NCBI GenBank assembly: GCA_032718475.1
Contig: JAUCBJ010008915.1
Location: 43,287 to 107,286 of the forward strand
From: Nemertoderma westbladi
Lineage: Eukaryota > Animalia > Xenacoelomorpha
Length of the DNA: 64,000 bases
Reading direction: 5' to 3'
The number at the start of each line of letters is the position of its first letter. Position 1 is the first letter of the stretch. The position numbers were made by a program, and so were the translations under genes. This document shows positions 1 through 64,000 of this stretch, piece by piece. The notes beneath the pieces are model-generated. The model did no database searches. It saw only the letters and a list, made by a program, of their open reading frames with translations, and was not told the origin of the DNA.

Positions 1-814
1 AGGTATACAACATACAACAATTATTTCATAACATTTAACTTTAGCAGTTATAGGCCTACTCTACCGTAACTATACTACTGCTGTACTGTAATACAAGTAT
101 TCGGTTCAGTAATAAATCAGTGTAACATTACGCGCCTTTATTTTTGAATCAAACAGTATGGCCCTACCGGTAGCTCGTATATATTAACTTCACCGGTTGC
201 CTGTAGGTCCCCCTCCACTTTTCACTCTCAGCCATTTCACACGAACAGCACCCTCTCCATCTTTTTGGGCTCTATCTTAGTCGTACGGTAACAAACTTAA
301 CTTTTTTAGTTGTTTGCAGGCTTACCGGTTCTTTCCTGCTGCAGTTGCAGTTAAGTCATTCAGTGGTTTGACTGTATCCCTGGTTGGTTTCCTGTTGTGC
401 TAGTGTGCATTGATCAGGCCAAAACTCTCATTAAAACCATACTGCTGTATCAAAACTGTAATTTAACACTATGTCCCCCCTTGCCATAACCGCAAAGGCG
501 CAAACCCTATGTCATGAGGCCCTAATATAATAGGCCTAGACTATACATTATTGTTGAATAGGTTAGGAACTACTGCAGTACTGTATGAGAGACTACCCTA
601 GTAACCTAATGTAGTCCATGAGACCACCATATGCTATACCAGCATGCTGCATCAGTCATACTCAATTACATTTGGAGTTAGGCACCTTTGTTACTAATTA
701 CTGAATTAGGCCTATTCGGAGTCGGAGATCATTTCGGTTGCCGTGCAGAGGTATCTGCCTGTTATTCCTGGTATTATTAGAATTTGGTTTGATTTAGGAT
801 TCTGTTTTCGCGAC

Positions 815-1450
815 ATGGATATGGAATGTACCACAACCTCTGCCGATACAAACAAGTGTTTGCATCTTTGCGATACGGCGAATCTACGTATTAGTGAGAA
901 CAATGAGCGGGGCGCCGAGACCAGCGCCGTTTCATCGAGTCAGGGAGAGTTGACCCACAATGGAGCCACCGGAGATTATCTGAAACCGTTCGAAATCGCT
1001 CCCAACCCATTCGATCTGGACCTACAAGATGAATCGTCTAGCGATGATTCCGCCCAATTCGACATCGTTATAGGTCATATCGAGGATATTGTGTTAGAAC
1101 CATCTTTCAATGAACTCAAGTACAAATTTATCGATAAATATTACGCAGAATTTGACGATTCGGAAGAAAACAAATTTATTTACACTGACATATTTAAAGA
1201 ATACCAAGAATTGTTTGAGAATTACATAGAAAACCAACTGAGGTTAAGAATCCCGGGATTTTCTATGGAGGAATTTTCCAAGGAGATACAACTCCGGAAA
1301 AGTGAACTGGATGGAGAGATATTCGAAATCTTGTATTCTTTATCTGACTTTATTGTTTTCAAAGAATTAATGTTAGATTACAAAGCAGATAAAGAAGGTA
1401 GTTGTGTTGACTTGAGTTTTGCTCTCACAGTTACATCATTGCAACGCTAA
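815..1450 (+). CDS. ARL2BP: ADP-ribosylation factor-like 2 binding protein (BART), intronless CDS
   Basis: The ORF contains BART-domain sequence FDIVIGHIEDIV...FIDKYYAEFDDSEENKFIYTDIFKEY...FEILYSLSDFIVFKELMLDYK. The first in-frame ATG is at 815 (the track's start at 743 is GTG). Confidence 0.9.
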   Translation: MDMECTTTSADTNKCLHLCDTANLRISENNERGAETSAVSSSQGELTHNGATGDYLKPFEIAPNPFDLDLQDESSSDDSAQFDIVIGHIEDIVLEPSFNELKYKFIDKYYAEFDDSEENKFIYTDIFKEYQELFENYIENQLRLRIPGFSMEEFSKEIQLRKSELDGEIFEILYSLSDFIVFKELMLDYKADKEGSCVDLSFALTVTSLQR

Positions 1451-2782
1451 CGGCTAATGGTTACTGCTACCTTTATTCTGTTATTGTTCATTCCATAATT
1501 TTGTTTTTTGCTACAACAGTAACCTATGATTGACAGTATTCTCAGTTCGTAATATAGTTACGTTTTCAGTGTTGTAACTTAATCAATATTGTATACAAAG
1601 CATGTTGTATGTCGGATGTGTGTGTGTGTGTGTGTATTAGACGAGTCAATCTAGCAAAAAAAAAACCATAAGTATTTCGCAATTATTCCGAACCACATAT
1701 TTTGGATTCTATATTACCTTTTTAATAAAAAAAAGTGTGTAAAATGTTATTTTTCACATAGATTTCATATAGATTTTTACAAAGATTGTCCACATAATAA
1801 AATTGTGATTGCTCTATTGATTTTAAGTGTAATTTATTTAATTGTTTTAGTGTAAAAACCACAGAAGTTTATAATATAACAAATTAATTCTTTGGGGATA
1901 GTTATACATCGACCCGTTTAGTAGTGAAGTTGTGTTAATAAGCTCTCTGTATTGTACCAGCAAAGTTGGTATTAAAAATGGTTTAATTATTAGACAAATT
2001 TCCGTTGCTCTGGAAACTAAATTGGTAACTATCTAGAAGTGCATACTTCTGTAAATCGATAGTCATTAGAGTAAAGTTTGTCTGTACCAAATTTGGAGAA
2101 AATCCCACCAATAGACCCCTTGTTGCTAAGTAAAATCCATGTTGCTAAGGAAAGAAACAGGAAATTGAAAGTGATCCGCATAATATATTTTTGTAGAATT
2201 TTTAGGGGTATTAACAAGGTAATGTAGAATAATAAATAGTTGGTTTGGATGAATGTTGACCCCCTTTTTTGGTTAGATTGACTCGACTAATGATGTATGT
2301 GATATTGAATTGCCAGCGTGTTTGTCTATTAATACAATATTTACAGGTCGTCACTTTCCGTTATTTAATAAAGAGTTTTTATAAGTTTGTCTGAGATTAC
2401 AGTGATCTCTGTTTAATTAGGCTTCGGTGCCTATTTATTATATATTCTCGAACTTGTACCGGTAGTCAAGGCAGGATGGCATAACGAAACAATTTTAATT
2501 TTATTTAGTTTCATTTTGTCAAGTCCTGATCAAATTCTCGTTTCGTTTCCTACTTTTTTAATTATTTACATTATCGTGTGTAAAATATAACTTTTCATCG
2601 ATATGACCCGCGTGTATTTATATATCGGAGGTTTACATACACAATGTCCTGGAATATAGTGTCGTTATTCAGGTACCTGTCCCCGTTGGCCCCCAATTCA
2701 GCCAGAATTGCTTTCAATCTTTTGCTACAATCGTTTGATATCGACATCTATGCGAGGTTATTTTATTCCTTTTAATAAATAC

Positions 2783-3483
2783 TAGGGATGTTGCGAATGT
2801 CATATTTTTAACATCCGCGGATGCGGATGCGGATGTCTATTAAAACATATATATTTTTGCCTGGCCTCCCTTTTACATCGAGGTTATACCAGCATTTTAA
2901 TATTATATTCTAATCTTATATTAATAAACTAACAAGAGTCTAAGGTTATAGAACAGAATGGGACATAATATAACAAAACAATAATACAACAAACATTTTT
3001 TATATTGTTCCCGTGTATTAGTGTATAACCTGTATGGCCTACAGCTTACGCAGTATTGCATTGCAACATTGTACCGATTCATGGGCATAGGCTGCCCAGT
3101 AATGCGTCGTAGGTCATGTGAGTGGTCGTTGGGTCCTGGTCCTGGCCTTCGTCATGAGGTTTTGGGACATTTGGTCCTGGCATAATACAGTACAGTAGTT
3201 TATTTTGCATCTGGCCAAGTTGATATAAGAAATAATTTTGATATTTAATACTTTGATAATTTTAAGATAAAATAAAAAAAATTTCATAAGGGAAAAAGTA
3301 ATTATTATTGAAAATTTAATTCAGTGGTTGCTGGACCTTCAGACAGGATGCTTGAATAGTGCAGGTAACATCCGCATGTTACATCCGCATGGCATGGGTG
3401 CGGATGCGGATGCGAAAAATCATGCGGATATCCGCGGATGCGGATATCCGCGGATGCGGATGCGGACATTCGCCACATCCCTA
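2783..3483. mobile_element. hAT-type MITE
   Basis: Terminal inverted repeats TAGGGATGTTGCGAATGT / ACATTCGCCACATCCCTA, a perfect 8-bp target-site duplication ATAAATAC (2775-2782, 3484-3491), and subterminal (GCGGAT)n repeats. Confidence 0.85.
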
Positions 3484-3591
3484 ATAAATACAGCATATTC
3501 TGGAACATTTGTTTATATCATGAGTAGCTGGGGAAAATACATTACATCTGTTTAATCGTATTTACGTAGCTATTAAAATGTATTCATATAT

Positions 3592-4100
3592 TATTAGCAA
3601 GTCGTTAGACTTGATTACTGTAAGAAAAAACGGCTACTGGCTACTGACTACTGGCTACTGACTACTGACCTAGAGCAAAAACTGCTCTAACGATTTCGAT
3701 GAAATTTTGCATGAACCATGAAAATGGATTTCTAAGGGTACTTGTGAAATCGCGGTTTAAATTGAAACATCTCAACTTGTTTTATTTCGACAAATAGCCC
3801 CTAAACACGAAAATTGCCATAGGCGCAATGATAAAAACACCAGCTGGCACTCATGAAAAATGTATAGAGATGGCCAGGTAGGTGTAAAACGCGGATCCGG
3901 ATACGGATTCCAAAATTATCAATTAAGGGAAAGGAGCACGTTACAGTGGCACGTAATTTTAACCAAAACAATAAACTAAAGTCAATGGAACAGGTTATAG
4001 TTTTATTTTTGGGAGTTATAAAAATGTAAAAAAAAATCGACTTCCGTAGGGACAACGTTTCCTTTTTTCTCTAGTCTCTCGACTCTATTAACCTGGCTTG
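3592..4100. mobile_element. Non-autonomous dispersed repeat, DINE-1/Helentron-like layout
   Basis: Short hairpin CAAGTC-GTTA-GACTTG followed by a (G/A)CTACTG microsatellite. Internal segments recur at 27580, 39370, 41900, 48070 and 54720. Boundaries are approximate. Confidence 0.4.
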
Positions 4101-5242
4101 AGCACGGCAGGTAAAATACATCTGGAATAGTTATAATAAGTTATACACTTTTCCCATGTAATAAATAGTTAATTTTTAATATAACGAAACCAAACAAATT
4201 ACGAAACTAAACATTTCGTTTCATTGAGTCATTTTAATGAATTGTTTATTTATTTCCGCGTAAAGTTTTTTTCGTTACGTTCTTGTTTTCGTTTGGTTAT
4301 AATTGCATTCCTGCTTGTGCGTGAAATACACTGAGTGATATTCACAGTTTGCAGTAAATGGGTATTGTGTTGCCAGGAAAAGAAATATAAATTTCGTAAT
4401 CACTTAATTTGCTGTGAATATTAGTGGCAGACGTTCACGGCAATTACTTAATTAAGAATTATTATTAAGTTTTTGTTGTGAAAACGAATTAAAGGATCAC
4501 AATCGTAATATTTGACCACCACCATATATGGGCTAGGCTCTTATGGTGGATTACTTGTGGCCTCGATAATAGCGGGATACAGGATAGTTGATGGTGCAGC
4601 CAAGTAAGTCTATCATATAGTCAATACAATATCAGATATTATTAGCCTAGCTGATTTTAACGTCGTGTTATTAACTCCGAGAACTTTTTGGTATCACGAA
4701 GTTACTTTTAAATTTGTAATGTTTGAAACCCCGAGGTCTTGTACATCTCAAGTGGAACTCCATGGTTGTGATGTTCATCTGCTTTTATCATTTAATTTAC
4801 TACGGCCGTAACCCGCAACCTCTGCAAAATCACCAATAAGAATACCAGAGGGGACCGGTACCATAACCTACACAGAGTCGCGCAGCACGCACTAATTACT
4901 GGATAGTAATTACCGTAGTTTCTTTCTGTGGCAGTTGGACAACAACTCTTTCATGCAGAGAGCAGGTTTACTTCATGCCATTGTACACATTGCGCTGCTC
5001 ATTGTAGATCGATGTAGAAAGACAATTAGGATACCCTAATTATATTTACGCGAACGACAATAAATTAATCCTAGTCTTATTTAAAGTGTTTATTGTTAGA
5101 TTTGGCTCCTTGTAACATGTAAACTGGTGGAGGGTCTTAAATTGACGTAAAATAAAACAATTTAAGCAAAATCTCTTTAGTTACTGAATTAGTAAGTGGT
5201 AAATAATACATTTACAAGAAACACAATATTTTACTGTTCAAA

Positions 5243-7756
5243 TTATTGTAAAATTGGTGCAATTCTACTTTTTCTCATCTTAGCAAACTTTTTTTCGAAC
5301 ACAACTTTCTCCTGAAATGGGTCATACGGGAAACATTCGGACTTGGATATCAAAACGCCGCGTTCCCCCTCTCTCGTTTTCTCTGTGTCGTTTGGTGTGC
5401 GATATTCTTCCTTCATCGACTTGCAACTATCTCCTCCCTTTGTCTTGCGATTCTTTGAATGAATTGGACTCTCTTTATGTGCCGATGTTGGACTCTTTGG
5501 AGTGTCCCTGCTCCTCAAACTCGGCTTGCCATGTGTCCCGTCCATAGGAAGATCTTTCAGAACGTTGGGGAAAAGACTTTTCGGGGCACCAAATTTATCA
5601 TCTTTTCCTATGCATTTTCTCACACCCTCCTGCAGGATATGCATATCCTTAGGAGATACTTTGTCTAAAGACAGATGACCATTCACAAATTGCTTCACCA
5701 AGTCCATGCACCTATTCTCTATTGTCACTACCCACGGTTGTCCACTAACTGAAGTCTGGGCTGTTGCATCTCTAGTTCTCACCTTCTGGCATCGCACGCA
5801 GCATATGCGCTGGAGACTGGCGTTATCTCTCTTGAGCCAAGCCTCATTTCGTCTCGCCCAACCCGGTAAACTGGCGGGAGTTTGTTTCACGGAATACGGC
5901 AGGCCATCCGACGCAGACCCATTCATCTTCCGCAAATGCGATATAGCACGCGGTGATTCACTGAGAACAGCACCTTCTTCTGATAATCTTACATGATCAT
6001 TCGTTTGTCGATCATATTCGCGAGATTTCCCATAACAAGTCTGAGATTGGTCTCCGACATTTCTCTCTAATCTTTCAATTCTCCTCTTCATTTTTGCATT
6101 TGTAGCGCGAAGTTGCTCGTTAATAATCCGTTCCGTCAAATGACGACTTAACAACTTGCCAGCCATCACATGTATGTCTCCGACCTCAATGGCCCCGGGG
6201 GTGTCTGGTGAACACTCATACTCACTGAGATCGAGAGGGTTTATTTGATATTCTTTGTCCAGCGGCGGTGATTCTTTGTCCAGTAGAGGCTGGACGATTT
6301 CCACGATGTTTCCGCAATTGGAGTTGGCCTTGCTCTTCCATTCCGCTAACTGAAGGCTCTGAATTTCTATCTTCTCTTTAAACTCAAGATTTTGCAACGT
6401 TAGACTTCGATTGCGTTGTTGGAAGTCACTCTGAATGAAACTTAGAGCTTTTAAAGCCAAGTGCTGTTGAAGTGAATCGTTTTCCAAATCGCATTTCATG
6501 CGCTTCATAATTTTTTCAATATCGCGAACTCTCACAGGGACTTTTTGAAGGTGCGCCTCGTTTGTATACTGTAGGATTTTCTCCGCAGCTTTGGTCCACA
6601 TATTCTCCTGTTCAGCTAAAATACCCAGAGAAGCATCATCGTGGAGTTTTGCAATCTCGGCGACACTCCCTCTTATCTCGGTAAACAACTTTTCTCTCTG
6701 CCCTACGCCTGTCGCTTCATGTTTACCTTCATCGGACGTGGCGTCGGATGACTTCATTTTCCTGAGACCACGCTTGAGTTTTATTAAAGCTTCCCGCACC
6801 TTTTCTTCAATGTAACCAACTCTGACATTGTCTTCTTTCAGTCCCTCCAGTTGCTCTAAGCCCCTTTCCTCTTTGTCTCTAAACCAGTCATGGAGGGACG
6901 TTATTAGTTTTTCCTCCTGTATGTGTCTGCGTTGAAGTTCTGTTGCTTGGTTCCAATACTTAACCATAATAGCCTCTATCGATGACGACAGGCCCTGATC
7001 TTCAGTGCTTTCTCCTTCGACTCCTAGATCGCAAAAATAGCTCTTGATACCATCTGATTTTTTAGACAAATCCCTATGAAAAAAAACAACCTAGTAAGAA
7101 GGGAAAAAATAGCAAGGGGGAACTTTTACATTAATAATAATTTATTGTGTTGTAATTGCACTTTTTTGAATTGAAATTATTCTCTATTGCAGTAACCGCA
7201 TTTAGCAAATAAATAAATTATTGACCATCAATTTTACTCACCTTGAAATCCTATCCAATTCGGCGATGACATCATCCATGGAATTGATTTTAATATCAAC
7301 GACGACTTCCACATTATTTTCAGGTGGACCGGATTTTTTTTCAGTTTCCTTACTGACCAAAAATAAATCAAACGCAGTTTCTTCAGCAATAGACCTCATA
7401 CTTGCACTTGGCATGGTAACTTTACTGCAACCACTGGTCACTTTGGCCCTATGTATGGACGTGGATTTAACATGAATCGTTGAACTTTCCTTGCTGCTGT
7501 ATGTGTTTGACCAAGAACCTTGACTGCTGACAATCTGTGAACTTTCTATTGACATATCTTTGGAGCTCGGTACCATAGACCTACTTTGTGATTGTATTAG
7601 CGAAACAGATCGACCTTTCTTGGGAGATGCACTGCCGATATCCGAGGGTGTTTTATCTTTCGTGATTGAAACTGTAACATTGCGACGGGATTCCACACTA
7701 CGTCGACTGTGTATGGAGGGAGTGTGAGAGTTACTGGAATCACTGTTACACATCAT
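5243..7756 (-). CDS. Uncharacterised ~781-aa protein (Ser-rich N-terminus, coiled-coil middle), two exons 7756-7242 and 7073-5243
   Basis: The 172-aa and 608-aa ORFs join in frame (phase 2) across intron 7241-7074, which has a GTGAGT donor and a T-rich TTTCATAG acceptor on the minus strand. Confidence 0.75.
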
Positions 7757-7889
7757 CTTAGTATTTTGATCGAAGGTTTACAAATTTACAATCCAGTAGT
7801 TAATAGTTATTTGTGATCTAATCATTTACCACCACCAATTCAAGGTCTGTAAATAAATAAAGCGGACCCTCTCACACTGAGTAACATTT

Positions 7890-10092
7890 GTCGTGTCTGC
7901 CACTTGCGTCTGCAACCTGTGTCCACAACTTGTGTCCACAACTTATGTCTGCACCTTGTATACACAACTTGTATCTGCAACTTGTGTCCACAACTTGTGT
8001 CTGCAACTTGTATCCACAACTTGTGTCTGCAACTTGTGTCCACAACTTGTGTCTGCAACTTGTATCCACAACTTGTGTCCACAACTTATGTCTGCACCTT
8101 GTATACACAACTTGTATCTGCAACTTGTGTCCACAACTTGTGTCTGCAACTTGTATCCACAACTTGTGTCTGCAACGTGTGTCCACAACTTGTGTCTGCA
8201 ACTTGTGTCCCCAACTTGTCTCTGCAACTTGTGTCCACCACTTGTGTCTACAACTAGTATCCACAACTTGTGTCTGCAACCTGTGTCCACAACTTGTGTC
8301 CACAACTTGTGTCTGCAACTTGTATCCACAACTTGTGTCTGCAACCTGAGTCCACAACTTGTGTCCACAACTTGTGTCTACAACTAGTATCCACAACTTG
8401 TGTCTGCAACCTGAGTCCACAACTTGTGTCCACAACTTGTGTCCACAACTTGTGTCCACAACTTGTGTCTACAACTAGTATCCACAACTTGTGTCTGCAA
8501 CTTGTATCCACAACTTGTGTCTGCAACTTGTATCCACAACTTGTGTCCACAACTTGTGTCTGCAACTTGTGTCCCCAACTTGTGTCTGCAAACTGTGTCC
8601 ACAATTACAACTTATTTCTGCAACTTGTGTCCACAACTTGTGTCAGCAACCTGTGTACACAATTACAACTTGTGTCTGCAACCTGTGTCCACAACTTGTG
8701 TCTGCAACCTGTGTCCACAACTACAATTTGTGTCTGAAACTTGTGCCTACAACCTGTGTCCACAACTTGTGTCCATAACTTCTGTCCACAATTTGTGTCT
8801 GAAACTTGTGCCTGCAACCTGTGTCCACAACTTGTATCCACAACTTGTGTCTGCAACCTGTGTCCACAACTACAATTTGTGTCTGCAACTTGTGCCTGCA
8901 ACCTGTGTCCACAACTTGTGTCCACAAATTATGTCCACAGCTTGTGTCAACAACTTGTGTCTGCAACCTGTGCCTGCAACCTGTGTCCACAACTACAATT
9001 TGTGTCTGCAACTTGTGCCTACAACCTGTGTCCACAACTTGTGTCCATAACTTCTGTCCACAATTTGTGTCTGAAACTTGTGCCTGCAACCTGTGTCCAC
9101 AACTTGTATCCACAACTTGTGTCTGCAACCTGTGTCCACAACTACAATTTGTGTCTGCAACTTGTGCCTGCAACCTGTGTCCACAACTTGTGTCCACAAA
9201 TTATGTCCACAGCTTGTGTCAACAACTTGTGTCTGCAACCTGTGCCTGCAACCTGTGTCCACAACTACAATTTGTGTCTGCAACTTGTGCCTGCAACCTG
9301 TGTCCACAACTTGTGTCCACAAATTATGTCCACAACTTGTGTCAACAACTTGTGTCTGCAACCTGTGCCTGCAACCTGTGTCCACAACTACAACTTGTGT
9401 CTTCAACTTGTGCCTGCAACCTGTGTCTACAACTACAACTTGTGTCTGCAACTTGTGTCCACAACTTGTGTCTGCAACCTGTGTCCACAACTACAACTTG
9501 TGTCTGCAGCCTGTGTCAACAACTTGTGTCCACAACTTGTGTCTGCAACTTGTGTCCACAACTTGTATCTGCAACCTGTGTCCACAACTACAATTTGTGT
9601 CTTTAACTTGTGCCTCCAACCTCTGTCCACAACTCGTGTCTGCAACTTGTGCCTGCAACCTGTGTCCACAACTACAACTTGTGTCTGCAACCTGTGTCCA
9701 CAACTTCTGTCTGCAACCTGTGTCCACAACTACAATTGGTGCAAGTTGTGGATACAAGTTGTGGACACAGGGTGTCCACAACTTGTGCCCACAACTTCTG
9801 TCGACAACTTGTGTCTGCAACTTGTGCCTGTTACCTATGTCCACAACTTATGTCGACAACTTGTGTCTGCAACTTGTGCCTGTTACCTATGTCCACAACT
9901 ACAACTTGTGTCTGCAACCTATGTCCACAACTACAACTTGTGTCTGCAACTTGTGCCTCAACCTGTGTCCAAAACTACAACTTGTGCCTGCAACCTCTGT
10001 CCACAACTTGTGTCCGCAACTTGCGTCTGCAACCTGTGTCCACAACTATAATTTGTGTCTGCAACTTGTGCCTGCAACCTGTGTCCACAACT
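7890..10092. repeat. Satellite of 13-bp units (ACAACTTGTGTCC / GCAACTTGTGTCT) with higher-order structure
   Basis: Tandem units are directly visible. There is a 272-bp higher-order duplication (ORF starts 8806 vs 9078) and a short inverted patch near 9739-9772. Confidence 0.95.
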
Positions 10093-10772
10093 TTTTAATG
10101 GCTGTAGCAACTTTTCAAAAATGTTGCAGCATGAGCTGTCGGACTTCCAAATACACAGAAACTTTCATCAAACTTTTGTTGCGAAATGTTGCTGAGATAG
10201 TCCAGCAACTTATCGCTGACCCCCTCACACTAGGCACTTTTTGTACCTCACACAGGAACAAGTTGCATCAACAAAAACTTAATCCGTGTGAGGGGGGGGG
10301 GGGGGGGGGGGTGCTAAGTTATTCTTCGAAATATTTGGTATTGTTCTTGACCTATGGTACTTTTGTAGGCCTACATTGTACATTACTCTGGATTGTATTA
10401 GTTTCCATAGTACTACAGTACCGACACGTGTAGCACTAGTGAACTAAGGCTATCACATAGTAGGTATTTCAAGACAGGCCCGTGGTATGGTCTCCTCTTT
10501 GGAAATTAGTCATTGACTAAAAAACCCGATTGATGCAAAAAAAATTGAGCACCATACTGATTGTGGTGCTTAAAATTAATTCAGACACGATTCCATTTCA
10601 ATATACATGTAAGATATACAAAATGTTCTAAAGTGTTCTTGATGTTAGCTAGTGTTTTTTTCAAGGGTAGCTATAGTGTTTTTGAAAAAAATTACAGATT
10701 AAAAAAATAAACTTTAATGTGTGTTTTGTTATTGATTAATGTTAAGCAACATTGGTAGATATTCATTTTTAT

Positions 10773-11233
10773 GGAACAGTTCCGTATGCAGTCGCATTTT
10801 CTAAAAAAAATTTATGGAATATATTGGCATAGGCCTATATTATGACTAATTTAGAATTAAATTACCATCATTGACTTCTTCACAACATTTAAAAAAAATA
10901 TTGCGCTCTAGAACACAATATTAGCTAATTTCAGAACATTAGCTACCGCTAATAAAAAATCAAGGTACTGTATTTTTTTTATTTTTTTTTTATTTTTGTT
11001 AACAGTTCCATATAGCACAACATTTGTATAACATAAATCATTGTAACCATGGCAACAGAGTAGAGTTCTAGAACAAAATATAATTATTAAAACACTATTC
11101 TAGAATATAAATAAAATAAAAAATATAATGTTCTAGAACGCAAAAAAATGTGGTGATATTACTATGCAAAAAGTACATAATTTCATTAATGAATATGAAA
11201 ATTTCAATTGCGACTGCATACGGAACTCTAGCC
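10773..11233. mobile_element. MITE with 9-bp TSD (Mutator/MULE-like)
   Basis: Inverted repeats AGTTCCGTATGCAGTCGCA / TGCGACTGCATACGGAACT, GG...CC termini, and flanking direct repeat CATTTTTAT at 10764-10772 and 11234-11242. Confidence 0.75.
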
Positions 11234-12289
11234 CATTTTTATGTTAGTTAGTTGTTAAAGATACTTCTTTTCACGAACTGTCAGAATTAACAAGAAAGAA
11301 ACATCCTGTTTATCCAATATGAAATGTAATTAATTACTCCATTACTCCAATTACTACTGTTGTTTGGCTTTGCATTATCAATTTTATTCTAGAATTATAT
11401 ATTTTTGTTGCTATGGTTACTTACATAAATAAATTAAATTTCAATTTATTTAAATTTCAATTTAATTTCTTATTCTAATGCTTATTTATTTCATATTTCT
11501 TATTCTTATTGACAAATATATTGGATTAAATTACATTTTTAATTTTTTTACAAGCTAATAAAAAGTACTAGCTAAAACAAAATCGAAATTACTGGCTACC
11601 ATATTACTGTCAGATGGACAAAAATATTTGTTCTAGAACGAAAAACCCCAAGATATAAACCGATAATCACTAATAATTTTAATCATTTTTTTTTTAATTT
11701 AGGCATAGATACTATACTAATGACCTCAATTACTCCACAGAAAAATATTAAATAACTATCTTTTAATAACTAGCTATGTAAATCACTAGCTATACCATAA
11801 AAGATAAACCGGTAGCCATGTTTCAAAACAATAATTCTATCAAAATACAAATTTATTGTTTTTGAAAAACACTAGCTACTGTAGTAGCTATTATAAAAAA
11901 AACTAGCTACCGGTACAATATAAAAATTATTAGATTCACAAAATTGTATGCCTTAATAACATACATTGTATCGAAAAAGTAACAATTTTAACATTTTAAC
12001 AATAGGTAACAACTTAAGCCATAGCATAAGACGTTGTGTATATTTTATGTGAGTTTTTACTTGTAATTTTAAATCGATGATTTTATTGTTCAATCGCTGC
12101 TATGACTGTGATGTCTCCGCGATATCCTAATAATATAATATAATATAATATAATATATATAATCTAAGAATCAAGAGTAATCTATTGACTTTTTGGGCTT
12201 CACTCACTCGACAAACTTACAGCAGCTTCATGTTTATACAAAATTTAGCTAAACAAGTAGGTCTACAAGTAGGTAGCAGCAGCGTGAGG

Positions 12290-15200
12290 CTGACAGCAAG
12301 TCCCTAAACGATGCGCTAGATAGGAGCCTACCATATCGTTCAATATTACGACTAGGCAAACCCCGAGAGGATGGATCTCCACGCCCAACCCTTGTGACGT
12401 TCTCTTCACCAGAAGAGGCTACAAATGTTCTTGAGCTAAGATCGTTCATGTACCGAAATATGACTCTTTATTTCGACCGTGACCTTTCGGCTTTTGAACG
12501 TGAAATGGCTTTCAAAGCCCGCCAAAGACGACGTGAGTCAGGATCGAGGCATAACAGAAACTCCACCCTTAACAGAGCCGTTACAACTGAGAAAGTCAGT
12601 AATATGGTGACGGATCATGATGAGGCTACAGCGATGGATTGACTAGTGGTCCCACATTTTGAGCCCATCTATTACCCAACTGAACTGTCTGAGCCCACCT
12701 GTACGTATACACTGCCAAACCCCATCGACCCTGATGGAAATGAACTGTATAACATGCCATTGGCCCCCTCCAACCCAGACAGCAATCGGACAGAACTCAT
12801 TGACCGGGACATCAATCCATTGGTCCATGCCAACCTCGACAGTTATCTGCCAATCCCCCCCGCCACTCCAATTGTTTTGTCTGACCCTCAAATCAATGGC
12901 ACTGTGATACGCACTGAGTGGATGTCGCTTCCATTTATTATAAACAACAATGTAAATGGGTATGAAGGAAAGCATAAAATACTGCGGGAATGGGTGGAAA
13001 TATATGATAATGTTGCTGTAGTTACGATTCAAGAGTCAAAACTAAAAGCTGATGTCTCTGATGGGAGCATTACAATTGATGATTTTTATCTTTTTCGGCT
13101 TGATAGAGACATTGCTAACTTCAAGGAAAATGGGGGTGGAGGTCTAATCACTTATGTAAGCAAAATGTGGTGTAATACAAAACCTAGCATAATTGCTGCT
13201 GTCTCCAAGCCTGATTGTGAAGCCTTAGCTCTGGTCTGTCGTCCAAGATACCTTCCATCGAAATACAACTCCATTGTTATTGTCAATATCGAATATCTAC
13301 ATACGACCAAATGCAAAAAGACCAATAGCAAGAAAGGAGCTACGTAAAGTGATGAACACCATCATGGTATCCAAACCAAAAGGATACTTGATTATTATCG
13401 GTGATGTAAACCAACCAAAAGTGAATTACTTAGACTCTCTTAATCTAGTGAATATGGTCAATGAGTTTACATTTATTCGTTCAGAATCACAATTAGATGT
13501 GGCCTATGTCACTGATGCCTACCCATATCATTGCTCCACATCAGCTCCTATTGGTAGAGTGGATGATCATAAGTCTATCTTTCTTCAACCAAAAATTGAC
13601 TGCAGCAATGCATATAAACCTAAACCTAGCTACAAAAAGGCTCGTGTTTTCAGCGAGGAAAAAATTGCTGAAGTAAAACAAATTTTTGATGAAACAAATT
13701 GGAATGTTTTCCAAGACACCACTAGTCTAGATAAAAGTGTGGAAGCTACAGAGAGCTATATAAAGTATATCTTTGATCAACACTTACCTCTAACTAAGAT
13801 GAAAGTACATAACTTTCACATACGTCAACCTATTCCTGGTGTTAAAGGTATTCTAGCTGAGAAAAAGAAAGCTATTAGCATGTAAGGATAATGTTAAGAG
13901 AAATGAGTGCCAGAGAAAAATCAACAAACTGATCTTTGATAAACGGCAAATGGAATTCACCAATATGCCAAAAACTCAACTGTACAAACTATCTGATACC
14001 TGTATAAGGAAAAAACACCAAGTTCATAAATTTGATGAAAATGAAGTCGAGAGTCTTAATAATTTCTTCACTAGATTTAACGAGGATGTGAATAAGGATG
14101 AGCCTATATATAATGGTACCACCTATGATAATGATATTCATGTTGATCCGATTGTGGTTGAGAAATTAATACGTAAATTGAAACCGAATACAGCCCAAGG
14201 TAGTAGCATTGTTTCTGCAATTTGCTATAAAACCTTTGCAAAAGAACTTTCTATACCTTATGCTTCACTATTCAGAGATAGTTTCCATCAACAAAAATAC
14301 CCGCAATGTTGGAATACGTCTTTGACATCTGCCTTACCTAAAAGATGTGATTCATCATTTTCGGATAAAACCAGCTTCAGACCAGTATGTGTTACTCCTT
14401 TGAGTTCTAGGTGTTTAGACAGATTGGCTCTAGATATATTTCGTAATGCAAGTAAATCCACTGACGATATTTTTCAATTTGCATACAAAAAAGGTTATTC
14501 TACAGCTGATGCGATCTTATACCTCCTTCATCAGATTACAAAAGCGTTAGATGAAAGACACACAATTGTAAAATGTTTATTCATAGACTACTCATCTGCT
14601 TTTAACACAGTGTTACAAAACAAGTTTTTAAACAGACTTTTAGACGAATTACCAATAGAGATGCGTTGGTTGGCCAGCTGGCTTCACTCATACATGAGTG
14701 GTTTCTCTCAATCGGTTAAATCTGGAAAAAACATATCTTCCTCTATTTCACTGAAAGTTGGTTTTCCCCAAGGGGGTCCTCTTAGTGGACCTTTGTTTAC
14801 CAAAGACACTGATGAAATTCGAGCTGACGATGGATGGATGGTGACCGGAGCGCCAGTACTATCTTTCATTATTATGAAGTAATAAGGGCGGTGGGTGGGG
14901 TAGGTGGTGAACACTATTTATAGGGTGGAGGGAGGGTCTAGTATATTACTTTAGGATATTTGATTTCTTTGCAATATAGTTTAGCTGCCTCAGTCTTATT
15001 TGTAATATGTTATACATTATACCAAATTATATCAAGTTTTAACATACTACATTGTCTACCTGTAGGTGAAATATACAATGTAGGGCTCATAATATATTTA
15101 TAAATAGATTTAGTATATTTACATTGTATAACAGAGTTAATTGATACTATTACGGTATTATACTAAAGACGCCGCTTTGATATATCTGATCAAATGTGCA

Positions 15201-16970
15201 ATTTCTTGTATATTATCTATTTCATTATCTTGGGTATATCATTCAATTTCTAAAACTATAATAATAAACATTTACTTTACTTCTTGTTTACTCGCATGGA
15301 TATATTGATATAAAACACTTCAGTATAATATCTTATAGGGCCAAACGCAGATTAATGGGAATAATATGTTTAATTATTATTACAATTGGCACATTGAAGT
15401 AAGTAGTACATGAGTTTGATAAAATAATTATGAATCCGTATCTTATTCTACTTTGTCTATATGGTTATGTTATATAATAATGTTACTTTATCACTTTGGT
15501 TTAAACCGATCTCCTTTACTATTACTTACTACTTATACTACTACTACTACTACTATTACTACCACTGCTACTGACTACTACAGAGTTATATATTATAAGA
15601 GGATGGGGTTCGTGATTATTAGTTATTATACAAGTGCCCCTCGGCTATAGAGAGTCCACCCTCGGTTGCTTACTGGGTGTTTAGACAGATTGGCTCTAGA
15701 TATATTTCGTAATGCAAGTAAATCCACTGATGATATTTTTCAATTTGCATACAAAAAAGGTTATTCTACAGCTGATGCGATCTTATACCTCCTTCATCAG
15801 ATTACAAAAGCGTTAGATGAAAGACACACAATTGTAAAATGTTTATTCATAGACTACTCATCTGCTTTTAACACAGTGTTACAAAACAAGTTTTTAAACA
15901 GACTTTTAGACGAATTACCAATAGAGATGCGTTGGTTGGCCAGCTGGCTTCACTCATACATGAGTGGTTTCTCTCAATCGGTTAAATCTGGAAAAAACAT
16001 ATCTTCCTCTATTTCACTGAAAGTTGGTTTTCCCCAAGGGGGTCCTCTTAGTGGACCTTTGTTTACCAAAGACACTGATGAAATTCGAGCTGACGATGGA
16101 TCCCTAGCAAAATATTCTGATGACTCAAGAAATCTACAGGCGATAAGGCATTCCGCAGAAAATGACAAATATAAGTCTAACATACAGCGAATTGTTGGGC
16201 TATCACATGGAAAAAACTTAAAGATAAACGCAAAGAAATCTGAAGAACTATGTTTCATTCCAATGAACTTTAAAGAACAGAAAGTTCTAGATATCGCAGA
16301 AGAAATAATCTACATAGATGGTGACGTGGTTCCGCGTCCGTCCGAAGTGAAACATCTTGGAATATGGATTGCAAATAATCTATCATGGAAAACTCATATA
16401 TTTAAACTTATAAAAAGGGTAAATTACATAGTTCGCCAATTCAGTTTTTTCATCCGGTTTGCAAATAAAGATACAAAAATATTTCTCTTTGAAACTTACA
16501 TTGTACCACAATATATGTACTGTGCGGTTGCGTGGGTCCCCCTCATTCCAAAGAATCTCAAAAAGAAGTTAAAGAGGCCACTGTCGCTGTTTGCCAAACA
16601 CTCAAAAATTGAAAAACAAGTTTACATGAACATTATAAATGATGCGTTTTCCAAACAGTTCACCAACATGGTAAAGAAGATTGTGGACACGCCGAGTCAT
16701 CCTCTACACGCTTTCATTACGGGTTGCCAATCAAACTCCACCGTGACTCGCAATAATTACAGAATGCCTGATACACGGACCAAGATGTTTCATAACTCTT
16801 TCGCTCCAAGTGCTATTAGATATCTAATAAACAATGAGATACCGATTTTCATGCAATGATATTTTATTTATTTTTATGTAATCTGTGTTTGTGATTAACG
16901 GTAATTTTCCTATTTACATTCCTCCATATGTACAGGAAATAAAACGAATTATTCATTCATTCATTCATTC
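12290..16970 (+). mobile_element. 5'-truncated LINE retrotransposon (Rex1/Babar-like), disrupted
   Basis: ORF1 tail (RLGKP...RPTLVTF...DRDLS..ER); AP endonuclease (IQESKL, GGGL, CRPRYLP, IIGDVN, LDVAY, DDH); RT (FQFAYK, FIDYSSAFNT, GFPQGGPLSG, KYSDD, KHLGIWI); 3' (ATTC)n tail at 16951-16970. Frameshifts lie near 13290 and 13880. The 5' boundary is approximate. Confidence 0.9.
14410..16101 (+). repeat. 426-bp direct duplication (14410-14835 and 15676-16101) flanking an 840-bp insert
   Basis: Both copies run GGTGTTTAGACAGATTGG...GCTGACGATGGAT and encode the same RT peptide. One substitution was noticed (GAC/GAT). Confidence 0.92.
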
Positions 16971-17107
16971 TACCTAAAACCCCGTCGCCGGTCCCAAAGC
17001 TAGTCTAAAAACTTCGACTTCAAATGAAAACTTTCGACGGTACGGCGGAAACTATTTTTTAAAATATTTGAAAGGACAATTAATTAATATCCCGGTTAAT
17101 AAATACA

Positions 17108-17121
17108 GTTTCCATAGTAAC
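17108..17121. promoter_or_regulatory. RFX X-box candidate upstream of PP1
   Basis: GTTTCCATAGTAAC fits the GTHNYYATRRNAAC consensus and lies ~175 bp upstream of the PP1 ATG. Confidence 0.5.
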
Positions 17122-17294
17122 AGAATAGATTAATGAATAGTTTTTATCGACAGATATAATTTATCTTGTATTCTGTAAAGTAACATCAACACAACAGTAG
17201 CATTTATAAACGAAAAATAGGGAATATAAACTAAAATATACGTGACTAATTATAATATATTTAACTTCCTGATTCTTAATTACATATTATTATT

Positions 17295-19511
17295 ATGTCA
17301 GAATCACCGGGACCCTTTGATGTGGACAATATTATCGCCTCGTTGTTGGAAATTCGCGGACACAAATCTATTTCCTTCGCGAGTCTAAGTGAATTCGAGG
17401 TACAAAGTATGTGCATCAAATCCCGAGATATTTTCCTCAAAGAATCCGCGTTATTGCACGTCGAGGCGCCGATAAAGATATTAGGCGACATTCACGGCCA
17501 ATATACCGACCTACTGCGGTACTTCGATAACGGGGGACACCCACCAGCCTCCAAGTACCTGTTACTTGGTGATTACGTTGACAGGGGTAAACAAAGTATA
17601 GAAACTATCTGTCTCTTATTGGCTTATAAGATTAAATACCCTAGACATATTTTCATGTTGAGAGGGAACCATGAGGCTGCAGCTATAAATAGAATGTACG
17701 GTTTCCACGATGAATGTAAAAGAAGATACCATATAAGGATTTGGAGATCGTTCATCGATTGTTTCAACTGTCTGCCGATTGCTGCTGTTGTGTCAAACAA
17801 GATATTTTGTTGTCACGGCGGGATTAGTCCAGAACTCCGTAAGTTGGAGCAGATATCGAGGATCGCTAGACCTACAGACGTGCCTGACTACGGGTTGCTA
17901 TGCGATCTGTTGTGGTCCGACCCCTGCGAGGAGCTGAGCGGCTGGGGTGAGAACGAACGCGGGGTTTCATTCACGTTCGGCGCCGACGCGGTCACCAACT
18001 TCCTCGAGAGACACGACATCGAGCTCATCTGCCGGGCCCACCAGGTCATGGAGGATGGATACGAGTTCTTCGCGGATAAGCAACTCGTTACGATATTCTC
18101 GGCACCGAACTACTGCGGGGAGTTCGACAACGCGGGAGCAATGATGAGAGTTAGCGAGGACCTCACCTGCAGGCATGTGTCTTTATTTTGGCATCAGGCG
18201 AAAATAGGCGAAATAAAACCCACAACCTGTGATACCTGGATACCACTCAAAAATTAAACAACCAATTTAGTTAATATTATAGATGGCCAAATAATAGAAA
18301 AAATAGTATGGTGTAGCTAAAATAGCTAGCTACAGTAGACCTACTGTACTACTGGTAGATTACTTGAGTAGGTTACGTACTGTGCAGTATGCTGACACCG
18401 GCTTATGTTGCGTTCTTTAAAGTAGCCTATGAATTAAACTAACCTTAACAGGAAAATATATGTATGAAACAATATTATAGGTAATTACAGCCTAATTGCC
18501 TACAGTATACAACCGGAAGGTAATAACTATTTACATACTTACTATTTACTTACTGGAGGTAATACTTTACAGTGTGATGATCCGAGTGGCTTTTGTTACA
18601 CGAACGAATATTAGTGAGTGAGTGAAAATAAAGCCACGAGGATCAGAACACTCTAAAGTTCTTTGCAACATGAATGTATGTAGTTTTATTCCAAAATTTT
18701 AACATTACGAAATTATTCTACATATACATTATAAGTGATAGAAACTGCACAAATTATATTAGTTGCTGTATAAATATTTGTAAAAATGACATAAATTATG
18801 TTATAAATAAGTTAGCTTATATTTATGGTGGCGTGTGGAGCCATGGTATAATAATATAGCTAGGCCCAACTGGTTATTAATAGCTATTCCCCGCCTACCG
18901 GTAGGTAGGCAGTAGGCCTATCTGGCTGTCAGGCAAATTTCCACCTATTGTTTACGTGGTAACCAATGACGGCGTTAAGTAATGTCCACTAAGGGGACAT
19001 TACTTAACGGATAACACCAAATACAATACTAAATGTACAGGCCAATACAATACTGTAATGTCCTCAAAAGTTGTAAAGTGATAAATAACAACTCGCTGTC
19101 AATACTATCGGCGTTGAGTAATGTTACAATTTTGGAATAAAATACATAATAGGTGGTCCTTTTTATATTTTTAACCATGGCAACTTTTACACAGGGAAAC
19201 AAGTATTTTTTAGACAATAATGTAAAAATGGCTTTAAGGATATAGAACTCCACATTTCCGCCTGTAAACGTCTGATGTCACGATAAATAAATAATCCTTG
19301 CAGTTTCTACATATTGAAACCCAAAGCCGGGACTAGCCAACACAGCTTCTCTAGCCACAACAGTTTCCCTCACCATAACCCCCTGCTGAACATGGGAAAC
19401 TCGCTGAGCGACCCCAACTCATTCCAACATACTGGTGGGAAATTCCAAGGCGCCATTCATCACAATTTGAATAGCTTAAACAACAGAGTGGGTTCTCCGC
19501 CTCCAATGTAA
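17295..19511 (+). CDS. PPP1C: Ser/Thr protein phosphatase 1 catalytic subunit; exons 17295-18172 and 19304-19511 (GC-AG intron), ~361 aa
   Basis: PPP motifs GDIHG, GDYVDRG, RGNHE, HGG, RGVS, RAHQ and [11 protein letters not shown] are present. Splicing AG|GCATGT...TTGCAG|T restores [10 protein letters not shown], matching the PP1 consensus LMCSFQILKP. Confidence 0.9.
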
Positions 19512-19741
19512 CTCATTTAAATAAACCAAACCAAATGTAAATGCTACTGAAAATAAACTAAATTAAAATCTATAATTTATTTATGAATTTCAAAGAAACT
19601 GCCACAAGTTGGATAGAACATCGACACACGACACACAATCACAGATAATAATGTAGATGTAATGTGAATGTATCTGAGTTGATCAAAGAAATTTCCGCAT
19701 ATCGAAATTTTATTGATCAAAAAGTAAAATATACTAAAGTA

Positions 19742-20135
19742 AAGGCCTGTTTACACGTGGCAACTTTTAGAGCAACTTTCTCGGCAACTACAGTATAGCA
19801 ACTTTTAGTGGAGCAACTTAATTTAATGGTTGTCTACACGTGGCAACTTTACCAGCAACTTTACAAGCAACTTGACCGGCAACTTTTAGAGCAACTTGGC
19901 TCGTTTGACTGTAAAATAGTGGGTCATTTTATATAGTAGTTAGTTTTTGATAATTTAATTTGATTATCCCGCTTTAATTCGCCAACGCAAATTTCTTCAA
20001 GTTGCCGTAAAAGTTGAGCAACTTTTACAGCAACTTTTTTACGTGTTTACACGGAGCAACTTGATCGGCAACCTGGGTTGCTCTACAAGTTGCCGAGAAA
20101 GTTGCTCTAAAAGTTGCCACGTGTAAACAGGCCTT
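19742..20135. mobile_element. MITE with ~45-bp TIRs and repeated GCAACTT motifs
   Basis: AAGGCCTGTTTACACGTGGCAACTTTTAGAGCAACTTTCTCGGCAAC has its exact reverse complement at the other end. Flanks are TA (or TAA/TTA), so the superfamily is ambiguous. Confidence 0.88.
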
Positions 20136-20139
20136 TAGG

Positions 20140-20353
20140 CTTTTTTCGACCGACAGGCCAGGGATTACATTACGCACAAAGGGATTACATTACGCTTATT
20201 TATTTTCAGTGCAGTCCCCCCAGAACTATTATATCACCAGAGGGAATTCCAGAGATCCCCTCACCGTAAACGAAAACTGCACTGGCCCATGCGGGGATCG
20301 AACCCACGACCTCCGCACTCCGGTGAGATGCGGACCCATTGCAGCCACCACAC
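20140..20353 (-). mobile_element. tRNA-derived SINE-like element
   Basis: The minus strand has an A box TGGCTGCAATGG and a B box GGTTCGATCCC in a tRNA-like head, followed by a non-tRNA body. Confidence 0.6.
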
Positions 20354-20509
20354 CAAAGTGGAACTTAATTTTTGGATCTATTGATGTATTGTATTATCGA
20401 ATTAATAAAGAAACTAGTCGGCAAGAAATACAGTAACTGTCAGTGTCAGATACTAATAACGGTTCTCATGGGCCGCATTTACAATTAATTTATTTACTAT
20501 ACACATCTA

Positions 20510-21392
20510 CACCATGACCTGGAATATAGTGTCCTAATTCTTTGACACCCCCCCTCCGAAATTTTTCTACAAATCGTAATAAGATTGCGTGAAATTTGAA
20601 TCAGAAATAGTTTCACCTCCCGACCACTGACTGGTTGAGCCAGATTTTGTTTTGCTTTCAATCTTTAGCTACAAGCGTTTAAAAAAAGTGTCTCCAGCGA
20701 TATTACACCAGTTACACCGCAGTTATTCTTCAACCTTATAGTTATTGTTGGTACTAGTGGAAAGCTGACTGTACAAGGATTCCAGATATGTATACATATT
20801 TGAATTTCGTTGACAAATAGCTGAGATATGGCCGATATGGGCGTTCGAAAGTTGCAAGTATATGCTTCCACTGCAGGCCATTTATTCTATTTAATAAATA
20901 CACCATGTTCTAGAACATTTTGTTTAAGTATCAATATCCTTTTTCTAGTATTATTATTAGAGGTATTACATTGTTTCCCAGCTGCCTATGAGACAAACAA
21001 ACTGTTCTAGAACATGGTGTATTTATTAAATAGAATAAATGACCTGCATGCCACATTGGAAACAAATACATGCAACTTTCGAACGCCCATCTCTCAGCTA
21101 TTGTTCAACGAAATTCAAATATGTATACATATCTGGAATCCTTGTACGATCAGCTTTCTATCAGTACCAACAAATCACTATAAGGTTGAAGAATAACTGC
21201 GGTGTAACTGGTGTAATATCGTAGCTAAAGATTGAAAGCGAATAAAAATTCTGGTTCTACTAAGGAGGAGGTAGGTGAAACTATCTCTGCTTCAAATTTC
21301 ATGTAATCTCATTAAGATGTGTAGAAAAAAATTGGGGGGGGGGGGGGGGGGGGGACACACTGAATTACGACACTATATTCCAGGTCATGGTG
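20510..21392. mobile_element. Near-palindromic (foldback) MITE, TA TSD, Tc1/mariner-like
   Basis: TA|CACCATGACCTGGAATATAGTGTC...GACACTATATTCCAGGTCATGGTG|TA, with arms inverted over ~400 bp. A partial copy lies at ~2640. Confidence 0.88.
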
Positions 21393-21548
21393 TATACTAT
21401 ACAGCAGCCAAACCACCAAACATGATATAGGCCTAGTAGATTTCATCTAAAGTCCATAAATTATACTGATCAATACCACTGCACTGCTTACTGCTAGCAG
21501 TAGATATTGTAATATCCCGCCAATTCCTGGCGATGGCTATCATGTTCC

Positions 21549-21561
21549 GTTTCCAAGCAAC
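21549..21561. promoter_or_regulatory. Short-form RFX X-box candidate upstream of profilin/CCDC178
   Basis: GTTTCCAAGCAAC resembles the 13-bp RFX site and lies ~470 bp upstream of the profilin ATG. Confidence 0.3.
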
Positions 21562-22030
21562 TGTGTCAACATAATAACACATGCAATACTGTGCATGTTG
21601 ACAATATAAATATCCTTGATACGCAGTATCTTATCACATTTTTTTATTCTGATTTGATTTTAGCATTATTTTCGCATATCGCTAAACTAAACTCTCACTT
21701 TCCTTACACTACTCATCACTTTATATTTAATACGTTTCATGTAGAAATGAATTGCGATATTATATCTTTTCGTATTATCGTATATGATACTTACTTGACC
21801 ATAATTATATTAAGTTTTTAAATAACGACCAACAATTACAGTACTAAAAAATTAGATTGTAATAAAATTCACTCTAAATAATTATATTTCGCCTCTGTAA
21901 AATGTCTATAAATCATTGACTTGTTACAAATTGATTAATAGCTTAATGCTGTAGGTTTCATTAATCTTAAATTAGTTTGTATATCTCAAATACTTTTGCT
22001 AATGAGTCTGAGTCATAACGGCAGTCTGCA

Positions 22031-22420
22031 ATGCAACTGCAAAACTTGGCTCAAGAAGCTCTCATTGCCAGCGGCCACGTCGAACATTGGGCGATTGTAG
22101 AGCAGGAATCGACGAACGTAGTCGGACACTCGGCTCACTTCGATCTGTCCGAGGATCAGATCACCTACGTCATCGACGCGTTCCGGAATCCGGTAGACAT
22201 TCGGACGGAAGGACTCCGGTTCGGGGGCCGTCAGTTCGTCGTAATCCGTTCCGATTCCAACTCAATCTACGCGAAGAACACCGAGTTTAACCAGGGGGTC
22301 ATCATCGTACGTACGGACGAGTTAATCATCCTTAGTACCTACTGCGATGGAATGTACCCCAGTGTCTGCATAGAAGCGTCCGAGAAACTTGGAGACTACT
22401 TCAAATCTAAAGGCCATTAA
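22031..22420 (+). CDS. Profilin (profilin-4-like), intronless
   Basis: 129 aa with the profilin pattern LIASGHVEHWAIV...GLRFGGRQFVVIRSDSNSIYAK...GVIIVRT...YPSVCIEASEKLGDYFKSKG. Confidence 0.88.
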   Translation: MQLQNLAQEALIASGHVEHWAIVEQESTNVVGHSAHFDLSEDQITYVIDAFRNPVDIRTEGLRFGGRQFVVIRSDSNSIYAKNTEFNQGVIIVRTDELIILSTYCDGMYPSVCIEASEKLGDYFKSKGH

Positions 22421-22536
22421 TTAACTAATTATTGAAACTTTTGGTTTTATTTTATTTTTCATAGTAATTTTGTCATACTTCAATTATCGCCTACGATAAA
22501 TTGATTTAATTTTTACTTTCATTATCTAATTTAGCC

Positions 22537-25251
22537 ATGGATATTTTGCCTGTGCAGCAAGATGATTCCTGGGAGCAATGGAAGTCGTATTTAGATCCGT
22601 CGACAACAGAGTCGGAAACGGCCCAAGATCTCACATCATTAGCGACGGAGGAAAACATCCTGGACGAGATCATTGTTAGTTCCGGAGGACTCCCTGACGG
22701 ATGGCCGTGGATTCGTCCTCCCAGCATCGTACTACGCCCGCTAACACCCGCGATTTCTCAAGCAGTATCCCATCTAAATACTGTCCAACACAAATTAGCG
22801 TTGCACTGCAAAAGAGTGTACGTAGAACGTCTTAGTAGACAAGGCTCGCTGGCTGTATCGCGAAAGATGAGCGCTCTTAGTCAAGAAAAACAACTGCGTT
22901 TTTCAGAAAAAAGTGTCTGTAGTGACATTGAACTCGAGGTTGTTAATGGTGAAGACGGCATACCCAGTCTAACTGAGACCGAGGGCGCGCCAGTAATGGT
23001 TGAATCCCTGGCCTCGGAAATAGTCGATCTGTTAGCAAAACTAGAGCAGGAAAGAAGCACTTTGAGAGAGAACATGGTTACTGAAGCAACTCGGGTTGAG
23101 AATCTTGGGAAGCGTTTGGACGAAGTGACCCAGAAACGAATGTACGAGTTACCGGCTGCTGTTCAACTCGAACATGAATCATGTGCGGAGGACATAGCCG
23201 AACTTAAATGGCATGGCAACTATAGAAACAGACAGGCCAAGCGACTTGAGCGACGAATAGACGTAGCTGAAAGGTATAATGACCATCTCCAGGAGGGTAT
23301 TAACCATGCCACGAAAAATAAACCGCTGATAGAGGAAAAATTATATTTAGAGAACGAAGCGATTCAACGCATTGGTGATGCACATCAAGGCACTATGGAG
23401 GAATTAAATGAAACTATAGAAGTTAAAAATAAAACTGCGGAAATGACTACTGATAGTCATGCTAAAGCCAATAAAGAGAGAGGTTATATAAAGAAAGAAT
23501 TAGATTCCGTAAGGGAACAGCTGAGGAATGCTTTGGATTCATTGCAAGAAGCTAAAGATACACACGATAGTTACTGCACATCTTATGAAGAGAGTTTGCT
23601 GAAGATTAAAGACAATGGCATCGAGAATGAAGCCCTCACTGAGAGTTTACAGTCGTGCAAGGATCTCCTAAAGATGCAAAATGAAATGGTCGATGGGCTG
23701 AGAGCAGCCATTGAACAGGAAGAATTTGAATACAATAGATTATCAAATGAGAATGCTGAAAATGAAATAGAAAGTGCCCAACGTTATAAAAAGGCCACAC
23801 TAGAGAACAATGAACTGAGTGATGGCCTTAAAAAGAAAACGAAGAAACTTAAAGATTATAGGCAGAAGAATAGAAATGCCAGGACCGACATAGAAGACAT
23901 GGAATATAAACTTAAAGAGTGTTTTAAACAAAAAGAGGTAGATGAAAAAACGTTGTCACGTGTGTTAAAGGATATGGAGACAACAGACCATCTGTTGGCT
24001 CTTCAACGTCAGGAATACCACAAAGTAGAAATAGTTCACACATCAACACGGGATAAATTAGTTAGAGAGGAAGAGAAATTCCGTAACAAAGAAGACGCAA
24101 TGAGCTCTACAGCGAAACATCTTGAGAAATCGATTAAAGATGAAATACACAAATGCGGTGCGATAAGGGCTCGAATCGCAACTGAAACTAATGATTATGC
24201 TAGGCTCGAAATCGAATGTGCTAGTAAACAAGCGGCAATGGATAAAAAGTTGGCAACTCTCACTAATGCTCTTAATAAAATTTCCGATCAAGTAAAGGCC
24301 ATGAGACAGAAACATGAGGACAGATGTCGAGCCAAGACAGATCTTAACAACGGCATTGAAAAGGTGGATAACCTTTTCCGCACTGCCTCGGCTAAACTAA
24401 ATGGAAAAATCAACAGCTTAACTCCACAGAATGAAAGTTTTAAAAAAGAAAATCTTGCATTAATTCGGCAACTGGAATATATGGATTTTAATACGGGCCA
24501 AATGAAAGGTAAAATCAAAGAAATGGAAGATTCACTTGTTATGATTCGTAAAACTATAAAAAATAACAGGGAATCTATAGAAAAGTTGGAATTACTAAAG
24601 AGTGAAACGGATTATTCAGTTGAAGAATTGAAAAGACTTATAAAAAGCTTGGAGGATAAACTGAACATGGTCATTGATAGATCGAAACAGTCGCAAAATA
24701 CCAATGATGCTTACATCGAAGAAAGAAACAGTTTACTCTTGGAAATGGAAGATGAACTACAAAAGAGATGTTTAATTAACGAAGGTTTGTCGTCGCGTTA
24801 TAAAGAACTACAGAATGTCGTGTTCATCAATAAGTCATCATTAATTTGTATATCTGAAAAACTCAATCACATTAGGGATCGATTTACTGATTACGTTAAA
24901 TTATCAGAGACACAGAAACATATGAGGCATTGTCTGGATAAATACTTCACATACAGGGGGCTTTTTAATTCGGCGGAATTTCAATTTTTAATGCACTCCT
25001 CGTGGGAAAATGAACAGGAAATTATGTGCGTGAAAGACAAAATGGCGACTGCTATCCATGAAGTTAACAGCTACCTCGTGGTTGAAGCCGATGGATCGCT
25101 TGAGAAAAGGGAGAAATCCATAGCCAAAGAACAAACTGAGGCGGAATTAATTACCATTACAGATAAACTTCCGGACTTCATCACGGAAGTGGACAACACT
25201 TCTAGGGTACTCAAATACCCAATCAGGGCTTCCCCAGTTCAAGTTATCTAG
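22537..25251 (+). CDS. CCDC178: Coiled-coil domain protein, CCDC178-like, intronless 904 aa
   Basis: Long heptad-rich ORF. The segment IVDLLAKLE...RMYELPAAVQLEHESCAEDIAELKWH is recognised as CCDC178-like from memory, not from a search. Confidence 0.7.
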   Translation: MDILPVQQDDSWEQWKSYLDPSTTESETAQDLTSLATEENILDEIIVSSGGLPDGWPWIRPPSIVLRPLTPAISQAVSHLNTVQHKLALHCKRVYVERLSRQGSLAVSRKMSALSQEKQLRFSEKSVCSDIELEVVNGEDGIPSLTETEGAPVMVESLASEIVDLLAKLEQERSTLRENMVTEATRVENLGKRLDEVTQKRMYELPAAVQLEHESCAEDIAELKWHGNYRNRQAKRLERRIDVAERYNDHLQEGINHATKNKPLIEEKLYLENEAIQRIGDAHQGTMEELNETIEVKNKTAEMTTDSHAKANKERGYIKKELDSVREQLRNALDSLQEAKDTHDSYCTSYEESLLKIKDNGIENEALTESLQSCKDLLKMQNEMVDGLRAAIEQEEFEYNRLSNENAENEIESAQRYKKATLENNELSDGLKKKTKKLKDYRQKNRNARTDIEDMEYKLKECFKQKEVDEKTLSRVLKDMETTDHLLALQRQEYHKVEIVHTSTRDKLVREEEKFRNKEDAMSSTAKHLEKSIKDEIHKCGAIRARIATETNDYARLEIECASKQAAMDKKLATLTNALNKISDQVKAMRQKHEDRCRAKTDLNNGIEKVDNLFRTASAKLNGKINSLTPQNESFKKENLALIRQLEYMDFNTGQMKGKIKEMEDSLVMIRKTIKNNRESIEKLELLKSETDYSVEELKRLIKSLEDKLNMVIDRSKQSQNTNDAYIEERNSLLLEMEDELQKRCLINEGLSSRYKELQNVVFINKSSLICISEKLNHIRDRFTDYVKLSETQKHMRHCLDKYFTYRGLFNSAEFQFLMHSSWENEQEIMCVKDKMATAIHEVNSYLVVEADGSLEKREKSIAKEQTEAELITITDKLPDFITEVDNTSRVLKYPIRASPVQVI

Positions 25252-25463
25252 TTTTGTCATAATTAATGACTTATTTATATAATTTATATATACTGTATAC
25301 CGGTATATGTTTCATTGTAATAACGCATGTATATATTTTAGCTGGATATTAAGCACAATGAATATTCTTCACTTCAAGACAATTATTTAATATAATAATC
25401 GTAATAATCCTATTTTAAATGAAAAGTCGATTCAATTTATTTTCGTAGGGTAGAGTTAAGTAA

Positions 25464-25523
25464 GGCATCCAGGTGGGATCGAACTGCTGACCTCCAGGTT
25501 GGAGTCGGCGCCCTAACCACTCC
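25464..25523 (-). mobile_element. Degenerate tRNA-like/SINE head
   Basis: The minus strand reads GGAGTGGTTAGGGCG...GTTCGATCCCACC (A/B-box-like). No clean cloverleaf. Confidence 0.4.
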
Positions 25524-26769
25524 GATAGACGGTAGATCTAAAAAACTACCTGATAATCATATGTAGTCATGGTGTTCAAACCGAATATATTATGACGGCT
25601 AATCCCTTCAGCTACAATGAAAGGGATATTTTAACAAATGATCAACAAATGATCTGAAAGACGAAAACAGCCAACTATAAAGTGAAAGAAACAGAATATA
25701 ATTTACTACATTATATTTTGAATGAGTTAATGTTAAAATTTGTTTCACAAATTTTATTGTGAAACAAAGTTCTACTTTTTTCCCAAGTATTAAGTAATTC
25801 CATGAGTAAATTTGATTCATATATTGGAACATTTTTAGTTACTTGTTATCGTTTATGTGGAACACCAAAGATATACCCGACAGCCGACAGCCGATAACCT
25901 ACAGCTGGCAACCGCGAACAGGCAAACCGACACCTGACAACCAACAACAGACAACTGAGAGCAGACAACCGACAATAAGAAGCAACAACCGACAGCTGTA
26001 AACAGATAGCATACGCGTCAGCCGACAACCGATAGCAGGCGGTTGTACGCTGTCTGTTGTCTGCTGTCGGCTTTCTTCTGCAGGTTTGCGTTTGTCTGGT
26101 GTCGGATGTGGGTTATCAGTTAGCGATCGTTTATCAGCTGTCGGTTGTCCGCTTTCGGTTGAAGTCGGTGTTGACAGCCAATCCTATAATGAAAAGGTTT
26201 GCACAAAAATTTGCATTTATAAAATGTTATTTCACACACAAACACAAGAAAATAGGGCTGTTGGCCTAATCTTTAATCGAATTCCTTACAAAAGGCAGTA
26301 TTTCCGTTGCTATTGGTTAATATCATTGGATTGCTTACTGTTCAGCAGCTGCTACTATGCATTCGACCCTTCTAACAAACAACTTCTGCTTCTCTAATTG
26401 ACTTGAAACCTTTACTCATTCACATACGTATCGTAGTATAATTCAAGCTAGGCCCTCATATATGCCACACAGAGAGGCCATACAGTTGCTAGCAGGAGGC
26501 CTGACCTACTAAAAGCAAGCCATGTTTGAGAAGTATTCCCTGCTGCTATAAATTGAACACACTGCCTCCCATGCTCATTGAATTTCTGATTAATTTAAAA
26601 CGTATTTCTCTCATTCGCATTAACATTGTATTCGTTAGACTGCAAGGCTATTTAATTTTTTAACTAATATACGGTTATATATCTGCCATTAGGCCTACAA
26701 TTATATTTTAAGAACATCCAGATTTCCCATTTTTAAGGTTATTATTTTGTGTTTCTGCATGTGGTCCGA

Positions 26770-26980
26770 TGGGGTACGCAGCAAACTTCGCCCACGAGAA
26801 AGCTTCGCCCGCGTCCAATCTTCGCCCGGAGCAATCTTCGCCCTCAAAATGCGTTTTAACAACATCGTTTATTGTTCTGGTTAGAAAAACCCGTCTCTGT
26901 AACGTGCTCCTTTCCCCCAATCTGGCGAAGGTTGGACACGGGCGAAGGTTGGACACGGGCGAAGATTGCACCCAACCTCC
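26770..26980. mobile_element. Small MITE with inverted subterminal CTTCGCCC / GGGCGAAG repeats
   Basis: Four CTTCGCCC motifs on the left and three (G)GGCGAAG motifs on the right. Confidence 0.55.
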
Positions 26981-28479
26981 GATTGAATACTAATACATTA
27001 TAGTTAATAGCAGCGGCAGATATCATATATTTTATAGATAATGTGGTACCGGTTTGCGGTAACTAATTAAAACATTAATTGTTTAAATAAACTTTACATA
27101 AATTTAAAATACTTAATATATTTTACCATTAACCTTGCATTAATAATATATTTCTTTGGAAGAGTAGCGTACTACAGTAAAGCAACCCTTGAATACACTG
27201 CCGCACAGTAAATTATTAAGTATTTCGTTCTTAATATCTCATCTCATGACTTTTTGCTGCTTCATGCTACCTCTCTCTCCCTGTCTGCATAATATACAGA
27301 TGGTCGGCTATTAAATACAGCTGGTTGCTATAATCATAATGCCCTGGAAGTTTTAACATTTGTTAGGCTAGTTTATTTACTTTTATGACTTTATATTGCA
27401 TCTACCGCTTTGAAGTACTTCTGTCAATGGATGATGACCAGTCTACCGATTCAATTTAACAGAAATGTAATAATTATGCAATTCCTGACTTGCCGGTGTA
27501 CGAAATGAAACTAGAAAGCCAGCAAGCTGGCTTTAAATGTGCCCATCAAACCAACCAGTACCCTGAGTGAGCGAAAATGAAAACACGATAATTGCCATCA
27601 ACTCAACGATAGAAACACCAGCTGCTGGTACTCATGAGGGCCTAGTAAGCTACTACTATTTATTGAATGGATAGCCCAAACTGCAGAGAAGTATATTACT
27701 TGCCAAGTTTGTTACTCTCTCACTCTATCCCAGACAGTGCGCAAATATCAACTTGTCAGTTTGTACCGGTAATGTATTACCCCGCCAGCTGAATAACTCT
27801 TCCCAGTGAATCCTATGGCAATATCGTATCTATAGGGTTACTCACTGCTATGTTGTGTCGGAGGTCAGCTGATTGAATTTTAAGCACTGGGCCTTTCAAA
27901 TGTTTTATAGGTTGATGATAATGAATGAGGAGGGACCCAACTAACACTACGTTTGTCTATGGACGCGGACGGTCAGCTTGCTGGCTTTTCTACTGTAGTT
28001 GAGTCATATTATTCTGCAACCAATAATTTACTCTTTTAGACGAATTAGTGCGTTTTTTGCCGGACTAACAAATTTTGGCGACGTTCTGTGCGAGATTGGC
28101 GATATTTGAAAAGATTCTGAGGCTAAAATATGTTGCTCGGATGACTGAATATCCAAAATAAAACAGTTAGTGCATACTCGACGAGTTGAAATCGGTGAAA
28201 TTCGACTTTAAATTTTCAAAACCGCTATTTTTCAGTGAACCCTTGGTCGAAATGCCACAAAAATTATACAGTCCTCTGCGCAACCAAAATTGATGTAGAG
28301 ATTGCTTTTACAATTTTTGCGTACCTGCTTGAGTTTTTGAGATGTTGGTTGAGTTTTTGAGTTATTGGATGGTTATACATATACATACATACATAACCAC
28401 ATCGTGTTTTTGAACGGCTCAACTCTTGACAAGAACTACCCTGGCCTATTATATTAATAGGAAGGTTCGTTATGAATAA

Positions 28480-30102
28480 ATAATAACAGCCCCCAAGGAA
28501 TCAGCCGAGAGGCATATTCCCCAGAAACCCAAACGAAAACAGTATGTGCCATGGCAAAACTCTGAGGTTACTTGTAAGAGAGAAGATCTTAAAAGATAGC
28601 CTACATAGTGATAACCGAACAACCAACAACCTAAAACATCAATAAGGTTGAGAAAGAAAGTTGGCCTACAACATCAGCCAGAAGAAGTACAGTACATCAA
28701 ATAGAAGAAATTACAACTGCACACATACTGTACAGCAACAAGCAAGACTTACCTGGTCTGGTCAACTGTAAATAAAGTATCTGGTCGGACTACAAAGAAG
28801 CATTAAAAGCATGCCCAATCATAATGCGAGTGGATTAATAGACTTCGGTATTTTATTTAATTCGGATACGCCGACAATAAAATTAAACTATGTTAAAAGA
28901 AAGGACCGCACTTCACAGCAACAATAAGGAGTACATAGGAATAGTTAAAATCAGTTAATAATATACCAACAAACTATCGTGGGATCTGCCTGCTTGTGTT
29001 GTGATAGCTGCCAAATTTTACAAAATGATTCTATATAGAATTAGGCCTCACATAGAGAAAGTGCTCTCCAATACGGATTTCGACCAAATAGATCAACCAT
29101 AGTTTAGATACTGATTGAGGGAATTAAGTCAAAGAATCTCCCTGCAGTCCTGACTTTTGTGGGCTTCAATAAAGCATTCGACTCGATCCATAGAGGTAAA
29201 ATGCTGGAAATCCTAAGAGCTTATGGCATACCAGAAGTAATTGTCGCAGCCATTGGATTGTCATATTGTGACACAAAAAGCTCATGTTCTCAATCCTGGC
29301 TGGCGTACTGCAAGGTGACACATTAGCACCATTACTATTTGTAATTGTGCTGGATTACGCAATGAGGACGGCCACAAAGGGTGAAGATCAGGGATTCACA
29401 CTTCAAGAACGCAGAAGTAGTAGATATCCGGCAACAACAGACACAGACCCCGACTTTGCGGATGACATCGCCCTGCTCTCTAATACCCTAGCAGATGCAC
29501 AGCTTCTACTAATTAAAGTGGAGAGGGCTGCTAAGGAGGTTGGATTGCATATAAATGCTACCAAGACCGAATTCATGGCTTTGTTGACAACAATCGATAA
29601 TAATCAACTAAGGAAGGTCGACGATTTCCAGTACCTTGGATCATGGATAGAAAGTAGCAAAAAGGACATAGAAGTTAGGAAAGTAAAGGCTTGGGTAGCT
29701 CTATCAAAAATGGATATCATCTGGAAATCAGATCTCTCCAGGCACCTGAAAACTAAGTTTTTTCAGGCCACAGTGGAAAGTGTACAACACATGATAAACG
29801 CCGAGCTTTATGTTACAATACCACCTGTATCAACCACCCTCCGTGAACGCAGATTAAGATTCAGTGAAAGTGGACACTGCTGGAGAAGTAAAGACGAGGT
29901 CATACCAGATCTACTTTTCTGGCAACCAACATATGGAAAGCGCAGTCGTGGACGACCGGCCATAACATATATAGACCAACTTGAAAGGGGTACTGGTCTT
30001 GAAAAAAACGAAATTGCGTCAACTATGGGGAATCGGGAAGCCTGGAAGGATCTAATTTCCATCTGTCCGAGCTCTCTCGACCTGCAGGTAGTAGTAGTAG
30101 TA
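28480..30102 (+). mobile_element. Decayed RTE-clade LINE
   Basis: RT motifs GVLQGDTLAPLLF, DFADDIALL, FQYLGSWI; RTE-type C-terminus RRLRF..GHCWR...GKRSRGRP; (GTA)n tail at 30088-30102; upstream KAFDSIHRGKM in another frame. Confidence 0.88.
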
Positions 30103-30186
30103 TTGCATCAACTACTGTATTTGTATCATGATCAGCAAGGTACAATTACCATAGATCATGATATCCAACATAAATATAGGTCTTAA

Positions 30187-31283
30187 CGGATCTAGGACAC
30201 TTCCCCCCCCCGGACACTTCCCCCCCGGACACTTGCCCCCCGGACACTTCCCCCCAGTTAAAGTGTTAAAATTAATCTGGGTGCATCAAAGCAATAAACA
30301 AAAGTTAAAGATGGTTACAGGATAAGTTGTATCTAGACAAGTTTTTTCAAGTTTTTTTTCAAGTTTTATGGTCAAATTTTGTTTGTTTTTCTTTTAATTC
30401 CTTTAATTCTTTTAATTTCTTTTAATTGGGGGCTGCCGCCCCCAAACCCCCGCTTCTTTTGTTGGGGGCTACCGCCCCCAAACCCCCGCTTCTTTTCTTG
30501 GGGGCTGCCGCCCCCAAACCCCCGCTTCTTTTCTTGGGGGTTATCGCCCCCAGACCCCGGCATTTCCCTGAGTGCCCGTGGTGAAAGACTTAAGACCACT
30601 TTGAAATAATTAATTCATGTTTGTATCATCAGATAATAAATTGACTAAGCCTAAAGTAGGAGCTGTATTGAATGTTAACCAATTTAATATATAAATTACT
30701 ACAATATTATATAATTCAACAAAATCCTATTAAAAATATTGCAAGTAACCAGGAAATTTAATATGTAGTGTGTATAATATTATATAGTATGTATAGTAGT
30801 AATATGTATATCTAATATGTAATGCTGAACACAGAATACAGGTCGACGCATGTCGATTTTACCCTGGAGAGGTATAATTTTGATTGCAACAATAATATTC
30901 ATCCCCATCTGCTACAATTTGAAGAAGACTATTACATAATAATACCTATAATTAAAACAATTAATTATTATAATTCTATAGTTAATAAAAACAGTATATC
31001 ATTCCGGGGATGGAATTTATAGGTCATCTAATATAATTAATTGTTTAAAGATTAGCAAACAATACGATGTAATTGCATTGATAAAACCCATAAATAAAAC
31101 TTGGATATAAAATGTAAGTAAAATCGGGATGCAAAAGATCACTTTCTGAGCTACGAAAGTAAAATTGGATACAACTTATCTGGATTCAAGCGGTCCGTTG
31201 ACCTTACCAAATGAAAAATACGAATGTGCGAAGTTAAGAACTGTCCGGGGGGAAGTGTCCGGGGGGGAAGTGTCCGAACACCG
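30187..31283. mobile_element. MITE with CGG...CCG ends and tandem GGACACTTCCCCCC subterminal repeats
   Basis: Left (CGGACACTTCCCCCC)n and right (GGGGGGAAGTGTCC)n are inverted. An internal 36-bp tandem repeat occupies ~30426-30560. Confidence 0.75.
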
Positions 31284-32494
31284 TATTAACGATTATTTCA
31301 CATGTATCTTATGTAGACCTCTTTGTGAGTATATTAACCAAAATTAAGGTTCTGTTCAGATTGGTACCTTAGCACAGATTTACTCCATAATAATTACATT
31401 GTTAGAATGGGCAATGCGTTACTAAATTACTTAGAGCCAGACAGGTCAAACAATATAATACGATATGAAAGCATTAAAGCATGCCATTATTACAGTAAAA
31501 GCCGACAAATTACAATTTACTACTGCTAGTTTGTGTACATTATAATTCATAGCTATTTATAAAAAAACTAAGTAGGGTTCATTCAATAAAAACATTTTAG
31601 CTCTTATCTAAACGACCAGTAAGCTCTATAAATATTTGCTCTACCTCACACACATAGTCACAGCACAATCGATCAATGTAGTGAAATCGATTAAACTTTG
31701 AAAAGTAGATGATTCGAAATGACCGCAGACGGCAAATATGTTTTTAGTGGGTTTAGAAACATTAAGGGAAAGTAGCATGTTACTGTGTCTGAGATTTCTA
31801 CCAACATTAAACAAAACTTTATTCCAGAGGGGGGGGGGGGGGGGGGCTCGTTTGGGGTTAAGACATGAATTGCAATTGCATCATTTATAAATACATAATA
31901 ACTGTTTGTTTCTTTTCACTCCTGCAATGCACTTTTCACTTCATAATTAACTATGTCAATTTTATTTGATTATAAACAATGAATGAATGAATGGTTGAAT
32001 AAATTACACAACATCAACATACCTACCCAACCATCAAATATAATTCCCTTCATTTTTCCTGCACTAAGGGTATCGACATTTTATTCATTGATAGCTCTCC
32101 TCTCCCAAACTTTTTATGTAGGCCTACCAGCTCTATACTTTTGCCTTGTGAAATAATGCTTAATGTCACTTATGTCCTTTTTCTACTAAGTTTCCATCTA
32201 ATTCAGTTGATTTTACTCGTTGGTGTCTTATGTCCACATCGTGTGCAATTGATTTTAATCTTTGTTCTAGAGCACATTTTTTTTGTTCTAGAACACATTT
32301 TTTATTTTTTTATACTAGCTAGTTTTATCTACTTTTTTATAAAGGTTATAGAACACGTGTTAATTATCAATTGTGATAAATAGTTTTGTTCTAGAACTCA
32401 TGTTTTTTCCTAGAACATATTTTTGGAAAAAAATACCATCCTACTGTTAGAAGGTCAAATATTTGTTCTAGAAAAAACCTACATTATCTGTATA

Positions 32495-32625
32495 GGGGAA
32501 AAATTCGTACCCGGACAATTCGTACCCATCAAGAAGAATTTCGGGTACGAATTGTCCGGGTACGAATTGTCCGGGTACGAATTGTCCGGGTACAAATTGT
32601 CCGGGTACGAATTGTCCTAAGTTCA
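32495..32625. mobile_element. Mini-MITE with 15-bp GGGTACGAATTGTCC repeats
   Basis: Left GGACAATTCGTACCC units are inverted relative to five right-hand GGGTACGAATTGTCC units. Confidence 0.6.
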
Positions 32626-35600
32626 TTATTTTCTCCTATATACACAAACTGACATTTTAAATCAAATTCAAGTTGAGATAAATAATTTTTCGGTTAAGTA
32701 TAAAGGCCTACAACTAGGAATTTGATGTATCCAATCGCTTGGGACACAACGATAAACCAGTTTGCACAATGACAATGACAATATTACATAAAAGACAGTT
32801 CAAACAATATTATATAATATGAAAGGATACAATTACAATAAGTACGACATTATATTCACATTATAGTTTGTAGACATTATAGTTTCCTTTACAGCTACAT
32901 GTGACAGGTACTAACCATGTAACCAGGGATAAATGGGGACACAAGGGATAAAACACGATACGAAATCCAGTATTCGCATTTCGTCTCATCTTAGCATCGT
33001 ATCTCAAAAATAAGCATTCGTATCGCATAATTTTGTATTTCATATCGTATTTTCGTATCTAAAATGTTTACTAGTTTTAATGATAATCATTCTATGTTTA
33101 GGTTTTTTCATTCAAATTTAAATTTTAGATTTAAATTTAGAAATGCTTATAGTATAAACAAAACAATAAATTTAATTAAATCTTACCTCAATAAATGTTC
33201 GTGGCGCCTTCGCGTAGCACGAGGCTTAGTTATCAGATACAGATTAAAACTTAGCAATTCTATCCCAAAATTGGCATTTAAGAAATTTAACCAAACCGCC
33301 AATAAGAATAAAACAAAGAAGAGAGGAAAGTTCCCTCCCTCGCTTCAACCGCCCTCTTAATCTGCACCACCCCAACCCAAAGGCGCACAGAGGATTAATG
33401 AAAGGCAGAGGTATCAACAGGAAATTTGTGTTTTAAATTTTAGGCGTAGAGGCGACCCTATTTGTTAAAAATATTAAAACTTACCTTATGCCGATAATAT
33501 TGATACTGAAATATTAATTTATCATTTCAACACCTCAACGAAATTATTTAGGTAATTATTCTCAATAACCGCGATTAAATACTCAGGCAATCATTTTGCG
33601 AGATAAATAATAAGCAAGCTGGCTTATTAGTATGGCACCTTACCCTAGTAGTACCTGCCTATGCCCTATAGATGTAATTACCCGTTGCCAAGTAGTTTTG
33701 AGATGATTGGACTGGTTCCCAAACTATAGGCAATAGCAAGCATGCCAAAGAATGAGGGAAGTATAGAGTGACTAGGGTATTTTCATTTCATAACCTAATT
33801 ACGTTTAGATTAATTTATTAAAAACACATTTCTTAAATCAAATCACTTGAACTAATTAAAAACTATAATGGAATGAGGTATGGGGATTACAGCTGTATAA
33901 TTTTTAAGTATAACTATTTACATCTTATACTAGAAAGTAATTAATTCCCATTAAAAGTCATTTTGAAAATGCTGTTTTTACCCTAACCAACATTAATTAT
34001 TAATTAACTGAATTTATCATACCTTATCGAAGGCCACACCAAATTCATCTTGGAAAATCTCTCAACTTTTGCCAGACTACATGTGTACCGAGTTTGGATA
34101 GATTTCATCGAGATTTGGCGGAGTTATCAACGTTTAAAATTGAACATAACAGAACAACAGAATATCAGACTGATTGGTACCCGCATGCTAAGCTCGGGTT
34201 ATAGCTCGGGCTAAGCTAGGCTTGGGGTAATCGTGATATTGTATTTTACTGTGCCTGTGCCCCTTTGTATGCAATGAAAAGGCCTAATGTTTACATTATT
34301 GCATTACGCTGTTATGTAATAGTAATATTCAAAAGAAATACAGTAACATCACCGTTGGTCTTGTCAAATATTTCATAAAGCTATTTTATATATTACTGTC
34401 TGCGACTTTTGGCAGTAGGTGGGGTCTACTGTACAGTAGGCCTACGGTTCTAGCATTACCATGTATAGGGAGGACGAGGAATCATGGTCTACTAAACTAA
34501 TTATCAAAATTTAACGAAGAAACACTTGCTGATAAATCCTAATACTGCCTAACTAGAAACAATAATCATTTTTAATAAGGAGTTTTGGTCTGAAACCAAA
34601 GATTTCAATTTATTACATTTTTATATCTGTTTAGTGCTTATTGCTGTAGGGGGGAGCTATATGCTAAACATAAATTAATATATTATCATTTCATAGTTTA
34701 CAGTCTATCCAGTATACAGTAGTGATGGTTCGACCATGGCCATGGCCATAAATAGCCCTAATTATATAACTGAAATGTAACTTTAAATTTTTAGTAACTT
34801 TTTTACTGCAAATTAGAATTTACTTTTATAAACTACAATTTGTATTTTTAAACTAAAACAGTCATTCATTCCAAACATTAATTAGATTAATTATTTAATT
34901 TGACAAACATGTAAGTAATTAGAAGATTAAATGTCTTGTTCTAAAATGTGTAGTATAGATATTCTAAAATATATATTGGGCTTTATAAAACTGTAGGAAG
35001 TTCTATACCCCTAGCACACTTTTGTTTTACAGCGTCTGCGTTTACAAAAAACGTCAGAAATTCTCTAAATTCGGCAAAATTACATAGAATGTAAAAATGA
35101 CGTACCGGTGCGTTAATTATCATCAAACTGACAGACAACGCCACACCGTATATTATTTAGAATCTTAAATCTCTGAAGTAAAAGCCATGTCCTTCAAAAA
35201 TCCACTGCTATTAAATATTTTTGTACTTGAATGTAGAACAAAGAGATAATATTAGGAATTCAAGAAGACTTCCATTGAACTCGGAGAGGTTCAGTAAACT
35301 CTATAAATATTTTTGAGATTCTGTCTGTCTATCATTCTTCTTCTCTTTTGGATCACATAACAATAATTAACATCCCTGATACGGTGGATTGTCAGTAAAT
35401 ACTTTAATATTGCTAAACGATGGTAGAATAGATTTCCAACCAATAAGAGCATTCGAAGTTAACAAAGTTTTATTACTGGCTCCTTTCTTCTGATCCCCTT
35501 CAAGAATACAGCGGAAAATTCCTTAACTTTTAAATCAGTAAAATCTATTTTTCCAAACCAGTTTGTTAAACTAAAATCTCTTGTTTATTTTTACTCGGAT

Positions 35601-38600
35601 TATTTTTAGTTTTTACTTTACTTTCGTATTCGTTTCACGTCACTTTTTACCAAACCGGAAATTGTAACTAAGTTCACCATAGAAAAATATGGAAACAAAA
35701 TTTAATTTGCGAGTGAGGGAGAACACCTCACCTACTGTAAATCAATGTCTGATTAGTAGCCTATTGCAGCTCCATAGCTACTTAACTCGATATCAATACA
35801 TTTAATAGGCAATTTAGTTTGCTAAGAGTTTGCTTCAGATTGCTAAGATTGCTTTATCACATTCGATATATCACACATATTTAATGTGTGTGTGAATAAA
35901 TGGATTGATTATTAACGTCTGTCTTAGACTCTAAATGAATTCCAGCGAGCGGGTCGTAACACTCTTTAACGAGAACAACTTAAATTTATACAAAAAATTT
36001 ATATCCAGACAAAAATTAGTCAAATTATTAATTAAATTAGTCACAGCAAAGAGTCACACTTGGATAGTTGTTGAAGGTCCACAACTAATGATAATTACTA
36101 GTTTTATTTTTAATTATCCAATACTGCTACGAGCCTACCCCTACCTATACTTGTAGGAAATGTCGCAGCAATAATTGATAAAATACATTTGCAGAAGAAC
36201 CTAGTTTTATTGCTTAAAGTTGCTCCCTTTGCACTATTTTGTGCCAGAAATCCGCTATGGAGAAATCCCCCCCCCCCCCCCCCCCAGATCCGTCACTATA
36301 ATTTCACATTCAATGGGGCCATTCCTGACATATAAGGAATACAATCTTAATTCATTATTAATTCAATTAATAATATCATACATGTACCGGTGGTACCATA
36401 GGTGCTAATTGGGTTGGCTACAAACAGAAACTACTCTCCATACATTTGTAGGTAATTCAATTGGCTGGGCCGAGGAGATCAGATTCTAGGAGGGTGTTTC
36501 CAAAGGCGTATTTACTGTAGTTCTATAAAGTAGTCTGTGCTGTGGGATTTATAATTGTTGTTAAATATGAGATTACCTTCTCATGAAATGAATTTCGTAC
36601 AGTAAGTAAATAGTTTTAAGTAACAGTCATCTTTAATACTGTATTATATTGTGTTAAGTAATTTTTTGAATCCATTTTTAAGCCTAGTGTAACTATAGTA
36701 ACAACATAAACTGTATGTAGTTGTATTGTTTAGGTATTTGGTGTCGGGTTTTATGGTTGGTTGGCCTACGGTTTGCAGATCAGGCATTAATTATCGTTAA
36801 AAGGTAGGCCTACAGTAGCTCATCTTGAAAATAAAACTACAGTAGACGCCAAAATTCCCTAACAATTATTATAATATACCAATTATTGAAGAAGTGGTTA
36901 ATAAATAGTAATATATTTTACTGTTCTAGAACGTAGCCCATTATTTTAAAATTATATTGTTCCAGGCTATATTTTTTTGACCTAGAACATTTGTTTAATT
37001 GCAAAAAATTGTATAACAAGTTATTTGTCATTTAATACTGTAGTTGTTTAATTATCCCTCAAAAATTACTAGCTACTAAGAAAAAAATATTTGGGGCATT
37101 AACTTTATATTTAATTATAATCTAGAACATATAAAATAAACTAGCAGAAATGATCGAGAATTAAAAACAAACAATAACATGTTCTAGAATATTTAAAAAA
37201 AAAAACGAAAATTGACTAGTATATCAATTGTATATATATTTTTGAAAATATGTTCTACAGGTATAAGACAAATCCGGCTATAGAACATTTTTGAATTAAA
37301 TAATAGATAATAGCTAAAATGTTCTAGAAACTTTCATTTTGGAGGTGTTACCTGTAAGCTGTAATGTTCTAGAAAATGTTTACTAGAACATTAAATTGAG
37401 TCGTGCAGGTTAAATGAATAGACCTACAATGATTTGACATTTAGCAAACAATTAAATAGAAAATCTTGATAAATAAATTTGCAAGTAAGACTGAATTATA
37501 GGCCTACAGATACATCTAATTTAATAATGAATAAAATATGCAAATTATCAATCAAAAGATCTGCGATTTAGAAACAACGAGACATTTTAAGATACTATAT
37601 TTGTACCAAGCCAAGGAGTTCTAATAAATTATTATTAGTCTATATAACTATATATATATACCGGTACTCAATATTGGTGGTAATCTTAATTTGTGACACC
37701 CTTGCATTTTCATTAATTAGTTCGCTTAACCACTGTAATTAATCGCATTTCATAGGCCTGCTATATATAGTTAATGACTTGTAAATTATTATTTAATATT
37801 TTGAAAGATAAATATTGAAACTGAACCCTGTTCTAGAAGTGTGGTCTTGTATCATTTGGTTTCCATAATAACGTTGGAATGTTTAAAAAGCGGGATAAGG
37901 CGGTGAGTTCCCTACATTACTATTATATTATTACATACATACTGTAGTATTACTTTCGGTTTCCGTTCGCTTGTGCAATATAATGTACATGTAGGCCTAC
38001 TAGGCCTGTATATAATGTACATGTAGGCCTACTAGGCCTGTAACATCCCCGACCCCCCAGCATCCCAACCTCAATAAATATATATATTAGCTGAATTTTG
38101 CCCGTTTTAACATTGATTAATCTTCTAGAACATCTTACACACTTAATTTAATTTTGAAAATGGTCTAAAACAATTATTTATGACTAGATCATTTAGTATA
38201 CGTACTTATATCGTATGCGACCGGTATATAAACCATATCTAAGAATATTAATAAATAAATCATTATATTCTTCAAAAGTTCAGACAAATATATTTATTTA
38301 TTATATGGAAATAAAGTAGTTCTTTATATCCCGCTGATCGCGAGATGTGTATTTAATATGCTGAGCGAGTTTTATTATACAAAGGAGGAGTGATTAGGGT
38401 ATGAACTGAACATTCGTGGCTACAATATTAACGGTTAGATGAGCCAACAATTGTTTTATAGATAATTTGAAATTGTCTTAAACTTTATGGATATCATTTC
38501 GGGCAGATTCAGAAATCAAATGGAATAAAAAATAATGGTAGACCTTGTGAGATGTGTATAGTGTATGATGTGATCGCATTACAGTAAGTGTGGCGCGTAT

Positions 38601-38893
38601 AAGACAGAATATGGCAGGATGAGTTTTGTGAATACGATATATTCGGTTGTATTAGTTAGTCACTAGTCACTACTATATGAAACATTCATCGTCGTTCTAT
38701 TCTAATGAGGCTGATGGATTTCTAACTGAACAGTTTTATTTGACAGTTTTTTGAATGTTCCTAAAATGCGACAAGGAAAAACTATATACCGTCATGCTTA
38801 GCATGGGGATTGAACCCACAACCTAGGGATTAAATCTGCAACACAAATTTACCCTTTGTTAATTTTCAGCGGTTAGCTGGTGGCGACGAAGCC

Positions 38894-41800
38894 ATGAATA
38901 CAGAATTCGGTGGTCACTATAGACCCAATATATCGCAGTCACCTAGCTCCAATACAATCGAGTCTGGAAGGTCGGGTAGGCCTCTAATCGCAAAGGTTAG
39001 TCTACGAAAAGTGAAACTGAAACTTCTTCCTTTTCCTTTCACTATCTGCATATAAAACTCAATTAAGCTTATCAGTGTATCTGTATCAGAGTTATGTAAC
39101 CAACCCCCATAACTACCGCCTAACTATTATACTTCTGCTACATTTGATCTTGAATCCTTCGATATGTGGAACGGTAAGGCATGGACTGGTTAAATAAAGT
39201 ATCAAGGGAAATCAGGCATGGAAATCACCTGGTATCTCATATTCTTTGAGGGCTTTCTCTTGATGGTACACATACTACGGGATGCTACGTATTCGAGACG
39301 GGGGGGGGGGGGGGGGCTGGACGCAAATCCCATCTCGTCCAAATAGTATTCGACTCAATGTTAAAATCACAATTTAGGGAAAGGAGCAGGTTACAGTGGT
39401 ACGTTATTCTAACCAAAACAATAAACGAAAATAAATAGAACAGGTTACAGTTTTATTTTTAAGAGTAATCAGCTGTTATTTGCGTCGATGGGGGGGTCGG
39501 GTTTGTCACTGAAATACGACACTATTCCAGGAGATGGACATGGAATTAATATGTATAGAGGAAGTGTGTTAGAGATGGGGTGGTACGATCTCTCTCTAGG
39601 GAGCGGCGATGCTGATACATTAACCATTGTCTCCATACACACTCCCCGACGAACGCGCAGACAGAGTTTTATTACTTCAGTTTCCCCCCAATTTTCCTCC
39701 TGCGCCGCCGCCGACTGTTTAAAGGATCCGCCACAAGTGAGTGGGGTGTAATCCAGAGAAAAGGGCAGGCTCTTATGTTAAGTGTGGAAAAGGGTATAAT
39801 ATTCTCCTGTATTCTCGGCAGCACGACCATGTATGTACCAATCGTGGTTCTACGTCATGGTAGGTAACTGGGATTGTGAATGGAAAGGTTTTACTTTGTA
39901 TTGAATTACCGGTTACCTTGGCAATGCTAGGTTGCTGGCTCCAGGCTGGGCCTGACAGGATCCACTGGTAACTTTCCGCTAGGTTTCCCCTAAGAGCCAA
40001 CCAACCAAATATTTTTGTTTTTATTTAATTATATATTCCATTCAACATATGGTTTGTTTTACATGAGAAATAAACTTGTACAAAAAATATTGTGTGAGGC
40101 ATATAAAGTGCAACAGCAGTTACATACCTGTTGTTAACTACAGTTGCTACTGAAGCCCAACCAACTTAATCATTCATAATTTAGGGTTTGTAATTCAGGT
40201 TCAACCGTCTAACCGTATCCGCATAAAAATTATAAAAATATGAAACGATATAATTATTAGTATAATTTTCCATAGGAATTCACTCAACGGATTTCTAATA
40301 CCGATTCCGTTTTCTTTATTTTACAGAGAACTTCTCAAAGGAGTTCCAATGATTCTATTCCTGAGAAAGCCGCCACAGAAGATCGAGAGAAATCCATCTC
40401 GAGTTCGGAAGAAAGTAAACTGTCCCGAGGTGGCTGGGGTAAACAGATCGAGTTTACTCTCTCTTGCATAGGGTTTTGCGTTGGTAGGTATTGTTAGGAA
40501 AGTGGCTCAGTTGTAACAAATATAAAAAATTCATTGACTAAAATCAACGTTAAAGGATAATATTAAACTTTTTGATTTTTAGTAAACGAATTGTTTCTGT
40601 TTGTAGATTGTGGTGGTTAGGCCTATACGATATTTTGTGGCTTAATAGTGTACAGCTTTGATGGCGTTAGAAACATGTATAATTATACCTACACCTAGTA
40701 GACTCATTACATATCCTAGCTTAATCGACAGTATCTGCAGCAATACCCTTCCCAATACCCACCCGTTCTATGTTTCCAGGTCTGGGTAATGTCTGGAGAT
40801 TTCCCTACAAATGCTACAAAAATGGGGGTGGAGCATTCCTTATACCATACTTCGTGATGTTGGTCCTCACGGGAATACCTATGTACTTTATGGAATTGTC
40901 ATTGGGACAGTACGCCAGTATGGGACCCATAGCTATATGGAATCTCGCTCCAATATTCCGAGGTAAGATAAATGGGGCGAGCCACTAAGTCAATGAGCCC
41001 TCTATCAATGATAGTTAGCATAGAGTTTACAGTAGTACGTTATTCCGCCCACCCGTGTTATAGAAGTCTCTATAGTGGGGCGAGTCGAAACTGCTATCTA
41101 TCAGCGAACTGTTATAATTATACTTTTTCCTAAATTTTCTAAAGGTCTGTGGTGTTGGTGTGTGTCATATGTGTGTGTGTCTGAAGCCAATATATAACTA
41201 GCCATAGTATAATTATAATTGTTTGCTGAGATGGCTTGCAGCTTTTGCTGCACGAAGGCCCCATTCGTGTTACAAACTTATTGATTACTTTCGTTCTAAC
41301 CTATATATATATATGTGCCGTAACGAACGCTGCAAAGTGTTATTATTTAGCGTTATGGGATTTCATACTTATTTTTAATTGAATAACATCTTCATACATC
41401 ACCAACAAACTTTTTTTTTTTTTTTATTTATTAGGACTTGGTTACGGTATGGTTACTATTGCATTCCTTGTTAGTCTTTACTACAACGTGATTATCGCTT
41501 GGGTTCTCTACTACCTGTTTGTTTCTTTCACCGACACACTTCCCTGGATAGGATGTGATAATCCATGGAACACAATCTACTGCGGTTAGTGCCGGAAGGA
41601 ATTAAAATATCTTGTTCCGGACATTGAAACTTTAAACCCCCTGCAAGGAGCATGCTGCTGTATGATTTATGTCTCGCACTAGTTTATTGAATATATCTGC
41701 CACCTAACACTAGTCGTCAGTTAGTGGGGCTTTCCCTAATAATTGCCATTTTTTTGTGGTATTTAAATTATAAAGTTGCACATTACACACACAGTGATGT

Positions 41801-44800
41801 AAATAAGGGAGACAGGTGGGGAGGGGGGGGGGGGTTGTAAATGGACGCAAATTTCATCTCGGCGAATTAACATCCCGCCTCCATGGGTTAAATCGTCAAT
41901 TTGAGCTAAGGAGCAGGTTGCAGTGGCGCGTTATTCTAACCAAAACAATAAACTAAAGTAAATAGAACAGGTTACAATTTTTTTTAGGAGTAATCAGCTG
42001 TTATATTTGCGTCGAATTTCCCCTGGAGAGGGATTCATTTGTATTGCGTCGAAAGTCTCCCCCTATCTGAAATAAGGTATGAATTCAAAACATGTGGTAA
42101 TTTAAAATTTATAATTGTTAAACTGCAGGTAAAATAAAAGAAGATTGTATGAAAGAGGGTGGAGTGATGGATAATATAACATGCAGATACAATCTCACCG
42201 ATGATGAAATAGCGAACGTGACTAAGGCGCCATGGAAACATCCCTCCGAGGAATTCTTTAAAAAAGAGGTAATTTTTAGATTTTATATTAAAGGTAAAGA
42301 GGATCCATTGTGCATCTCTACATTCAAAGAAATTATCATTTATAGCTTATAATAGGATAGTTCCAAAATTAATTGTTGTCTGCGGTCGTGGATGCGATAA
42401 CATTGAAATTCCAAGTAGTTACAGGGTGGGGGTGCTTCTCCTACTCCCTGCAATCCAATTAGCACTGCTCGCTATGGCCTGGCCTTTCTGGAGGTTCGTA
42501 GGAGCAGGTGCCTCTCGTAGTCTATATTGATTTCGATTCGATATTTCAAAGGAGGACGTAGTAGCCCTTCCAACTAATACTTAGAGGAACTCTCGTGGAA
42601 ACTGTAGAATATCAGTTTGACAGTGGAGGGTTTGAGGGGATTGTGTTCGCGGCCAGTGGCAATCGGTCATTGTCATTGGTTTGGTATCCGAATTTGAAAA
42701 GGACTACGAACGACGTAAAGATTGTGAAGAAGCTGTACCAAGCAAAGGGGGTAAACTTAATCTAAAGAAGAAGGCAAAACCCCAAAACCTGTTATCAAAG
42801 AGGCGTCAAGAGGAAAACATATGGTGAATGCTATGTGAACATAGGGTGTATTATATTTACATTAAATTAAATACAGGAGTGCTAAACAGACCATTATTGG
42901 ATGTTTGCAACCGGATGCTGAAAGGGGAAAAGCCACCACCAATTTGGAATAAAGGTCAACTAAAGCCTCTCCCTAAGAAAAGGAGACCTCAGTGTACCAA
43001 CAAACTATCTGAAAACTTTAAGAAAATTTTACTCAAAATTGCCATCCCGTTCCCGAAAATGGGGATCCCAAGAGTGGCCATCCCGGTCCCGATCCTGTAA
43101 ATCCCGATAAGTCTGATCCCATTTAAACACTACTAGTGTATAACCATTAAACTAACTGAGTTACGAATGTTAGGACATATAAACTGCTTTAGTTTCAGAA
43201 AATTAAGAATATTGCTTCGCTTTTAAGTTTAAATTTGATTATATAAAGTGAAAAATATTTATTAGTGTACTGTAGCTGGATTAAATTTATAAAGGCATTA
43301 GCGGTACTGGCTTGATTGCGCGGTATTTGCCACTGTACTACCCCTTGGGGTATGTATGATAATAATAATTAATTCAATTAGGTGGCAAAGGTGTTGCCCA
43401 TTTGCATGTTAAACGAGGCCATGGTGACTAATGGAATGAAAGGAGGAATTTAACTATAACTTACCGCAGGTGTACTGAAATTGCAATTCAGAAAGTACAC
43501 CACGCACCATCTGTATTATTACTGTGCCTGTCAATCACTCTAAGGTTCTGTGGGATGCCACTAGCCTGGCCTCTCGTTGTTTGAAGCAGTCGCCCTGCTC
43601 TTTGAGCTCAGTCTATATTCCTTTAGGTATGGATAAGCCTGCCTTACACTAACCCATGGCGTCTCTGCACAGAGGAATACTTGATCACTAGCTGGATGAT
43701 CGATCAGGAACTCAATGATCACTGGCTGTAAACTGTTTTACATTTTTATATTTCCTTCTCTAACATTCAGAGTCACATAATATTTCCCTTTTCGAATAAA
43801 TTAACTATTGTTTCTTTGAGTTGATCGCCGTTGCAACATCGTTGTTTTCTTTTAGGTCCTCCGACAATCGGATGGGATTGAAGAGATGGGAGGAATCAGT
43901 TGGCATCTAGCTATGTGTCTATTCCTGTCTTGGATTACAATATTCTTGTGTTTGCTAAAGGGCGTAAAGAGTTCAGGAAAGGTATGTGTTGGTTGGAACT
44001 CCTTTATTTGGTGAAGGAGATACAGTAATTGCAAAAGATTCGTATGGGGCGAGACAAGCTTAAAATATTTAGAAATAACTTATAATGAGTTTGCTGTCTG
44101 TCGGTGGCGCAATTATATTTGCCATATTATTTTTTCCAAAAATTAACAGATAAGGGGGGGGGGGGGACTTTGTGGTCCCGGTGTAGAAATAGGCGACAAT
44201 AAATTATAAATTTACATTGTTCATTGTATTTCGTTACACTTCATGGTGTCGCGCTCGTTTATCATATTTTCATCAGCAATGTAACAATTTTTGTATAAAA
44301 CTACATATTGTTGCATCTTTACAGGGTTCTGAACCCAATCACATTATTTTCACCTCTCGGATCATCTCACTGTAAAGTAATAAAATGCTAGTTTTTACAC
44401 AACTATGTAATTAAACCAAGTACACCTTGAATTAAACCCAACGCTAAATATATTTTTAAGATTTGCTTAAAACTCATGAAAAAATGTTGCACAACTTCCA
44501 AAGGGGAGTGTATATATTCGCTGTACAGGTTAATAATGATATTCTAGAATTCTAGAGTAGGCCCTAGCCAATAAGTAGATTTATTTAAATAGTTTATTGA
44601 TTTGAATGAATATGAATATCCGAACGTTATAAGTTTGAACAGTTTGAAAAGTTTGAACAGAGATTAATCTCTATCGGCAAAGTCATTGTATAATTAGTCA
44701 GTACGGACTAGTTATTGTGTAACAACATTATTACAGTAACAGTATTAACCAACGCCGATTAATAAGTTTTGGTTAGAATTCTGTTTTGTTTCTCAAAGTG

Positions 44801-47800
44801 AGGAACGCAATGGAACATGGAGCAAAAATCTATCATAAGACGTTAAGATTAGACTGTTAGAGGAGATGACGTTACAGAGTACCGTAGCAAAGTGCAGCAG
44901 TATAGTTTTGGGGTTTAGGCTTTCTTCACCAGTTTATGTGACCCTGGCTGCTGGCGGCCTTGCGGCTTGCGCCAAAAAAGTATAGATAGGAAAATTAAAC
45001 ACATATTTCAAATAGTTCAGTTTATCTGTTTATTGTTTATCCCACTCCTACCGCCTACCGGTAGGGCTACCAGCAGACCAGTAGTAGCGAACAGGCGAAT
45101 GAATGGTAGGCCTACCGGTACCGGTACGGCGGTATCCTGCGGTAGCAGGGGGGTTAACGAACATCACGTAACTTTATCTAACCGTTTATCCAGTTCTGCT
45201 TTGAGTTGTTCAGCGAACTCGGATTCTCCCTCCCCAATTTCGTCCCAGTCCTCGTCCCATAGATCGTCTTCCCCCTCCTGGGCTTGATACCCTCTTCCCA
45301 TGCGTCCGCCGCGAATTCCTCGAAATCGTCGTCTTCATACAACGTTCCTGCGACCGGTTTCTCGTCGGTTGAAACCTTCTTATCTTCCGATGGAGGGGAC
45401 TGTTGCTTAATTTCTTTCTTTATTGACATAGTTCTGTAGTTCTGTATTTTTCTGAATTCTGCACTGCAGCACTGATCACCGCTCGCCGGTCTTAGTTTTA
45501 GTATATTTAGTGCAAATAGATCATAGATCAGTACACAGCAGTAGGTCTGGTATTTTGTCTGTAGTCTGAATGTCTGATACAATATCCGTATTCTGAAATA
45601 GAGCGAGTAGGTCTCTATTACAGTATTAGTAGGCCCTACAGTAGTATTCAGGTAGGCCTATTTCCGGTCAGGAAGTCAGCCGATACTAGCTATTTAGGCT
45701 ACTATCTAGGGCAGGGCTAGGCCTACATCAGTCTGTCAGTCAGTCAGTACGTATTATGTAGGCCTAGGAGGCGTAGCTACGCGTAGTTTGTAACTTCCAT
45801 TCCTGTCATTCACCGGTAGGGCCAGACTTACAGCCTTTTTAACAACTACGCGTAGGTGTTTTAAAACTACGCGTAATTATTTTGGAACTACGCGTAGGTA
45901 TTTTGAAACTACGCGTAGGTGCTACGCCCGTAGCAGTCCTGATAACAATGATTTTTCATTTCAGGACCGGTAGGGTTGAGTTGTTAGGCAAGTATCGGTA
46001 TACGTCAGGTATCTGATTATCAGACAAATGGAATAACAGAATCGGAAGCTCATATCTCTACATACAGCACTGGTAATAAATAATATTCGGCTCTTTCACA
46101 TACAAACACAGGATGAATAAAAAGTACACTTAAAATTCACGTCTCATGATTCAATTATCTTTGTTTCCATTGGATTATTTAAATATTCTACAGTAGTAAG
46201 CTACCAGTCTACCGGTGAAGTGGTTAAGCGAAAGCTGATAAATACTGCATATACTGTAATTAAATTGTGGTCAAATATCAAGTGCAACCAATCGTGGTAG
46301 ACAATTTAGTCTCCCACTTCCCTTGTCAAAGGGTTAACATATTAAATATATCCTTTGCCCTATCGTGAACAAAGGCAATAAAAAGCAATGGAGGTCGAAA
46401 AGATTTACTCTCAAATTAGTATGGTTTACAACATATCAGAATATGCAATGCAGTTAGCTGGTTAGTCAGTTACTAAGTAGGCCTGCTGTCTGGCTGTAGG
46501 TGTAGGACAGTACAATAGGATACATTCACTTACACCGGAACCGGTACCTACTCACTTACAGTACCGTACTTACTATACTTTCAGTTTAATTACCGGTGCC
46601 GGTACGCAGTTTAATTATTGGTTTTATTTAGGCCTATCTGTTTATTCTTGATGTATGGGTACCTATCTGCCTATAGTCTGTAAGTCTGACAGTACCGGTA
46701 CCACAAGCAGTTTAGCTTTCTATGCCAAACTATTAATCATTACATTACTTAATCATTGCATTAGGCCTATTAAACAAACTATTGAACTAAGCATTTCTGC
46801 CGAAACCAAAACTGCCCTGTCCCCCGTCTGCCCGTCCCAATCTGCCAATGCTGCTATGCGGGGTTCGAACCCACGAGCCACGAACTCCACTTCTGCACTG
46901 GTGCACTGAGAAATTAATTCAATGCAACCAATCACCAAGCCATCAAGGTGGAACTTTTTAAAAATTTTCACTTTCTTTATTTTGTTACTGGTACTATAGG
47001 CCTATATTTACAGTATTTATATAACAGGTTAGGCATTTTGGGCATTAAGGCGTCATTAATCACTCTAATTCTACTAGGCCCCTATGCTACATACCGGTAC
47101 TACAGCTGTACAGTACTCTGGTGTCTGGTACTAACAGACTTTACCGGTAGGCCTAATTAATTAGGACCACTAGCGCTAGGGCTTATTTCTGTAAAAGTAT
47201 TTTGTATCCTGTATCTGTGTGTGTATTTATGTGGATGTGGGTTTCGGGGTGTATGTAGTAGTACACGTTCGTGGGGACTTCGCGCAGCACGTAGTCGGCA
47301 AGCCTTGGCATACGGTTCATATAGAGCAAATGGGGCATGTCTAGTTTGGACCCAATATCCCATGCTATAAATGTATTCATTCGATATACAATCATATGTT
47401 AATCCGCTAGGTGGTGTCAAATTGTTATTCTGCAATTTCGTACTTACCAGTGCAGCACTGTACAGCAGTACCGTACCGGTAGGCCTATGTCATTACTTCT
47501 GAGTCTCTAGCGGATCCCCAATTAAATGTCTTAACTTTTCAATTTCGTAAAAGATAGACTTCATGATTCTCTACAGGCCACCAAAATTTCAGCTCAGGAA
47601 AATGAGGCCTTCCCGAGAAATTTAACATTTTCTAAAAACCACATAATCTGTCGTAGCTGACGTCAGACTGCATGATTTTTCACCAAACTTTACAAACTTT
47701 CTAAACTTTCTCTCTACTACTTACCTACTAAGTTTGGTTCAATTCCGAACCAGCGATGCAGAGAAATTCGCGTTCAAACATTTACCAGACAGACGGACAG

Positions 47801-50800
47801 ACAGACGGACATGCCCCATTTGCCCTATATGAACCGTATGCCAAGGCTCGCCGACTACGTGTCTCGCCCCACAGTAGTATGTACCACTTACTGTAAGTAT
47901 ATCATGAAAACTCCTCCCAAACTATAGTGTATAGATCGTCCGTCAATGAAAGTTAATCAATCGACGCAGTTCAACCCCAGGCTGCCAGGATGTGGAAAAA
48001 TATAAGTTTCGAAAAAAAATAATACCGGTAGTCTGGTAGTGTCTTTTTTATTTCGAAAAATTGCCCCATAACACGAAAATTGCCATGTAGACAGATAGAC
48101 TCAATGATAAAAAAAAACTCCAGCTGGTGCTCATGGGGGCCTAGTAATGCTCCTACTATTGAATGGATATGACCAAACTGCAGAGAAGTATATTATTAGG
48201 ACTACTTGCCAAGCTTATTACTCTCTCACTCTATTCCAGACAAGTAGGCCTAAGCATAAACAACAATTGTTACATAGTTTGTAATGTGTAGGCCTATTAC
48301 CCCGTCAGCTGAATAGCTCTTCCCAGTGTGCAGTGAATCATATGGGGATATATATAAGGTTACTCACTGCTATGTTAGGTGGTAGGCCAGCTGATTGAAT
48401 TTTAAGAACTGGATGTTTTATACTGTAGGTTAATAATAATGACATTAGGGGCTGGGATTACTCTCTCTCAGACTGTAAGCAAATTTGTCCAATGGGGAGG
48501 GACACCCAACTGCACACTGCACTACGTTTGTCTATGTAGCTATGTACGGTCTTCTTATTAGTTCATATCACATTTCCATGATCATGATGGATAGAATATC
48601 TTATTTGAATGATAATATCAGCATCAGGACTGCAGGATTTTGCCTAATGTATAATTTACTGCTCAATCTTCAACTTCACATAATTTCTTACATTGCGTTG
48701 GCATACTGTAGCCGGTAGCATCACTGCAGCACTGTAGGCCCTACATCAGAACTTTGTAAACATAAACTTAGGACTTCTGGACTTAGGCAGGCCTGTATCA
48801 GTGTACTGCGGTTGCTGTAGGCCTACTCCAGTACTTAAAACTACAGTACACTACAACTTACAAACTTACAGACTGAATTGTTAAACCGTTGATGATATGA
48901 TATGGTATTAATGGTTATGGCGCTTCAATGTCCGACGGACAACGCAGTATATACCGACCGCTCGCGTCGGGAGTTTGCGAGCGGTGGCGGAGCGGCGTTG
49001 ATTAACGTGTTGGTCACCTTCCCCATCGCCAAGGTGATGTTCCGACAGACGATTCACGGTATGCGACTATCCGCCGCCGCCAGTATGATCCGCGACGAGG
49101 GATGGAGACACTTGTATCGGGGCGTCCTCCCTCCGTTGTTACAGAAGTTCTCTACAGTAACGATAATGTTCGGAACCTACAGTCTCTACTTCCATTACCT
49201 CACAGATATGTTCCCAAACACCCGTTCTGTAATGCGAACTACCCCGGCTGCCATGGCTGCCGGTATGACCGAGGCTATATTCGTACCTCTAGAAAGAGTT
49301 CAAGTTCTTCTTCAGCACCATCGCTATCACAAACAGTTTAGGAACACATTCCACGCATTGTACAGCCTGTCTGCCCACGGTGCACGCGAGTATTACAGAG
49401 GACTGACTCCCATTCTAGTCAGAAACAGTTTGTCCAACGCCTTATTCTTCAACCTCCGCGGTCCCATTAAACAGTTACTACCCCCCAGCACGACTTACCT
49501 CGGTAACTTCGCGTACGATTTCGTGTCCGGCGCGCTCCTCGGCGCTTTCCTCAGCACGTTATTTTTCCCAGTTAACGTCGTTAAGAACCGAATGCAAAGT
49601 GCAATTGGTGGGCCTTTCCATTCCCCCTCGCATATATTTCTATTAATTTTCCGTGAGCGCGATAAGAACCCGGCTACAATGTTCCGAGGGGTTCATCTCA
49701 ATTACACTAGGGCGCTGCTTTCTTGGGGGATTATAAATTCAACGTACGAAGTTTTACATTCGTACGTCTTTGTTAATCGATTGTCTTGAATTTGTTAATT
49801 AATAAATATTTATATCTTTCATTATTGAGTCGCAATCGTTTAGTGTTGTCGTCGAAAATTAAAAGTATCTTAGGCCTAATGGTTAAAATGTTTCTACTTC
49901 CAGTCAGACTGTGGAAGTTTAGTATTACATTAAATAAATTAATATTGAGACGGAACTAAATTTTATGTTGTCCTTTGAGACCAATAATAATGTTTTATAA
50001 CATTTTAGGTAATTGTAACGGTAATGGTATAAAATGTTGGTCTCAACGTGTTGCATAAAGTGTGGTTCCGTGTCAATCTACCTCCATTGGGTGTTGGAAA
50101 TGGTAATTACATATCAAAGTGGCTTTTTATTCAACTTTTACCCATAAACTTTACTGGAACTAACTAGTTTCTATATATTTACCAATTAATTAATTAATTA
50201 ATTGTGCTTAATGAAATTTATTAGGTGGAATAATTAATTTTTATAATTTTAATGGCAGTTTAAATCCAATCCAATCCAATCATGCACAAAATTATGAGCC
50301 TTAGGAACCCGCCACTCTAGTACCGGTGTTCGCTCTACTGTATTCCACCGCCGGTGCATATATTTTTTAATAACTTCGCTCAATCGGAAATAAATTTAAT
50401 GACAATCGGAAGCCAATACACATTAATTTAAATCCGCCTCTAGATGAAAGCGGGCAAAGTTACTATTCAAAAACAAAAAAACCTTGTCATATTTTTGGGT
50501 TTTGTATATATTTGCCCTTCGTTCTATACAACTTACAGCAATAAAGGTTTAATTTTAAATGCTAACTTATAACCCAGTCTGTTTAGCTATTATTGGCGGG
50601 TATCGATATTCAGTTAAATATTTGTGCTACTGAAGCAAACTATATCTGCTTTCCTATACTAGGATACCATAAGGTGTTCGTTCAATGACCGCTTGTGCTA
50701 CTGTAAACCGTTATTAGTACAATAATCGATTGTTTTTCTGTTTATTGGGAATTTTATGTTTTATTTTATACGAGTTTTCCATCATCTACTGAATACTGAA

Positions 50801-53800
50801 TTGTTAGATGATTGTATTTGTTGTTGATTATTTATCATTTAAGCAATTTCTAATTGATATAATATTTAATTGATTAAATAATTAATTGCGGAACAACGCA
50901 TATCTTAATGTACAATATCTTATTGTACAATATCTTAATGAATAGATTAGATAGAATAGATTAGCCGAAACTTGGTTGACGTACAAGTTTATAAAGAAAG
51001 TTATCAGAAGGGAAAGGAGCAGTTTACCTGCTTCAGGTGAAATGCTTCAATAAAAATTATTCCCAAAATGCCCTGAGACAATTTCCGCAAGGTTCCCAAA
51101 CTCCTATCACTAGTGCCTCGCTATATCCACACACGCTGGAGGCTCAGTTGAATACGCGGCCGCCAAATTTTGTAAACATTGTCTGCCTGGTATAGAGGCA
51201 GACGGAGTTTGCGATTTATAGTAAACAACCAATCCCAGAAATTAATTTAAATGTTTCAGGAAGACCCGTAATTATGGCCCTACATATTATTCATACAATA
51301 TGTTATTATACACAGAAATTATCTTACTTTTGGGAATTTCTTATTTACATTTAATCTAGATATTGATTATTGAGGCCTTCGCGCATCACATGAGTTAAAT
51401 TTATGTTTAGTGTCAACTCGAGATAATAGTAATAAAATATAAGCAGAATTCCCTTTATCATTATAGCGACAGCCTGGGTAACTGTAGATGGGTTAAGTAC
51501 TCAGCCTGAGGTCTCGAAAATATGTGCCAGGTATCATCTGGTCGAACAGATTTAAACACTAAATACGAAATGGAAGGAAGTTTTCACAGCAGACATTTCG
51601 CCCTCTAACGGTAGACGGGAGAATAATAAAAGGTCCAGCCTATTGAAAAGATGGTGCTGTTTAGTTGGCCCACTTATATGCAAAACTTCAGGTTGAACTT
51701 AGTTAAAACAAGAAAATCGAACAGTATGGTGTTCATTATCATGCATTTAACACTCACGGAGGACTGGAGAACTGCAGACCAATCAGATCTGGAAATGTGT
51801 TCTACTGTAGTACATATCTGCCAAGTTTTAGCTTGAGAACAAATCGTAATAATATCGAAAAATGAGACGGTTTTCATTTCAGACATTAATCTTTCCAGCG
51901 GCAGAGTAGAGAACTGCAGACGAATTAGCCTCCATTTAAAGACACGGCTAATGGTGTAGTGGGTTCGGCCTGAACGGATCAAATACAAAGAAATAGGGGA
52001 CTTTGAGATTTTTATCATGTAGCCTTGTATCGGAATTCTGTTGAACTAATGGTGTCTGAAAGTGAAAGTATGTTAAAAATCTCAACTTTTCCTCCTACAG
52101 TACAAATGTCTACAAATTTCCAACTCTACTGGTTTTTACCCAATGATCTATATTCCCTCATATATGTCCCCAGATTATCTATATTCCCTCATATATGTCC
52201 CCAGATTATCTATATTCCCTCATATATGTCCCCAGATTATCTATATTCCCTCATATATGTCCCCAGATTATCTATATTCCCTCATATATTTCCCCAGATT
52301 ATCTATATTCCCTCATATATTTCCCCAGATGATCTATATTCCCTCATATATTTCCCCAGATGATCTATATTCCCTCATATATTTCCCCAGATTATCTATA
52401 TTCCCTCATATATTTCCCCAGATTATCTATATTCCCTCATATATTTCCCCCAGATTATCTATATTCCCTCATATATTTCCCCAGATGATCTATATTCCCT
52501 CATATATTTCCCCAGATTATCTATATTCCCTCATATATTTCCCCAGATGATCTATATTCCCTCATATATTTCCCCAGATTATCTATATTCCCTCATATAT
52601 TTCCCCAGATTATCTATATTCCCTCATATATTTCCCCAGATTATCTATATTCCCTCATATATGTCCCCAGATTATCTATATTCCCTCATATATTTCCCCA
52701 GATGATCTATATTCCCTCATATATTTCCCCAGATGATCTATATTCCCTCATATATTTCCCCAGATTATCTATATTCCCTCATATATTTCCCCAGATTATC
52801 TATATTTCCTCATATATTTCCCCAGATTATCTATATTCCCTCATATATTTCCCCAGATTATCTATATTCCCTCATATATTTCCCCAGATTATCTATATTC
52901 CCTCATATATTTCCCCAGATTATCTATATTCCCTCATATATTTCCCCAGATGATCTATATTCCCTCATATATTTCCCCAGATTATCTATATTCCCTCATA
53001 TATGTCCCCAGGTTGTCTATATTCCCTCATATATTTCCCCAGATGATCTATATTCCCTCATATATTTCCCCAGATTATCTATATTCCCTCATATATTTCC
53101 CCAGATGATCTATATTCCCTCATATATGTCCCCAGATTATCTATATTCCCTCATATATGTCCCCAGATTATCTATATTCCCTCATATATGTCCCCAGATT
53201 ATCTATATTCCCTCATATATTTCCCCAGATGATCTATATTCCCTCATATATGTCCCCAGATTATCTATATTCCCTCATATATGTCCCCAGATTATCTATA
53301 TTCCCTCATATATGTCCCCAGATTATCTATATTCCCTCATATATTTCCCCAGATTATCTATATTCCCTCATATATTTCCCCAGATTATCTATATTCCCTC
53401 ATGTATTTCCCCAGATTATCTATATTCCCTCATATATTTCCCCAGATTATCTATATTCCCTCATATATTTCCCCAGATTATCTATATTCCCTCATATATT
53501 TCCCCAGATGATCTATATTCCCTCATATATTTCCCCAGGTTGTCTATATTCCCTCATATATTTCCCCAGATGATCTATATTCCCTCATATATTTCCCCAG
53601 ATTATCTATATTCCCTCATATATTTCCCCAGGTTGATCTATATTCCCTCATATATTTCCCCAGATGATCTATATTCCCTCATATATTTCCCCAGATTATC
53701 TATATTCCCTCATATATTTCCCCAGGTTGTCTACATAACTGCAACCTTCCCGTATGTGGTACTGTTCATTCTATTTATTCGAGGGGTCACCCTGGAAGGG

Positions 53801-56800
53801 GCCGGTGCCGGTATAGTTTTCTATATCACCCCCAACTTCACTCGTTTGGGAGAGGCCCAAGTGTGGGGCGATGCCGCTTCCCAAATATTCTTCTCCCTCG
53901 GCTTGGCCTTCGGTAGTCTAACTACAATGGCATCTTATAACAAATTCTCGTAAGTGTTGATATTTACAATCGCATCATCTTAATATCATACAATGTCAAT
54001 AACTGCTTTTGTAATTGGACCTAGAAGTTAAAGTACTGTTGTTAGCAAACTGTAGCCTCTGACACCAGTTTATTACTTTATAACTATTTCCTTGAATTGT
54101 TAACATTGTAATATTTTAATCATTCCCTATTAATTTTTTACTTTATATCTTCACAGGAACAATATTTACCGGGACGCTATGTTGGTCTCTGTTCTCAACT
54201 GTGCGACTTCGGTTTTCGCTGGCTTCGTTATATTTTCCATCATAGGGTTTATGGCCCACGATCTGGGAGTCGATGTTAAGGACGTTGTTGATGACGGTGA
54301 GTCTCTACAACCCAGCATCACCCTATTCCACCGGTCCATTGTCGCGGTGATATAAGACTTTGTATCTATAGATTGGATTTGCACTGTATCAAGGGAGCCA
54401 CAGATAAGTTTGGCTATTGTTTGAGTGTTAGCCGAATTAATACATTGCTGTTTCCATGGAAACTAGTTAGCCGAATTTTGATAAATTTGTTGTTACCAAG
54501 GAAACAAGTTCTCGAATTATTATAATAAGTAAAACGTAACCCGATTTATATTATAAATTCCTGTTTCCATGGTAAACAATAACTTTTTGTGCGTACAACT
54601 TACCATCTCTGGAATGTTAATATCATAAAAACCCGAACCCCATTTCCGAGAAAGGGGGGAAACTGGACGCAAATCCCATCTTGGTGAATTAATATCCCGC
54701 CTCAATGTTACATTCTCAATTTAGGGAAAGGAGCAGGTTACAGTGGCACGTTATTTTAATCAAAACAATAAAATAAACACAATAGAACAGGCTACAGTTT
54801 CATTTTTGAGAGTAATCAGCAGTTATTTGCGTCGAATTTCCCCTGAAGAGGGATTAATTTTTATTGCGTCCAGTTCCCCCCCCCCCCCCCCCTCCCCCTA
54901 TCTGCCATTTCCAAGGTACTTTCACTTTTCGTTTCTATTGTAGGCCCCGGATTGGCTTTCATTGCCTACCCCGAAGCATTGTCTCGCCTTCCGGGGGCCC
55001 CGGTATGGTCCGTTCTCTTCTTCTCCATGCTGCTCACCCTCGGTCTGGACTCGCAATTCGCTCAGTTTGAGACGGTCACCACGGCGATATTCGACTCGAT
55101 GCCTCGACTCCGTGTCAAGAAGCCGATGGTAACCGGAGTTATATGTCTGGGTTGCTTCTTCTTGTCGCTTCCGATGGCCTGCGACGGCGGGATGTATCTG
55201 TTGCACATTATGGATTGGTACACGGCTGGGTTCTCGTTAATGGTTATTTGTCTCATTGAGTGTCTCGCTGTTACATACGTTTATGGTTAGTAATGGTTGT
55301 TCTTACGTTTATGGTCAGTAATGGTTGTTCTTACGTTTATGGTTAGTTATGGTTGTTCTTACGTTTATTGTTAGTGGTTGTTCTTACGTTTATGGTTAGT
55401 AATGGTTGTTCGTACGTTTATGGTTAGTAATGGTTGTTCTTACCTTTATGGTTAGTAATGGTTGTTCTTACCTTTATGGTTAATAATGGTTGTTATCACG
55501 TTTATGGTTAGTAATGGTTGTTCTTACGTTTGTGGTGAGTAATGGTTGTTCTTACGTTTTTGGTTAGTAATGGTTGTTCTTACGTTTTTGGTTAGTAATG
55601 GTTGTTCTTACGTTTTTGGTTAGTAATGGTTGTTCTTACGTTTGTGGTTAGTAATGGTTATTCTTACGTTTATGGTTACTAATGGTTGTTCTTACGTTTA
55701 TGGTTAGTAATGGTTGTTCTTACGTTTATGGTTAGTAATGGTTGTTCTTACGTTTATGGTTAGTAATGGTTGTTCTTATCTTTATGGTTAGTAATGGTTG
55801 TTCTTACCTTTATGGTTAATAATGGTTGTTATCACGTTTATGGTTAGTAATGGTTGTTCTTACGTTTGTGGTGAGTAATGGTTGTTCTTACGTTTTTGGT
55901 TAGTAATGGTTGTTCTTGCGTTTTTGGTTAGTAATGGTAGTTCTTACGTTTGTGGTTAGTAATGGTTGTTCTTACGTTTGTGGTTAGTAATGGTTGTTCT
56001 TGCATTTTTGGTTAGTAATGGTTGTTCTTACGTTTGTGGTTAGTAATAGTTGTTCATACATTTATGGTTAGTAATGGTTGTTCTTACGTTTGTGGTGAGT
56101 AATGGTTGTTCTTACATTTATGGTTAGTAATGGTTGTTCTTACGTTTGTGGTGAGTAATGGTTGTTCTTACGTTTTTGGTTAGTAATGGTTGTTCTTGCG
56201 TTTTTGGTTAGTAATGGTTGTTCTTACGTTTGTGGATAGTAATGGTTGTTCTTACCTTTATGGTTAGTAATGGTTGTTATCACGTTTATAGTTAGTAATG
56301 GTTGTTCTTACGTTTATGGTTAGTAATGGTTGTTCTTACCTTTATGGTTAGTAATAGTTGTTCTTACATTTATGGTTAGTAATGGTTGTTCTTACGTTTA
56401 TGGTTAGTAATTGTTGTTCTTACCTTTATGGTTAATAATGGTTGTTATTACGTTTATGGTTAGTAATGGTTGTTCTTACCTTTATGGTTAATAATGGTTG
56501 TTATTACGTTTATGGTTAGTAATAGTTGTTCTTACTTTTATGGTTAGTAATGGTTGTTATTGCGTTTGTGGTTAGTAATGGTTGTTCTTACCTTTATGGT
56601 TAATAATGGTTGTTATCACGTTTATGGTTAGTAATGGTTGTTCTTACGTTTATGGTTAGTAATGGTTGTTCTTACCTTTATGGTTAGTAATAGTTGTTCT
56701 TACGTTTATGGTTAGTAATGGTTGTTCTTACGTTTATGGTTAGTAATGGTTGTTCTTACGTTTATGGTTAGTAATGGTTGTTCTTACCTTTATGGTTAAT

Positions 56801-59037
56801 AATGGTTGTTATTACGTTTATGGTTAGTAATGGTTGTTCTTACCTTTATGGTTAATAATGGTTGTTATTACGTTTATGGTTAGTAATAGTTGTTCTTACT
56901 TTTATGGTTAGTAATGGTTGTTATTGCGTTTGTGGTTAGTAATGGTTGTTCTTACCTTTATGGTTAATAATGGTTGTTATCACGTTTATGGTTAGTAATG
57001 GTTGTTCTTACGTTTATGGTTAGTAATGGTTGTTCTTACCTTTATGGTTAGTAATAGTTGTTCTTACATTTATGGTTAGTAATGGTTGTTCTTACGTTTA
57101 TGGTTAGTAATGGTTGTTCTTACCTTTATGGTTAATAATGGTTGTTATTACGTTTATGGTTAGTAATGGTTGTTCTTACCTTTATGGTTAATAATGGTTG
57201 TTATTACGTTTATGGTTAGTAATAGTTGTTATCACGTTTATGGTTAGTAATGGTTGCGAAAATATAAATTTATCTTAAATTGTAATATTTTTTTTCAACA
57301 GAACGCTAATGCTGACTCCAAACTCTAATCTTTTCCAATTAATAAATCCGATTCATACTTCAAAGGGATCAGTTTTCCATTGCTTGTGTTTATTTAATTA
57401 ATTTGTTTATTTAATTATGTTACTATCCCAAATGAAAGTGAGACTTTCGAAAATTTAAGAATTTAAAAAAACATTTACATCCATTTTCTGTAGATCGATA
57501 GAAGGGTTTTCATGTGGTGACATCGGTTTTCACCATCGAGTGTTTTTTTCATCATAAAATATCGATTACCACCAACTCTCATTTATTTTGTTTTTTTTAC
57601 TTTAGGTATTGACAGATTTTGTCTTCATATATATCAAATGACCAACTACAAACCGAATATCTGGTGGAAGGCCAGTTGGATGGGTATCACCCCGATCATG
57701 TTGTTTGGTGTCCTCGTGTTCAACCTTTACCAACACACCCCCGTCTATTACGAGACCTATGATTATCCCCATTGGGCGGTCGTTATGGGTCTACTAATGG
57801 CCATGGTCTCCTTGGCCTGGTTCCCTCTTATGGCATTTTGGGAGTTTTACAATGTATCTGGTGGATATAGAGAAGTTAGTATTGACCATATCGATACAAT
57901 AGAGCGAGAACAACAAATAGCAGAAATTTTCAAAAAGAATTCACCCAAAGTAACGCCAGATGGCGTTATGCATCGTATATGAAAATTCTAGAACCTATAT
58001 CTAGTCCATTTAGAAGATATTGTGCTAATACGCGAACCAGAAACACAACATTAAATTCGTAAAATATCAGAGGTAAAACAACCCATACCACACAAAAGTC
58101 ATTGCATTAGAGTGGGGTGCAATTATTTATCTTTGTGATAAAATTCTAGGCAAAACAACCCACAAGGCTAAAGAGTTTAAGTTTTTATAAATAGATTAAT
58201 TAATTCTTGCACCATTTATCGCCGTTTGATAGTTTATATGGTCTGTGATTTGTATCACCGTTCAATATATTATAACATGTCTATTATTAACTAATTAATT
58301 ACTTATATTAACATTTTAACGTAGTGCTGTACTGTCAGTATTTCCTGTCATGTATGAATAATAATAATAATAATAATAAACAATAAAGTAAATTAAAAAT
58401 TAATTTGAAAATAAATTTTCAGCTAAAGAGTAGGCTAATATTTAGTTTCATTTGGAGAAGTTCTGCCTCTCTAAAAATTTAGCAAAAAAAAAAGTTTTTT
58501 CTCCTTAAAAACTTATTTTTTGATAACCAGCCCCTATTTTATATTTGTTAATTATTGTACACACAGTATCTTAATAGACATACCAAAAATGAGATACAAC
58601 TGGATCCACCACTGAGGCAAATGGGACATTCATGTGAGGTAAACGGGACATTTTTAGTCGTTGTTGTTCTGAGTCAGAAATGGTCACAAATATCGATATA
58701 GCGAAACATACATAAACACAATGTTCCAGAATGTTGTGTATTTATGAAATAGACGGGATGGTACAATGACTACATGTTTTTTCGCCAATTTTAACTCAAC
58801 AATAAGGATTTACTATTATTGCAATTTCAGCGATTTCTGAAGTTATTAAAGCCTCTTCGATCCTGGGGTCCTGCGAGGCACGATGACCGTAAGGTTAGCC
58901 GGGAGTTACTGCTCGCTCGCGGATTAGTACCGGCGGATTCGGAACCCACATCGAGGGATGAATCGGAAATGTCGCCGGTCCCCGAGAAATATCCGCTGAA
59001 AAGGGAGCCGAGTATTCCAGAACAGTCGGTAGTCTAA
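38894..59037 (+). CDS. SLC6 Na+/Cl- dependent amino-acid transporter (proline/glycine transporter subfamily-like), 11 coding exons, ~679 aa
   Basis: Exons 38894-38995, 40327-40483, 40780-40962, 41435-41584, 42129-42268, 43856-43981, 53726-53949, 54157-54296, 54944-55285, 57606-57874 and 58831-59037 are all GT-AG and phase-compatible (2040 nt). Motifs include [53 protein letters not shown] and LGLDSQF. Gly rather than Asp in TM1 argues against a monoamine transporter. Confidence 0.93.
39317..39487 (+). repeat. Dispersed repeat family copy (also ~3920-4020, 41842-42030, 54662-54850)
   Basis: Shared GGACGCAAATCCCATCT...AATTTAGGGAAAGGAGCAGGTTACAGTGG...AACCAAAACAATAAAC...AACAGGTTACAGTTTT sequence. 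Confidence 0.8.
42860..43010 (+). mobile_element. Short RTE-like LINE fragment in an SLC6 intron
   Basis: Peptide [29 protein letters not shown] resembles the pre-RT region of LINE ORF2. Confidence 0.55.
45164..45429 (-). CDS. SEM1: SEM1/DSS1 (26S proteasome lid subunit), intronless, with an apparent 1-nt frameshift
   Basis: From ATG 45429: ...[15 protein letters not shown]. The C-terminal signature LWDEDWDE...[12 protein letters not shown] (stop at 45166-45164) lies in a shifted frame, with the switch near 45270-45292. Confidence 0.85.
47288..47861. mobile_element. Non-autonomous element with ~54-bp inverted repeats and (AGAC/GGAC)n tract (DINE-1/Helentron-like)
   Basis: CACGTAGTCGGCAAGCCTTGGCATACGGTTCATATAGAGCAAATGGGGCATGTC has a near-perfect inverse at 47808-47861, preceded by the microsatellite. 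Confidence 0.7.
48902..49789 (+). CDS. SLC25A51: Mitochondrial carrier SLC25A51/MCART1-like (NAD+ transporter), intronless, nested in SLC6 intron 6
   Basis: Three carrier repeats: [34 protein letters not shown]. Also [12 protein letters not shown] and [21 protein letters not shown], typical of SLC25A51. Confidence 0.9.
   Translation: MVLMVMALQCPTDNAVYTDRSRREFASGGGAALINVLVTFPIAKVMFRQTIHGMRLSAAASMIRDEGWRHLYRGVLPPLLQKFSTVTIMFGTYSLYFHYLTDMFPNTRSVMRTTPAAMAAGMTEAIFVPLERVQVLLQHHRYHKQFRNTFHALYSLSAHGAREYYRGLTPILVRNSLSNALFFNLRGPIKQLLPPSTTYLGNFAYDFVSGALLGAFLSTLFFPVNVVKNRMQSAIGGPFHSPSHIFLLIFRERDKNPATMFRGVHLNYTRALLSWGIINSTYEVLHSYVFVNRLS
52143..53733 (+). repeat. 31-bp minisatellite, ~51 copies, equal to the SLC6 exon-7 splice acceptor junction
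   Basis: Unit TATTCCCTCATATATTTCCCCAG|ATTATCTA. The last copy is the real acceptor CCCCAG|GTTGTCTAC at 53725/53726. Confidence 0.95.
55276..57256 (+). repeat. 28-bp minisatellite, ~71 copies, equal to the SLC6 exon-9 splice donor junction
   Basis: Unit TACGTTTATG|GTTAGTAATGGTTGTTCT. The first copy is the real donor at 55285/55286. Confidence 0.95.
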
Positions 59038-60817
59038 CTGGGAGCTGTCTGGATGTCGGAACTGGAGGTTTTATTACGAAATGTTTCCGTCTACACTCGC
59101 GGATGGACTTAATGGTTACTGATTCGAGATCTCCGATCGAGTTTGAGTGGTGGTGGGACGTTGTTTTCCAAACTATTAAACGTAATTATTGGATTTAGCT
59201 CTTATTTTTTAACTTAACGGATTAGCCTGGGTGCGATAGCTTACTAGTTGCTAATAACAACGAACTGCGCGCGGATTCGACGAGGCTTTCAATATTTATT
59301 TAGTCACTCAATAAATACATGTTCCATTAGTTTCGCTGTTAGTTTTTTAAATCCTTTCTACGTAATGTGGTGCGATTTCTACGGAGTCTCAACAGACCGC
59401 TATATATAAGAACAGAGCGACAACCACTGTTGATAACGTTAATTAACGTTAATTAATGTTTATTATTAATTTGGGTACATGAATGTGTTGCAATATAATA
59501 CTATTCTAACCAAAACAATAAACAATAGTAAATAATTAATACGACAATTAACTATTATTCGAAATGGCTGTTATCTTCAGTGGTTGTAATTAGTTAAATA
59601 TTTGTCTTAATTGTGGATCGAAACCATTTGAATCATCACTGAATATATTATTACTAACAATAGTAGCTGTTGTTGTATTAATGTAACTTATCACTCCGTC
59701 TATCCAGTGCGATGTGAAAATTGTAAATGTAAGAAGTGCCACTTTTTATTAGAATTATGTTTTAAAGAATAATAATTACTTTCGATCTGTTTTTAATTTG
59801 TTTTTGGTGTATCTGATAAAAACGTATTGTATGAACTCCTTCCCGACAATGTCTTAAAAGCAATGGTAAATTAACTCCTCCGTTTTAATATACTGTAGAT
59901 GTTGACAACCGGTGTTGTGGTGTTTAATGTTGACGATGTTTCTTTTATTTTTGGAATATTACAGTAGGTTTGTAATCTAACCGCTGCATTAATAAACCTA
60001 CTCAGTGCAACTTTACATATATGTGAAGTTGTTAATTTCGCGATATGTGCAATTTAACTTATGTTTTGTTGCTCTTATGTCATTCAAATCATTTTCTGGT
60101 TTCATTGGTTGGGGTAGATTATGTTTAATAATAATTATGTAGGGCATACCACAGAAGTTTTATAATCAATGCGATTCCAGCAAAATAAAGTTAATTCAAA
60201 TTCGGGTAGATGTTCTACTGAGGGAAATATCACGTCTGTTTCTCGTCACGTAACGTTGTGCGTCTACTAAACGACCCGACCAGGTTCAGTAAATTTAACA
60301 AGATTTGGATCATTAATTACAGAAAGTTGTAATTTTCCTATTCCTATACAGTATTTTCCAATAGGGCTACTCCCATGGAATTTTCCACAAATTTACCATC
60401 ATTTTTACGCGGTAAATGACGTGAATTCAAATTACCGGTATTGAACCTCTGAGTCTCACTAAATACAATTACTCCTCCCTTGTTTTCATTTATATTTTCG
60501 GATATCACATTTTTTGCAACCAACATGTTCAATTACATTACTAGGCCTACAGAAACTTTGTAAAAAAAATTAATAAATATGGAAAAAACACAAGTTTTTT
60601 AATATTTTTTTCTTTAAAAAATTGGGGAAATAGGCCTACTGTATTATGAAATGAAGCAAATTTATCGAAGCTTGTGAAATTGACAATCATATAAAGCAAT
60701 AATAACAAAAAACGGTTAATAAATGGCGGGAGGAGTAGTGTTTTTTTGTGTGAGGAAAGTCGTTCTTAGATAATTGCCTTCAAAGTTCCAATCTTCCCTG
60801 TTAAAATATTTTATGTT

Positions 60818-61424
60818 TGTTTAAATATTGCCTGGCTTGAAGGAAGCGCACCGCAGAGCTAAAATATCAACTGCTGAGGTCTGGTTGTTTAAATATTGCC
60901 TGGCTTGAAGGAAGCGCACCGCAGAGCTAAAATATCAACTGCTGAGGTCTGGTTGTTTAAATATTGCCTGGCTTGAAGGAAGCGCACCGCAGAGCTAAAA
61001 TATCAACTGCTGAGGTCTGGTTGTTTAAATATTGCCTGGCTTGAAGGAAGCGCACCGCAGAGCTAAAATATCAACTGCTGAGGTCTGGTTGTTTAAATAT
61101 TGCCTGGCTTGAAGGAAGCGCACCGCAGAGCTAAAATATCAACTGCTGAGGACTGGTTGTTTAAATATTGCCTGGCTTGAAGGAAGCACACCGCAGAGCT
61201 AAAATATCAACTGCTGAGGTCTGGTTGTTTAAATATTGCCTGGCTTGAAGGAAGCACACCGCAGAGCTAAAATATCAACTGCTGAGGTCTGGTTGTTTAA
61301 ATATTGCCTGGCTTGAAGGAAGCACACCGCAGAGCTAAAATATCAACTGCTGAGGTCTGGTTGTTTAAATATTGCCTGGCTTGAAGGAAGCACACCGCAG
61401 AGCTAAAATATCAACTGCTGAGGT
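60818..61424. repeat. 68-bp tandem repeat, 9 copies
   Basis: AAATATTGCCTGGCTTGAAGGAAGC(G/A)CACCGCAGAGCTAAAATATCAACTGCTGAGGTCTGGTTGTTT starts at 60823, 60891 ... 61367. Confidence 0.95.
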
Positions 61425-62593
61425 TTTCGTGGCCGGTAATTTCATTTCCGATATCAGTTTAAATATTTGGTTGAATCTCTGTCTGTAGTCTGTAGGTTGA
61501 TCTGTCTTGTTTACATTGTGATGGACAGGCCGGCCAACCAGCGATAAGTGGAACTCGTTAAAAAAAAGTTAAATGTGGTTCGACATAAGTAGTAATGGTT
61601 TACCCTATTTCGGCGACAATTGGACCAACTTCACACCTTGGGTGTTAAGTAGGTCATTAATTAATCAACCAATTAATTAATTGGTCGATTAAACAATTAA
61701 TTAATTGTTTAATCAATCGATTTGTATCAAATAATGTTGCCAAAGGCAATTTAATTTGATACAAATCAATCAGATAGGGGGCGCGAGATGAATAAATTGT
61801 ACTATAACAAACGAAATATACAATACAATAGGCACTGTGTGGCCCAGTTTGACCCTGAGTCATCCCTCAATAATCTGTGGCTGTTTGGGCTCTTATTAAC
61901 CGTAGCATGACTAATCCAAACATCAATGCGTGAATGGGGCCTGCGTGAATGGGGCCTGCGATAGAGCTTTAATTATTCAAACCTTCAGCTTTGTTATTAC
62001 ATCAATTCATCCAAGAAATTAGAATAAACATCTGCTCTTGCAATAGTTTGCATTCTTTCATATTGTACTTTATGAAGCGGTTTACGCATGCATTAGCTCA
62101 ACAACAAAGGCAATACCCAAACGCCATGTGTCAAACTAATTCCCAACCATCTCTTTACCACAGTGGATACTGCAGTTTTATTGTTTGAAAATATGCCTAA
62201 CCCCTCACGCATACCAGGCCTAAAATATTTGTTCGGAAGCTCTAGCATAACATTAATTAACATACCCATTCATTCATTACACACACTTTTCTCCGACGCA
62301 CTCCCCCGCTTCTCAATTCATCCCATTCCCAACCTAACTAATGTTTTACATTTAATTAACCCAATGAAATGTGTTTATTATTCCCTCAATCCAATAGCGC
62401 GTCTCTCTCTCTCTCTTTTTTATTTCTATTGGTTCCCACAAGCTTCACTTTTATTTTCATTGGTTATCCTTTCCCTTATAAACCCCCACCCTTCGCTTTG
62501 AACTTTACTTACAAAAATATTATTGACAATTTTACTTTTTATTTAAAGTTATAATACATTTATTGTTAATCATAATATTATATTTTCTTCACG

Positions 62594-64000
62594 ATGGCTC
62601 AAGCTCAACTCCTTCAAAAGTTCAACTTCCCTCAAGTAAAAATTGTTTCCAACGAAAATCAAGTAAAAATTGTTTCCAACGAAAATCAAATATCTCTCTC
62701 AGACAACTCTTTCGGTTTATATTTTGATCCTTCGAACAAACGCTTTTCAATGATGGTTACCACTTCATCTAACCAACCCCAACTCATTCCAGCAAATTAT
62801 GCACATTTCATTCTACGATCCTGCTTTGAGTTGAAGGATGGTCAATATCAAACTCTAAATAATGATACATTTCATTCCGCAAACCATGGTTTCAAACTGC
62901 ACAAATCAGAATCGAATATAACGTTCAATCTGACAACCTCGTTAGAAACATTTGTAATACCTCAACCGGTTGTTGAATATATCCACAGCAATGTAACACA
63001 AGAATCTGCAAACAAGCTCCTTGGTATGTCAACACTCAAAGCTTCCTTTTTTGTTAATGAGTGTCTGTTTGATTTTCATAATATTTCAAACTCAATTCTT
63101 TTAATTATTTGGAATGCCTCGATTCATCCCCTCAAAGATGAATCTCGTTTCTTCAAACTGTTTGGATATGATGTACTAACTTTTATTGAACAATTGAATG
63201 AAATAACCTGTTTCTACAACAACAGCAAAGCACATTATTTTGGTTTTAATTTTAAAGTTGTTCGTTATTCGAAAACATCCCCACTGAAACCTATTGATTT
63301 AATACAACTAGAAGATACAGTAGATGGGGTTTGGTTAACCATCTCAGACACCGCGGCTGCTTTACTACAACATTATATAAACATTTGTCGTCCTTACATC
63401 AATCCAATCTCGCACATTGTCTTAGAGGCAGAGAACTATGTTTCTTTCGATAGTTCTACTTTTGGTTATATCACAAATATTAATAATAAAAGAAACATTG
63501 CAATCGCGAGCGGAGTTGAGGTTGATTCAAACAAAGTTATTGTTTCCACAAGAGATGCACTTTTACTCACGAGAAATGAACTTCTTAAAATTTCATGGTT
63601 CGATTCTGCGGTCGAAGGATACGAATGCTACGATGAAGTCAACCACGAAGAATTAATTTCAGATCGAATAAAAATTTATACCGCTTACAACTGCGAAATC
63701 CTCGAAATTTCTGACAGACGCTATGACTACATGTTCTTTATTGACAATACAGATCGCGCCCGAGAAGCACTCTCTGAACTAAAGTCATTGGCTAACAATA
63801 GTGATTATGAACCAAAGCAACTACAACTACCTAATCACCAGTGTCTTAATTTATACGAATCAGTAGCGGCTTTCATTTATTCATTCAAAGGCGAAGCTTA
63901 TGTTGCCATATGGCCTATCATCAAAAAAGATTTGAAATCAACCACGTTTCAGTTTACCGATGGTTTAAATATAAAAGCGAGTGATTTCTCCAACTTTCAT
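62594..64000 (+). CDS. Orphan intronless ORF, >=469 codons, truncated by the window end (possibly virus/Polinton-derived)
   Basis: Manual translation from ATG 62594 (MAQAQLLQKFNFPQVKIVSNENQ...KASDFSNFH) shows no stop to 64000. It is absent from the ORF track because it lacks a stop. Confidence 0.75.
   Translation, partial: MAQAQLLQKFNFPQVKIVSNENQVKIVSNENQISLSDNSFGLYFDPSNKRFSMMVTTSSNQPQLIPANYAHFILRSCFELKDGQYQTLNNDTFHSANHGFKLHKSESNITFNLTTSLETFVIPQPVVEYIHSNVTQESANKLLGMSTLKASFFVNECLFDFHNISNSILLIIWNASIHPLKDESRFFKLFGYDVLTFIEQLNEITCFYNNSKAHYFGFNFKVVRYSKTSPLKPIDLIQLEDTVDGVWLTISDTAAALLQHYINICRPYINPISHIVLEAENYVSFDSSTFGYITNINNKRNIAIASGVEVDSNKVIVSTRDALLLTRNELLKISWFDSAVEGYECYDEVNHEELISDRIKIYTAYNCEILEISDRRYDYMFFIDNTDRAREALSELKSLANNSDYEPKQLQLPNHQCLNLYESVAAFIYSFKGEAYVAIWPIIKKDLKSTTFQFTDGLNIKASDFSNFH

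What the first reader, a model, noticed from the sequence alone, without database searches (positions are those of the whole stretch)
52143..57256. Splice-junction-seeded minisatellites: both a 3' and a 5' splice site of one gene are tandemly amplified into their introns
Seen: two unrelated arrays 1.5 kb apart each have a unit that straddles an exon/intron boundary of the SLC6 gene (23 intron + 8 exon nt; 10 exon + 18 intron nt). In both, the functional site is the exon-proximal terminal copy and the array lies on the intron side. Inference: two independent satellites landing exactly on junctions suggest either a mutational process targeted at splice junctions (co-transcriptional R-loops, or repair slippage at exon edges) or a selective filter in which only such expansions survive. 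Either way the spliceosome must pick 1 of 50-70 near-identical sites, implying strict exon definition. Tandem duplication of junction sequence is also a proposed route to intron gain and growth.
Basis: partly seen in the sequence, partly recalled or inferred. Interest (0 to 1): 0.85.

Follow-up and report, generated by a model that had tools for sequence, protein, structure and literature searches.

The report
Two "mirage" minisatellites in SLC6 gene
In an animal amino-acid transporter gene, one splice acceptor and one splice donor are each repeated head-to-tail (51 and 71 times in the assembly) into the neighbouring intron, and the one spliced transcript seen uses the copy next to the exon; this repeat type is already known from lancelets, chicken and a human gene, and it is likely a harmless by-product of local DNA slippage.

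Summary
Confirmed, and a known kind of repeat. A 31-nt unit x51 ends at the exon-6 acceptor and a 28-nt unit x71 starts at the exon-8 donor of an intact SLC6 (PROT/GlyT-like) gene. A spliced contig in run X4 (depth 518) joins exon 5 to the last acceptor copy and leaves exon 8 at the first donor copy. Array-1 units in three DNA runs show no foreign flank, so local birth is likely; depth hints the copy number is not fixed. Both introns sit at positions shared with SLC6 relatives, so no intron was gained, and 2 of 45 related loci carry junction repeats of their own. This matches lancelet 'mirages', the human F7 intron-7 VNTR and chicken 'exon stuttering'. This scan found it before, in this genome and at least 15 genomes. 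Corrections: only 2 of 50 spare acceptors carry the true exon 8-mer, 47 have A instead of G at +1, and the arrays have opposite G-skew, which counts against a shared R-loop cause. Genome-wide enrichment could not be tested.

The parts
52143..53733 (+). Array 1: 31-nt minisatellite of the 3' end of intron 5, 51 acceptor copies (8-mer + 23-nt pyrimidine tract ending CCCCAG); the last copy is the true acceptor and periodicity runs about 8 nt into exon 6
55276..57256 (+). Array 2: 28-nt minisatellite of the exon 8/intron 8 border, 71 units; the first holds the true donor; 37 of 70 spare copies are identical to it at -3..+6, 4 carry GTGAGT; a 10-unit block is duplicated
40327..59037 (+). Host SLC6 transporter gene (PROT/GlyT-like), 10 modelled coding exons, open for 645 codons; the start codon lies in an unmapped upstream exon
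43856..43981 (+). Exon 5 (ends ...SGK); its 3' end is joined directly to exon 6 in the X4 contig
   Evidence: loose end before 53724
43982..53725 (+). Intron 5 (9,744 nt, phase 0, GK|VVY), position shared with SLC6 relatives; ends in array 1
53726..53949 (+). Exon 6 (224 nt), begins at the last acceptor copy
54157..54296 (+). Exon 7 (140 nt); both flanking introns seen spliced out in X4
   Evidence: joints 53949>54157 and 54295>54943, GT..AG
54944..55285 (+). Exon 8 (342 nt), ends at the first donor copy
55286..57605 (+). Intron 8 (2,320 nt, phase 1, YG|); 85% of it is array 2; an in-frame TAG at intron nt 3-5 follows the donor
57606..57874 (+). Exon 9 (269 nt), by homology; its join to exon 8 was not displayed in the laid stretch

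Best explanation
These are two 'mirage'-type minisatellites, tandem copies of the gene's own splice junctions that likely arose in place by slippage at short imperfect repeats and are likely neutral, because the spliced transcript seen uses only the copy next to the exon. Shown: anatomy, intact reading frame, terminal-copy use in one run, no foreign flanks on array-1 contigs, ancestral intron positions. Inferred: a first 28-31-nt duplication seeded by microhomology between the exon edge and intron sequence one unit away; growth by further slippage or unequal exchange (duplicated 10-unit block); survival only where the copies fall on the intron side. Inferred from mammalian work: the first donor wins by 5'-to-3' priority, and the last acceptor wins because only it is followed by a full exon and a nearby donor (cross-exon proximity). 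Predicted: most errors would be removed by nonsense-mediated decay (all downstream donors; 40 of 50 upstream acceptors).
For: X4 contig of 3,554 nt, depth 517.9: exon 5 end joined at 53724-53726 and exit at 55285-55287. X4 depth in the first 46 nt of intron 8 (33.8) equals the 3-nt overhang of that one contig (517.9 x 3/46, by hand), and the only other X4 piece on array 1 is a 61-nt unit contig at depth 3.36. DNA runs X1-X3: 83 contigs laid on 53632-54620; the 3 loose ends at array positions are unit sequence (2) or the array's own 5' flank (1). The 49-nt unit pattern has 0 exact matches in metagenome contigs. Edge homology: intron-side edge versus exon start 7 of 11 nt; both 8-mer versions and a hybrid occur among units. 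In array 2, 14 of 70 units keep TGTTA like the exon's CTGTTACAT and one has TTCAT. Repeated 10-unit block, 0 of 500 shuffles. The intron is at the same place in 14 of 20 related loci for the acceptor (6 continuous) and 2 of 6 for the donor. Precedents: PMC3087553, PMC3902484, PMC1557585, bioRxiv 10.1101/2025.09.16.676548, PMC9225289.
Against: One RNA-like run only, as contigs, which drop rare forms; decay of mis-spliced RNA would hide decoy use. X4 is labelled 'DNA?' and is read as RNA because introns have zero cover. 10 of 50 upstream acceptors are in frame without a stop (adding 52-331 aa), so decay does not cover all errors. The microhomology is modest and could instead be an eroded unit. 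The model does not itself explain why both long arrays of this gene sit on junctions (about 0.001 by placement; post hoc). PMC9225289 reports a general upstream preference for alternative 3' sites, only reduced under exon definition. Array 1 shows no block structure above shuffles (470 of 500 reach it).
Confidence: 0.8

Rival explanations
1. Duplications are mutationally drawn to exon edges in this lineage (for example by repair or polymerase slippage where chromatin, base composition or spliceosome loading changes), so junction arrays are over-produced and not merely tolerated. This adds to the best explanation and does not replace it.
For: Both long arrays of the gene sit on junctions. The 5' edge of array 1 falls exactly on the exon +1 register. 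There is a GC step from 0.27-0.35 in introns to 0.49-0.54 in exons. In related loci 2 of 10 arrays straddle predicted SLC6 junctions, 0.32 expected, P about 0.04.
Against: The sample is tiny and chosen after the fact. 8 of those 10 arrays are not at junctions, and the window's two other long arrays (7902-10047, 60817-61424) could not be tied to a junction. The R-loop version fails on opposite skews. No genome-wide test was possible.
Confidence: 0.4
2. Pure coincidence in a repeat-rich genome: arrays arise anywhere, exon-disrupting ones are purged, and two happened to start on junctions.
For: 52 TRF rows and 4 arrays over 500 nt in 64 kb. The window was chosen for the pattern. 16 of 18 junctions have no repeat.
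Against: Purging exonic arrays does not favour junction over deep-intron seeds; placement chance is about 3% per array. The pattern recurs at SLC6 junctions in L018 and L035.
Confidence: 0.25
3. The arrays are functional splicing or expression elements: spare U2AF or U1 sites, or U/GU-rich enhancers, that tune splicing of this transporter.
For: Array 2 is GU-rich just downstream of a non-consensus GTTAGT donor. Tandem repeats linked to splicing variation exist in humans (PMC10078293, search listing only).
Against: Units are unrelated between arrays and not shared with homologous loci. Two other GTTAGT donors in the gene have no array. There is no pairing between the arrays (-16.0 kcal/mol; 92% of 200 shuffled-unit pairs are as stable or more). 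Depth suggests unstable length.
Confidence: 0.07
4. The arrays are assembly artefacts, or a dispersed satellite inserted at the junctions.
For: No record spans an array, and k-mer depth does not match the assembled copy number.
Against: Unit contigs reach depth 2,200 against 36.7 for unique sequence in X1 and are present in X2 and X3. There are 9 and 29 unit variants. Units match conserved SLC6 coding edges, and no foreign flanks were seen for array 1.
Confidence: 0.03

Closest known systems
Lancelet 'mirage' minisatellites (Adh3, globins BflGb6/BflGb9, troponin C, PGBD5). Seen: passages of PMC3087553 and PMC3902484; the original Adh3 paper PMC117041 was not held and is known only as cited there
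   Same: Tandem copies of an exon/intron boundary on either the acceptor or the donor side, lying in the intron; unit length within the 10-72 bp quoted for Adh3; normal splicing preserved.
   Different: The host is an animal with no close relative among the proteins found (best hits 60% for an SLC6 exon, 57% for SLC25A51; the one Branchiostoma SLC6 hit is 57%), so it is probably not Branchiostoma. It has 51 and 71 copies against 2-7 in the globin and PGBD5 cases. Length polymorphism is only hinted at here.
Human F7 intron-7 37-bp VNTR (PMC1557585; abstract and Discussion read)
   Same: The first monomer spans the exon/intron border; identical downstream pseudo-donors stay silent; the most upstream donor is used even against somewhat stronger copies, as with the 4 GTGAGT copies here.
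   Different: 5-9 copies, donor side only, mechanism tested in mammalian cells; here 71 donor copies plus an acceptor array, with no experiment.
Chicken 'exon stuttering' on dot chromosomes (bioRxiv 10.1101/2025.09.16.676548; passages and part 1 of 2 of section 6; supplements not seen)
   Same: Local expansion of an exon edge with its splice site into the adjacent intron; coding region intact; spans of 112-23,555 bp.
   Different: Tied to GC-rich dot chromosomes, 1-44 copies, less regular units; here AT-rich (31-34% GC) and regular 28/31-nt units.
Intron gain by tandem duplication of proto-splice sites (as discussed in PMC3087553; PMC4974935 seen as a search listing only)
   Same: Tandem duplication that includes splice signals.
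   Different: No new intron here: both positions are shared with other SLC6 loci; the arrays only lengthen old introns.

Membership tests
Mirage / exon-boundary minisatellite | Head-to-tail repeat whose unit spans a real exon-intron boundary and holds the GT or AG | tested here: met
   boundaries confirmed by a spliced contig. Met loosely for array 1, where most copies differ from the exon's first 8 nt.
Mirage / exon-boundary minisatellite | Copies lie in the adjacent intron and the coding exon stays intact | tested here: met
   645 codons open over 10 exons.
Mirage / exon-boundary minisatellite | Normal splicing at the authentic terminal site | tested here: met
   One run, contig level: X4 depth 517.9 for the normal form, 3.36 for a unit-only piece. 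Rare forms are not excluded.
Mirage / exon-boundary minisatellite | Locus-specific unit of local origin | tested here: met
   No matches elsewhere in the window; no foreign flank on array-1 contigs; 0 metagenome matches for the array-1 unit. Flanks of array-2 contigs were not resolved.
Mirage / exon-boundary minisatellite | Length instability between alleles or cells | tested here: inconclusive
   Array-1 k-mer depth is 2.7-3.0 times the assembled count in X1 (2 contigs) and 0.4-0.6 times in X3 (3 contigs; single-copy depth uncertain). Assembly collapse would look the same.
Intron gain by tandem duplication | A new intron position absent from homologues | tested here: not met
   Same acceptor position in 14 of 20 related loci and same donor position in 2 of 6 (the rest continuous or unclear).
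R-loop-prone repeat | G-rich nascent RNA strand with G clusters | tested here: not met
   Array 1 sense skew -0.69; array 2 +0.52 but 31% GC and no GGG. The criterion is recalled knowledge.
Junction-targeted mutational process | Genome-wide excess of arrays at annotated junctions | not testable with these tools
   No genome held; only small local tallies.

The most novel reading that the evidence does not exclude
This animal has a mutational process that fires tandem duplications at exon edges, and splicing then edits the arrays asymmetrically. Acceptor arrays, whose decoys are transcribed before the real site, expand only after their copies lose the +1 G (47 of 50 here; 8 of 9 real acceptors of the gene have G). 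Donor arrays keep perfect or better decoys (37 identical and 4 GTGAGT of 70) because the first donor always wins. The genome would then be a ready-made, many-locus test of splice-site choice.
Probability: 0.2. Interest if true: 0.6.

Novelty: new member of a known kind. Interest (0 to 1): 0.24.

Why it matters
The locus itself is an ordinary, mid-sized case of a described repeat type with no visible effect on the gene. Its use is as a tidy paired example: an acceptor array and a donor array in one gene, both with transcript evidence. If the acceptor/donor asymmetry in decoy quality and the excess at junctions hold across the genome, it would make two open questions testable: why duplications crowd exon edges, and how the spliceosome picks one of many equal sites outside mammals.

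Tried and rejected
Whole-genome TRF test: no genome held. Run search: no RNA holder listed, yet X4 turned out to hold a spliced contig. The original mirage paper was not held. First gene models had off-by-one borders (the frame counts are void and replaced). A scan of the other 16 junctions found no old or two-copy repeats (best score 5). Pairing between the arrays: rejected. Higher-order block structure in array 1: none. R-loop as common cause: rejected. Intron gain: rejected. The window's other long arrays (13-mer 7902-10047, 68-mer 60817-61424) could not be tied to a junction, and no RNA test was left. For the tally of 10 arrays in related loci I dropped L027 and L044 (one continuous match, no introns) and L042 (duplicate of L041), merged overlapping periods, kept only period >=10 and score >=80, and entered junction counts by hand from tblastn ends. 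Literature: eight searches; (tandem repeats, exon-intron boundaries, enrichment, minisatellites, invertebrate genome) returned 0 papers, and I saw no genome-wide invertebrate enrichment test in these listings. PMC12783039 (passages) was not relevant.

Full report
Observation. TRF finds a 31-nt array at 52135-53733 (51.5 copies) and a 28-nt array at 55276-57256 (70.9 copies). Exon 8 matches SLC6 amino-acid transporters (human PROT structure E 2.6e-32; best animal hit 60%). tblastn with 5 of those proteins placed eight exon matches on the + strand. A hand-refined 10-exon model with 9 GT-AG introns is open for 645 codons. Array 1 ends at the acceptor of exon 6 (53726) and array 2 starts at the donor of exon 8 (55285). 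All pattern matches in the window lie inside the arrays (51 and 70 matches, 0 in shuffles).

Which copy is used. Of 6 runs listed, 4 were laid. X4 is labelled 'DNA?' but has no cover of introns and holds one 3,554-nt contig at depth 517.9 with GT..AG joints over introns 6 and 7; X1-X3 show no such joint. Its loose end before 53724 is the 3' end of exon 5, so the last acceptor copy is used. It leaves the genome sequence at 55285-55287, the first donor; the partner exon was not displayed. Use of any later donor would cover the first intron bases, and X4 depth there (33.8) equals the overhang of that one contig. On array 1 the only other X4 piece is 61 nt of unit sequence at depth 3.36, about 0.6% of the main form. 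This is one run at contig level, so rare forms are not excluded.

Real and local. Unit contigs reach depth 2,200 against 36.7 for unique sequence in X1 and are present in X2 and X3. Among 83 DNA contigs laid on 53632-54620, the 3 loose ends at array positions are unit sequence or the array's own 5' flank. The array-1 unit has no exact match in metagenome contigs. Depth is 2.7-3.0 times the assembled k-mer count in X1 and 0.4-0.6 times in X3 (5 contigs examined). The count of 51 is therefore not established: either length varies or the assembly collapsed it. Array-2 length was not tested this way.

How the units arose (inferred). Array 1 has 51 copies of a 23-nt acceptor; the following 8-mer is one A-starting form in 34, a second in 13, the exon's own in 3 (one of them the real exon) and a hybrid in 1. 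The A-forms match the array's intron-side edge (7/8, 8/8) better than the exon (6/8, 5/8), and edge and exon share 7 of 11 nt. The unit is thus about the last 31 nt of the intron, with the exon start acting as an imperfect repeat one unit away, a likely seed for slippage; an eroded exon-derived edge is the alternative. In array 2 the linker before each exon-like 9-mer resembles exon sequence further upstream (14 of 70 units keep TGTTA, one has TTCAT). About 14 nt per unit may therefore be exon-derived rather than 10. A duplicated block of 10 units (0 of 500 shuffles) shows later long-range exchange; array 1 has no such block.

Why it is tolerated. Reading past the first donor meets TAG at intron nt 3-5, so all 70 later donors would give a premature stop. 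Of 50 upstream acceptors, 34 shift the frame, 6 hit a stop and 10 stay open, the nearest adding 52 residues. In human F7 a 37-bp VNTR gives 5-9 identical donors; only the first is used, the others work when it is removed, and fairly strong copies do not compete (PMC1557585, abstract and Discussion). PMC9225289 (abstract and section 9) reports that sites closest across the exon are favoured under exon definition. For 3' sites it reports that a long-upstream, short-downstream layout behaves like exon definition; exon 6 has 9,744 and 207 nt. The same section reports a general upstream preference for 3' sites, so the acceptor side is the harder case. It is notable that 47 of 50 spare acceptors have A at +1 while 8 of 9 real acceptors of the gene have G, whereas 37 of 70 spare donors are identical to the real one and 4 read GTGAGT. 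With one array per side this may be drift.

Relatives and chance. Of 45 related loci, 20 have a match starting at the exon's first residue; 14 show AG with a pyrimidine tract there and 6 are continuous. Of 6 loci reaching the exon-8 end, 2 show a donor at the same base. Both introns are old, so this is intron growth, not gain. L018 has a 20-nt unit x5.6 on a predicted SLC6 donor and L035 a 52-nt two-copy repeat on a predicted acceptor. Two of 10 arrays in 7 intron-bearing loci straddle junctions, 0.32 expected, P about 0.04 (dropped rows are listed under Tried and rejected). In the window, 2 of 18 junctions score at least 20 against 1.2% of 600 random positions, and placement chance is about 0.001. 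These figures lean towards an excess at junctions but are small and post hoc; no genome was held for a proper test. R-loops are a poor common cause, given sense-strand skews of -0.69 and +0.52 at 31-34% GC, and the two arrays do not pair.

What is known. PMC3087553 (passages) describes 'mirages' in lancelets: tandem duplications of either boundary, 10-72 bp units at Adh3, unstable in length, not disturbing splicing, mechanism unclear, proposed as a route to intron gain. PMC3902484 (passages) adds PGBD5 and troponin C. The chicken preprint 10.1101/2025.09.16.676548 (passages and part of section 6; supplements not seen) counts 236 introns with exon-edge copies. I reached the mirage paper. The later look-ups showed that this scan has noted the same thing in at least 15 genomes and on other pieces of this genome, with up to about 2,100 copies. 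They supplied the F7 and chicken leads, which I then read. Those notes are unchecked and are not counted as evidence. The host has no close named relative among the proteins found.

Verdict. A real pair of mirage-type minisatellites, a new member of a known kind, likely neutral. What draws duplications to exon edges, and whether acceptor decoys are selectively weakened, remains open and needs the genome.

Noticed in passing
window:48896-49786 (+): An intronless SLC25A51-like mitochondrial carrier ORF (Pfam Mito_carr; best hit 57%) lies inside intron 5 of the SLC6 gene on the same strand, 2.4 kb before array 1.
   Followed up: partly
window:54652-54890; also 41839-42050, 39308-39488, 3915-4019: A very high-copy element of about 240 nt with G/C-run terminal inverted repeats (MITE-like) in intron 7; summed contig depth up to about 450,000 in X1; further copies at 83-87% identity in the window.
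   Followed up: partly
window:53811-53899 (contigs in X1, X2, X3): An 89-nt piece of exon 6 occurs elsewhere in the genome with 8 differences and foreign flanks, plus a shorter variant at depth up to 182 in X3; possibly an exon fragment carried by a repeated element.
   Followed up: no
L018:4100-4211 and L035:1224-1327: SLC6 homologues in other records carry their own junction repeats: a 20-nt unit x5.6 at a predicted donor, and a 52-nt unit x2 at a predicted acceptor.
   Followed up: partly
window:7902-10047: A degenerate 13-nt satellite (164 copies, 70% matches) ending about 150 nt before a two-exon minus-strand ORF (7777-7241, 7090-5246) with no Pfam match.
   Followed up: partly
window:60817-61424: A near-perfect 68-nt array (8.9 copies, 99%), downstream of the SLC6 gene, not tied to any junction.
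   Followed up: partly
window:710-1447, 17280-18254, 22019-22417 (+): Single long ORFs matching BART-domain, PP1-type phosphatase and profilin families, apparently without introns; possibly retrocopies.
   Followed up: no
window:22510-25248 and 62576-64000 (+): Long ORFs (913 aa; at least 474 aa, cut by the window end) with no Pfam match.
   Followed up: no
window:13229-16856 and 29108-30183 (+): Fragmented reverse-transcriptase ORFs of non-LTR retroelement type.
   Followed up: no
window:41585, 55286, 57875: 3 of 9 donors of this gene read GTTAGT.
   Followed up: no
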